From contig NMRA01000907.1 in the NCBI GenBank assembly GCA_002633005.1, positions 32,226 through 96,225 on the forward strand: DNA of 64,000 bases, read 5' to 3'. This document shows positions 1 through 64,000 of this stretch, in pieces (position 1 is the stretch's first letter; every line of letters starts with the position of its first letter). The DNA comes from Phoronis australis. Its lineage: Eukaryota > Animalia > Phoronida. The translations under genes and the position numbers were made by a program. The notes beneath the pieces were generated by a model. It did no database searches, was not told the DNA's origin, and saw nothing but the letters and a program-made list of their open reading frames with translations.

Positions 1-2949
1 GATACTTTCCAAGACTAATCGGTTAATTGTTGTGTTTTACCGTCAACGATCGCTGACGGATAGAAGTTATTTAGCCTGTTATGATTTAAAAGGCATGGCA
101 GGTTTAGCCGGGTTCATCACAATAGTCACACGCACTAGGATTCCTGAATACTGTAGGTCCTAACCACCTGTCTGTAGACACCGATTGTGTGATACGCCTC
201 CTATAGAATATCGTTGGCAACAAGTTGATCTTTCAGAGTTCGCTTTTATGAACATCCGACAAACTTCTGCTGAAGGTAGTACCTTGACAAGCTTAAATTT
301 AATAATTAACGACCCAAGATTTTTCAATCTAAATGCACTCTGTTTGTGATAACGAAATTACGTTTTAACTACTATTTCTGCAAAGGTGACTTTTTTCTGT
401 CAGCGGTCAAAATTTGGAGAAGTGATCTTTCATTAATGGACCCAAGTTTTCTTGTGGTATATCCTATATAGCACTGGTTATGAACGGATATAAGCTAAAA
501 ATTCTCCCTGGGGACATCAATGAGCTAACAGCTCCTGCCGTTACCGGTGCACATCACACCGTGGAATTAAAGTGCGATTGGGTTAGAGTGTACTCCGCTT
601 CTGCATCCTCTCACAACTTGTTGAGAGGGTCAGCTTACTGTATGTTGACGTATGTCACATTTTTTTGACAAACCACGAGACACAATGCATTGGGGTCGTC
701 TAGTTCTTGCTTGCAACCGGCTAGTTCTTGGCCAACATTTGCCAATTTTTCCGCTCCAACCGACATTTCTTGACTACTTTAGACTTTTGCGAACACCGCT
801 AGATGAAAGGCAGAGCGCCACTGAAATTTGTGCCGAGATAAAAACCAAAATACTTGCTGGGGTGGAAAGTTTAGTTTGTCGTGAGTGCCTAAACACTGCT
901 GAATTACACTTTGGTGAATAAGGTAACGCGCAAGAACATCGGTTATCCTATGAGTTATCACCCGTTTTCGATCCCTTTTCACCCTACCTTGAACTACTAT
1001 TTCCGTAGAAATTCTGTCTTTGTACAAGTCTACCAGTCACAGTGTACATGTATACGTACAAGAATGCATCAGCTCCAGCCTAATCAAACCTACAGCACTA
1101 GCGTTGGGTAGTGAAAAACTGCTATTATTTGACTAGTCAAAAGCATACTTTCCTGGTTAAATTGCTGTTCTTTCTCTAGATAGGCCTATGTATTTTTCAT
1201 TAATTAAAAGAGTAGCGATAATTCGTTTTGTTTAACAGCCCACCTACGGCTAATTGTTATGTTGGCCTTAAAAAGTCATGACAGTTACAAGTGTATGCCA
1301 CAGGCTAACCTGTGGGCTGTGTCTCCATAAGGAGATGGCGAAGAAAACGTCTTTTTTGTAGGCCTATGTAGGGAGTTGATCGCTCGTGACGTGGCTTTAC
1401 CCACAAGTGGTGATGATTTCCCGTTAAATGTTATTTATTTCAAAGTAAAGGGAATAACTGGTGCATCATGCAATGCAATTATGCGCAGCCATGGGTTATG
1501 ATTAACATATATACCAAGACTATGAAGACAATTTAGTCAAAACAACAGGGCCGTTCCGGATGTGATAGTGCGTGACCTCTTTTTGGAAATTTCTTGTCTC
1601 TCGTTGATGTCGGGATGGCGATGAATTTCACATCATGCATCCACGGGTATTTGTCTAGTTTATCAAACTTTCTCACGTCGGAGTTGCAGCCCGGCACAGC
1701 GTTAATACTTTAAAAGTATTGGAAGGATAAATAGAGTGTTTCAACGAAGACAATCTTGTAAAGGACCTGACAACAACAAGTCACATGGGGAACTCTATGA
1801 CACGAAAACAAGGATTCGAAGCAAATGTGGCTGGCGGATGTTTACGACATTGTGTGTCGATGTGTAATCCGGGACCATCCTATTAAAACACGTGAAATTA
1901 TTTCGAGCTTCATATGGCGGCCGCAATTTTGAGGGCGTTACATGTATATGTCCCAGTCCCAACTCGTGTGACGTAAATTAAGCTTATCACTGATTATCGC
2001 ATGCGATGGAAAAGTACAGGGCGTCCAAAAAGTGCAGTTGAAATTCTTCGCGAAATCTGTCATTAATTGAGATAAATATGCTTCAGTGAGGTTAAAGTTT
2101 CCATGTTTCGTCAGTAGTTATACATGGAATTGAAATATTAACTATAGAGTGCACATTCGGTGTACACCTGGTCGTTAAAACCATAGGAAATGGATGAATA
2201 CCAGGAAAATTATCAGTTGCGAGTTGCTTAGTGCAATTTGTACAATGCACCTTTCCAATTTTAAATCCCAAAAAGTAATTTAAAAATATCCATTTTCTTG
2301 AAGTTATCTCTACCATTCTAATTAAAATCTGTTGAAAACAATGGTTCACGAGTATTGTTGAATTCCTGGACTTTTTCTGTTAAATTGACACTTGATCTAC
2401 TTGTTATTGCATTTTCCGTGTATTGTTGAGTGAGACATGACTATCGTACATGCCCAACACACTACGCCTCACAAAGTTGGTATTTGTCTTATAGGGACCG
2501 CCAAGCCAAATAAAAGAGAGCACTTCAATTGTCACTCTCAAAAATAATTTTAAACTGCATACCACTACTCTAGACTTGCCAGTTCCATTGACATCGTTCT
2601 AACTTCCTCGCAATCAAGAAGTCAGCCCACTACAGGTCAAGATGCGGACTTACGGTAAAATGGCGCCTGCAGTGCACAACACGTGCGTTTTGTTGCTCTG
2701 TAAAATTTCAAAATTATCTTCCCCTTGTTGCTTGAAATGGGACGTCCAAAAAGAACCACATCATCTCCTGTACCAAGAGACGGCGAGGAAGTTCCAGAGA
2801 ATGGACCCGGGTGGTTGTCATCATTAGAAAGTGATTTAAAAAGGTCTGATAAAGAGAATCTTTAAACTTTGTCGTTAACACTGTGGAAGAAGCCTTAGCA
2901 AATTCCAAACAGTGTGTAGAGAAAACTTCTGTGTTGGAGAAAAAAACGA

Positions 2950-3400
2950 GTATTGAAATTCAAAATTTCATCTCTTGAAATGCATTCTAGAAGGAACACT
3001 CTCGTGTATGTTGGGATCCCGCAATCGCAGGGCATGTCGTGTAAGAATAGTTTGTCTGTATTGCTAATCAATATACATGTATGGGCCTCGACAACAACAC
3101 CTTTGAAAGATTGCACCCAATTGGCGATAAAGATACAATCATTGCTGAGCTTTCGTTCCATAAACAACGACAAGTGTGGAAGGAAAAGAGAAAGTTTCAA
3201 GGTTAGAAAAATTTTTGTGAGTGAGGACTTCCCACATGAAACCATTGTCAATCGAAAGCGCCTGATACCTTTTCTCAAGTCAGCGAGACGATGCCCGCAT
3301 GTAAACAAAGTATAGCTGAATAGAGATAGGTTGGTGATTGACGGCAAAACCTTAACAGTTGACAATATGGATGCAATTCCCACCTTCAGTGAACAGTGGC
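2950..3400 (+). mobile_element. Degenerate LINE ORF1 fragment (L1/Tx1/CR1-type transposase-22-like)
   Basis: ISSLEMHSRRNTLVYVGIP and KIFVSEDFPHETIVNRKRLIPFLKSAR...(stop)LNRDRLVIDGK match invertebrate LINE ORF1 motifs; stops and an internal deletion are present. Confidence 0.7.
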
Positions 3401-3466
3401 GATGAAGAACTAGAGAAAGATGGCGTGGAGAGCCCTGAAACAACTGTTATTCATAGATTAGTGTTC

Positions 3467-3620
3467 GCGGCTATGGTCTTGTCATTAAAAGTTTCAGTAT
3501 TTGGTCCTGTTTTTCTGTGCCCAGTCTTTTCAGTTTTTTTTTTATTCAATATAATAGGTACGGTACGGATCATACAATTACAGACGCAATAACGTTTTTG
3601 TACTATTCAAGGAACAGTTA
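3467..3620. repeat. About 140-bp dispersed repeat, copy 1
   Basis: gcggctatggtcttgt...ttcaaggaacag is repeated at 4327-4460 with small indels. Confidence 0.85.
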
Positions 3621-3639
3621 AGGTGTTAACTTACAGTTC

Positions 3640-6600
3640 TGATATGTACATGTACAAAGGTAATTTGACATGGAAGAAAAAAACACAGTATAGGCTATGA
3701 ATCATTCAGAATAAGCAAACAAGGTCAAGATCTTGCCAGCGCTCTATAAATTCACCATACTACATTTTGTTTATATATACACCGTTCAGTGGAAAAGTGC
3801 AATGCAACTTCGTTTTTAAAGATTGCAACGCAGCGATATTTACCCTTTAATCTTTCAATTGTTTATAAATGTGGAACTTGCCGAGACAAACAACCATACT
3901 TTGTAAAACTGCTTCCGCCTGAACACAGAACAGAACTGATTGTATAGACAGTTCTAAACTATGTACAACTGCATCTTCGAGAAATTATTTACATTAGTCC
4001 AAAACTTCTGAGTAACGTTACAACATTTTGTTCAGCTGTTGTAGGAAAGCCTGTGAAGGGAGCGGGAGACTTGTAAAAAGATGAATGAGTTTTGGCATAA
4101 TTATCGAATTCACAACTGCTATCCTTCCAAAAAGTATCAAGTTTCTTTTTCCCCACATGTCTATAGCCTTCTCTATTTCACCAAGCTTATTGATAAAATT
4201 AATGTTGGGAATTTTATTTAAATAATTGGAGAATTGATTACCCAGTAAAGTGAATTCCAGTTTTACGTCACAGCACATTTTTGATAGCTACCCTTCATAG
4301 AACATATCCAAATACAAATTGTTTTTGCGGCTATGGTCTTGTAATTAAAGTTTTACTATTTGGTGCAGTCTTTCCAGTTTTTTTATTCAATATAATAGGC
4401 ACGGTACAGATCATACAATTACAGATGCAATAACTTTTTGTTCTATTCAAGGAACAGCTATAGCCAGGCAGAATTGTGACGGCATCCGTGAGTGAAAGCA
4501 GTTTTTCAGAAATTAAAAAGAAGTCCAATCGGGCCCTTTGTACTGGATTCCTTCGTGGCCAGGTATTTTTTTTGTCTAGATCGTACACTATCCATGGGTC
4601 TACAAGGTTACGTGTAGTGTTTAGGTTGAGGACTTCCTTAGAGGCATTTACATTATTTCGTCTTTTGTACCCTTGACAATCGTTGTCATAACTTTGTACA
4701 AGATTCCAGTCATATAATTATGAATTCAGAGTTAAAATCCGACATAACTGTCTGAACACTTTTGTAGAAATCTGGGTGGTCTCTGTTTTGACCGTACAAA
4801 TTTATCAGAGATACCAGATAATTGATTTCGATCAAGACTTCCGTGGCAACCAGATTACCATCCGAATCTGTTTTTGGACTTCACTTCAAATTCAAAGTTA
4901 TTATTAAAAAGAATGCACACACCACGCGATTCTTGTCTTCCTGGGCTCATCAATATATCATATAGCCAGTTGGAATGAACTAAATTCGTTTCTTATTTGG
5001 TGACGTGAGTGTCCTGGAGGCAGAAAGTGGAACACATCTCTACGCTTTGTTAAGTCTGCTAGACCTCTACAATTCATTGAGGCAAAGCTAACCATAATCC
5101 AGTTGATACAGAGATGTGCTAATTTCCTTGACCAAAACCTGAGTAAATGAAATCACTGTACCGACACCAACAACTATGAGAGAAAATAATGAAAGAAAAA
5201 TGATCATGCACAAGTCGAATGCAGTGGCAATATTTGTTGCCAATATATGTGCACATGTAATAAAATGGCATAAAACTAAATAAACACTCCAATGGGATAC
5301 TATCACATCTCAATGACTCAGTCTCAGCCCGCAGCACGATCCACAACACAAGCACACCAGGGGTTATCTACACCTAATGCCACCAAAGGGCAGTCACGAC
5401 TGTAGTATACAAGTACCCAACGGGATACGTGCTACAAGATGAGTCCAAGCCATGGTCAAGTGAAGATTTAGTCGATCAGATTATACACAGAGTGAGAAAA
5501 CATGCTAAGAAGCTAAACAAAGTAGGCGAATAATCACATGTTGATTATTCCTACGCTCCTGTTGCGCTCATGAACTATTAAACTCAAAACGTACGTCTCG
5601 CACTCTCAGCAAGTGGTCTCATCCGTCGCAATGGAAGAACGAGAAGAGATTCCAGAAATAATGAGCCACGAGTAAACGTTCGTACCAAACGTCACTAGGT
5701 GATCTCAAAGAGGGTCAGCGAAACACATGCCTCAACCGCACATACATGTACAAACATGATTGTACATAAATACAGGTGTACCGGAAGTAAACAAAGGGGG
5801 TTACACCCAATGGCTTACACAACACTCTGAGAGAGGCAGAGAGAAATATATATATTGAACTAATGTTACCGGTGTACTACTCACAATATGCGTCACAGTG
5901 GAGTAGCACGAGTCTACTTACACCTTTCGCTTGCTATTTAAATTCCTGACAAATCCTGTAGACTACGTATTCACTTGCCTTACATCGCCAGCCCATTCTT
6001 TGTATTATACGAGACCATCGAATGTCCAGCAACAATGCACCTTTTCACCTAGGTCTCTGCAGGCTTTGAAAAGCTGTGCCCTCAGTATGGTCAACCTCTC
6101 GTTTTCAAAAACTCTGCTTGCAACGTCTTTTAGATTTTTCTTCTTTTTCATAAAGTCAGACCGAGCATTGTAGGACCCAAATTTCACAATTATAGGGCGC
6201 TTATTGGTAGAGGCTAAATCTTTTCTACCCAGTCGATGCCTGTGTCTAATGTCAGACTTTTGGGTTGAGGCTCCCATTTTTTGCGCGAGCGAGATCACAA
6301 TATCGTCGGTGTTTTATCCGTTTGTTTCTGTTACTCCATTGATAATCAAGCAGTTTCGCCGGCTATATTGTTGAAGTTCTTCCATTCCACTCCCCCTGTG
6401 TTGGTGCTAGTCACTCCACCACTTCTTTCAATTCCGAAAGTTGATTTTCCAGGGAGTATATTTTTTGTCCTTTTCTTCCAGCTTTTTGCCGCATTCCAAC
6501 TCTAAGGCCTTGTAAATCTCATCCCTCATATCCTCTATTAAATATTTTAGTAGGCCTTTGAACATAGATTGGATTTCACCGTCCATCAAGGCTTCCTTGA

Positions 6601-6800
6601 GGTCATTTTTCAGTGAAAGCTTTGACGTTTTGTCGGTGACCTGTTTTTCCTTGGCCAAAATGGCTTCCATGGTAGGCTGCTTCAATGATTTTAAACAAGA
6701 TGATTTTCGTAGTTCCTCAGTGTCCTAACTAGGCACACGTTTCCTACCCTGTTTTGTCTTCTCCTTGGTTTTACAACTCATGTGTAGCTGATTTGAAGAT
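3640..6800 (-). mobile_element. Decayed, internally deleted L1/Tx1-clade LINE (ORF1, APE endonuclease, post-RT region)
   Basis: ORF1 motifs HRLG...RPIIVKF...CWTFDG (6005-6298); endonuclease motifs SMNCRGL, CLQDTH, RLDFFLIS (4460-5090); post-RT WGKRNLILFGRIAVVNSIIMPKLIHLFTSLP (4018-4278); many stops. Confidence 0.8.
4327..4460. repeat. About 135-bp dispersed repeat, copy 2, inside the Tx1 ORF2
   Basis: Direct repeat of 3467-3620. Confidence 0.85.
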
Positions 6801-7506
6801 GTTTATCTCGTCAGTTTAGATATTTCTGCAAAAATTTTGGGGAGACTTGGGGAGTGTCAGAAATTCGACCTTCCAGCCATCATGACGTCTTCAGCCCCGT
6901 CTCTCCAGTTACTAGTTATAAGTCCCTATTTGAAGACATATAATAACATGTCCTTCATTGGATGCCTAATTTCTTTTATTTTCGTTTTGTTTATGTTTCG
7001 TTTTTACCAGTTCTTCATGTTGTTTTTAATATTTTGCTTCTATCCTTTGTCGTGTAAGTACCATTGCTCGTATATGATAATGCTGTTGGATTGACGATAT
7101 TTCATTGTGTGGATCACAGTTCGATTTACAAGTTGTCCGTGATGAATACAGTACAATTGGTATCATACATACGGGTAACTGAATGATATTTCATATCCGT
7201 GGAACAGTTATTGTCGATATGTTTCACTGATTGTTTCATCAAAATAAGTTATTATGTTGGTTTAGGGTTCCTGTGGCTTCGGTTGTTTTTAGAATGTTTA
7301 GAACACACACAAAACAATGTGATTCATTTGTATTTAATGAGCAAGGTTGTATGGTTGAGTTTAGAAATACCTTAATTATCTTCATATGACAGACAATTTA
7401 AAAATGTCATCTTTTAACTGTAGAGGTCTAGGAACACGGTCAAAAAGACGAGATGTTTTCAAATACATAGGGCAGCGTGCGTACAGTATTTTCTGCCTAC
7501 AAGATA
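6691..7506. repeat. About 820-bp near-identical direct duplication, copy 1
   Basis: Nearly identical to 7950-8794; ends exactly at an N (7507). Confidence 0.95.
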
Positions 7507-7507
7507 N

Positions 7508-7947
7508 AACATTTTGGCTAAGTTTCATTCTCATAACAGTGGGGGCAGATTTGGTACAGCAGTGTACTGAACACAACCTCAAAATGGCATAACGGGGGGC
7601 AGTGTAGTAAAACTACTAAATGAGGGTGGTAAATCGGAATCGTGTTTCAAAAGACATCTGCGTAACAATCTATAGGCTCCACTAAACAATGACAAGTGAA
7701 TACTAAATCAATAGCTTTCATTCAAGGAAAAATATGAACAGTTAAAACTGGACATTTTTTATACCGTGAAAACATGGCTGCGAAGCCGTAAAATGTGTTT
7801 GAACCTATAACTTTAGAAAAACGCAATATTTTGAGGAAATATTTTACCGCTGTTTATAGATCGCATAGGACTACATATGTGCCAAATTTGGTGAAAATCG
7901 GCTGACCCCCACCTTGCCGCTCATGGTTGGTGCTCTCGTGGACTAGT
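7508..7947 (+). mobile_element. Non-autonomous Helitron/Helentron-like fragment
   Basis: gccaaatttggtgaaaatcgg and ctaagtttcat motifs, 3' end ...gtggaCTAGt. Confidence 0.4.
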
Positions 7948-7949
7948 AC

Positions 7950-8794
7950 TTAAACAAGATGATTTTCGTAGTTCCTCAGTGTCCTTACTAGGCACACGTT
8001 TCCTACCCTGTTTTGTATTCTCCTTGGTTTTACAACTCATGTGTAGCTGATTTAAAGATGTTTATCCCGTCAGTTTAGATATTTCTGCATAAATTTTGGG
8101 GAGACTTGGGGAGTGTCAGAAATTCGACCTTCCAGCCATCATGACGTCATCAGCCCCGTCTCTCCAGTTATTAGTTATAAGTCCCTATTTTCTTCCTGTA
8201 ATTTTTATAATTTTGGAAGGTGAAGACATATGATAACATGTCCTTCATTGGATGCCTAATTTCTTTTATCTTCGTTTTGTTTGTGTTTCGTTTTTTCCAG
8301 TTCTTCATGTTTTTTAATATTTTGCTTCTAGCCTTTGTCGTGTAAGTACCATTGCTCGTATATGATAATGCTGTTGGATTGACGATATTTCATTGTGTGG
8401 ATCACAGTTCGATTTACGAGTTGTCCGTGATGAATACAGTACAATTGGTATCATACATACGGGTAACTGAATGGTATTTCATACCCGTGGAACAGTTATT
8501 GTCGATATGTTTCACTGATTGTTTCATCAAAATAATTCATTATGTTGGTTTAGGGTTCCTGTGGCTTCGGTTGTTTTTAGAATGTTTAGAACACACACAA
8601 AACAATGTGATTCATTTGTATTTAATGAGCAAGGTTGTATGGTTGATTTTAGAAATACCTTAATTATCTTCATATGACAGGCAATTTAAAAATGTCATCT
8701 TTTAACTGTAGAGGTCTAGGAACTCGGTCAAAAAGACGAGATGTTTTCAAATACATAGGGCAGCGTGCGTACAGTATTTTCTGCCTACAAGATA
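7950..8794. repeat. About 845-bp direct duplication, copy 2
   Basis: Matches 6691-7506 apart from an extra ~30-nt segment near 8190-8220 and scattered substitutions. Confidence 0.95.
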
Positions 8795-9380
8795 ATCACT
8801 TTACTGCTGCAGAGGAATTCATAATTCGAGCTCAGCCATGGTGAAGCCAGGAGTTTTGCCATCTTGCTTTATAGTAATTTTGAAATTTAAGTTTCATCTT
8901 TTCCTTCATTTACTGAAGGAAATCTCCTTGTAATTTTTGAGAAGAAGGTGACTCTTGATCTGAGGGACCAATGGCGTGTTTATCATCCCTCAGGGAAAAA
9001 GTTGACATGGGCCAGGCCAAATTCGGTTAAAAAAGCTACGTTAGATTATTTTCTTTTTACCCAACAATTACTCTCGCGAATCGAAAGTGTGGAAATTCAG
9101 TCGGGCTACCGATCGGACCAATATAACGTCGTTTTAACTGTACAATTATCTACGATCAAAAAGGACCGAGGTTTTGGAAATTTAATAACTCACTTCTGAA
9201 AGACAGATTATATTAATCTCTTCAAGAATGAGATTCTGTGTACGAAAAAACAACATGCTCTTCCAGTACTCGATTTCAACAAAATACAAGAAATTGACTC
9301 TGATAATCTTCAGTTTTATATATCTGATCAATTGGTTTTGGAGACGTTATTGTTAAATATTCGAACGGTAACTATTCCAG
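8674..9380 (+). mobile_element. L1/Tx1 ORF2 APE endonuclease fragment (pseudogenised)
   Basis: SSFNCRGLG...IFCLQD, DLRDQWRVYHPSGKKLTW, TLDYFL, SGYRSD; frameshifts present. The start is also present at 7386-7506. Confidence 0.8.
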
Positions 9381-10669
9381 AGACAACAATTTGGGCAAGC
9401 ATAAGTTGTAAATTTTCAATGCCGACTTAAAAGTCCAAATAACCGAAGGCTACGCGGAAAAGCCACCCATCTCAAACATCAGGTTTCAATTTGTGACCCA
9501 ACCTGCGCGCTGCTGACTCGCAAAAAGCGGGTTTGCCGTCTATTGATGCATACAGTGTACATGTAAGAATTAATTTGGTATGGGCCCTGAATGCCGAATC
9601 TGCATCTTTGTCAAAGTAAATTTAAAACACACGTAAGAAAAAAAGTAACGTTTGCCTATGCTCGTTAGATCACGTCTAATCAAGTTTTGAGACAGTCCCC
9701 AAATTGACCGTTTATAAACGCGTGGCTTTCGCGCGAGATTTTTCCTGAGGAGGAACTGCCGTGTCTTCGACGATTTCAGTTTCTTTCTCATTGCTGGTTA
9801 TGCTGCCTGGCTGATAGAGCCATTCAAGTTGATTCTCCATCGACAAAACTATGCACATTGCCGCAACTCTTACTAAGTGGATAGACGGTAAGTAGTGATG
9901 GTGAGGCTTACGACTGATTTGCTCTTCCAACGCAATATCACCTCGTTCTCTCTATTTGTTTGACAATTAAAGATGTTGAATGCCCATGTTAATGACGCAG
10001 TTTCTGTGACTGAAACAAACACGCGGTGACGAGTAACTTTAGTGCGCTTCGCTGGTAGACCTAGGAAGTATTAACGAAAACGTTGTAATACTCATTGCGG
10101 AAAGATAATGTACAATATCGGAAGTTATGGTCTACAGATTCGTTTTGTGTTTTGTATGGTCCCTTCTCCTTTCAATCATCGATATTTCCACATTCTTTCC
10201 TGTATTTTTTCTCATACAGAATTGAATGGTAATCAATACAATTTTGGAACATAGAAAATGAATTGCTATTTTTTTTCAAAACGTGTTCTAAATCTTTAAT
10301 TTTTTTGCGATTATAAATTGTCAAATTATATTCGAATTGGTCCTGGTATACAAATTTAATACAGTTATAAAGAACGTTTGCATTCGTTTGCATTTTCCGC
10401 GACTTCTTTCCTCGTCATTTTGAAAGCAGAAGTGGCGACATTTCTCCTAAGTTTAACAGGCGATAAATAATTAAACATAAAAAATGAAAAGTCCTGCCAC
10501 GCCTAGTGTTGTTCTTGGCTTTGCTGACTAATAAACATAAGAACTTGCAGTTGAACCGGATCAGGTACAGTCTATGTCGAAAACGCAAACAGATATAAAC
10601 GCAATTGAAGTATATTTAATAAGGTCAGGTGGCAGCGTCGTTTGGCCACATTATACGAACTTTTTGCAC

Positions 10670-10800
10670 TAAGCTTACCGTTAAAACTACCCTCAAACTC
10701 TTGCCTCTTGGCTTGCCATTAAGGTCACCATTGAACTTACCATTACGGTTACCTTTGAGCTAACCATTAAACGTGCCATTAAGCGAGCCATTAGGTTACT
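10670..10800. repeat. Degenerate ~13-bp tandem repeat (aacttaccattaa-like)
   Basis: Repeated ...ttaccatt/gccatt... units; the same motif recurs at 12075-12150. Confidence 0.5.
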
Positions 10801-10959
10801 TTTCTGATAAACAAATTGTCAGTAAATGTCACCAAAACTATAAATACATGATATGTCGCTTCTCTCAGAAAAAATAACATAATTTAATACCTAAGCGTAC
10901 TATAGAAAGTCAAAACGTTTAAGTTGAAACTGATGTTAAAACGTTTAAATTTTGGGGAA

Positions 10960-11660
10960 TATCGTTTGAAGAGTTATTATCGTCGTCGATAACTTAGTGG
11001 GAACACAAGTTGCGCAAACCTGTGGCTTACTTAAAAACTCAAGAAATATCTGCCTCTAGTCACACTTAGAACGATTTACTACTCCTTTACTACTCCACTC
11101 ACTTAACGTTTGACATCACAAAGGAATTCTGAGGTTCCCTGTTCTCCTATCCGACGAATAACAGTTCATCGACCGTAGAGCCACCCACTCTTCCGATCCC
11201 ACTCGTAAATGAGGTCAACAGAACAATTGTGATACAGAGGTAATAAATCTAAGAAAACTGTTAATAATTTAAAGTTTGGGAAGTCAACGCGAACCTTTAA
11301 ACGAATGTATAAGGAAATATTGTCTGACTTAGAAACTCGCAGTAGAGACTTCGTGGGGACTTGGAATTTTCCCCAGGAAATTGTTCGCCAGATACCTTCT
11401 TGTGAACGTTATTGTTAATAATTGGAACTGCAGTTCTATGTTCAAGATTCCATCATACAAATCAATCACGGCAAGTCATAGCTCACGTTTTCAGGTTCCT
11501 AGAATTATCAACGAAAGTAAAACACCCTCTTTAATTCTAGATTAGATAAACAACCTCACTTGCTGGACTTCCAAGATATTACAAAAACAAACTCTTAGAT
11601 ATTCACTCATTATGTAATAACTTAAGCTGCTTGTCTTGCCACTATGTCCATCACGACTAT
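10960..11660 (+). mobile_element. Highly decayed L2/CR1-group LINE 3' fragment
   Basis: Broken-frame remnants resembling KLKKYLP..TLRTIYYS and a terminal S.RFQVPRIIN segment. Confidence 0.45.
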
Positions 11661-12654
11661 CCTTATAGAAATAGCAAACAGAAATGCTATTAATTTTTCA
11701 CACATATACGCACACACACCCACACACACATCCAAATGTAGTTAATACGTGTGCACGTCAATCAATCTGCTTATCATGTTATAGTCAGTGCGTACATGTA
11801 GCACCTTTTTGTTGATCTTAAGCAAGGTGCCACGTTTATCTATATGTTTGTTCGTTTATTGAAGTACGTAAACCTTTGATTTATTATGATAATTTTTTAA
11901 TCAAAAGTCATATGTATGAATTAATAGTAAATAATTACTGTCCCGTTTTTATATTCCTTACTTGTATTATGTGTAATTCTATGGTATTGTACTGTGGTCC
12001 TCTTTGAAACCGCTTTGGCTTCCAGAATATCCGGCTTATTACATCTTTATGCATGTACCTATATATTTTCATTTAACTTACCATTCAACAAGCCAGTAAC
12101 TTTACCATTAAAGTTGAATTTACCGATAAACTTACCATTAAACTTATCCTTTTCTGCTGTTCCTGAAGATTGAGTTGGCAGCAACAAATTGTTTTGTAAT
12201 TTTCATGTTGAAAATGTGGCCTACTAGTAGGGTTCACCGGTGGGCGGAGGTTATCAGTAGTCAATTCTCCGAATTAATAAACGACTCACTGGGACCTTCC
12301 AGGAATGGCGTCTGTATTTATTGTATTACGGCTTACAGCCAAATATCCTTAGATCGTTTACATCTTTGTTCCGATCAATATCCCGGGGACAGGTCTCAAA
12401 AATACGCAAAAGGATGAAGAAAGTAAAATGCACGCTCTCGCGTGGCAGCTAAGACAGGAACAGGGTCAGCTCTGTCGGCCGATAAAACATATGTGTAGTA
12501 ATAAGTATGGGTAGTACTTTAGCCAAAGAAAGCTGAAGATTCGAGAGTATAGTACATGTATTTTTAAGACCACAAACACGCAACGCCATTTTTTCTTGGA
12601 GAACATCCATACTGTAATGATCGGCAAGGCTAGAAACTCCAGCAGAAAAATGGA

Positions 12655-13191
12655 TACTGTAGTGTCGCGTATTAACGCTGGTCCTTCAATAAGCGCCGGC
12701 TTTGAATATGAGCCTGGTAAAAGTCAATTAAAAACATCATTTTTAATAAGCGCAGGGTCAACCACCGGGAGCTTTAAATGAAGACCTATTGAAAAAGCAA
12801 TTCGGAAGGAAACTCGGTATAATTTTCTGCATTGTTTATGTCATACTGTAAGTCAACGTAGTGCCGGTAGTTATTGAATATGTGCGTTGCAATCAAATCA
12901 TGAGTGACGTAATGGTCGTTTTAAGAAAATATGTAACGCGCAGTCCCGCAAACGTGTGGATATCGTTGTCAAGTGAAACAAACATTGTTCAAAACCACGT
13001 TTATAAGTGAAAAGATATTAAACTTACATGTACACGATGCAGTTGGCAACAACAGTCAACAGTAAGTGAGCGCCTTGTCTGCAAAATTGGCTTTGTTGAA
13101 TAAGCACTGTGGTTTGAAACAAGCGCCAGATTGGAATAAGCACCAGGTCGAAAATTGTAGACAAAGCACCTAGGCGTTAATTCGCGACACT
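12655..13191. mobile_element. MITE (pogo/Tigger-like non-autonomous element)
   Basis: TIRs agtgtcgcgtattaacgc (12661) and gcgttaattcgcgacact (ending 13191); subterminal ataagcgcc/ataagcac repeats. Confidence 0.7.
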
Positions 13192-15539
13192 CCTCTATTT
13201 TGATTTACGAGGGCGTGTTTCATGAGAACTGATTTTAAGACTTTAGACAGGAATTTGGTCTTGCGACCCACATAATTCTTTCTGAAAAATAATTTCAACT
13301 GAATTTAGCAAAATAATAAATGCACAAAAAACGTATCGAGAATGGCATTGATGTACCTGTAGTTTTATCCCACCGGACATTATTCCGTGGAATAACGTCG
13401 AGTGCGATATTAGCTCCTCTACGCCAATCGAGGTGCGTTTTTTATTTATCCCATACGCTTCGAATTCCTAAGTTACTTTCAATGTTTCGGTAGATTTTTA
13501 AATACTTCACTCAGGCTGTTCAAGCGGCGGATCACATTCTATATGTACATGTATGTGCCAGCGCTTTAGGTTACAAATTTTCTCATGTGAAAGAAGCAGT
13601 TTCAAATGTCAGAAAAAGGGTAATTTGTTAAGATCACGCTCATTCAATGCAACGACGTTATCATGTACACGTATAAAGACAATCGTGTGCAGTGGTTTTC
13701 CCGAATGTATATGAAGTAATGTTCTCGACAATGTCACGCTGAATTTCGAAATAGCTGCGCCATGATAATGAAGTTTTGCTATCGCCCCAGACAGCGACCA
13801 GGTCTCTGGTTAACAGACGTTCAACGCCACCTATAGATCCCATGTAATGAGGACGGGAGGTTTTAACCTATTCATATAAACACTGTTTTAACACCTTTCC
13901 TGGTATTATAATGCCGTGAAATTCCCATTGCTGTGCGGTAACAGGTACCAATGCCTTATGGAAAAAGGCAAAAAATTAAAATATCAATAAATGAACAAGG
14001 ACACGATGTTCCATACATGTATATTTCCTACTGCGAAAACAATCAGCGACAAAGCCAGTGTCTGAGGCACATAAAGCGGTAGAATTTCGATCCTAGCCGG
14101 ATTTCTGTCCTGCAAATCTGAATTGGGGTCAAGCGGACTTCATTTTCCTGCTCTCGTTATAAAGAGCGCTTATACTATATGAAGTCCTCGTTTGACGCGT
14201 TTACTACATAAGCCAACAATAGAGTACATGTATATTAGCCTGCGCGAAAGTAGTTCACTTTAGTCTGTCATTTTGCTCGGTACACGGCGCTTTTTGTAAA
14301 CATGGTGGCTCGCGATTTCTCGTTTAGCCAGTAGGCCTATCGCGTTTCTGGATCAATGTAAGTGTTACTGAACAACTGTTGTAAATGCCGACTCAGATCA
14401 ATCCCCGAAACGGAAATCTAACCTAGACCAGCCATGTACGGTTGTAATTGTATAAAAATTGAGCATACGTCGCGATTCTACTCGGGGATTCCATCGATAG
14501 GGCATTCCCCGAGTACCCTATGCATGACAAGGGAGATAAGTCTTCATTTTGATACATAAACGAATCTACAAATTCAGATTTTCTCCACTACAAGGATTAT
14601 AATAACAATTTTTAAGAACTTAGTTCCAACTTCTACAAAACTCATTCAAATTACAACAATGGCGAATCGTTTTTCTGCGGTTTATTTGGCGCGGATACGA
14701 ACCGATATGATCTCGCCTGATCTAGCCTCATCACCCGTTTTCAGTGGTGTTTTGTAAATGTGACTTGCCATATGTGAAAGACTAGTCGCCAACCGACTAG
14801 AGCTACGTCTTTCGTGAAAATGCTTTTGACGAACATTGTGTCTAGTAAACATGGTTAAAGTCGGCCGTTAAGTAAGACTGTCGTGTTTGTCATCTCATGA
14901 AAAAGTTGAGTTTCGGTCTTCGTTAACGATAACTATTTACGATTGAGGAAAGTCTTTCTCGTTAATTAGAAATAAAAAGTTGTTGATGTTCCCCAATTTT
15001 GTGTACAAGACACATGGATGTAGAAACGTTCCGACGAAATCTGTGAGCACTAGCAATATCTTCTCTGCTTTTTGTGATTACGGCAACATATGCATCGTCG
15101 TTGTAGTTTTGAGAAGACCTGAATTGTTTGATAGCCACCAGTTTCTTTCAGATAATTTTACAGCCTAGGTATAATTTGCTTAAATTATCCCAGTAACTAG
15201 CAGTCACAGACAATGCATACATTCACCATTTTGAATCATTAATTTCAGGATGACCAGACCAACATGCTTTGTTTTTGAATCGTTGATGATTTCGATGTTC
15301 TTGTTGGCAACGGAAATAGAATTCTATCATTTGACGGTAAGGAATATAACGAGACGGATTTTATGAGAGGAAAAGACTTAACTCGATTTTCGTTTTTATC
15401 CAGCCAAAGAAGGAGAAATACTACTTATTATTTAATGTAAATATTCGACCGCTTTTAAATCTGTGACTGGTTAAAAAGTATGCAATAGAAATTATCCATG
15501 TCACTGAGCAGGAGGATAATTATCCTTCCTATCACTTAA

Positions 15540-16185
15540 AGAGGCTTTGAACGCAAAAACAGACTAAATTGTATAATTCAAACTGGTTCTCTACCACTGA
15601 AACAGAACTTAGCGTGTACATCCCCTTATATTGAAAATGTGACCTTTGACATTTGATGTAAGCAAAACAATCGCGACTTCAAGTAGCACCCGATTAAGAG
15701 GAACTTGATGTTTAAAATTGTTACAAAGTATCGTACATGTAATATTCAAAAGATGTTCTAAAATGCGATTGGAATTACGATTAGGAAAGCTCTTGTTTCA
15801 CTGTCATTCATCATACTGTGCTGTCCCATCATACTGTGCTGTCCCATCATACTGTGCTGTCCCATCATACTGTGCTGTCCCATCATACTGTGCTGTCCCA
15901 TCATACTGTGCTGTCAACTTCAGATTCGGAGTTCGATCACTCATCATATTCTGACATTAATATCTTTGTCAGTCAGCTTTTTTCGACTGGCTGTGAGTGC
16001 ATGCGTACGCTTATCATACGTGAGACGAAGATTAGAAACTGTGTGGTGACTACAGAGTTTTAAGAATTGGGAATTTTGTGACATTTCGTGGACACTCATT
16101 CACAAGGAAAGTTGCAAAATGATACTTTAGTCAGGAATTATTGTTTAAAATATATTTTTGACCGGCTTTTGCGTTCGATGCCTCT
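15540..16185. mobile_element. Kolobok-like non-autonomous DNA transposon
   Basis: ttaa-agaggctttgaacgcaaaa ... ttttgcgttcgatgcctc-ttaa: imperfect TIRs with TTAA-like flanks. Confidence 0.6.
15809..15915. repeat. 18-bp minisatellite, 6 copies (catcatactgtgctgtcc)
   Basis: Six essentially perfect tandem units. Confidence 0.95.
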
Positions 16186-16436
16186 TAAATAGTCACGAAA
16201 ACCAACTACATTTTGTGAATTCGCTGAAAATATTTCCCCCAAATAGACAATTTACGGAAAGGGGATGCCGGAGTGGTATCAAAAGTAGAAATGTGCGCTT
16301 GTCATTGCTTTTGGTGCCCGAAATGACAAGGTTATGTCATGCTTTGATCGCCTTCAAATACCACATGTGGAGATAATGCGACAGGATTTGAGTAAGGTAA
16401 TGCGCTGGTGATGGCTATCGGTTAAATCACAATCAA

Positions 16437-18401
16437 GGTCCATATTCGAGAGTTGACTGTGTTACGGACTAAAATAATATTTTTGGTCACTTACCAAATG
16501 CCAAATGAATATCATATGCAAAGAGTTATTTAGATGTGCAAATTAAAAAAGATTCATCAAAATCGGACAATGTTTGAGAAATTTATGCATGTTTTTGTCT
16601 ATGAATTTGATACATTTTTAGCGTTACGAGTGGCCATTTTAAAAATTACAGTTTTCAACTGTCAACAGTAGAAAATAAATTTATTTCAATTGCTTTGATA
16701 TAACTGGGAATAACTTGAGTCACTTTCAGAATAACTTAGATGAAGTTGTGCTTCATCATTGAGAAATGGTAGCGTTCATCATGAAAGAGGCACTCGTTAC
16801 GAAATTTATAATTCTATGTTTCTAACCCTCACCTATTGGAAAGAAGGTCAAAAACTTAAGTTCACATTCTGTAATGAAAAGAACTGCAGAATATGTTAGC
16901 CTAGGCAACACAATGAATTATTCAATATCTAAAAAAACTATTGACTGGGTTATGCTATGGTGAAAATGGCCCAAAAGGCTAACAAAATGTAGTGTACGTA
17001 CCCCCATGTGGAATTCAGTAACACAAATGGTCATTGCAAATGAAATTATTGCCCTTTGAATAACAATATGGTGCTTATTATCATCAAAGACAAATAAATA
17101 GCCAAACAACATTATGTTACCATGTGATGCAGAATTAGTGACGTAGTGTAGGTACATGTACCTCTGTTGTAGTGTACGTACCCCCATTTTAACAAATGCC
17201 ATGAAATTGAAATATCACTTGGTAAGTGAGCAACATTGATCATAGACTGTTTCCTTAAAAATGTTAGGTTGAAAGGTGTTTATTGCAAAAGCATTTGTTA
17301 GGAGTGAAATATTTGCATTTGTGTAGTGTACGTACCCCCATATTTTAATTTGTGCCTATTTTCAAAGTAGGGCAGATATGCACATGAATGCTGTGCTTTT
17401 TTTCTCTTTGAATTGATTTAATAAATCAACTAACTCTCAGTAGATTATTAGTATTTAGGAACAAACCTGACATGTCATTGAAATGTAGTGTACGTACCCC
17501 TGTGTAGTGTACGTACCTCGACCTCTGTGCTATAAAGTATTGCCCACAGGTATTTTTACGTACTGCTGTTCTCATGAACAATAATGACATTTCCAGAATG
17601 CATCCAGTTTGACAAAAAACAATGGACATTATTAAATTTGTGAGCAGTAAAATGCCACACAGGACTTTGATAGTAACATCCTAGAAGACACGGCATGTGA
17701 CAACTGATATTGCGGAGGCAGGCCCTCTATCTCTCAAGACAACTTGCAAAAAACAACTAGTAGAGGCGGCACAAAACTGGAGATTATCCCATACATTTTT
17801 AACTTAGTCAAAATTTGACGTTGATTGGCTGTGCATACTGTACGTACCCCTCAACCAGTACCATATTTTACTGTTTGCAAGTTGAACATTGGGCCTAGCA
17901 TTGCTTTAGCTATTTTGACCAACTGGTGAATGTGTTGAAAACTACGCAAATGGCATCGATATTTTTTTTTTTGAAAAAAGTAGTTACTTGTCATTTTCTT
18001 TTTGTAAGAATCATATTGCAAGATAAGAAGTTCTCATTATACTGTGTTAAGATATGCAATGTATCATCATCTAGAACAACTTGATCAGCACGGTACTAAC
18101 TTTTCTTACTTTAGTATCTTATACTTCTGCAATTTGATCAAGAACTTACATGTATTAAAGTAACAGCTGCATTAGGAATTTTTGCATGTGAGAAGTGGGC
18201 TGTGACCAGAAATTGTGATGTACGTACATGTACCCTTTTATACAACAGCGATGCATTACGCCATACAATTTTAGTCGGTGGTTCTTGTGCAAAATTATTT
18301 TAGTTTACAAACCTCGAATGATGGTACTTTAAAATAACCTAGCTTTTCCAGTTATATGACAACCTTCATTTTTCAACAAAAGTGGTCACCGAAGATGGAC
18401 C
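16437..18401. mobile_element. About 2-kb non-autonomous DNA transposon (Kolobok-like)
   Basis: Ends tcaa-GGTCCATATTCG and CGAAGATGGACC-ttga are inverted; at least 6 dispersed copies of gtagtgtacgtacccc inside. Confidence 0.55.
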
Positions 18402-18574
18402 TTGAGTGTGCCCTTATCGAATCCAGTGGCTTGCTATGCGACCGCTGGTGGATGCGCTGTCTCAACTAAGTTCGTGTCTCATATTTCATGTCATAGGTAT
18501 TGTTAGACCGAAAATTTATAAAAACTTTAATTGATGCTCTTTTTTCAAACAGGGTTCTTCAGTTTGCTCTCAAC

Positions 18575-19612
18575 ATGACGTCATCCAGTCCTGATATTCT
18601 GAATGGGACAGTCGTTATTCAGGAACTCAACCAGGAACTCATCGTCGCAGAATGCGTGATTATCTCTCTCTACATTTTAATAGGAACTCTGGGAAACCTT
18701 CTTATAATATTTGCCATTTTGATTCAAAAAGAAGTCCGCAAAAATGTTGGCAATGCCCTTATAATAAACCTGGCGCTATCCGATCTCCTTATGTCAGGAT
18801 TTTTGTTGCCAATTTTGCTGGCCAATTCTCTGTCTAATTACGCTATCCTGACTGACAGCGCGCTCTGTGTTGTCGCGGACATTATCCAACGTTTCAGCAT
18901 TGTCTTGTCTGCGTACAGCATGCCCCTTATTGCTTTCAATCGATTCGTCAATATTTGCCGCAACAATATGTACGCAACATTATTTTCAAAGCGCCGTACG
19001 TTCTGCATGATAGTTGGATTGCACGTGTTCTCGGTAATTGCCACCATTTTAAGGTTGGTGAACTTCGGGAACAACAGAAAAGAACAGTCTTGCGAAATGA
19101 ATGATAATAACAAGACATTCAACACAACAAGCACTGCCATAGTTGTTACCTTCGTACTCATACCATCATTGCTGACTAGTTTTTTTTACTTTCGAATTTT
19201 TATTAAAATTCGTAACAGCACGTTTGCCACAGGACAGAGTCTTCACAAGAAAAAATCCATCAATACTTTGTTTCTGGTCTTTTCACTATACGTCATATCG
19301 TGGTCGCCACTGCTCGTGCGCATTCTTGTAGATCCGCGCGGCCTCTGGCCACGTGAAGCCCACAAAATCGTCATGTGGATTGGATTCTCTAATTCCTGCC
19401 TTAACAGTTTCATTTATGGATTAAGATCTCAACAGTTTCGTAAAGGATACATGCGAGTCCTTTGTTTCTGGAACAGTGCTCATCACCACGTCAACGCCAT
19501 CCATCCCACGTCGTTGGAACTTGCGACTTCCTCGTACAACGTGTCGACGCTGCGCACTAGTGAAAAAGTGATGCCATTTGGTCCACCCTTAGAGTCCATT
19601 AGGCATGTTTAA
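18575..19612 (+). CDS. Class A (rhodopsin-like) GPCR, melatonin-receptor-like, intronless CDS, about 345 aa
   Basis: Seven hydrophobic segments; GN in TM1, NLALSD in TM2, AFNRF in TM3, SWSP in TM6, NSCLNSFIYG in TM7, FRKGY helix 8. ATG at 18575 (caacATG) follows a likely acceptor tttttcaaacAG at 18552; the ORF-track start 18500 is a TTG. Confidence 0.93.
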   Translation: MTSSSPDILNGTVVIQELNQELIVAECVIISLYILIGTLGNLLIIFAILIQKEVRKNVGNALIINLALSDLLMSGFLLPILLANSLSNYAILTDSALCVVADIIQRFSIVLSAYSMPLIAFNRFVNICRNNMYATLFSKRRTFCMIVGLHVFSVIATILRLVNFGNNRKEQSCEMNDNNKTFNTTSTAIVVTFVLIPSLLTSFFYFRIFIKIRNSTFATGQSLHKKKSINTLFLVFSLYVISWSPLLVRILVDPRGLWPREAHKIVMWIGFSNSCLNSFIYGLRSQQFRKGYMRVLCFWNSAHHHVNAIHPTSLELATSSYNVSTLRTSEKVMPFGPPLESIRHV

Positions 19613-22573
19613 CTTGCCCATCTTAGGCCTACATGTATGGCCTAGAGCTTGGACATAAGTCGCGGTGGAAAGTTTCAATCGAAGGTACACAAATCCAAAA
19701 GGTATTTCTGATATTGGGAAAACAGTTAAATTGTATCAACGGCAGCTGCTTAAATAAGAAATAGGGTTGTGACTCAAGGAATCAGTCGCTAACTGGCAAT
19801 ATATCTGATGCCATCAACTGTTTGTACGGAACGCCTGCCAATAGAGGACGTTTTCCTGTGACACATTCCTGTACAGAGCAAATGCGAGTGTCAGTGCATT
19901 TCAAGGCACCGACTTATCTATTTTCTGATGGAGTATACTTAATTCCATTTCTGAATTCGGTAAGACTTAAAAAGTATTGAGAAAATGGACTTGAACATGC
20001 CGGCGACGACACGACCAGTGTTGAACGTGAATGATGTCGATGGAAACTACCAGTTGTAAGCTTGGCGGATCTTTACCAAAGATGTAATTTATTTGATTAC
20101 TTTCCATTGAAGTACATTATATCTACGCTGTACGTAGACTCCCTTCTAGCTGTTTACCCAGTCAGCTAGCGGCATGAAAAGTATTGTCAAAATATTTAGT
20201 ATACAGCTTTGCAACAAGGCTACAGTCTCTTTTCCTCCTGCTGTAGTTTGAACGCGTGCTCGGAAGTTTGGTGCACCGCAAAAGCAGTACAGGGCACTCC
20301 AAAACGTGTATGTATTGGGGCTCACAAAAAGCGTTTTTGCACACCTTCTCTTTAAAATGCTTTACTAGAGAGGGTCTGGGCCCGCCCGGCCACCTTTTCA
20401 CTGCGTCACTGCAGACAGATCTTTGCTGGGAAAGACCATTGCCAGAAAAAGGATACGACATTCACATTTAGCGTTACAAAACTGCCAATGTCTCAGAGCA
20501 CTCAATATTCCTGTTTGATTCATGGAGAGATATGAGCCCTTGAAACCATTTTGATCATTTTTACTTTTAGCGGATAAACATTGCCATAGCTTTTTTGAAA
20601 CGTGACGACAATGTTGTGAGTGCAAGGCGTGCTTTCTGTGAGCTTATCTGTTGCCTATTAGTAGTTGAGGTAGTTGCATGTCCCGAGATTGAACATCATG
20701 TACCACTTGCATGTACTGTATGTTTAAATACGCAGGTTGGAGGTCAGTATGGTGAGGGCAGTGGTCAAAGTCTGTAACTAATTAATGAGGACTTTCGAAA
20801 CCTTAGACTTACAAGTTTTGCAACCTATTTATGTTCTTCTGAGGTCTGTTTTACGGTAAAAACGTACGGAGACCGGTATAGTGTAATTTTCTGTATGCCG
20901 GAAGAGGTGGGGATATCATTATTGCACTTATTGTACTTACGGCAATTTTTCAAAACCGGACTGAGTTTTATCCCCAAAACATTGAAAAACTTAAGAGGAC
21001 AGACTTCATCCTTACATCAGGGAATAAGTCGTACCTTTTGGCTGAATCCCTTAGGCATATATCCCTACTTTCCTTCTCAAACGGCTTCTTCTGTGGTACC
21101 GTGACAAATAATGTTTGCATAACGGACATTAGAATAACAAATCAACAATATTTAAGCTGCAGACTTATAAGTTGTGAGTGAAGTAGCTGACACCAATACA
21201 ACAATTTGGGTGCTAAGTTTTAGTTTCAATGATTCGGAAATTTTAATTCCATGCTCAGATGGCTCAATATATTTATGTCATGAGTGCATTATATCAGGGG
21301 TCTCTTGTGACTGGGACTCGTTCAGTTTATGCTGTTGTCAGTGATGGGCACCGGCGGCTGAGTCGAACCGACCAGGAATTCACTTCAAAGATCTAGTTGT
21401 AGCTTGATGTTTACGACTTTGTCTTGGCCGAAATGTGACAATCTAGTATTTGCCCGCTAATTCCAAATCTTTCACAAAACCACTGTCGCTCAACTACTGT
21501 CGACTGCAAATGATGACTGTCCTAAGGTACAACGCGAACTCCTCCGACCGATTGTATGCATTTTGTAAACTGGACCAGATATTCAAAATAAAGCGGGAAC
21601 ATACAAACAATGCTTATTTCATTTGAGGAGAAAGGCGGTTTTCACGATTACAATGTATATACGTCAAATACTAAGGAAACACCACACATATATAACCACA
21701 TGTACCATGATGCGCATGCGCCAGAGCCATTGTCTCAATAGTTTCAAAGACGCGGCAGCAATCGTATACTGGGTGTCTTAAAAATATTCACAGAAATTAT
21801 TCTCAAGTGTGTACAAAGATAAGGTTTTACTAGAAACTAACAGTGTTTTTTTCTCATTTTTGGTACCTTGAAGTTGATTTGGCCATGAGAAGAAGTGAGA
21901 AAAATTGCTACAGTGGATTCTACAGAGAACAGATTTTTTAGCATCAAATGCAACATGTTGTGCGGAAACATGGCGGGTATCAGGCTTTCAGCAAAACTGA
22001 GCTACTTGTTGTGCGAAGGGAGACAAAAATGGAAGGAACTGTTTCAATGTTTTTACTGAAAAAAGGCTACAGCTGAAGATAAGTGATCTTTCTGTGAAGC
22101 ATGCAAAGTCTGTAAGAGAGGTAGTTTCGCAAAGTCTAAAAAAACAATTAGTCGCACTCTCTGCATGCATTAAGAGTCAACTGTGGCATTTCTTTGGATA
22201 CGAAAAACATCCTTGGTCCCCTCCGAAACAAAATCCTGATATCCATTATTCAGAGTATCTCTAGGAACGCTTTTGGGAAACCTTCCACTTACTCTGGCCG
22301 ATACACAAAGAAACGCAATGCAACACAAACTAACTTGAGATGCAAGATAAAAGTTAAATCTCACTTTTCAGTACGGCATAATTTCGAGGATACAAATAAA
22401 AGGATTAAACATCTAACCAATAACGTACCCTATATTTTTAGGTTACATTTATCAACAAATACAACAGAGTCCACATCAACCCATGTAGGCGAATTCCATT
22501 TCCCAATCGTCTGAGTTCAAGATGTTTCAGAATCCATCCCTGAACTGGGAATAGCCGTCGTATTCTCTGGCAT

Positions 22574-22716
22574 AGGCGGCTCCAGAGATCCAGACCCCTC
22601 CTTTTCTCTTAGGTTTAGTGATACCAAATCTAGAATTGTCAAATTGTTGACTTGGACCTCCCTTTTTAAAAGTCCTCGATCCGGCCGCCCCTTTAAAAAA
22701 TCCTGGATCCGCCGTA
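22574..22716. mobile_element. Short hAT-like MITE remnant (ggcggatccagg type)
   Basis: ggcggctccag ... aaaaaatcctggatccgcc inverted ends. Confidence 0.4.
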
Positions 22717-24359
22717 TTTGGGTATGTCCAGTGCTTAGCCAATCGGGCGCTCGATACAGAAAACAATTTCTCGTGACCTTTCAAAGCCACAGAACCTGCG
22801 CACGACTGGTGCACTGCATAGGAAATTTGACCTCCTGCACTCGTTTTTATCATTTTAAAGGGGCGTGGAATGAGAGGACTCGTAAAAAATGCGCATGTAC
22901 TTATTGGAGATGCTAAATTGCGAGTTAGTCGAATCACTTTGAATACCTCAAAAAATTTTCAGATTCACTATTGTTGAAATACTGACGAACTTAAACTGTT
23001 ATTAAGTATTTTATCAATATTTATTGAAAAGAAACGTGATTATACAAGGACAAAGGGAGACATTCATGCACAAATACGGGCGCATGCGCGTGTATATGCA
23101 AATTTAGTCAGTCAGTGTTATTGCCTGATAAGATGTAAGAAAATGTTTCCTCATGTTTCTTATACTTACATGTATAGTACCATTATTCAAAAGAAGAAAG
23201 TTCTGAAATTAGGTTCGTGTTTACCATTCCCTCAAAACCAAAAATATTGGTTATTGTATTGTTGACTTTTGCTAGATATTTGAATCTCTACATCTTAAGT
23301 GAATGCCATTTCAAAACCTTACATGTACCTTCTGCTTGAGGCAGTTTCTTGAAAATAAATTTTACGCTTACTGTATGTACGGATGTTAGTAATAGGAAGG
23401 GTCAAGTGGCAAATTAACGCTGTTTAGCCGTTGAATGCTAAACTAAGAAAAAATAAGGTGTGTCATTACAAAGAGCGGCCCTTTGTCCAAGGAATGTAAT
23501 TATTTCCCTTGTTTCGGGACATATATTAATGGGGTAATTATGTTCTTAGTTCTCGGAAATCACACGTGAACAATTTGAGAACAATTTCATAACGGTAAGT
23601 GACCTAATTAAGAAGATTGCTTTCTGTCACGGATAACGTGTTTATATCCGTTTTACATCTAGTGAGCATTATACAGCAACTTTACTATAGGAAGTGTTAT
23701 GGAGCTCGTGGGGCTCGAGTTCCCTCCTTTTCCTAGACACGGCCAAAAAGCACAACTGGCATACAGCTATTAGGTGCTACAGCTACAGTTTTCCTTCGAA
23801 AAGTTGGTCACCTTACAGCATCCTATAGATCCGCCATTACTACATGTAGAAGCGAGATTGTTCTGCAATGAATTTCTTCAATCAGCACATTTAGAACAAC
23901 AAACCGACACAGCTTTCGGAAACTCTCAAGTAAATTTTCGACATACTCGAGGGTACATATACATGAACAGCTGATTGAAGATTACGTAAGCCTTAATGTC
24001 AATTCCGTACATTTAGTCAAATATCTACAGAATTACAGAATTTAATTCAGCAAAACCTTGCATTTTCTGAAAGTAGAAGTTACATAGGATTTGGGTTTTG
24101 ACTTTATACCACCTGCCACTAATCATTTCTAGGTATATTTCGCAAAAAGTAAGGTACGTTCATTGCAAAACAACAGGATAAATAACGTAACCAAATTTCG
24201 TGTTCTATAAATGTTTCAGAAGAAATCTCAAAAACAATGTTACAGTTTTTAAAATCACAGTTTCGTTTTTGCTTGTGCAACATTTTTTATGAAAATAATA
24301 CAAGACCTCTCATGCAACACAGTAACATTTAAAAAAATCCTAAGCCTTTTCTAGAACAT

Positions 24360-24780
24360 GTTAATAAAAATAACAGCGGATTTAAAGCGGCTGGACATGT
24401 TTCGGTGTCGTTTATTTAAAGACCATCATCATAAGAACAGAGAACATAGTGGCCACCTAACTAGGCCCAACGACAAGTAATGAAACAGACAGTCAATAAC
24501 AGGGAGGGACAATAACTAGACCAACAATGACATCCTGTGGTGTTCCAGTTGCCTATTGAGATTTGGGCTTGCACCAACTGCTGTGTAGAGCCTCAGGAAT
24601 TTTAAGCTCCTTTGTTGTTTCCGTTTTGTCATTAAAACTACTCTTATCCTTCAGTAAACTTAGGAACCAGGTTCCTAGAATAAATTAACTTATTTACCAG
24701 TGTTTGAACAGTTAGCGATCGTTAATCAGCTTCTGCTTAAATTGTGATGCGTTCTCTTGTCAGTGTTGGCTTTTTGCGAT
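24360..24780 (-). mobile_element. Decayed Penelope-like element 3' fragment with degenerate hammerhead motif
   Basis: Minus-strand ELKIPEALH...KP(N)LNRQ resembles the PLE GIY-YIG C-terminus; followed by (a)TGATGA-tggtc...gacacc-GAAACATGTC at 24391-24435. Confidence 0.55.
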
Positions 24781-25859
24781 TATGTCACCTGACCCTTAAC
24801 CAGTTTCTTTTCCCCGGATTCGTTTGTCAAGTATTCTTCGCTGCTGGCAGCTAGGTTGCGCACATTCCACAACAAATATATAAAAATTGTTTCATTTCCT
24901 TACAAGTCTTTAGTATTTTTATACCAGCAAACCGAATTTTAGAACGAACCTTGGTGCTGCGAAACTGTCATCATCTCCCGAAAGACGTCTCAAAATTTCA
25001 GGAAATGGCGCGTGCGCTGTGTCAGCAGGGTGTTGTTTGTTTTTGAAACAGACCACACTTCTTTGTTACAAAATGCGGCGAATTATGCTAGAAAATGACG
25101 TTTATTTGATTGTTTTCCACTTAAACGGCTGCAACGAACAAAGTGAATGTCGGTTGACTACCAGATTTTGCATGCACCCCCGCCGGTCCGTTAGCTTTAC
25201 ACGTTGATGTACCCTAAGTTTTACGATGTGGCGAGATAAGTCAACTATATCCGGGGAGTAAAATTTTTGGGTGTATCTAACCAGCACTTCAAGTTTAGAG
25301 AGCTGAGTATTGGCATATAGCTGACTGACTGGCTGGCTAGAGTCCACATTGCCCACGGCACAGTCAGACAAATGTAAATTGCTGATACGGACTGGTTGCA
25401 CCGGCAGATTTTCGTCTGACGAAGACGACGACTGGTTGTCACTTTGTGTTGCCTTGACTCAAAAAGGTAGCCCTGGTGACCAGACATTTCATACTAAACT
25501 TTCTTATTCCGACAATATGAAGAATGACACTTGACTGCAGGCTTACATAGGGCAGTGGCTTTGCCCCCACCAAATACGTGACGAGAAGCAGCGCTCCAAG
25601 CGGGTATTTTTTTGAGCTTCGTTAGAGAATATAACTTTACTTTTTAATGTTGAATTATTTGTGAAAATATTCAACAACTCATACTTTGTTATCTTGAATT
25701 GTTTGTGAAATTAATCAACAACTCATAGAAAACTATAAAAATTTATTCAGAATTAAACACAGTTCCCTTTTATGAGACAGCATTGGTTGAAAGAAGGCAA
25801 TGTCGGGATTATTGTTAGACGGGGTGAACTCGGGCTAACTGTGAAAAACAATAACTTTT

Positions 25860-26640
25860 GATTAAGGCTAACAACGCTTTACAAAGCCCAACAAACCTGT
25901 GGACATGGGGCTCACAGAGGAATCCTCGTGTGAATTGTGCAAGCACCAACAAATCTGGACTGTGCGCTGTCATCACGTTCACTGGCTCTTGCAGGGGGTG
26001 GAAAGAGCTGAAGAAGGACCGTAGGTTGACAAGAAGCCGGGGTAAGATTCACTGATTCCATACACTGGGAAACAACAACATGGGTGAAGCGTCCTTTTGG
26101 ATAAAGTAGGGGGTTGGAAGTTAACTGTGCACTTGCATAAGCGATCAAAATAGCCTGAGCAACCCTCGTCCAGAAATACATGTAGTAATGTGGTCAAGAC
26201 TAACCAAAAAACGGTACTGCTGGAGTTGACTGTGTCGTGGAAGGAGCGTGTAGAAGACGCTCATGAGAGGAAGAGAGAAAAATGTCAATAGCTAGTCGAT
26301 AAGTGCCACACGAATGGCTGTTGAATATGGAAGCAGCGTTTTTAGGCCAATCTGTTTGACGGGCGTTTCTTATGCTTTACGTACGATAGACAAGGGGTAC
26401 CAGGCTCAAAGAGCATCGCAGTGGTTGTGGAGAACGAAGAATGCTACATGGACAAAGGAGCGCTCTGGTGTCCCTGAAGGTAATGGAAAGGGCACATGTA
26501 GGCGGGAACCAAATGCCGGTATACAGTCCTGGGCCACGACTGATCACCTCGGTTGGCGCAACTCTGGAGGCTGTTGTGGACAGCGCCGAAACAGCCAAGG
26601 AAGGAAGACTTCCACCCGGTGACAGGACTGGTGTCGTTCC
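25860..26640 (+). mobile_element. HERO/R2-group LINE 3' fragment with restriction-like endonuclease remnant
   Basis: VLLELTVSWKERVEDAHERKREK (about 26210-26285), AVEYG and AQRASQWLW; frameshifted. Confidence 0.7.
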
Positions 26641-26990
26641 AACAGATGTTTCCAGGTAACTTACAAAAATACTCACTCACTTCAGAAGGGATCTCTGGAA
26701 TCGAGGAGAACTGACAGCATGCTTAAAGTTAGTTACAATATATGGCTACAGGCCAGGTTTAATACGTTTCTGGTCATGCGTGAATATTTCAGCACCGAAA
26801 CGGAATGTTCAAGATATTGACAAATTTGGTTATTGTAACCGAGTTCGAATCTGACTGTATGATGCCGTTTTTGGAAGCATATTCATGCTTTTAGGAAGAA
26901 AATTGACACGGGGTATTGTTTATTGCAGTTTTAAATTAATGCTATATATTATATTATCATTATATGATAAGTATTTTTGATAATTTATTT

Positions 26991-27250
26991 AACTAGCTGT
27001 GTTCCTGGCTCTCACTCACGCTGTGCAAAAAGACCCAGGACTTCTACATGGGGAAATATAGCCCGAATTGGGCTCTCAATGAAGCTTTTTGGAGTTACGG
27101 CCAATGTCGCACTTATCCAAATCGCTGTTGCTTCACTAGTTCTATTGGCGCGCCACTTACGAAATTTCACAAATGATCCAGTTGGAGTAGATTAGTTGAC
27201 CTTGGAGAAATTGCAAATTACAGGATTCGACAAAAATAAAAATCAATATA
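26991..27250 (-). mobile_element. Possible non-autonomous Helitron 3' fragment
   Basis: Minus strand ends ...gagccaggaacacagCTAGtt; internal gaaatttcacaaatgatcc motif. Confidence 0.3.
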
Positions 27251-27874
27251 CCTTTCTTCGGCAGTGTATCTGATTGAGTGGGACTGATTTCGTGGGTTCT
27301 CGGAGGACCTTTTTATCATGATGAGTGCTTACTGGTTCGTCGACAAAATGTTTCTGCTTTAAGTGGTAAGTCATTCATTAATCACTGAGCCGAATGGAGC
27401 TCAGTTCAGGCCGATATTCGTTCCTACTGGGTTTCGAAATAACTTGCCAGAAAAAGTCATACCGACTATGTTCTTCTGCTGGAAGAACCAAATGGAAACG
27501 TTTACTTCCATCCTATTTTCTGCGTGTTAGTACTTGATGTGTGTTTTAACATGAATTAGGCGGAGATTGGAACTAACTATGCTATGTTTGGACTTATATC
27601 ACATTAAATATGGAGCAGCATTTCGAGAATATTTTATACTTGGCTCATTCAGATTGTTATTTTTCCTACAAATGTGTTTTATTCACACCACGCTCAGCGT
27701 GTCTTCAAAGCTTTCGTTGACGTCATTTTTCGGCGCATGATGTTCGCGGGTTGGGACGGATATACGATTTCATGAGATCGAAGGCCTATTCATCGCCCAC
27801 TAACCCCATTTTGGGAGTGTGAAAAATGATCTGCCACAGCTTATCATGCATTTGAACTGAGCTCAGTTATTGAG

Positions 27875-28029
27875 CAGGGACGGATCCAGGGTTTTGACTT
27901 AGGGCACAGTATTAGCCAGGATTTTACCTGTCAGACATTCGCACTCCCGAACTGCCAAATGGAAACTCTAGAGAGAATATTAGGATGGGTCATGGCCTCC
28001 TTGCACTATCCCCCTATATCCGCCACTGT
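27875..28029. mobile_element. Short hAT-like MITE
   Basis: cagggacggatccaggg ... atccgccactg imperfect TIRs; no clear TSD. Confidence 0.45.
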
Positions 28030-28706
28030 TGGGGCCAGTCGACTTCCTCCGAGTACTCACCATCTGTTCTCTCATGATCAACAACGCAGATCTGCATGTA
28101 GGCTACGTGGCGGTCACATTTTCATTACCAGTGTCTCCCAGGTATTCCGATAACAACATTTTCAGCCGGGGTCCGTTTCATCCAAGCTGATCAGACCTGT
28201 GTTACGATTCTAATGAGGTCGAAACTTTGATTCCAATTTTTCATTCGGCTCATACATCTAAACGCAGCTGAAGAAGGCGGTTTTTATGCCTGAAGGTGAA
28301 CAAAGCAGTGTCGTGTTTGCAGTAAGTGCCCGGTCCGGTCGTAACTTTTTACGACCGGACTTTCCTTTGATAAAGGAACCCCTTCCTTTATGAAATTCAA
28401 TATATAACAAACACTAGTTTTATTCACATTTTTTAGCTCAGCAAACAGGTTTTCTACAAGCAAATTGTTGTGTCACTTGTGTTTTTCCGTGTGAAACAAA
28501 CTTTTGGTAATTCTGGCTCGAAACCTCAAAATTCTATGGTGATTCATTTTTGTCACGTGAACTTACCTGATTATGCCAGTGGGTATTGTTAATGGACCAC
28601 TAGATAACTAAAGGCGAAGTCGTTAATTTGAAATAGACCAAGTTCGATTTCAACACCAATATTTTAAGCTAACTAATGACTAGCCTGCCTAAATCAAGCT
28701 CCTGCC

Positions 28707-29660
28707 TCAGGCTAACAAATTTTCACTGTTCAGTACAGTCGAATGAACTTTGTTCTTTTTGCAAAAGCAAAACACGTATCTACACGATTCTCTACAATGC
28801 CTGGATCGTAGACCGTACAAACAACCGTTTAGAAAAGCACTGGAATAGGCGCACCACATTACGACACGATGTGCAGATTGAGGCCATTCGCCGTTAGGAT
28901 CCGCCACCGTCCGAGCAGTCATGGGGGCGAAGCAGACGACAAACAAGATTAACGCCATCGCTTGAGTACCAAATTCCTTTGACGCCTTGTGAAAACGATG
29001 GGGATCGCCGTCATCGCGCGACAACCGAGTTTTTACAATAATCAGTAGACTGCACGTAATTAATATAATACAAACAGATGTAAATCCCACAACCACTAAA
29101 ATCAACGTTAAACTATCGATTTGTCTCCCGTTTTTACTTCCATAATTATCGCAAATCCCTGAAATTGGTAGCTTGTCTCGCCTGTAACCGCCAAAAGTTG
29201 TGAGCGCCACCAGTAACGAGCAGACAAACGAGCACAGCAATAACACGGTCGTGTTTCTCCATGAAAACAGCTGGTCATAAAACACCTCATTCCATACTCT
29301 TACGCAGCGATTCACTGCCACTGCCGATGTCGTTAGAAAGGATAGCCCAACGCAGATGCGTAATATTATTTCACCTATAAAACACGGCGACGATTCGCCT
29401 AATAGTGCATAATTCGACAAAATGTTGCCCAGAAAGATTGGTAAAACTGTTGTTAACAGCAGAAGGTCCGACAGTGCTCGAACAAGTAGCAGAACTTTAC
29501 CCGCCTTGCGACGTAACTCCTCGCGCAGAATAATAACACCTACAACAACCACATTGGGAAGAAAGCCGACCGGAATGAGCATTGATAGAAAAACCTTTTC
29601 CGTAGCATTCAGAGCTGACGTCACGTTTTCGTAGCCATTGGAACTTCCACGGAGCACCAT
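28707..29660 (-). CDS. Class A GPCR, paralogue of the 18575 gene, intronless CDS, about 317 aa
   Basis: Seven hydrophobic segments; ALSD, AVNRC, CFAP, LNGCLYG; shares LSNYA and DP.G.WP..AH..VMW with the first GPCR. ATG at 29660 lies just after a likely acceptor ttttccAG (29686). Confidence 0.9.
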   Translation of the reverse strand: MVLRGSSNGYENVTSALNATEKVFLSMLIPVGFLPNVVVVGVIILREELRRKAGKVLLLVRALSDLLLLTTVLPIFLGNILSNYALLGESSPCFIGEIILRICVGLSFLTTSAVAVNRCVRVWNEVFYDQLFSWRNTTVLLLCSFVCSLLVALTTFGGYRRDKLPISGICDNYGSKNGRQIDSLTLILVVVGFTSVCIILITCSLLIIVKTRLSRDDGDPHRFHKASKEFGTQAMALILFVVCFAPMTARTVADPNGEWPQSAHRVVMWCAYSSAFLNGCLYGLRSRHCRESCRYVFCFCKKNKVHSTVLNSENLLA

Positions 29661-31601
29661 TGTTCTTTTTTGAGTCACGGTAATCCTGGAAAATTATGTA
29701 GTATGGCAATGAGGTACTCAAATGCGTGGAATGTTATTAACTCTACGTTATTGTTCTTAAGACTCTTAATAACATTTGGTTGCTGAACTCAGCAAAAAAT
29801 TTCCTAAAAATGGTTCCAATCCCCTTGTGAATGGTAGACCAATGTGACTCGTTTTGAACAGAAGTAACTGTATTTTTGAGAGCAATGTGAAATAATTTTG
29901 ACATTGTTTTTCGACCATTTGCTTTTCCAAGAAATTTTGTTAAAACACCCAACTAACCTGTTTTATTCACCTTTTCGCTCGTTACGTGTTCATTTCTCCC
30001 CGTTCTCTAGTTACAGCTGTGCTGACGAATACTATTCGTGTACTTCAATGATGTCATCGCGCCCAGGTTTGATGTTGGTGGCGGATTCCAAGAAGTAGGA
30101 ATTCAAACCGGACTTGCTCAACGTAACAGAAAGAAAACTCGTTGCAGACCGTTGTCCTCGGTTCAGCTGTGCTCTGCATCTACATGTGTTAATGATGCTT
30201 TCTCACGGCAGTTTTTGCCACGTATAGTATTCATAGTGTAGTATCGGTATCTATATATATTGACATTCTTCCATCTGAAATCCATATTCATTGATCTGCG
30301 AAGTGCGATTAATTGATTATAGATCCGGATTACCAGTGCCTAGTCGAGATGACAAATATTTGTACTTTAACTATAGGTATTGATGATCTCCGCTTAGACA
30401 ACGTAGGCTTAACATGTTGGTTCACAGAAATATTTGTTCGGTCACACTTCTAAACGCTTGCGTACGCGTCTGTTTGTGTTCAGACATTAGTTGACCAGTG
30501 TCCCTTGTGTGGCTCAATACCACATGTTTACGAAAAAGCATTTATCGAGCTTATGAAAATAAGGCCTGGCCGTTCTATTTATTTGTACATCGGTTGAGTG
30601 CATCATGGCGATTTTGCAATGAATTCAATCAATACAGTCGTTTCGTTTTAAAACAAATTCCTACACGCAAACATTGTTACTCCATTGAATGACACCCGCT
30701 ATTACCTGTTCATTGGTCTACGTCTTCCATTCCTTCTAGTTTCTCCAAAAATTAGTCATAAACTAATACCGATGACGGTCTGAGCTGCCGTTACTTTTAT
30801 GAATAACTATAGCTACTGCTTTAAATTACTGGGAGTAGACATCTCACCGAACACATGGTGTATCTTTCAACACGCCACAGATTTTTCAAAAGAAACTAAA
30901 TTTAGCAAAATTCAAGTTTATATTTTATGGTTGCACAATAATAAAATGACCGCCAAGATGAATTACTTGGAAGTGGCTCAATTCTTTTATAAGCACAGGC
31001 AATTATACGAAGAGCTGAAATGTTCCTCACTAGCTAAACAACAGCAGGATGCAAAAACACAATAGCATGTCATTCTGTCACACTAGCCAATTACAGAAGA
31101 GAATCTTTGCCAATAACGCAAGCTGCTTCACATGAACTCCGTCCACCGTTAAATACCATATACAAATTCACAGGCACTTAAAATTAATATGTTCCTCGGT
31201 CACCACTGGCACGATCCACTGTAATAAAACTTTGTTGCGGTGCGTCATTGAGAATATTCGTCGGCCTGTGTACAAATTGCACTACACGGAAACACTGCTC
31301 ATTTTGATCACGCATGCATGCACGCATACACACATTAGGGCAAATAAGCACAGGCATATATACATGTGTTTAGTAATATGTAAATCTTATACAAAATGTT
31401 GTTATCACTTACACATTAACAGTTTGCTTATATTGTATTCCGTGGAGTATATTGGATGTATAGCACTGACGTTATTTTCCTAAGGTGTCAGGTTTATGGT
31501 ATTGATTCCATCAGTCTTCCAACGTTATGCATGGGAAATAAAAACTACATGTAGGCCTACAGTCTTTTATATTCTATTGCTCACTTGCATTGGATCGCAT
31601 T

Positions 31602-31918
31602 GTTACTGAAAAAGGTGGGGATACTCCGTTTGTAGAAATGGTTGGATAGACGGTATCAAAAATTTGTTTAACTTAATTGACTTGTTGTATTGCATTGGTG
31701 GGGGCCCTCAATGAAACGGTTTTTCCCATTGACTGAGACTCCACAGCTAAACTAAGCTAATATATGCCTAGGAAGAGTTTTAAATTTAATATGTTGCGTC
31801 TTTAGACCAAATTAGTGACCACGTGTAATGATAGGTTACTGAAAAAGGTGGGGATACTCTGTTTGTAGAAATGGTTGGATAGACGGTATCAAAAATTTGT
31901 TTAACATAATTGACTTGT
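31602..31918. repeat. 84-bp direct repeat pair (31602-31685, 31835-31918)
   Basis: gttactgaaaaaggtggggatactc...aattgacttgt occurs twice, with 2 mismatches. Confidence 0.9.
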
Positions 31919-34869
31919 AATCCTGTTTTCAAAATTTGGCTAATTGTATCATAGTAGAAGCTAGAAACAAACTATTTGAATACTCGAAACATATTTAGTC
32001 CGAGTCTTTTGTAACAGAATCGAAGTTAAGAATGTATATTTTATTTAAGCTGAGTTTTCAAGTGAACCGTGTGTGAAGCTTAATTTATCTCGTTCTGAGT
32101 GATCTGTTTTGGCTCCGTTCAGAAGAGGAAATCTTCCGAATGCACTTAGAAAAACTGGTCGTTAGTAAACACTCCTGTAAGTGAAAGACTGCTTGTGCTG
32201 GCTATTCCGATTCTGTGGAGGATGGGTTACATTTTGTGTTCAGTGGTTGTTCTCTTTATAACTCACGGAGGTCTATTCAATTGTGTTTTCCTTCATGTCC
32301 CGAATTTTGCATTTTTCAGAAGATTAGATACGTTAAAACTGCTGTTTCAATACCTTGCCAAATATTTCAAGTCTGCTTTTGAACTTAGAAACCGTCGCAT
32401 TTATGGTAGGCCTACATGTACAGTGAGTTGTGTGGCTATAGTGAATAATAAGCCCAACTGGGCTGGGTACTTGTTATTCTGACGAATGTTACACCTATAA
32501 TTGTCTGAATTCATTGTGCTCACTATATTAAATTAATACATGCATACACACACACGCACACGCGTATACATACATCCGTACTTGCATGATTTCATACATA
32601 CATACATTCGGCATTCAATCATTCATAGTCATAAAATTACATACACATACAGTACACCTTTCCAACTGTTTTATTATCTTTTTAAAATTGCACATGTAAC
32701 GTAAGTTTATAAACGGGTCTCCGTCGGATCTACGTTTTCAGTAAGTAGTGGGGGTTAGGGTTCGCGGGAATCCGAGTCGCCTAGTCATCATGTTCATTAT
32801 CGCCACCTTTATCATCATGGTTATCCCCATCCCCGTTCAGGTCTTTTCAGTTAATTTCGTCAAGTGCCGCTCATCCGAGTACTTGTGCAGGGAACAAATT
32901 GACACCAGTATTATAATGGTTCTATTATTGTTCTAAATCGCAAGATGACTTCTTATACAGTAGCCTTGAAAACAGAAGGGATATGTCCATATCCTGGGCT
33001 TGGTTTCACACATGATTCTCATGTGCCGAATTCCTGATATAGGCACAGGTTCGAATATAGACGTGTGGGCCTAAATACGCGCATACATGGTCATAATATT
33101 TACACGTACGTACATGTACATGTTTGCACCAAACTCAAGCTGTGTTGTGGCTGTGAATGAAACCCTAATACACATAAATGAATTCTGTACTTCAAGAGCG
33201 CACTGTTAACATGGTCTCTCAGTAGACAGTGGGAGGATGACCAACAGAATGAAACAGGTTTTATAATTACAGCTTGCAAAATAAGCAAATTATATTCATT
33301 TATTGCGAATGTGTTGTTTTAATAGTTCAGCCTTGCAATATTTAACGACACCCTACTCTATATTCATAAGATTGCGTGAACAGCAAGAAATGAAAAGTTA
33401 CGCTAGATGGCGTGCACAACTCAGTATTACAATTGTTCGGGAGGTTGCCTGGTCAAAATAGTCGATGATTTTCCATTATTGGACCGTGAAATACAACGGA
33501 ACAGTTACATATATAATTACACGATATTTACAATGAAAATAGATTGAAGAAAATGAAAGAAACACGTAGTGTCAAAGCACAGTGGGGCAAATCGGTAACT
33601 ATATAATCACGTGAAGTGTAGACAATTATTACATATGTACATACGTCGTACAATTCCAAGTGGTGGCACTGCTGTGTACAAATATTAGAACTAGAGCGGA
33701 ACTCGGCCACCATAGTGAGACGTCAGCTGTCTTTTGATGGACATCCCGAAATTATGGACAGTATATTGTATATTGTTTACACAAATACTTACTGCAATAT
33801 AAAATCAACTCACCACACTTAAATAAAATCTGTTCAATAGCACACAATAATCCTACACTATGCTGAACTCGGCACTCGGATACTTTGTGAGGGTGAATTT
33901 AACTACATTGGCCAACATTGATTCGCCGTTGTCGAGCCAATACAGGAACACGAAACCACGCTGATCCGATGATATTCCAAACATAAATGTCTGATTTATG
34001 TTAACGTGCTTAACGAATTCGTTCGTCTCACATCCGGAGTGTCATTCTAAAGTACAGGCACGAACTTAGGCCGATTAAACTCCCTAAAAACCGAATGGAA
34101 AGGATTCATTTTGCAACCGAACTAATAGAAGATTTTCATAATTTGCCGAATTTCGTCGTCTTAAAATTATACAGACCAAAAGTTTTTGCATGGATTAGTA
34201 GAGAACACCTGCAAAACGAATCTGTCCTGCGAAAGGGTTACTTATTCACTAAAGCTCATACATAATTCATCTCATTCTTTCTCGGCAACGCAACGTTCTC
34301 ATTAGACTTCCTACATGTAGGAGCGATTATAGCGGAGTTTCCCAGACACACATCCCCAAAGACATATAGCTAAAGACAGGCACCCTGTTGTTGAAAGCAT
34401 AACCTTGTGATTTGATGCTCAACGTGTAGTCAACATTTAGGTAAAGTTTACAACAAAAAATCACTATGACTACGCTTGTACCAAGAATGGGATGCGGTCC
34501 GTAAGGAAATGTACAAAGTGGTAGTGACATTCGAAGTGATCAACGTGGGGAGTTTGTGGACGTTGGTCCTGTTCCTTTGTTTTATGCGGCCTGGAGAACG
34601 TTTCATGTTTCTTAGAGGAAGAGCGAAAACGAGTTGGTAACTCGTGCGACCAGTTTCCCAAAAGGTTACGTCATTAAATCGCAACAGTTCAGTGAAACAG
34701 GGTCCATAGGCCAATTTGTAATTCTTGCCAGTGCATTGCCTTATACGGACCGTATCCCATGTTGACATATCACTTTCTGTACTAGCATGACCATACTATT
34801 TTGTTATTTTTTTGTAAATTTTGGCCCCTTCAAGTTGATCATCAAACCATAAAGTCGTACCATCATAGA

Positions 34870-35187
34870 TCACAGTACACGATCTGGCCTTCCATGGAAA
34901 ATGTCCGCACACAAGTCAGGATAATCGTTTAGAAAGAAGTCATAAATGAACTCCATTCTCACTCCCTGTTCAATCTCTTTAAGATGAAATTCCCCAGGCG
35001 CCACCCTTATGTCATGTCCGCACGTGTGCATGACAGCCACGCACGCCTCCTGTTGGTGGTTAGCTACAAAGCCTGGGCTTCCTGAGCTGCCACTGCCGAA
35101 TTTTGAACTGGATTGGTAAAGCGCTCGCCGTCTGTCTGTTATGTTTTTGAACATGTCTTGTTTATATTTCCTGTGTAGCCCAAGGAG
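34870..35187 (-). CDS. Last exon: protease catalytic Ser (FGSGSSGSPGF) and C-terminus
   Basis: Acceptor ttacAG; LYQSSSKFGSGSSGSPGF...VAVMHTCG...IEQGVRMEFI parallels the FAM111 pattern GSSGSPVF/VAMH/IEFG; stop TGA. Confidence 0.92.
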   Translation of the reverse strand, partial: LLGLHRKYKQDMFKNITDRRRALYQSSSKFGSGSSGSPGFVANHQQEACVAVMHTCGHDIRVAPGEFHLKEIEQGVRMEFIYDFFLNDYPDLCADIFHGRPDRVL

Positions 35188-38100
35188 CTGTAAGTATAAC
35201 AATGTGACTTCAGTGGTAAATGACAGGTAAAAACATGTAACGTGTCGGTCACTGATGTAAGCAAACTATGACTGTCGATCATTGAAATAGTACAATATTC
35301 TAGTTACAAAAAAGGTTTAATTTTAAGAGTGTATTTAAAAGGCATAAAATACATAACTTGTTTCCAAGAGTTTAACTCATATGTCTATGCTCCCTTTTCC
35401 CTGAACTCAAGAGAACAACTGGCATGTTTAAATTCAGTGACATGGGTATTTTAAAAGCATTCAGCTGACAAATGTCCAGTAATCCTACCGTTATAAACCT
35501 CACCCTACAATGATCTATATAACTAGCCGAATTGGTTTTATTTAAAAATGGACAAAAGTATATTGTAGGTCACATTCCATTCATTCCGAATGACATAGTA
35601 AATGTTATCGTACCTTTTCTATATTTTGTGGCGATGTACAATCATAGTCAATAGTACACATCGTATCCAAAACTTTCCCATCGCCAACTGGATGTCCAAC
35701 AAAATGAATATATCGCTGTGCATCAATAGTTGCAAACTCAGTAATAGGCGGCGGAAGTGGGCATTCACTGATCTTCAGACATCGATTGAAGGCTCTTGGA
35801 AGTGATGCCTCGAAATTGAGGTCTAAGACGGCCACATCGAGGTCCTCGCAATGAGCCAATATGGCGCGGATAGGCGCTGCAACGACACCGTCCACTTGAC
35901 GAGGCTTGTTAAAATGAAACAGAGCCACGTTATGCTCGGCTGTAAAATACACATTAGAAATGACCAACAAACAGTTCAGAGCTTATAGGTTGTTACATAC
36001 TACCTAAACAAGCAGACTACAACCAAAAGATTCTGTTACCCGATGATACATGACAGAAGCTGTTAGGGTGTAGTGTAACACTGTTTCATTTGTAATGGAA
36101 GTTGAAAAGTACAAATTGAAACATTGCTTTCTTGTCTCTTAGCTTCTAGTGGCTGTCAATTGTAAGGTGTATCAACTCATAATGCATTATAGAACGCACT
36201 AAATGACTCCAATTAATGTGCTATATAGATTATCCCACATACATAGAAATACTACTGTCATACCCTATCCAGAATTCATTTCATCTGGGAATGTCCCGGA
36301 TGAGATGTGTTGTTGTTGTGTGCTTTGGCTTGTTGTTACATGACGTCATATCCATGTCAAGCCTACCTGCGCCTGTACAGCGATAGGTGATCTGTGAGGC
36401 TTAACAGCTAGTTCAGTTTTATTTCATATTGAATTGATAAGAACTTTCAGTTTTTGAGATGTTCAAGTTAAAAAGATGAATAATTCAATTATAAATGTTA
36501 GTCGGGAACTTTGAAACAATCTCTCCGGAAGTATAAAAGTTGATCAGTTTTGCTAGCAGCAGTTTGTCGCTTTAGCTTCGATGAATTTCGTAGTTTTCTA
36601 GGTCTATTTTCCTGTATTAGGTTATGAAACAGAACTAGTATTAGAAATGTTTCCCCTTGATGCCTTGATGGCAGAACTGGAAAGTAACGGTGGACACTGT
36701 GCCGTGTTTGAGATATCAGGAAAGTATGTCAAAAAGCAGATTTTACGCTACCAGGAGAGCCGAGGAACGCTGCGAGCGCACGCTTGTGTCGGTAAAAAGG
36801 TGCATGTTCGATGTTAGGTATCATTTCTTTGTGATTATCTTAGCTCTCAGTGTACAGTAGATATACTGCACATAAATGCTTCCATAAGAAAACGTTTTCG
36901 TTCGATTTGACTGTGCTGTAATATTGTTTTTCAACCCACTCATGGAATATAAAAGGCACCAAATGACTCCACTTGAACGGCAAAAACCTGTTGGTCCTTT
37001 AAACAAGGAAAGGAATCAACAATTAGTCGAACATGGCGGACTTCAAAGCTAGTCGACTGGACTGCTAAACCAAATTGCCGGTGATCAAACCTGTTGTTCG
37101 AACTTCAAAACGGAATGGTTTCACCCAAAAAATAGTTGACTGGACCAAAAACAGGATGGCCGGTCCCATAACCAGTTGTCCAGAGATCAAACAGGACGGC
37201 TGACTTCCTCAGAGACTCCCATTTAATTCGTTCTCAAGGATTCAAGTGATATCTACTGTCTGTGCACCCGCCAGCCCGTTTTAGGTGTGTTCAACCATTT
37301 TTTGTGTGCCGCCATCTGGTTTTAAGGTCCAACCACCAGGTTAGAACAAGGGGAATTTTATTTTTCAGTCCTGCCAACTTGTTTCAAAGTCCAGGCAAGT
37401 GGTTTTGAAGTCTGGGCAAAGGGTTTTGAAGTCTGGACAAGTGGGTTTGAAGACTGGGCAAGTGGTTTTGAAGACTGGGCAAGTGGTTTTGAAGTCTGGG
37501 CAAGTGGTTTTTAAGTCCGGGCAAGTGATTTTGTCCGACCATTTGTTGATTCCCCTCCTTGTTGAAGCTGCTTTCGCGCCCTGTTATCGAGTTAGATAAA
37601 AACGAAAATAGAATTAGGCATTGTATTCCCGTGAAGTCAGTGTCGTCAGATTATTTGCCGTGATAAAATTCTTTCTACTACAACGGAAAATATGGAAACC
37701 ATTAGTGACCCAAGAAAACGCTTCCAACGTTATTAGAGTTGGCCTTATAGACATCACACAGACTGGGTGGGCAGAACACATGGAGCTCACCTTGTCAACG
37801 TATGACGCCATATTGGAAAGTGTGACACAAAACAAAAATGTCGCAAAACACTGAGACACCTACAACATCAGTCAGGAAATATCCGGGGCTCGATGTGTTA
37901 CATGTATGCCTGCAGCCAAAGAGTTGAGTGTATTGGTCCTACCATTGAATCATAGCTTTTTGGTTCTGCCATAGAGTTTAGTGGTGCTGCTTAGGTTCTG
38001 TCACCGTAGTTTAACCAGTGTAACCATGCGTTGTTTCCACCCAAGTCTAGTCTTGTTGACTGAGATCATATCAAATCAATTTAAAAAATAATTATTGGCC

Positions 38101-41100
38101 AGCATATGATGTTATCGAATGTTGATGCTGTTTGTTAATTGTACTTAAGTAAATATGTGGTATTAATGACAATGATATGTTTTTACTTGTACTGAAAAAC
38201 AGAATCTGCATCATGATGCCCGCCACTCATCCAAATCAGTACATCTACGTGAGTAACATATTTTTATTGAAATACGTACTGCCTTAAAAACTCTTTCTGA
38301 ATATATATTCCCTAATCAGATATTTTTATGTTGTATAAAGGTAAATCCACAGTCTGTACTTATGTCGCACTACTTTGCTTGCCAACAGTTGTTTTGTGAC
38401 TTAAAAACTGCGTAAAAAGTGCAAAGTAACAAAACTAGCATACCTGCACAACTGAGCTGTGCACACGACTTATATTCAATTACGAAGAATTTTAAACTCG
38501 AAACCGAGTGGAAATATTTCCATCGGAGCCGGTGTTCATTAAACAATGACCCAGTGAAAAAAATGACTATGGGTATTTTTTTCAAGGGGTATAAATTCAA
38601 TGTGAAGAATTTGCCACTCGTGAATATTACGATCAAAAGTTGGAATATGGTACCGGTAAGCATGGCGCTACTAACACATAGTGTACACACAAGGTAATGC
38701 AACACAGTCACTGAATGTCCTGGCGCTCACTTAAGACTGGCCTTCTAGTTAGATAAGTTATAACGTTGTTTATAAAAGTACCTGAACCCCAATAGTTTTA
38801 AAACAACAGATCGCTATACAGCTCTACATTTTTATTTGTGAAAAAAATGCCTTAATTCAAACAATTGCAAGTTCGTACTTACGTTCATGACTAAGTTCTT
38901 TTAATACATGACAGTTTGTCATGATGTAAGTTGGACCAACACGGAACCCAGATCCCACTCCTGTCCCGTCTGCTCTTGCCAATAACGCTACAGATTGGAG
39001 AGCGTCAGAAAGAGACTTGTGTAAGTCCGCCCACATCACGTTCTTACCAGGAGCATGGAATTGTGTTGTTGAACCGGTTAATTGTGTCGGAGACTGTAGG
39101 AGTGGAAAGTAATCTGGAAAATATAGAGCTGGTTCATGTAGGAACTCTTACGCTGAAACTGGAATAGGAACAGGAATTATTTTATCAAATTTGACTCCTT
39201 CCTTAAACTTTACAATTACCTGACTGCCTGGTAACCACCTCCAGTATGTCCAAGTCGCCGTCGTTTCTCTTGTTTACAGTAATTGTGACCTGTCCCTTAC
39301 CGACGGCGATGGTTTGGCCTTTTGAGTAGACATAACGTTCGAGCATTGCACAAAACTGCTTTTCAGACGGGGCAGCCCTCGCCCCCAGACATTGATCGGA
39401 TGAACCCGCAGTCGCATGGGGTCTCATTTCACCACCACACTGGACACTTTGCTCCATTTTTTTGGATCGACGAGTCTGTTCCATGTGTTGCTGGAGGTGA
39501 CATTGTTAAATGTAAGTAATTGGCTATTTCACATGGATTGTAATCAATACACCTCAAAAGCTTTAAACAACATGCATCCCCAAGCACTACCTCAGGAAGT
39601 AAGTTTTTCACATGAAACCTCGTCAACTGAACTTCAAGGCCGCATGCGCAGTCGTGCAACTAGGTTTGAGTGTAGCAGTGGCCTCAGGTAACTCTCACCG
39701 AGTCGAAAGTTAACGAACTGAATTAGTTCTCGATGGTTCCCTGCGTGTCCGCAAGGGGGAAGAGAACTGCAGGTATTATTTAACAGTCCTCGGTAAAATT
39801 GATACACCTGGGTATTTGCCTTACACCTAAGTTAGTCTGGACGCAAGCTACGGAAACTTTGTCTCAGAAAGCACAGAAAGCAATTTTTTCAATTAAACGT
39901 TTCCAGTCAAAATGTGGACGACTTTCACCGAAAATTGCACTCGAGATTTTTGATAAAATGGTATACCCAATCATTAGCTATGGAAGTGAGATTTGGGGAT
40001 TTAAAGAATACACTAGTATCGAGCGCGTTCAATTGAAATTCTGTAAGCAACTGCTGGGTGTTGGAAGTAACTGTCCAAATCATGCTGTCCTGGGAGAACT
40101 GGGAAGGTATCCAATTTATGTAAAGCTGTTTGTTAAACTGATCAAGTATTGGTTTAAATTGTTAAAAATGCCAGCACATCGAAATCCAAAATCTGTCTAT
40201 GACAAGCTTGTCACATTGGATGAGGCTAGTAGGAAGAATTGGGCTTCATCTGTTAGGAATTTGCTGCAAAGGTATGGTTTTGATTTGGTATGGTACAATC
40301 AGGGAGTTGGCTGCGAAGCATCGTTTCTTGTCATTTTTGAGCAACGAATTAAAGATTGTTTTTTACAAGACTGGAGCTTTGCTGTGGAGAATAGCTCAAA
40401 ACTTAATACGTATTTCTAATTTAAAATTAATTTTGAAATGGAATCCTATCTGTTGCGTGATATTCCATATATCTTTTTAGCAGCTATGGCTAAATTACGT
40501 TTCTCCAACCACAACTTGATGATAGAGAAAGGTAGACATACTCTCGTGGACCAAAAAATACCGTGTGTGTTGTTTCTGTGTGTCCCTAATTGAAGATGAA
40601 TACCATTTTATATGTGTTTGTAAAATGTACTGGTCTCTGAGAACTGCATTTATACCCGAGTGGTGCTGGCGAGAACCAAATCAACATAAATTTGTAAAAC
40701 TTATAAAAATGTCGGAGCCCATTGCTCAGATTAATCTAATGAAATTTGTATTTCACGCCACTGCTCTCAGGGAAAAACTGCTCAGCGTTATCCTGTAAAT
40801 TTCATGTAACATGTGGGCCAAGGCCTTAAATGTTGAAATACATGAATTTATTTATAAAAGTATTATGTAGTGATATTGAATATAACCGACACCCTACATT
40901 GTATTCACCGTGGCCCCGACTTTCGTCAGCGTTTTGTTTCGTTCCCTTTTCATTATAAATCCGTCATGAGGTGTGTGGTCTAGCTCCGTCTGGCGATTTT
41001 TCAAGTTACTAAACTAAACGCCTGAACCCTGTGCATAGGGTTTTAGATGTGGCATGGTTTACTAAAACGCTTATTTTTACGTGTATACATGAGATTTTAT

Positions 41101-44100
41101 TTTGGCGGTTTGATCGTAGCAATATTAATGAGGGCCAATATTGACAACATGGTCGAGATATCAACAAAAACAACCAGAGTTATTAACAATGGTGAAATCC
41201 TCTGTGTACATGTATAACAAGTATCATAAAATGTTTTATTACTGTACCTTAAGGAGTTTCTTTATTGATTCCTCTTTACAGACATCGTAAGCAGTTCTTC
41301 CATCCTGTAAAATAGGTAATTAAATTCATATTAAAATTGACATTAAGTTTAAGTCAAAACTCCACTACACAAAACACGTGACCTCCATGCATATGTATTA
41401 TAGATACAGGTAAAGTTCATACATTTTGCCGTTTGTGCGAGATTTCATAGTTTGGAAGTTGAGACAACTCTTAGGCTTAAGTGAAAAATAAACTTAAAAC
41501 TGTTTCTTGGAGAGTCCAGGTTGTGAACCACTATATGTTCATGTCATCCATTTTGATGAGTTGTAAACAAAGCGTATGAATCTAATAAGGATGTTGAAAA
41601 TTGATTATCAGCTACAGAGTGATGTCATCAACTGGACCCAACACACACTCCGCAGCTTTTTCTGTTGTGTTTAAAAATATTTTTCAAGAGGCTCAACTCT
41701 CCTTCGCGTGGAGGATAGTTGGGCACCTAGTCAAGGAGAGTTGAGCTCACGGTTTCCTACAGCTTTGTATAACATGCACGATTCTTAATGAGCAGTTATG
41801 AAGAAAAAATGCTCTGCTGCTTTTGTCTTTAGCTTTTCACCCTTGAGTGTAAATGAAACTTGCTGAGTAACATTAACTAATTATATTTTGCTATATACGT
41901 CACAAAAAGTGACTAAACTTTTATCTTTCCGATTTCGTTTATAGTTGTAAATCTTACAGATACATGTAGCATAGTTTGCCAACAAATTCTTCCAAAACTG
42001 GCCAAGAATTGTATGGTGACACATGGCATACCTCCCCGCCAACTGGTGGTTTAGTAGCTGAGACAGCTATATTACAAACCCAGCACAATTAATGGGAAAA
42101 AATAATGTGGCAATATTTTACAATAATGTTAGGTTGCAAGTCACAATTCTTGCCTTATTTTGAAAATTCCAAAACCTGACCACGTACACATTTTACGAAC
42201 TATTCCGCTGCTATTTAAGCACTGTCAAAACGAACATTTTTGTCGCCACCAGTGTGTTAGTGATGAGTCTAATTATCTAGTGACTGATAACAACATCAGG
42301 CTGTGGCGTCCAGGCCGATGTAACTGCCTGCAACTGCATTGCGTCTTTGATCTGATCTTCAGACTTTACGTTACATACACCGGTCGAGTCGCCCAGCCTC
42401 GCCCGGTGAAAATAATCTGTTCACTTGGGATTCCTTTCACAAAGAAACTGCATCATCCGTTGTGCAATCGCATTAAAAGTAAGGCACCGGGTTACACAAC
42501 TTTGAGAGAAATAATTGAAATGCCAAGTAATTTGTCAAGGCTTTTTCTTGTCAAGTAAACATTCCAATCACTTAATTATCACCATTTATGAAAATGGTTG
42601 ACTTTTTCACNGTGTGTGTGTGTATATGTATCAATCCGTGGCAGAAATATACACAGTTCTGTAGTAGGGTTAAAAATAAACCACAGGGTTATAACACTGA
42701 AAATTGTTAAATAACCACTGCACAACAGAGAAACATAACTTAAAAACCATAAACAGACTTTCTAAATACAGGCTTGCACAGTCATGATTAAAAACCTGTG
42801 CATTTTATAATAATTGAAAAGAGAAAATCTAAACTTGTGCCTGGTGTAGGCGACTGTACGGCGTTGTTGGTCTGTTCTTAGTTTGTGTAGCCATAATACG
42901 ATGAATGTTTTCAGTCAGCCAGTTGGGTCATAGTATAAGAATCAATAAATCCATTACTGGACTTTCGGTACGTGGAGATGGCTACGTTGCGTCCTCCTCT
43001 CGAGGACTTCATCAGGCCACTGAGTTGTCACGTGAATTGTCATGTGATCTGTCGTACAGTTTCCGCGGGATTCTCTCCAGTGCCCTATCCCATGTCCTAG
43101 GTAAGTGAAAACCGCCTGTCTATTGAGGCTAGGATTCTCAATATTCTTGTAGATAGCTTCTTTGACCCCTCTCCAAAACCAATTCTCTTCTCTATCCAGG
43201 ATCTTCACATCTTGCATGGCGAAAGAGTGTTCTGTGGAATCCATGTGACTTAAGACTGCAGAACCATAGCAGTCCCCATAACTGGACCTCCGATGCTGGT
43301 TGAAACGACTTTTCAGGGCTTGTTTGGTTTCCCCAATATATGCTGCTCCACATCCCGGTTCCGAGCATGAAATGCCATACACCACATTTGATGTTTTCTC
43401 TTTGCTGGTTTTGTCTTTCACATTTAACAATTCACTCCTTATGGTGTTAAGAGCAATGTCGTGTCCTCTCATATGTGATTTGATCTGGTCAGCGATCCCT
43501 GGCACAAAAGGCAATGTTATCCTGATGTTTCCCCTATTATCAGGCTGCGTGTTCTGAGGCCTGACTCTGTCATGGTTTGCCTTGTGGAATGACCAGTTCG
43601 GGTAGCCACATCTTTTCAACACTGTTCTGTTGTGTTCTATTTCAAAATCAATGTCCTGCTCAGTGTTGGAGATGGTTCTCGCTCGATAGGCCAACGTTCT
43701 AATCACGCCTAGTTTGTGAATCAACGGGTGATTGGAGTCAAACGGAAGATAGTAGTCCATGTGAGTGGGCTTCCTATAAACCTTGGTCTTGAAATGCTTG
43801 TCTGTAACAGTCACTAAACAATCCAGGAACGGTAAAGTTTTTAGTCACATGAATTCCACAGAACACTCTTTCGCCATGCAAGATGTGAAGATCCTGGATA
43901 GAGAAGAGAATTGGTTTCGGAGAGGGGTCAAAGAAGCTATCTACGAGAGAATTGAGAATCCTAGCCTCAATAAACAGGGGGGCTAGGGTTTCACTTACCG
44001 AGGACATGGGATAGGGCGCTGAAGAGAATCCCGCGGAAACTGTACGACAGATCACATGACAAGTCACGTGACAACTCAGTGGCCTGATGAAGTCCTCGAG

Positions 44101-47100
44101 AGGAGGACGCAACGTAGCCATCTCCGCGTACTGTATGTCCAGTAATAGATTTATTGATACTTATACTTTGTGTAGCAATGTTACGATCAAGCCAGTGACT
44201 TTTATTTTACTGAGTGCTCTGGGAAGGTACATGCAATAAGGAAACGACTGCTTGTATAGGTTCACGTAAGAGGTAGATCATTTTTGATGAGATATATATG
44301 TTAAATGAATAATTCTTCGAACTCGTTGTTCATTTAAAACACATTTATTGCAGTATGAATTAAAGACGGAGTACAACACTCTCTACGCAGTCACAGCGGC
44401 CTTTAATGATTTGAAGCTTCACAACCGCTGCGTGTCCAACCTCTGACGCCATGTGTAGCGGTGTGTCACCCCACTACAGCAAGTGAACAAACATGCCGGG
44501 GGGATTGTTGGTCAGCATTACATATACAATAGCGAAATGCGTGGCTCAACAGGGCTTCACGTTTTATATTTTTCAAGTTCAAAACTTCACCATCAGTTGC
44601 ATATTGATGACGTGGGTGGATCCACAGTGTGTGACTACAACCTAACATTTAAACTAGCACACAACTTGAGCGACATTCCTTAAATGTTCGTCTGATGTGT
44701 TGTAGCCGCGCATTGAAAAGATAATTTAAATTATACCACAATATTAGCTTCGAATGGCAGATACAACCGTGAAGTAACCCATAAAGTTATCTCACTAGTG
44801 AGATAACATTTTGGCGGGAAACCGAGGCCGGGCCTCAACAGTTGCGAGCCGCGCAATAATCGCATGTTCAGCAAAGAGCATTACACCGACAATTATACTC
44901 TATGAAAAATAAGACGCATAATTTCCATAAAAACGATATTTTAATACAGTGAAATTTCTCTCTCGTGTTCTCTCACTTGTAAATCACCGACCTCCAATTT
45001 GAATGCAGGTGTCGTGTGGTCGGGATCCCTTGACTTGAGCATTATAGTCAGTTACTAGTGGTAACCTACTTTAGCAGACGATATATTCCCGGTCCAAGCT
45101 TAGCGTGATAAAATGTGTAGTAAGCTATAACAGTTGCTAAACCGTAATTTACAGATTAACTTTCTTTCTATTTTGTTTTATTTTTCAATTAGTTTTGAGT
45201 AAAAACATTATTTTACAAAAATATCTCGTCTTTTCTTAAAAGGTCACGACCTGCGACCCTGGGCCTCTGACATAGAAAGTAGTTACAAAGCCGAGGCGAG
45301 TCGAGAAAGGTAGATTGATTCATTGCATTGTTTCTCGTTCAGTATGTGGTATAAATAGATTATTACATGTTCTCAGTCGTTATCCCCCTTATATAGAGCC
45401 CTCGTGGATTTTGTAGAATTATCACCCTCGGAGCTAACGCCCCTCGGGCGATAATTCTCCAAAATCAACTCGGGCTGTAGATAACGGGGGATAACGACTT
45501 CGCCATGTAATAATCTATATATATGACAACTTGATGTTATACATAACAACAGAGCGACATTGATTTAGTGAGCACTGTGGAAATGCAAGTAAATAACAAA
45601 CTCATTGTACAACTCCATGTCACCTGAAAACCGTTTTTAATTACTTCAAAATCACGTGCTCGTCACGTCACGTGCACGTCACGAGGAGTGTAAGGAAATG
45701 TCAAGTTTACAATAAAATCATTTATCCTGATGAATTTATTAAAACACCGAATGATTCAGACTTGTCACATCTTGTATGTTGATCATCGTTGTGTAAACAA
45801 CTAGTTCAACTAAACACCCTGTGTGTCATTAATTACCTCATCGCGGACACTCACGTTGGCCCCGTGTTGGAGGAGACTCTGCACGACGGCTGTACGACCC
45901 CACAATGATGCCCGGTGCAGCAGTGTCCGGCCATCCTATGTAATATATAATGGAGATGTGTGAATGGACGACCAACGTTTAGAGCTAATTAACATACACG
46001 GGAGAAAGTGAACTTGTAAGGTGACATCAATGAAACATCACTGACCCCTCTAAGGTGCTAATACTTGTAATGATGTCAACAGAGAAATGTTAAGTTTAAG
46101 AACAAAACAACAGAACCTGGTTAGTGTTTCGTTTCTTCTTACTGGACGGTAACACGGGTAGTAATTGTGCGCTGTAACGTGTTGAACAACCTCCAGTGTA
46201 ACGTATGGTTTGGTCTAACGAATTAGGAGTATTTTAATTAAGTTATGGGACATTTTACATGTACATGTAAGTCACGATGCATTATCTCTTCCAGTCTACA
46301 CAGCTTTAGCGGTTCATGAACAGAAAGCAGACGACATTTAATTTGACATTGTTTAGGAACATTAAATTGTGAAAATATCAACAAAATTTGTGCCTGTCAG
46401 TTTTAAACATTGTTTATGCAAACAACTAGATCAACCAAATAACCTGTGTGTCATTAATTACCTGACCACGGACATCCACTGTGGCGCTGTGTTCAACTAG
46501 ACACTCCACTATCTGTGTATGACCATACTGTGCTGCCCAGTGCAGCGGTGTCTGGCCCGACTATGTAATATATAATGGAGATGTGTGAATGGACGATCAA
46601 CGTTTAGAGCTAATTAACATACACGGGGGAAAGTGAACTTGTAAGGAGGCATGAATGAAACATTACTGACCCCTCTAAGGTGCTAATACTTGTAATGATG
46701 TCAACAAGGAAATGTTAAGTTTAAGAACAAAACAACAGAACCTGGTTAGTGTTTCGTTTCTCCTTGCTGGACGAAAACACCGGTAGTAATTATGCGCTGT
46801 AACATGTTAGACAACCCCAGTGCAATGTATGTTTTTGTCTAACGAATTAGGAGTATTTTAATTAAGTTATGTGACATTTTACCTGTACATGAAAGCCACG
46901 CTGCATTATCTCTACAAGTCCACGCAGCTTTAGCGGTTCATGAACGGAAAGCAGACGACATTTATTTTGACATTGTTTAGAGGGAACAATAAATTGTGAA
47001 AAGATCAACAAAATTTGTCCCTCATCAGTTTTAAACATTGTTTGTGTAAACAAGTAGATCAACCCAATAACCTGTGTGTCATTAATTACCTTATCACAGA

Positions 47101-49694
47101 CATTCACTGTGGCGCTGTGTTCAACTATACACTTCACTATCTGTGTATGACCATACTCTGCTGCCCAGTGCAGCGGTGTCCGGCCCATCTATGTAATATA
47201 TAATGGAGATGTGTGAATGGACGATCAACGTTTAGAGCTAATTAACATACACGGGAGAAAGTGAACTTGTAAGGTGACATAAATGAAACATCAGTGACCC
47301 CTCTAAGATGCTAATACTTGTAATGATGTCAACAGGGAAATGTCAAGTGCAAGAACAAAACAACAGAACCTGGTTAGTGTTTCGTTTCTTCTTACTGGAC
47401 AATAACACGGGTAGTAATTGTGCGCTGTAACGGGTTGAACAACATCCAGTGTAATGTATGGTTTGGTCTAACGAATTAGGAGTATTTTAATTAAGTTATG
47501 TGACATTTTACCTGTACATGTAAGTCACGATGCATTGTCTCTACCAGTCTACACAGGTTTAATTAGCGGTTCATGAACAGAAAGCAGACGACATTTAATT
47601 TGACATTGTTTAGGAACATTAAATTGTGAAAATATCAACAAAATTTGTCCCTGTCAGTTTTAAAAATTGTTTATGCAAACAACTAGATCAACCAAATAAC
47701 CTGTGTGTCATTAATTACCTGATCACGGACATCCACTGTGGCGCTGTGTTCAAATAGACACTCCACTATCTGTGTATGACCACACAGTGCTGCACGGTGC
47801 AGCGGTGTCCAGCCCTCCTATGTAATATATAATGGAGATGTGTGAATGGACGATCAACGTTTAGAGCTAATTAACATACACGGGGGAAAGTGAACTTGTA
47901 AGGAGACATGAATGAAACATTACTGACCCCTCTAAGGTGCTAATACTTGTAATGATGTCAACAGGGAAATGTCAAGTTTAAGAACAAAACAACAGAACCT
48001 GGTTAGTGTATCGTTTCTTCTTACTGGACGGTAAAACGGGTAGTAATTGTGCGCTCTAACTTGTTCAACAACCTCCAGTGTAATGTATGGTTTGTTCTAA
48101 CGAATTAGGAGTATTATAATTAAGTTATGTGACATTTTACCTGCACATGTAAGTCACGATGCATTATCTCTACCAGTCTACACAGCTTTAGCTGTTCATG
48201 AACGGAAAGCAGACGACATTTAATTTGACAATGTTTAGGAACATTAAATTGTGAAAATATCAACAAAATTTGTCCCTGTCAGTCTTAAAGATTGTTTATG
48301 CAAACAACTAGATCAACCAAACAACCTGTGTGTCATTAATTACCTGATCACGGACATCCACTGTGGCGCTGTGTTGAACTAGACACTTCACTATCTGTGT
48401 ATAACCTAACTGTGCTGCGCAGTGCAGCGGTGTCCAGCCCTCCTATGTAATATATAATGGAGATGTGTGAATGGACGATCAACGTTTAGAGCTAATTAAC
48501 ATACACGGGGGAAAGTGAACTTGTAAGGAGACATGAATGAAACATTACTGACCCCTCTAAGGTGCTAATACTTGTAATGATGTCAACAGGGAAATGTTAA
48601 GTTTAAGAACAAAACAACAGAACCTGGTTAGTGTTTCGTTTCTCCTTGCTGGACGAAAACACCAGTAGTAATTATGCGCTGTAACATGTTAGACAACCCA
48701 GTGTAATGTATGTTTTAGTCTAACGAATTAGGAGTATTTTAATTAAGTTATGTGACATTTTACCTGTACAAGAAAGTCACGCTGCATTATCTCTACAAGT
48801 CCACGCAGCTTTAGCGGTTCATGAACGGAAAGCAGACGACATTTATTTTGACATTGTTTAGGGACATTAAATTGTGAAAATATCAACAAAATTTTGTCCC
48901 TGTCAGTTTTAAACATTGTTTATGCAAACAACTAGATCAACCCAAAAACATGTGTGTCATTAATTACCTTATCACAGACATTCACTGTGGCGCTGTGTTC
49001 AACTAGACACTCCACTGTCTGTGTACGACCCCACAGTGCTGCACAGTGCAGCGGTGTCAGGCCCTCCTATGTAATATATAATGGAGATGTGTGAATGGAC
49101 GATCAACGTTTAGAGCTAATTAACATACACGGGGAAAGTTAACTTGTAAGGTGACATTAATGAAACATCACTGACACATCTAAGACACTAAAATACCTGC
49201 AATGAGTTCAACTCAAGTTTTACAGGTGATTCGAAAACGTTGAAACAACAACAGAACATTTTGCAGACGTGGACTGCCAGAAGTTTGCTGAACGCCTCCA
49301 TAATTCACAGAGACCCCTCCAGGTTGTGTTTATACTGGCTTCCTATTTAATATAATGTTGTAATATTGAAAGGGCGATTGTCATTAAGAATAGAAAGGTA
49401 TCAACGTTGAGTCGGCAAAGATATTGTTGATAGGATTCAAATCTCAGTGCTTCTCAAGATGCATGTACCGCGTACAGAATGAAAAATACATGTCGAAGTC
49501 AGGAGAGATAAAATATGTATTTACACAAAACATATTTAGTTAAATTTTAGATAGCATACAGTGTTTGTAAAGTGGTCTGAATTAGTTTCTATTACCACGT
49601 CTTGCATGTCTACATCGGCCCCACCCTGTAACAATAACCTCGCCACCTCTGTGCTGCCCCGCCATGCTGCTTGGTGTAGTAGGGCCTTGCGGTC
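34870..49694 (-). CDS. Multi-exon gene: ankyrin-repeat array plus FAM111-like trypsin-fold serine protease (at least 13 exons, about 664 aa; start exon uncertain)
   Basis: Exons 49596-49694, 48968-49066, 48344-48442, 47719-47817, 47090-47188, 46462-46560, 45837-45935, 44375-44473, 41248-41304, 39220-39490, 38883-39113, 35614-35939, 34870-35187. All have AG/GT borders and compatible phases, giving one stop-free frame with the His/Asp/Ser triad. Confidence 0.85.
35614..35939 (-). CDS. Protease exon with catalytic Asp (EDLDVAVLDL) and HFVGHP motif
   Basis: Acceptor ttttacAG phase 1, donor AAG/GTacga phase 0; LDVAVL and VGHP.G..K..D.C are Trypsin_2/FAM111 motifs. Confidence 0.92.
37381..37533. 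repeat. 21-bp minisatellite, about 7 copies (gtggttttgaagtctgggcaa), intronic
   Basis: Tandem units visible directly. Confidence 0.9.
38883..39113 (-). CDS. Protease exon with catalytic His (GSGFRVGPTYIMTNCHV)
   Basis: Acceptor attttccAG phase 1, donor GTaagt phase 1, 231 nt open. Confidence 0.92.
39220..39490 (-). CDS. Linker exon (QHMEQTRR...VVTRQS)
   Basis: Acceptor cacctccAG phase 0, donor CAG/GTaatt phase 1; phases join the cap exon to the protease exon. Confidence 0.8.
39795..40850 (+). mobile_element. 5'-truncated non-LTR retrotransposon 3' end (RTE-X/L2-like; clade uncertain), intronic and antisense to the host gene
   Basis: YGSEIWG, IERVQLKFCK, AVLGELGRYP, IEKGR, IEDEYHF; one stop and one frameshift. 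Confidence 0.85.
41248..41304 (-). CDS. Ankyrin C-cap exon (DGRTAYDVCKEESIKKLLK)
   Basis: 57 nt, tttacAG and AAG/GTacag, phase 0-0; typical terminal partial ankyrin repeat. Confidence 0.85.
42978..43020 (-). ncRNA. Minimal type I hammerhead-ribozyme-like motif (variant core)
   Basis: tggc-CTGATGA-a-gtcctc(gagag)gaggac-GCAACGTA-gcca in the pLTR. Confidence 0.6.
44079..44121 (+). ncRNA. Minimal type I hammerhead-ribozyme-like motif, second copy
   Basis: Same motif in the inverted pLTR. Confidence 0.6.
44375..44473 (-). CDS. Ankyrin exon 8 (WGDTPLHMASEVGHAAVVKLQIIKGRCDCVESV), atypical 3' end
   Basis: Acceptor ctgtAG and TPLH motif; GT at exactly 99 nt, but the donor (GTactc) is weak. Confidence 0.65.
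45355..45518. mobile_element. About 164-bp fold-back (palindromic) MITE
   Basis: atagattattacatg...catgtaataatctat; the two halves are imperfect reverse complements along the whole length. Confidence 0.85.
45837..45935 (-). CDS. Ankyrin exon 7 (DGRTLLHRASLWGRTAVVQSLLQHGANVSVRDE)
   Basis: 99 nt, catAG and GTaatt, phase 0-0. Confidence 0.92.
46462..46560 (-). CDS. Ankyrin exon 6 (SGQTPLHWAAQYGHTQIVECLVEHSATVDVRGQ)
   Basis: 99 nt, catAG and GTaatt, phase 0-0. Confidence 0.93.
47090..47188 (-). CDS. Ankyrin exon 5 (MGRTPLHWAAEYGHTQIVKCIVEHSATVNVCDK)
   Basis: 99 nt, catAG and GTaatt, phase 0-0. Confidence 0.93.
47719..47817 (-). CDS. Ankyrin exon 4 (EGWTPLHRAALCGHTQIVECLFEHSATVDVRDQ)
   Basis: 99 nt, catAG and GTaatt, phase 0-0. 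Confidence 0.93.
48344..48442 (-). CDS. Ankyrin exon 3 (EGWTPLHCAAQLGYTQIVKCLVQHSATVDVRDQ)
   Basis: 99 nt, catAG and GTaatt, phase 0-0. Confidence 0.93.
48968..49066 (-). CDS. Ankyrin exon 2 (EGLTPLHCAALWGRTQTVECLVEHSATVNVCDK)
   Basis: 99 nt, catAG and GTaatt, phase 0-0. Confidence 0.93.
49596..49694 (-). CDS. Ankyrin exon 1 (DRKALLHQAAWRGSTEVARLLLQGGADVDMQDV)
   Basis: 99 nt, ttctacAG and GTaata, phase 0-0. Confidence 0.92.
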
Positions 49695-50667
49695 CTGTAG
49701 AAACAATGAACAAGTTATAGCAAGACTCACAATCACTAACTTTACCGTGCATCTTAATTACTAACAACCAAAACTTTGAACTTGCACATAAAATTATCAA
49801 AGCTACTCCCTGTTTAAGAGGTAATATAACAGTCGTGGTTAGAATAGAATTCTCAGAGTGAAGACACGGATGTTCTTTTATAATATGAACACTTTTATCA
49901 AAATCCGAGCAACTGGTTGTAGCTAAGACTAACTATCATAGTTATTGACAAAAACGTGACCTTGATATTCACACAGAATAATCAACTTTAAGAGAACGAT
50001 TTCACCAGCTACACCAGCTACACGGGACGAAATGAAGCTGACCGAGAAATCATTTTTGTTAAAAATATGAGGTAATAGGCGACAGCATTGAAGCAAGATG
50101 CTTAGTACATGAGAGATGAGAGAACATCAATACAAGGTTAATATATCAGAATGGGATATCAAAATATTTCAGGAAAAAAATCGCTTGGTCAATCTTTGGT
50201 TTAGGGTGCATTAATAGTTGGGATCATAGCCACTGGAAAAACACTACAAATTAAACACATGTTGAAACACATTTTACCAAAACCTTTTTTGATCAAGATC
50301 TCTGTTCAGTGGATCAATCAATCATGTAGTTTCCATTTCGACACAAATCCAAACAGTCAGTTGTTCTGCTGCACTGAGACTTGATAAACGACGAAGGAGT
50401 GGTCGGCCAGACGAAGCTTGCTATTAAAAAGAGGGCTTTGCCGGCCAGTTTTCACGTGTACACGCGATCAATTGATACATTTGCCTGTTCTTGGATTTAT
50501 TTAAAGGGGCATTTCCTATTCGTAAGAAACTAATTAAAGTCCTTGTCTAACGCGTTGTTAACCCTTATTACATGGTTAGAAGATGTTATAAGGATCCAAG
50601 AAGTACCTACCCCATAACTAATACACGATCCGTACTCGAAAACAGTTTAAATGAACGCGCCACTCAC

Positions 50668-50694
50668 GATTCGCACCCGAAGAAACACCGCCAT
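50668..50694 (-). CDS. Candidate first coding exon (MAVFLRVRI) of the ankyrin-protease gene
   Basis: ATGGCG start and a consensus GTGAGT donor in phase 0; lies next to an N at 50696. Confidence 0.35.
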
Positions 50695-53510
50695 TNTTAC
50701 AAGGAAAAAATGGCGGCGTTCAGGACAAGTTCCTGAACTGATGAGCCGGAAATGTGGGTACGGAAATAACCGATGACAACCGGTAATCATACGCTCAGAG
50801 AGAAGGGTCAAATACTGTTAAAAAATCGCTTTTGGCAAGAAAGGCGAAAAGAATATAAAGAAAGGGTGTCGAAAATAAGAATTTATGTAGTAAGTATTTT
50901 CGGATACTAGAACCACATGGGCAGTTTGCAACAAGGACTTTAAAGATACCATGACCAATCTTATCAAAACTGATTGCATTTTTAGTTGTTTTTTTTGGCA
51001 CTCGTTTCGTCCTCTTTTCACGCGCAGGCCGTCTGCATGTTGTGTTTCGACATGGATATAATTTTCTATGTTGTTACTGAAAGTTTGAAACGATCGATTT
51101 TCATAATAATAAATTTAACAGAATCGTACAAGCACTGAGAAATAAAAGAAAAACATAAAAACGCAAGGCAACAAAATAAAAATACAAGTGCAAGACACGG
51201 ATAACATAAAAAGTCAAAGACTCATTTCCATTATGCCGCTAATTTGTCTTATCCAACATTTTGTTTTAGATCATGGTGATAAAAAGTAAAGGTTAAAAGT
51301 GAGGTGTCAAAGAACTCCATATGTAACGGAACGACTACGACAGCTTTTATGACAAGCAACCAAGGAGTAAAAAATAAAACATCTTCAGCATTAGCTTCTT
51401 TTAGATTCTTCATCACAAGCAGCTTATATTACGGTTACTTGGACAAAAATAGAAAAAGACTCACTGATACGTTGAAAATATGACGAGTAGTATTCAAATA
51501 ATGAACAATATCATAACAGTAAAACAGGATCAATCCCTAAAATAATAATAACATATCGTACACCAAAACATTTGTTTGGATGAAAACTATCTAAATAAAA
51601 ACTTCAGTAGTCATTAAAATTTCTCCCTCGTACAAAAAGTCCCGAATACGTCTAATAATAGAAAAGCTCTGGAAATCAGACATTCATTTTTACATTAACA
51701 CTGAAATAAAAACGACTCCTCATGATGAAGATCCAGCAAACGTCATTGTGGTCGTTTAGAGAAATATATATTATTCAGTTGGCAACGTATCATTGACGTT
51801 TAGAAGAGCTTAACTGACCAATCAGAACGCAGTATTCCTGACGCACCTTCGTCTGCGTTTCCAAGCCGCCATGGTACCCGACAAACAACACGTTGTCGGT
51901 AAAGCTTATTTTCGTCTATAGCTCAAGAAATTGTGCGATAAGAATGGTGAAACGGTGTTGAGATGGCGTGTGTAATTCTCACACAGTCGTTATACACCTC
52001 GAGAAGGATATCCCGTCACTTTTTGTGCATTCACTAAGCCGGAAAGTAATGTCGATTGTGCAAATGACGGATCAAACTGTGTGGACGGCCACACGAGCAG
52101 CTAAATATTAACTTGGCAATGTTGCTGGATTACTCGAAGGTTAAACACAAATATATTTGTTCCACATTTCAGTTTGTCTATCTGATTTTGGCTCTGGAGT
52201 TTCACTCGTCTGGGCGCCTTTGTCTCGGCATCTGCTGGACATCCCAGCACTAGTCTTGTCTCCGGAAATTGTTGTTTTTAAGGACACCTTGATTTTTCAT
52301 TCATTTTGACCTGTAATGGACATCGTTTTGTTTCGTAGCAGAGGTACGTTTTCTGTTAACTATATATCCGTAGGCTGGTGTTCAACTGAACTTCTCACCA
52401 AAATTGACAGATTCGATCGGTACAGGGAGGGGCACTAGGTTACTGAATCAAAGCCTCGTTCGAGCTGTTGTCATGAAAAAATAAACAGTTGAATTACTTT
52501 TTTTAGAACCTCTAGTATATACACTACGGCTGTAGAGTTAGGGAGAGTTCATTTTGTAGTTGGTTAAACATGATACTCGGATTTATGAAGCTTTAGAAAA
52601 TAATTTTAGCTATTTTTGTGAATGGCCATTTTTGCCAGTACACCAGGCTTGTCATCTTTTGTAACCATACCACGACTTAGTGATCATGCTACTTAAATGA
52701 AAGCTACCATTATGCAACGAAACAACAAAAAAATGGGAAGTTCATCAGAAGGTTGGCTTTACTTAAATGTCTTTATGATGCATTGAATTACGGCTAATTC
52801 CATGCATTAATTTAACTTAGACACAGCCCTAGACTTAGTGGAGCTAACTGCTTTCCTAGGACAAGACGAAAATGTGCCTGAGCTATGAACCCGATTTCTT
52901 TAATCAAAATATTACGCTCGAAGATTAGAAAAGTATAAACAAGGTTATCGACTCGACCTTACACGGAGAATCCCATCAGTTGCGATCTACACTGAACTTT
53001 TCATTTGGCGGAATTTAGCAGACGGCAGAATAATAAAGATATCGGCGAATCTTCATTTTGTTCGAAATATCCGGAAATATATGAAATCGTACAGATAATT
53101 CGACTTTAAGGTACATACCCAGCTTTACATTAACATATCGCATCAGAGGCCTTGTGTCAGTTTTAAAGTGAATTAAGGTGAATCCCGTGTGGGGTTCTTC
53201 GGATTTTCGCTGGCTCCGAAATACTTTTCCTCGAACACTTAATTCATCATTGTGGCCTTTACAAATTCCCAAATGATGAACGTACGATTCTCAACTGAAA
53301 AGCATCGCATGTTGTTTTTGTCAAAGTGTTTTCGGAAAGTGCAAAATACACTCATCAATTCCACCAGGAACGTGATTTAGCGACAGTGTATTTGCCTTTG
53401 ACATCTTGTTCGTTTGTTGGGTGTCACGTGACTTTTCGTAAAGGGGCGGAGCTTGCGATAGGTCAATTCTCGTTAAATGGCACACTTCAGAGTGTTGCAA
53501 AGAGTTCGAC

Positions 53511-56493
53511 CAAGGAGTGTAGTAGTATAGGAGAGTTCACTTGTGAGTTCGCTGTTACCGCTACTACTAGCGCCGCCAAGTGATGAACAAGCAACAGTCA
53601 ACCAGGAAGCGCCAAAACAATGGGGAAGGACGCATTATGCAGTGCGATAAATTGCACTAATTCATCCACGACAACCCCAGACGTGTCGTTTTTTAGGTTT
53701 TCTAAGTATCCGGAAAGGTAAGTATTATATGTTATTCAATAATATAATACATTGTCTTTCAGTTTGTGTGTTCTGTTCACAGTTGCAAGTCGATCGCACG
53801 TCCCGGTGCCACTGTCTGTTGTATGCAGTGTAGGCTAGGCCTACTGGTCAGCCGGCGGAAGGACTACTGATTAATGTGATCGTCAGCTTTTTGGATACTT
53901 GCAGTCCATGTATTCCAAATCAAAATGTCACTCTAACGATCGCAGGGATAATTTTAGGAAAGCATAGCCATGGCCATGGGTGAATATGAATCATCGGGGT
54001 GACACGGCCATGGCACAATCACAGCCACAGGGACTCAAGTTTTCATTAGTCAAGTTAGAGACATAACGTAGGATTGTCGTGAGGACTTGACAGGTCGCCT
54101 CATGGGTCTCACGCTCCACTGATTTATATACACTAGCTTGAAAAGGCTTTGCCCAGTTACACATTTTGTGTCATAAAACTGAGAGATAATCATACCTGCA
54201 GCTAATGCAGCTAGTAGAACTTGTCTCGTTTATCACATTGGTGTAGGCTCACAGAAGAACTGTGATTTTCTGTTGAGCCCAGACCGTCCGGAGTTGCACC
54301 ATATACCAACTCCGGACGGTCTCTCACGACGATTTAGCGTTATGGAATCTGTGGGTCTCGGTGAAAAGTTGTGCGGCCCCTTAAAATATCCGTGGATCGA
54401 CATTTGAGTCCTAGTTTTTTTTAGTTGACGCCAAGACGCTTTTGTCTCTATCACAATCACAGTATGACAGGACTTCTGTAGTGTAGTGTAGTTTAGTGTA
54501 GGCTACCAGTCTTCTGTGAACCTGGTGAGTATGAGGTTTGTTCCTGAGTCTCTCATTGGTTTCTGTTCAGGTGCAAGCACTGGGAGCCGACCTTATGAAT
54601 AGAGTGCATCCTACTTGTCCAAGAACTGCAACTTATGCTCTCATCACTTCGAGGAGTCCATGTTGATGAATGAAGAACAAGCTGGTATTGAATGCAGTGC
54701 CCGAGCAGTATTTGATGTCCCCAGTCCACCAAAAATGAAGACGTCAAAAAGTTCTACGGAAATTATGTTACAGCTGTGGAATAGGCTTTTTGCATTTCTG
54801 ATTATCGTCTCACAAAGCAAGTACTGGAACATCACGTGTAGAAAGGACAATTAGTCAAAATCTGGTTTTCGTATTTTACTAAGGTTGATCAGATTGAAAC
54901 AGTTTATGAATGGTTAGCCTGTGATTTGAAGAGAGCCAAAGTGAAACTGATGGGTCTTTTAGAGTCTGAATGGTGGGCTGACATTTTGTTAAACCCAAGC
55001 TATCCATATCATTTTGCTTCTCAATGACACTGAAACACCTCTGTGAGTAAATTAGTTATCAGCTTCAATGCATTTCGTTGGCAAAAAGAGCTGTTGTTTA
55101 CTAGTGAATAGAGAGTGAGAAGGTTGGTTAGATTTTCTTGTTGTATTGGTGTATGTGTTGCCTATTTTGTACGTTTTTGGAGATTGTGATTAATTTAAGC
55201 TCCAGTTGTGGCTAAGTAACAAATATGATCTTGTGGTCTAGCTTTAGCTTACCTGAAATATTTACTGTTATTGATAATATGAACAGTGGGTATAGAAAAT
55301 AAAAATTTTAGTTTTATCATCCATTAAAAGTCTTTTTAATTCAGTTTTGTATGAAGTTGTGTGGCTAGTGAATATTTTGATTGCTGTTCAGCACCTCTTA
55401 ACTTTTTTGTCATGACATTTTGAGCTTGGACTGGTTATGGTGGGGATATACTCAATGTGGGGGGGGCTCGAATTCCCGACGATGTAGACCTTTTGCTAAC
55501 AAGTGAGTGGGCGGACTAAAAAAAAAAAAACGGGGACCACCACTGTGAATTGCGCGTTTCCGTTTCTTTAGTGGACTTTTGTCCCATTTTCTCGGACTTT
55601 TTGTCTCGTTCAAGCCCCCCGAGCCCCCTGGGTGCGCGCGTGGGAGAGTGCAATCGAGTTTACCCTATGCTGGAATGTCCAAGAAATAATGGGATGTTCT
55701 AAAATTATATTACGATTTTGTGGTAGTGATGAATTGCTTTCTTCTTCTTACATGTGTAACACCCACTACACCAAACAATTATTCACATTGTTAGTATCCT
55801 GGTGCATTGAATAAGGAACACATGCGAAATTGGGTGGAGGTGAAACCAGCAGTGAGCTGGGAGCAACATGTTTGTCAATGGTCAGGGGAGCAACCAAAAT
55901 TTATGACAATGGGAATGGCTCAACACCCATGTGGCATACCCCATTGGTTTTTACCTGTTTAGCACTCCTCCCATGTAACCCCCCTGGGAGATGGTCAACA
56001 CCCATTTGGTGCCCACATGGTTTTTGCCTTGTACCCCCTTAGCTGTCACCTGTGGGGAATTACCCTCTGGAGCACCAGGAGCAATCATTCAAATTTTATT
56101 GTCCATGGAGGTATGAACTGTTATAAGGAAAGATAATTTGCCTTGTTAAGAACTCAAACATGAAACAAAACCATGACGGATTTTGAATGGAGCTTCACTG
56201 AAGAGATTAAAAACAAATACACTTTAATATTGATTAAAATACACATTTTCATTCTCATTCGATTATAAGTGGATGTTAGTTTACGTATTCTAACCATTTT
56301 CAATCACACAGTAATTTTATTGCACGTTGAACGTCATTAAAGTCTGAATTCATCAGTGTTTACATTGTTCGGACTGCGCTCCTAAGTAAGTATTGATTAT
56401 TCACCGCTTGGAGCGCTAGTGTTTCGACCGGTAACCATTGGCGGCGAATGGTAAAATGTCGGAGTGAACTCTCCTATACTCGTACACTCCTTG
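53511..56493 (+). mobile_element. P-element-like non-autonomous transposon with THAP remnant
   Basis: 31-bp TIRs caaggagtgtagtagtataggagagttcact and agtgaactctcctatactcgtacactccttg (2 mismatches); 7-bp TSD gttcgac on both sides; split THAP domain inside. Confidence 0.88.
53620..54735 (+). pseudogene. Two-exon THAP zinc-finger remnant (53620-53717, 54571 to about 54735)
   Basis: MGKDALCSAINCTN...SFFRFSKYPER/GTaag; cAG/CKHW...LCSHHFEESM...AVP..VFDVPSPP; exon 2 is frameshifted. Confidence 0.8.
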
Positions 56494-57399
56494 GTTCGAC
56501 TGTTCAAGCCCTAATTCTCATACGTAAAAATAGATGGCGCTGCCTACATACGAAGGCGCGTGAAAACTGTGCTGCTGAAATTTCTGCTATAAAATATCAC
56601 TTGTGCTGAAGACGGTTACTTCAAATGACGTCAGTTAAAGGAGGAGTGGATAGAGATTCCGTAGGTGATAAAACTGGGTGAGTTCATGTTTCAAAGTAGT
56701 TAACATAGAACATTCACTTGTCCTCAAGCGGCGAACGACCGTTGCGCAATTATGACGGACATTAAACCTATCCGCAGTGTATTACGTAACTGTCACAACC
56801 GTCAAAATAGTGTGTCAATTTTTGGCACCTGGGACACTTAAGCCCACAAGTTAATCGCCAGACCCAGTCTTTTGTCCGATGTCACGACGCAAATGCCAAT
56901 TATCTACCCCTCTGAATGAATACATTAATGTAAACCCTTAACATTATTATTAACGACGTCACCAACATATCGGTCTTAAGTTATCTGTTGCTAGAACAAC
57001 TTTCGAAAATTTAGGTGAATTTATCCCACCATGCTCGTCTAAACTAATCAAGCTAAAGACAAACCTTGGTTTAACAACAACGTCAAATGACAGATAATAA
57101 GCAAAACAAATCGATAACTTCAAAAATATAGCATATGCCATCTGAATACGAACAGTCCAGATCAATTGAAAAATGCCCAAGAGTCCGTTGCAAAAGTCGG
57201 ACGTTTGCTAGAAAACAATGATGTACATGTACATGTAAACTACAGCCTGAAAATGAAGGTACCGACCATGTAACAAATAAAGTAATTCAATTACATCTGT
57301 AAATATAAAAGATATCTCTCCTACAACTACTCATTTATTCAACAAAATTTTACTAACAATTTGAAAAATGGATTTCATATTTTATAATTAATTTCTAGA

Positions 57400-58500
57400 T
57401 GTGACATGCGCGTTTAACATGGTTCCACATGACCACGATGAACTCCTCATGCACAAAATTCTCTCTTATGGAATATCGATCACTCTGCACACACTCTTCA
57501 CTTTATATTCCTCCAATTGCGTAGTACCACGGGTTTGTCAACGTAGAGTTAAGCAAGCTAATGTAGTGTCTAGGGGCCTCTTTTGTTTCTGTTCTACATC
57601 ACACTCCTTCAGACATTAGCTCGAAAACCTTCATCTATATGCTGATGAAACAGCCATATTTTATTCTAGGTACCCAAATTACACACGGACCCATTTTTAA
57701 ATGAACTTAATGGTGAAATTTTTCTCCAAAAACATTCTCACTGACATCTAGGAATTACAATACACTATGAACTTTCGTTTTTACCATTCTGTGAGCAAAA
57801 CGAAATAAATTTTGACCAATTTATGGAAAATTGAATCTAGTCTTAAATGTTCGTTGCTCTTTGAATGCATATGTTATTTAGTACTCAGCCGTTTAGACTT
57901 TGGAGACATAATTTTCCAAACAGATGGTGCTGGACGTTTGGTTCAGCTGGACAGAGTGCAATATCAGGCTGCTATAACCAATACTGGTGTCATAAAAAGT
58001 TCGAACACAATAAAAAATCTCAATTGGTCCAAACTGTTAATGCCATGAAAACTTCATTGAATTGTTTAAACACATCAAGCTCTAAACAAAGTAAATAATA
58101 TATTCAATAAAAAAACTTTCGAAAATGACAAAGTGCGAAACACTACATTAGGTCGACGTGCGATGATATCTGTCTTAGTTCAACCGTGTCACAGTCGAGT
58201 CATTCTTAAATCCACAATAATCTTTTGCATAAATACGTGGGACACCCTTCCTACAGACATTTTAAATAGCAATTCTGTATTGTTACTGTGTTGAATTTTC
58301 ATCATTACTTTTAGCAAAAAATTAATATTATTTCTCGATCTACATTCAGTCATATACACCGTGCAAAAGGATTTTTTCTGAAGAGATTTTTATCAAGATT
58401 ATTGTTTTCAGAATTTGTCTCCTTTACACGAATGTGGATCTGCCCAAGTTGGTCTGTTTCTAATTGTTTATATTGTCATTGATCGTTTCGTGGTCCGTTG
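57400..58500 (+). mobile_element. Highly decayed CR1-type LINE RT/3' fragment
   Basis: HKILSYGIS, LHLYADET, SRLDFGDIIF, LDRVQYQAAI..TG remnants. Confidence 0.65.
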
Positions 58501-60924
58501 TCCGAATCCTAGAGGCTGTCGAAGATACATGCATGAAAGGCAAAATAATAGCATTCCATTTTTGTTTCTAACATTGGATCTGCTCATAACTATCCAATGA
58601 CGTCAGTGAGTGAAGTTGCCAATTTCCTCCCTAGCTGCATGGCTTCATACAAAAGTACAATATGTCTGCTACTCATATCACTCCGTCATAGTTTGACTGT
58701 AGTTTTTTACCAACATATTTGTGTTTACTAATGATATAAATTACAAAATCTACTTGAATATTGATAACATGGGTAGCTAAATGTGTACATATCATTATTA
58801 CTGTTTTACACTGTTTCTATGATAATTCATTTCTTCACTGTTTACCTGTTCCTCAGGTATGTTGTAAATGGGTATCTTATGTAATTACCTAATCTCATGA
58901 AATAAAAATAGTTTACCTTGTCGAACATATTTCTTTAGACTGTGTGTAAGAGGGGAGATGTCAAAAATATGTGGTGACAATGAAACGGTACAATCACTTT
59001 TACTATATACAAACATGTTGAACATTAACCTCGCTATCAATATTACAGTTCACGACTACACCACTTCTACTTTGGCTGGTCGTTGATAAAAAAGAGGAGT
59101 AACACAATCAAGATAACTACAAAACACGACGAGTAATATCAAAATAAGGTGAAAATACAAGGATAGAGTAATAGCATCAATCGGTAAAACAATAATAGAA
59201 TACTGTAGTGTAAAGCATTTTTTAAAACAACCTAAATATAATCTTTAAAACCTCATTGTTCATTATAAAATTATAACTCATGCAAAATCAAATGACTACG
59301 ACTTGATTTTTGAGTCCGCAATTTCAAAAACTCTAAAACCTCGGAAACCACAAAATAACAACTTGAATGGCCAATTAAACTAAACTTCGAACACTTGCCG
59401 CTAACTACAGTACGCATTGGGGGAATAACACCATAGATTCTTGTCTGTGCTCTTGGAAAAACAACGTTTAATGTTGTGCTTTTGTAGTCGTACATTCACT
59501 CAAAAGTCAACTGATATAAATTACCAGCCTCAATTGTTTCGCAATCCAACTCAAACAGGGTGAGAGCTCAACAGGAGGTGTGACCGAGACTATCAAATGG
59601 AACACTTTTTGCCTTTGGTAAACCGTCCGGATCAATTAAAGCGGCACTAAGCCCTTGCATCAAGTCAAAAACAAGTTTTGATTTAGGACACTTACTATTA
59701 CTTACTTAGTTGACTGCAGACCTGTATCATTTATGCTATATTTTGCCAAAAGTAGGTGGAGGGAGTTGTGTTTCTGTCCAGTCCTCACTTAGTAAAAGTA
59801 CCCCACGCGTTGCGATATACATGTAACTGTGAGCCAAAATCCGACGTTTAGAAATCCAACCTTTTTGGAACTAAATCGTTATGTTTTAAAATTTCGATTT
59901 AGGGTTTAATTAGACTTTGTATTTAATCAAAAAGCAACATAAGTTTTTTTCAATAGAACATCTATGAATTCGTTTTCTCTGCATGCGCAAATTTCACAAA
60001 AGCGATCAGATTAAGAAATGCAGTTTTTATCTCAATACTGCCGTAATTCAAGAAATACATATGAGGGTCACTTACGTCAAACCCAACAACAAAGGAATGT
60101 GTTAGACTTGGACATTTTTTGTGGTTGTAATTAACAGGCAACGAATCGATGAAATTGACTAATCTTATATGCCATGACAATGCAATGGTTAACATTTTAG
60201 ATTATTCAACAAAAAGTCATTTAATAACGGTTTCACAGAAACGTTTGTTTCCAAATTCGCTTCGGATTAGCGGTGTGTTCATTTGTGCATACTTACTGCG
60301 TAGAGTTGTTGGTTGACGTCCCAACCGACGTTTATAAAGCGCCGTACAATTGCACAATGGTTATGAACCACGGCTTCTGTAACCTGAACATAAGAACAAT
60401 TAAATATGGATTACACAGGTACATCACACACTGTAAATATACTATCAATATAGGGTCATACAACTGTTCCATATTTGCTAGTGCTCCCAACATTATTTCA
60501 ACATTCCCGCAATCACGAAATTATCTTGTGCAGATCTAGATGAGGATTGTTCCGTAAAAAGTGACAATTTCGACGCATTTCAAGGACACTACATTATTTT
60601 GCGGCAGTGAAATTTCCAGTCAGTTTACTCATACATTTTTTCACTGCCCACTCAGTAAGCAGAGCTTTCCTAGACACTCGAACAATACCCAGATATTCAC
60701 AACGCTCTTCCCGAATTTCCTAAAGTTTTTGATGATCTTCAAGTCTTTTCTTAAAAAGTACAACAAATTTAATTCCACTAATAACGTGGCTCTATTCGAA
60801 AACGTTATTTAGTTTCAGTTTCATATTGGGGTCATTTATTACTTAAAATGGCACAGCTTAGTTCGTAATTCATAAAATACCTTATTTGTACTCCATATCT
60901 GAAGAACATGCAATCACTCCTCAT

Positions 60925-61580
60925 CATTATAGCATTTCGTGAATGCCTCAAGACCTCTGATATCTATTAAACATTACGTCAACGTATACCAACGTGGTAC
61001 TCCATTGTCCTGGCGAAACAAGGACTCCTGAACGAAACAATGGGTCGGCTATTTTTACTGTTACTTATAAACAGATCTTTTTGCGAAAACTACGCTTTAA
61101 AATAATGTGTTTTTTTTTTTGTTCGCACGATACAGGTCGCAATTTTCGTCCGATCATCACGAAATTTACACATAACACGTATTTCTGGAAGTACAGGAAG
61201 CCTATCGTTTTTCGTCAAAATCAGATCCAAGAGGGCGGCTGTGGCGGCCATTTTGTTTTCATTTAAAAGTTCAAATGCTTCTGGAGGCTACATTTTTTAC
61301 GTAAAAGGCTAAAAATCGGCACAGTAAATGAACTGGAAGTTTTCTACGAGTATACTGGAAATTGTTTACTTCCGGTTAAAGATGGCGGAAGTATTGGCGA
61401 TCGCGCATGCGCACCTCGATTTTGGCCTAAAGGCAGGAATTCCGCGAACCCCGTTTTTATAATAAAAGGTCCACATTCCCAACAAATCGAGCCCCCTATA
61501 TTTTAGGCTGGGTGCGCGCATGTCAGGGATATAACCTCTCTGGTTCATTCCCTTTACATATTGCACGCTATTATTTTTCG
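60925..61580 (+). mobile_element. Probable non-autonomous Helentron-like interspersed repeat
   Basis: aattttcgtccgatcatcacgaaattt, ggcggccattttg and acttccggtt motifs; ends approximate. Confidence 0.35.
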
Positions 61581-63228
61581 TCTTTTGGTAGCACTCTCGG
61601 TTTTTAAAATTGGAAATATTTTTAAACCAGTCAGGTATTCGGAATGAAAATTAAAATAATTTATCTATTGACTCAGGCATAATCATCAAGAACTGGCAAA
61701 TTACTTTCAAATGTTTCGGGTCTCATGCAATTCGGTTGAAAAACGGCGGAGTTGGGAAAAGTGACAGTGAATTCCATAGCAAACACACACGCCGGAACAA
61801 ACAAATACAAACAACTATCGCGTACGTTCGGCCTAACTTCAGCGGCCGCGAGATTAAAGCTGACATTCCACTGCAAGAGTATGCTTCAGGCTTATTCTCG
61901 TAATACCGTAGTGTTGTGAATTACAAAATTGTCTTTTGTATATCGTTCCTTGAACGAGTATGTTATAAAAATCAACAATACGATAATTACTGAAGTGAAC
62001 GAACACAAAAACGTAAGTAGCAACGCCTTTTATTAGAAAAAGCTAACCCGAGACCGAAAAAAACTGGGTTCCTTCAAATTTCAAACATCTACACAAATTT
62101 TATATTGCTAAACTGTTACAAAAGGTGAACTGCTTAATCGAGCTGTCTTGAGGATAAAAACTCAGTTCTCAATGAGTACAAAAGACTAGGCTCCAAAAGG
62201 TGAGACCTTTTCATGGAAGCCGCTGCCCTGTAAATCCAACCCTTTTCGTGTCCAAACTTAGAATGAGTGGATATCTAATTTTTTCCACCCGAATCATACA
62301 TTGTCAGTCTATCACCCGGCCTCTCTCAATACGTGACCGATGAACAAACGGGTGAAAGAAATCGAGGAACCAGTCTGATCGAATCTGTACGGGTTTTAGA
62401 ATTAATGTATGTACTACCGTATACGGGTAGTAGATTAATTTTGCTACTGAACTCCCGATATTTCGAGATTTTGATGACGTCAAAAATGTGACGTGCAAGT
62501 AGCGGTACATCGATTGCATTACATTAAAAAAACTTCAACACTCTCCGAGCTCTAACGTAATAGTAGAGACATGTAGCCTGTGCAACTACTTCGTACAATA
62601 TGAACCTGATGCATTTGAACCAGTGACCCCTCAATGGATAACGTTCTTTGCACGCTGTATCTTGTAAAAGAAAACAGTTTATCTTATCGACCCAGTACAG
62701 TTGCCATGGACTGACCGTGTGTGAGTCTATGATTCACAATGCTTTTCTTGGCTTCGACAAAAGGTGTTCGGTGACTAATGAAGTTGACCTTAGGGACAAA
62801 ACAGACACCTTTTTCTTTTTTACTATACATACTGTTTCAATACACAGCAATCTAGATTACACTGCCTCGTGTACGTTTTTTGTAAATACTCCTTGCAACT
62901 TTGTTATCAATTTAATATTCTGCTTACACCAACTAACCGTTGGCAAATGGTTGCATTTATATGAATGTACAAGTTTAAATATAGGTGTACACGGTATGTA
63001 TGTGTGTATGTATGCATGTGCTTGCCTAAACCAATCAATGCAGTCTTGTCTACAACATGCATGTACCAGGTGAAAGTGAAAACAGTGACGGCACTAGTCT
63101 TCTCAGAATTTTGAGCGTAGATCTGTAGGAGTTAGCTCTCCACTACCGCGACATGGACATAGTCCTCAAAATTTTCTTATTCTCTTAGGTAGAGTTTTTA
63201 GAATGAGAAGACTTCTCCAGCCTGACAG

Positions 63229-64000
63229 TAGGGGAGAGTGGGGCAAAACGGCCCACCGAGTAAGACGGCCACTTTCTTAGTTTTCTAGCTTAACAAGGCT
63301 GGCGCAAGGTGGCTACTACACCGTTTTATTGCTAGACCGATAGGGGTCGTAACCACATATTGGCCAAATCTAGCAGAACTGCAGACGACATTTAGTCGGT
63401 GGGCCAAATCTCATAGCGTTCACCCTTGTGAGTACTTTGGGGGTGCAACCTAGTTTTTTCTATGTGGCTAGATAATATAACTAAAAATCAAATTCCAAAA
63501 AGTTCCCACGTCTACACTTGCACATTTTTTTTAAAAAAAGGTGTTTTTGTTGCACAAAATATGATGCATATTCCTGCCACTTGATGGCGCTTTTCTAGTG
63601 AATTGACCAATCAGAGAGCCAGATTGTATGGTTGTGCTTAGTTACTTCAATATGGCTGCTCCCATGGAATGTGATGTCTGTATAATTCAAGGTTTATCAA
63701 ACAGCACAAAATTGTGATGTCAGAGCCTAAAGATGCTTAGGAAAGCTTCCTGACGAAAGCTGATTGACTGTGGAACTCTGTAGATCAGTAGATCAAAAAG
63801 AAGAAGAGGTGTCACAAACGTTTGTGCAGAAAAAAGCTGCATGTCCTGGTAGCCTACACAGTATACTGCTGAGTGCTATAGACTAAAATACCAAGTGTCA
63901 GACCAGAAAATTGAAAGGACATAGAACGGCATAGCAACGTTTCAAGGCACCAACAGTAGTACTAAAGCTGAAGTTGCTGAAAGTGATACAGATGTTATCC
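63229..64000 (+). mobile_element. Probable left end of a pogo/Tc1-like DNA transposon
   Basis: TA-ggggagagtggggcaaaacggccc terminal motif with a tandem subterminal repeat; the other end is not in the window. Confidence 0.4.

Follow-up and report, generated by a model that had tools for sequence, protein, structure and literature searches.

A candidate sensor-protease gene in Phoronis australis: a diversifying ankyrin-exon array spliced to a predicted trypsin-fold protease

Introduction

In the high-internal-conservation (HIC) NLRs of fungi (HET-E/HNWD), the repeats are 80-100% identical to one another, and a few hypervariable ligand-contact positions are under diversifying selection (excerpts of PMC13449251). 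In the ROCO genes of brown algae, in-phase arrays with one LRR per exon grow by duplication, and positively selected sites lie on the concave face (excerpts of PMC11378527). Bacterial conflict systems include trypsin-like effectors, and ankyrins are found among the expanded immune architectures of animals; a fusion of ankyrins to a protease does not appear in the available portion of the survey that describes these (PMC8195603).

The FAM111 proteases are of interest for the catalytic half of the protein described below. Dimerisation activates FAM111A and is needed for it to cleave its substrate (PMC10920703, in the text available), and FAM111A restricts vaccinia and interacts with the viral protein I3 (PMC10469034, likewise in part). 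According to one proposal, FAM111 proteases had their origin in defence and were recruited to replication forks only afterwards (PMC9798293, in excerpt). The word "ankyrin" is absent from the latter paper. Among the matches listed in our search of openly accessible papers, the titles and the openings of the abstracts contained no description of an ankyrin-FAM111 fusion.

Here we describe a locus in a stretch of 64,000 nucleotides from Phoronis australis (the window), in which an array of ankyrin exons is spliced to exons for a predicted trypsin-fold protease.

Results

Gene structure

The window is animal-type genomic DNA, with spliceosomal introns and with retroelement fragments inside introns. 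Two intronless rhodopsin-type GPCR frames are the intact long frames that were identified in it. The ankyrin-protease gene lies on the minus strand and all of its exons are bounded by AG and GT at the expected positions (Table 1). When joined by their coordinates, 12 exons form a stop-free frame of 631 amino acids that ends with a TGA at 34872-34870. Addition of a candidate eighth ankyrin exon (44473-44375) yields 13 exons and 664 amino acids, and the frame is still stop-free. This longer version is the one that the initial annotation had proposed, with eight ankyrin repeats. The in-phase, stop-free joining stood, but the supported gene model has 12 exons, seven ankyrins and 631 amino acids, and is open at its 5' end. 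The seven supported ankyrin exons, each of 99 nt and phase 0, span 49694-45837.

The eighth exon has decayed. It matches Pfam Ank over residues 2-25 only, its reading frame slips after Gly25 and its donor (GTT/GTACTC) is the poorest of the set. None of the 15 joints listed, from a total of 82, makes use of it, and in a contig from RNA run X1 (see below) ankyrin 7 is spliced directly to the cap exon, bypassing it.

Since the frame begins at a splice acceptor (49694) and has no ATG there, 664 amino acids cannot be the complete protein. A strict ATG-to-donor scan of 49750-64000 returned 0 candidates for a first exon, and a six-frame search with an ankyrin HMM detected no ankyrin exons beyond the eight already known. 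An N at 50696 may mark a gap upstream of the array. At the other end of the gene, the transcript may end at a signal formed by the AATAAA at 33304.

Table 1. Positions in the window of the exons and other features of the ankyrin-protease gene.
Feature	Position	Strand	Remarks
Ankyrin exon 1	49596..49694	-	99 nt, phase 0; older divergent repeat, Pfam Ank 2.8e-7; starts at acceptor
Ankyrin exon 2	48968..49066	-	Opens the run of five units duplicated recently (exon+intron)
Ankyrin exon 3	48344..48442	-	Recent unit
Ankyrin exon 4	47719..47817	-	Recent unit
Ankyrin exon 5	47090..47188	-	Sister unit of exon 2
Ankyrin exon 6	46462..46560	-	Recent unit
Ankyrin exon 7	45837..45935	-	Joined straight to cap exon in run X1
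Tandem array, ~626-bp exon+intron units	45789..49212	.	Self-BLAST; intron identities 92-96%
Decayed ankyrin exon (candidate eighth)	44375..44473	-	Skipped in X1 contig
Cap exon	41248..41304	-	57 nt, half repeat
Linker exon	39220..39490	-	271 nt, without family match
Protease exon 1	38883..39113	-	Predicted amphipathic pre-barrel helix and catalytic His
Protease exon 2	35614..35939	-	Catalytic Asp, VGHP
Protease exon 3 to stop	34870..35187	-	Catalytic Ser, VAVMH, IEQG
3' untranslated region	33509..34869	-	Minimum extent; X1 contigs 33509-33893 and 33864-35013, stranded reads

Transcription and splicing

RNA reads from all four runs (X1-X4), belonging to two studies, were mapped on 33500-52500, X1 as assembled contigs and X2-X4 as raw reads. 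X1 is presumed to be an RNA run, and its spliced contigs speak for this. In the ankyrin bins the depth of stranded first-mate-plus reads was 1.1-20, compared with 0-1.4 in the opposite direction, and in three protease bins the equivalent values were 4.8-14 and 0-0.3. This is the direction expected for minus-strand RNA. The depth is low (about 1-20), and on this one strand every coding bin has reads. A silent locus would have spoken against the gene that was annotated; the stranded reads from two studies show that it is transcribed.

Five of the predicted joins were matched exactly among the 15 of 82 joints listed. The join 35187/35614 was present in X1, X2 and X3 (6+4 raw reads), 35939/38883 in X1 and X3 (5 raw reads) and 39113/39220 in X1-X4 (5+7+1 raw reads). 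The remaining two, 39490/41248 and 41304/45837, were seen in an X1 contig only, with 0 reads for these joints in X2-X4. This contig of 425 nt places 42, 56, 271 and 56 bases over ankyrin 7, the cap, the linker and protease exon 1, respectively, and differs from the window by 2 mismatches in the 271 linker bases. It confirms at the predicted coordinates the join from 41248 to 39490, for which the initial annotation had particularly sought cDNA evidence, and it supports, from one run, the claim that a single transcript carries both the ankyrins and the protease. Since X2-X4 contribute no reads at the two joins, the link between the ankyrins and the protease depends on this one assembled contig. 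The six ankyrin-to-ankyrin joins were not found at the exact predicted pairs among the joints listed.

The X1 data also contain variants. There are two forms of the linker/protease junction (depth 46 and 41) and two of the junction after ankyrin 1 (depth 79 and 34), the ankyrins are joined in other orders as well, one of them running backwards, and the last exon has a diverged loose end. These variant junctions and the diverged piece provide a lead toward several alleles or paralogues, and they remain only a lead because near-identical exons can be misplaced. Most of the mapped reads are 90-95% alike to the window (2855 of 4015 in X2).

Diversification of the ankyrin array

Exons 2-6 are 85-90% identical to one another and their introns 92-96%. 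The ten pairwise comparisons among these units gave Nd of 111 and Sd of 5, with pN 0.148 and pS 0.021, and the distance was 0.117 in the exons versus 0.064 in the introns. To avoid double counting across pairs, variable columns were counted. These comprise 21 of about 75 non-synonymous columns versus 1 of about 24 synonymous ones (p=0.012) and versus 68 of 524 intron columns (p=0.0015), with no difference between the synonymous and intron proportions (p=0.34). A one-ratio codon model rejected omega=1 (LRT 17.2, p=3.4e-5), with omega running to its bound, on a data set of five 99-nt units with about 24 synonymous sites, in which gene conversion breaks the assumption of a tree. Between the sister units 2 and 5, with introns 2.9% apart, the exons differ by 12 non-synonymous changes and 0 synonymous ones. 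The selection tests omitted ankyrin 1, ankyrin 7 and the decayed exon because they are older copies; in comparisons with these older ankyrins, pN/pS was about 0.5-0.8 for ankyrin 1 and about 0.9-1.5 for ankyrin 7. CpG-type changes are found at four variable codons (3, 8, 14 and 31), and two CpG sites that have a silent side, at codons 5 and 25, show no change in any of the five units.

The changes are not spread evenly over the repeat. In the ANK-N5C library six randomised positions form the binding surface (PMC4308713, in the part available), and randomised ankyrin positions of this kind correspond to the concave binding face (PMC8229355, also in part). The six ANK-N5C positions account for 11 of the 23 minimum amino-acid changes (p=0.0018, or p=0.019 when compared with non-framework positions only). 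With the DARPin position set the count is 12 of 23 (p=0.0003, or 0.0045 without framework positions in the null). These results are good evidence that the five recent repeats diversify by amino-acid change that is concentrated on the predicted binding face, and they support the proposal that the array is a recognition module.

The protease domain

The cap, the linker and a trypsin-type protease with its His in TNCHV, Asp in LDVAVL and Ser in GSSGSP were all present as annotated, and VGHP, VAVMH and IEQG were also found. In the numbering of the 631-residue frame, the catalytic residues are His409 (38910-38908), Asp452 (35838-35836) and Ser561 (35085-35083), which follow the clan PA / S1 order and are accompanied by the GxSGxP motif. 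Protease exon 1 matched Pfam Trypsin_2 with E=0.002, under the cut-off, and gave weak matches to MarP/HtrA (E=0.002-0.15). By language-model features, protease exons 2 and 3 lie nearest to trypsin-clan clusters (top scores 0.91 and 0.95), and for both of them the best named Atlas matches were 10 of 10 within one family or clan. These signals are weak but concordant, and they support a predicted trypsin-clan (clan PA / S1) fold. AlphaFold was applied to single exons only and returned pLDDT values of 36 and 43.

In the known part of the protein there is no match to NACHT or NB-ARC, nor room for either between the ankyrins and the protease, and neither a SOCS box nor a tail anchor is evident. The 90-residue linker is without a Pfam match. 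An IAVG in the linker was considered as a RHIM-like motif and was set aside for lack of Pfam support and for its spacing.

The initial annotation had called the enzyme FAM111/Trypsin_2-type. The trypsin clan is supported and the motifs are present; the FAM111 assignment is suggested by motif resemblance and residue spacing. The Gly-His-Pro motif is presumably one such resemblance. Both this protein and the FAM111 group, which comprises FAM111A, FAM111B and invertebrate FAM111-like proteins (MEROPS S1, Pfam Trypsin_2 PF13365), have a C-terminal Trypsin_2-type domain with His, Asp and Ser. We compared ungapped residue-spacing offsets with the FAM111A residue numbers given in the available text of PMC10920703. 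By spacing, a Gly at Ser-2 and a Phe at Ser-5 correspond to Gly539 and Phe536. The dimer residues V347 and V351, from the dimerisation helix at the N-terminus of the FAM111A protease domain, have Leu at the same offsets here, whereas K345 and K348 are replaced by Ala and His. Among the S1-pocket residues of FAM111A (F536-F538, H556 and E573), F537 and the pocket-lining F538 are Gly and Ser here, so that cleavage specificity may differ from that of FAM111A. H556 of FAM111A stands 15 residues after the Ser, compared with 19 for the equivalent His here, and E573 stands 17 residues after H556, compared with 19 for a Glu after the equivalent His. The His-Asp spacing is 43 here and 54 in FAM111A, and the Asp-Ser spacing is 109 and 102. 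PDB sequence searches with three single exons returned no FAM111A chains at E<=10, and otherwise noise at E>0.5 or nothing. Membership in FAM111 is therefore no more than plausible; it is unproven and is our best lead.

Database searches used pieces of 76-108 amino acids, each a single protease exon. They yielded 0 homologues among 47, 145 and 188 candidates and 0 relatives at E<=0.001 among 1.84 billion representative proteins. These blanks are weak and say nothing of novelty, because the queries were such short pieces. PADLOC assigned 0 families to the 4 exons submitted. One of 121 pattern matches in metagenomes (locus L001) looks bacterial, aligns weakly and is without catalytic context; it was set aside as a chance match. 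Single-exon scans, limited by fragment length, gave no Pfam Nal1_C match at E<=1, so that the protease cassette likely differs from the NAL1-like proteases.

Discussion

With change so rich in amino-acid replacements on its predicted binding face, this protein likely serves to recognise something foreign that itself changes. Our preferred reading, held tentatively and with nearly balanced confidence, is that it may be an intracellular non-self sensor in which a bound target switches on the fused trypsin-fold protease. We infer that it has an immune function, that it binds a ligand and that the ligand gates the protease. The proposed sequence of events begins when a phase-0 exon+intron unit is duplicated in tandem, which adds whole repeats and keeps the frame. 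New copies then change almost only by amino-acid substitution, mostly at ligand-contact positions, as the statistics show, and the array is expressed on the transcript that also encodes the protease, as seen in one contig. The protein is probably intracellular, because the known 631 residues have no hydrophobic segment that could span a membrane (the maximum hydropathy over 19 residues is 1.1); its N-terminus lies outside this part. By analogy with FAM111A, a multimeric or polymeric foreign target might unite protease domains through the pre-barrel helix and so order the oxyanion hole, and the active enzyme might then cleave its bound target, or instead a host protein that acts as executioner.

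A related explanation, unlikely but the best of the alternatives, is that the protease is constitutively competent and ungated, with the variable ankyrins merely recruiting foreign proteins as substrates of a restriction factor. This would account for the same diversifying signature, it agrees with a known part that has no nucleotide switch, and the restriction of vaccinia by FAM111A offers a precedent. Against it, cleavage by FAM111A needs dimerisation, and the present protein has a predicted helix whose Leu spacing matches; to keep an intracellular protease unguarded would presumably also be costly. A role in defence is common to the substrate-recruiting explanation and to the preferred sensor-protease, and such a role is, on both together, probable.

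Considerably less probable is an arms race of a non-immune kind, in which the changing repeats are directed at a self partner, for example in allorecognition, in gamete compatibility or in conflict with selfish elements. Fungal HIC repeats, which have the same signature, do act in allorecognition (PMC13449251, in excerpt), but no linked partner gene was found in the window, where the intact long frames identified are the two GPCRs. We give slightly less credence still to near-neutral turnover of repeats by unequal crossing-over, with relaxed constraint and CpG decay, and a protease that is housekeeping or fading. One repeat exon has indeed decayed, any ankyrin tolerates change at surface positions, and the four variable codons do carry CpG-type changes. 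Relaxation cannot, however, lift non-synonymous change above the intron rate, as was observed (p=0.0015), nor would this account predict the unchanged silent-side CpGs or the purely non-synonymous divergence of units 2 and 5. Finally, it is very improbable that the locus mainly yields something other than the fusion, with ankyrins and protease usually on separate transcripts or the contig derived from a paralogue, for although raw reads are missing at the two critical joins and most reads are just 90-95% alike to the window, the bridging contig is nearly identical to it in the linker, both joins are canonical and keep the frame, and all coding bins are covered on one strand.

Returning to the sensor-protease, a bolder version, which we consider doubtful, is that such genes could form an undescribed class of NTPase-free animal immune receptors. 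In these, a DARPin-like library of ankyrin exons would drive ligand-induced dimerisation of a FAM111-type protease, and alleles or paralogues would differ in how many of these exons they carry and in what order, perhaps also through splicing. If this were true, antiviral or anti-parasite proteolysis would be the ancestral job of FAM111 enzymes. The gene offers a test of the proposed defence origin of this family (PMC9798293, in the excerpted text), and the six variable positions per repeat show where a ligand should be sought.

The comparison with described systems may be summarized as follows. Vertebrate FAM111 proteins carry a pair of UBL domains, to which those of placental mammals add a PIP box, whereas the known part of the present protein has ankyrins, a cap and a linker in their stead; coral and lancelet FAM111-like proteins are also without UBLs (PMC9798293, same excerpts). 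Because this known part has no NTPase, the protein is not an NLR. As in the fungal HIC repeats, the recent repeats are highly similar and their variation is enriched at contact positions; unlike the HIC NLRs, the known part is without NACHT or NB-ARC, the effector is a C-terminal protease and there is one exon per repeat. The brown-algal ROCO genes differ in having LRRs rather than ankyrins and ROC-COR rather than a protease, and the present gene is in an animal genome. Repeats that diversify as they do in fungal NLRs and algal ROCOs would here be wired directly to an animal protease, without an NTPase switch.

Repeats, a possible assembly gap and neighboring genes

Inside the intron that follows the decayed ankyrin exon (44473-44375), which was counted as the eighth of the array in the initial annotation, there is a fragment of a Penelope-like retroelement, and the decay of this exon may be linked to the insertion. 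Self-BLAST, in its opposite-orientation listing, revealed direct repeats of ~330 bp within the fragment (42929-43257 and 43836-44170). A 43003/43919 joint is present in opposite-strand reads from X2-X4, three of the RNA runs aligned to this region, and was probably contributed by other copies.

Coordinates of genes and repeats in the window
Feature	Position	Strand	Match or location
LINE-like ORF1 and endonuclease pieces, decayed	2900-9200	both	
18-bp tandem repeat	15809-15915		
Rhodopsin-family GPCR frame, intronless	18497-19609	+	Pfam 7tm_1, E=3e-35
Rhodopsin-family GPCR frame, intronless	29693-28710	-	Pfam 7tm_1, E=2e-19
21-bp tandem repeat, seven copies	37387-37533		intron separating protease exons 1 and 2
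Broken frames	39784-40590	+	cap-linker intron
Penelope-like fragment	42929-44206	-	GIY-YIG, E=0.0015
Imperfect palindrome, 174 bp	45350-45523		within high-copy repeat

The broken frames have no Pfam match and appear to resemble the C-terminal region of a non-LTR retrotransposon. The palindrome is probably a MITE-like element; RNA-run coverage of the high-copy repeat around it is deep and on both strands. The LINE-like region contains a local duplication of ~850 bp (6691-7506 and 7950-8794).

Single Ns occur at 7507, 42611 and 50696. Reads from the RNA runs run off either side of the last of these, and a gap may therefore be hidden there, a short way 5' of ankyrin exon 1.

Within the linker exon (39221-39490, minus strand), the second half, for which no family match was found, appears to form a small helix-plus-hairpin module. 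It carries an IAVG motif that loosely resembles the RHIM.

Follow-up and report, generated by a model that had tools for sequence, protein, structure and literature searches.

Why do the ankyrin exons of a single gene, copied one after another together with their introns, come to differ chiefly in the residues that would touch a ligand? The question is raised by a 64,000-nt stretch of the Phoronis australis genome (contig NMRA01000907.1; hereafter the window, whose positions are used for all coordinates below). A reading made from the sequence alone had claimed that these exons differ almost only by amino-acid changes at binding-surface positions, and proposed concerted evolution plus diversifying selection, as in the variable repeats of fungal NLRs.

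The ankyrin exon array

On the minus strand of the window lie six ankyrin exons, R1 to R6, each 99 nt long, in phase 0 and with AG/GT splice ends:

48968..49066 (-), R1, hypervariable ankyrin exon (splice ends, codon comparison, Pfam Ank)
48344..48442 (-), R2, hypervariable ankyrin exon (splice ends, codon comparison)
47719..47817 (-), R3, hypervariable ankyrin exon and reference for RNA reads (splice ends, codon comparison)
47090..47188 (-), R4, hypervariable ankyrin exon whose 3' end and downstream intron hold variants common to R1
46462..46560 (-), R5, hypervariable ankyrin exon (codon comparison; PDB matches)
45837..45935 (-), R6, chimeric ankyrin exon with codons 1-15 of the array type and codons 16-33 diverged
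45789..49212 (-), tandem array of ~625-nt exon-plus-intron units, with a partial unit at either edge

Exon and intron have been copied together: introns included, identity to the R3 unit is 90-95%. Among R1-R5 identity is 67-79% in protein and 86-91% in DNA. We scanned two array exons against Pfam, and both passed the Ank (PF00023) cut-off of 21.1 bits (R1 36, R6 34.3), as did the flanking exons E2 (30.9) and E9 (24.5) described below; a PDB sequence search with R5 matched ankyrins and DARPins. R6 lies within the span of the sequence-only reading but went unmentioned there. Pairwise against R1-R5 it shows 5.7-8 synonymous changes, almost all of them in codons 16-33, and its letters absent from R1-R5 number 4 in codons 1-15 and 17 in codons 16-33. 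No inverted intronic spare exons were found within the window, and a search of metagenome contigs for an exact 32-nt intron pattern gave 0 matches.

Selection at binding-surface codons

The residue states reported earlier, for exons 2-6 of that reading (R1-R5 here), are all correct. From R1 to R5, codon 1 reads E/E/E/M/S, codon 3 L/W/W/R/Q, codon 8 C/C/R/W/W, codons 11-12 LW/QL/LC/EY/QY and codon 14 R/Y/H/H/H; codons 19, 29, 31 and 33 have two states, and the one synonymous difference, at codon 8, is the sole same-residue codon pair among R1-R5. To these we add single-copy amino-acid changes at codons 17, 21, 22, 23 and 32. Means over the ten R1-R5 pairs are pN 0.148, pS 0.021 and intron p-distance 0.064. 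The claim of almost exclusively amino-acid change survives as a concentration at surface codons, but the lack of synonymous change is by itself not significant, with 0/13 four-fold sites segregating (p 0.39 vs intron). The signal is the clustering at surface codons rather than missing synonymous change.

DARPin libraries supply an independent definition of the surface. The library described in PMC3308923 (Table 2) randomises positions 2, 3, 5, 10, 13 and 14, and earlier libraries also 26 and 33. The proposed correspondence with DARPins is borne out with an offset of +2 (exon codon n is DARPin position n+2), so that positions 2, 3, 5, 10, 13, 14, 26 and 33 are exon codons 33, 1, 3, 8, 11, 12, 24 and 31. 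Among the sites named as most variable, codons 1, 3, 8, 11 and 12 are indeed positions randomised in DARPins; codon 14 falls outside the DARPin positions, transitions separate its states, and its posterior is 0.6. We took codons 1, 3, 8, 11, 12, 31 and 33 as the surface set, leaving out the invariant codon 24 (DARPin 26).

At first and second codon positions, 10/14 surface columns segregate, vs 69/524 ungapped intron columns (p 1.7e-6), while the other codons do not differ from the intron (9/52, p 0.40). The excess holds after dropping any one repeat, and the published DARPin position sets tested singly give 9/12 (p 3e-6) and 9/14 (p 2e-5). Variable codons could also arise with no selection at all, through relaxed constraint, through CpG hot spots or through short stretches copied from older paralogues, an account that suits three features of the exons: their 21/99 variable columns do no more than match the intron's most variable stretch of 99 columns (21), 8 of those 21 columns lie in CpG context, and framework codons have an omega near 1. 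Yet the excess remains outside CpG context (surface 5/7 vs intron 61/493, p 6e-4), and simulated rate scatter yields p at most 0.003.

Because dS is near zero, omega estimated from the exons alone is unbounded, and we therefore relied on a joint codon model with the intron as neutral clock and two alternative trees. Intron-calibrated omega at surface codons is 14.5 or 12.3 depending on the tree, with omega = 1 rejected at p < 1e-13 and omega <= 6 rejected by the likelihood profile, for n=5 repeats and under codon models that assume one tree for units that are mosaic. At the other, framework codons omega is 1.3 or 1.1 by tree, no different from 1; the framework has no measurable conservation. 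On both trees M2a is favoured over M1a (p about 1e-6). Target-binding positions thus change about 10 times faster than the adjoining intron DNA. The comparison of dN with intron divergence, suggested earlier as a way to overturn the claim, left it standing: surface codons exceed the intron. We conclude that diversifying selection on the ankyrin binding positions, backed by three tests and by multi-allelic sites in the RNA of three samples (see below), is real and statistically firm.

Exchange among repeat units

Exchange among repeats was read from shared variants, without a formal recombination test. R1 and R4 have 3 variants in common at the exon 3' end and a further 14 in the intron downstream; sites at the exon 5' end group differently (R2+R3, R1+R3, R2+R4). 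Since these groupings conflict along the unit, the units are mosaic; together with the unit identity given above, this bears out the earlier proposal of concerted evolution.

Just before the exon, the final 67 columns of the intron are nearly uniform, with 1/67 variable vs 68/457 in the rest (p 8e-4), and over the six copies none of the four-fold sites in codons 1-15 vary (0/8). The codons that vary most are therefore embedded in the DNA that varies least, a pattern that speaks against tracts imported from old paralogues, because such tracts would bring synonymous changes with them, as in the 3' half of R6; the uniformity itself may stem from frequent conversion or from splicing constraint. 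With invariant four-fold sites between the variable codons, and a gene model that has no stop or frameshift, we regard an origin of the pattern without selection as largely refuted and very improbable.

The array probably leads into a predicted protease

What is the array part of? Read outward from the repeats, the minus strand carries the following further exons:

60297..60383 (-), E1, probable N-cap, ankyrin-like, 87 nt, phase 0-0 (splice ends, frame; weak Ank_3 match, E 0.12)
49596..49694 (-), E2, older, diverged ankyrin, 99 nt (Pfam Ank, E 2.8e-7)
44375..44473 (-), E9, diverged ankyrin, phase 0-0 (Pfam Ank, E 3e-5, residues 2-25)
41248..41304 (-), E10, C-cap-like partial ankyrin (by eye; RNA joint 39490/41248)
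39220..39490 (-), E11, 90-residue linker (RNA joints)
38883..39113 (-), E12, protease, predicted catalytic His, TNCH (RNA joints, weak profile matches)
35614..35939 (-), E13, protease, predicted catalytic Asp, LDVAVL (motif, spacing, RNA joints 35939/38883 and 35187/35614)
34870..35187 (-), E14, last coding exon, predicted catalytic Ser, GSSGSP, and stop (motif, RNA)

The 14-exon model, from 60383 to 34870 on the minus strand, is an open frame of 693 residues without internal stop or frameshift; reading the gene both ways did not yield a start-codon exon. The gene is predicted to run in frame from the ankyrin array into a trypsin-like protease, an effector that the sequence-only reading missed. 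E2 shares 44-54/99 nt with R1-R6. E9 has lost the ankyrin pattern in its last third (an atypical 3' half) and has a weak donor, and may be a decaying, skipped exon.

The protease assignment draws on motifs and weak matches. E12 matches Pfam Trypsin_2 in a single-exon search (E 0.0023, 19.1 bits, below the cut-off of 27.6), has a weak NCBIfam MarP/HtrA match and falls with Atlas serine-protease clusters (0.91), and E14 falls with Atlas Trypsin_2/C3/S7 clusters (0.93-0.95). The His, Asp and Ser motifs stand in that order at model residues 468-471, 513-518 and 621-626, a spacing of 43 and 109. The linker exon E11 has no Pfam match, RHIM included. PDB sequence searches with E12, E13 and E14 singly gave unrelated matches (E 0.6-1.2) or none, and homologue searches with single protease exons gave 0/145 candidates, 0/188, and 0 in 1.84 billion representatives (E 0.001), which is weak evidence.

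No membrane-spanning stretch is present in the model (maximum hydropathy 1.1), which lacks its start exon and with it any signal peptide or further domain that this exon may encode. Neither the 14-exon model nor the scanned open stretches, a set without the missing 5' exon(s) and 26 stretches beyond 58 kb, gave a NACHT/NB-ARC NTPase. An NLR or STAND receptor was accordingly rejected, its central NTPase being absent from the model and the scanned stretches. The earlier likeness to fungal NLRs holds for the mode of evolution and fails for the gene, which has no NTPase and ends in the trypsin-like protease.

Other features of the window

Mobile sequence lies within and beside the gene. In the E9-E10 intron, 42929-44170 has a GIY-YIG match (E 0.0015) and inverted arms of 185 and 146 nt; we take this element to be Penelope-like. 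Between E10 and E11, a 211-residue open stretch (39784-40416, plus strand) looks by eye like a LINE-type retroelement fragment, has no Pfam/NCBIfam match, and is covered by RNA reads on both strands. The E1-E2 intron contains a pair of 42-nt inverted repeats 2.9 kb apart (53500-53541 and 56463-56504), possibly the ends of a DNA transposon. A sub-threshold Pfam BRCT_2 match at 2898-3446 (minus strand) is probably spurious, because the plus-strand frame at 2920-3312 resembles, by eye, a fragment of retroelement ORF1.

Two intronless rhodopsin-family GPCR frames occupy 18497-19609 (plus strand) and 28710-29693 (minus strand), the first with only distant database relatives (26-36% identical). A direct duplication at 6691-8610 (~1.26-1.29 kb spacing, 95-98% identical) has no Pfam match in the stretches scanned. 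Perfect tandem repeats of 18 nt (5.9 copies) and 21 nt (7 copies) lie at 15809-15915 and 37387-37533.

Splicing and related transcripts in RNA

Raw reads came from RNA runs labelled as the same species (samples X6, X7 and X8 among them), and contigs from sample X5. Four RNA joints, all GT-AG and on the expected strand (39490/41248, 39113/39220, 35939/38883 and 35187/35614), are splicing from the ankyrin C-cap exon through the protease exons. Reads on R3 have joints that jump back 99 nt, which is repeat spliced to repeat. Among the RNA joints covered or listed there were none for R6-E9-E10 or E1-E2-R1; we therefore infer the full-length fusion, including the link of E1 to E2, from strand, phase and order. 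X5 contigs match the protease-side exons of the window closely, with 1 difference/243 nt, 0/118 and 2/271.

At 80% likeness, R3 drew 448 reads from X6, 372 from X7 and 938 from X8. Most are less than 90% alike (372/448, 302/372 and 770/938, respectively) and none is 99% alike, and in about 80-90% of the reads codons 21, 22, 25 and 26 bear linked framework differences, of which three are synonymous. Most R3 reads therefore stem from related genes, and variation in them mixes alleles and paralogues. Among the differences listed (40 of 59, 39 of them in the exon), all 11 sites with at least three letters (11/11) fall in codons 1, 3, 8, 11, 12 and 33. Many letters at these multi-letter sites are absent from the window's repeats, with up to four letters per site. 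In 109 reads of X6 and 76 of X7, the match stops at codon 15, leaving loose ends at 47773; R6 likewise departs from the array type after this codon. X5 also has new letters at codons 8, 11 and 12, which hint at allelic variation, paralogues being inseparable in the reads.

Up to four letters per site, at hypervariable codons within near-invariant DNA, is also what a targeted mutator or somatic conversion acting within the individual might leave behind. The RNA changes are, however, of all base types without single-base bias, and X6 and X7 have nearly the same letter shares, X8 different ones, the near-equality being what a germline repertoire would give; at position 47809, in reads that mix paralogues, the share by sample is 0/269, 0/223 and 63/545. 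Selection with conversion suffices for the data, and we consider diversification within the individual extremely improbable.

The protease exons of related RNA change as well, with an amino-acid change in 14/21 codons among the rows listed. Such change in paralogous protease exons would suit ankyrins that serve as substrate adaptors, or as decoys evading inhibitors, of a housekeeping or stress protease whose paralogues have diversified for host substrates, and PDZ or UBL modules are described as regulating related proteases (PMC9798293). Against this, an omega above 10 among repeats that belong to one gene and have a neutral divergence of ~6% speaks for a target that moves, while host substrates would be expected to evolve slowly. 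We think the adaptor role improbable.

Comparison with known systems

In mode of evolution the gene parallels the fungal NLRs. In Podospora, five positions on the concave face of NLR ankyrins are described as positively selected (PMC4986451), and repeat exchange is reported along with the occurrence of such NLRs in animals (PMC13449251). Like Podospora Pa_3_8560, the Phoronis gene has closely similar repeats, a few selected concave helix or hairpin positions and repeat exchange (PMC4986451, PMC13449251); unlike fungal NLRs, it has no NACHT/NB-ARC, bears a C-terminal protease effector, occurs in an animal, and has each repeat as its own exon copied with its intron. Highly conserved repeats are given as rare in animals, at 0.8% (PMC4986451). 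Of the features of receptors with high internal conservation, we found positive selection on the ligand face and repeat exchange, whereas the 67-79% protein identity of the Phoronis repeats lies below the 85% over 100 residues used in that source (PMC4986451).

One repeat per exon under selection is known from brown-algal LRR receptors (PMC3341825, PMC11378527). With the brown-algal ROCO LRR and NB-ARC-TPR genes the Phoronis gene shares one repeat per equal-length, same-phase exon and a selected ligand face (PMC3341825, PMC11378527); it differs in having ankyrin in place of LRR or TPR and a protease in place of GTPase or ATPase, and no inverted intronic spare exons were found in the window.

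FAM111 proteases offer a parallel on the effector side. FAM111A is described as antiviral, and marine-invertebrate members as lacking the UBL (PMC9798293). The predicted Phoronis protein has in common with them a C-terminal domain of putative Trypsin_2 type, the His-Asp-Ser order and a predicted intracellular location; the triad spacing is 43 and 109 in the Phoronis model vs 54 and 102 in FAM111A (PMC9798293), and the N-terminal hypervariable ankyrin array sets the Phoronis gene apart. Searches with single protease exons gave no FAM111 sequence match. Bacterial gasdermin systems include proteases, mostly caspase-like, fused to LRR, TPR or WD40 (10.1101/2021.06.07.447441), and the Phoronis gene resembles them in joining a repeat sensor to a protease, with a proposed coupling of recognition to cleavage (10.1101/2021.06.07.447441). 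Scans of 141 + 13 open stretches of the window gave no gasdermin.

Like DARPin libraries, the array varies positions 2, 3, 5, 10, 13, 14 and 33 on a fixed frame (PMC3308923); unlike them it is natural, keeps position 26 invariant and varies at position 16 (codon 14). Further general background is given in PMC8195603, PMC5100051 and PMC8683736. A literature search of openly readable papers, without their supplements, turned up no description of an animal gene that joins a repeat array of this kind to a protease, and database annotations may already list the ankyrin-protease architecture. The evolutionary regime is already known from fungi and algae; the NTPase-free ankyrin-protease architecture in an animal appears to be new.

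A proposed sensor-effector

We suggest, as the somewhat favoured reading, that the exons encode the variable binding domain of an expressed ankyrin gene with a predicted protease, likely an intracellular immune sensor-effector whose surface has been diversified. Unequal crossing-over or gene conversion would copy and swap whole exon-plus-intron units, and selection would retain novel residues on the beta-turn and in helix 1 of the repeats. Because the exons are phase 0, repeats could be gained, lost or skipped with the frame intact. On binding a fast-changing foreign target, the array would position or activate the attached protease, which would then cleave either the target or a cell-death effector of the host. 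We hold this account of target, activation and immune role to be rather probable, though by a modest degree.

Selection might instead act on a target of the animal's own kind, in allorecognition, gamete recognition or conflict with selfish elements, and not on microbes. Cell-surface recognition proteins have membrane stretches, and the gene model has none; moreover, many related transcripts suggest a gene family and not one locus. Fungal allorecognition genes are described as evolving under the same regime (PMC13449251), and an own-kind target keeps some plausibility, if an unlikely one.

The sensor-effector reading can be extended, tentatively and with more chance of being wrong than right, to a natural DARPin library held in the germline: a gene family would swap one ankyrin cassette, selection would randomise its binding codons, and each array would be wired to a protease without NLR machinery, yielding intracellular immune proteases that are specific to their targets.

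In the Phoronis array evolution hits the positions that protein engineers randomise. The intron that accompanies each repeat is a built-in neutral clock for selection and conversion, of a kind that intron-free arrays do not have. If the sensor-effector reading is true, the gene would represent a new receptor-effector design in the innate immunity of animals, with a protease attached directly to a diversified ankyrin binder, and one that arose independently of fungal NLRs and of the exon-shuffling receptors of algae.
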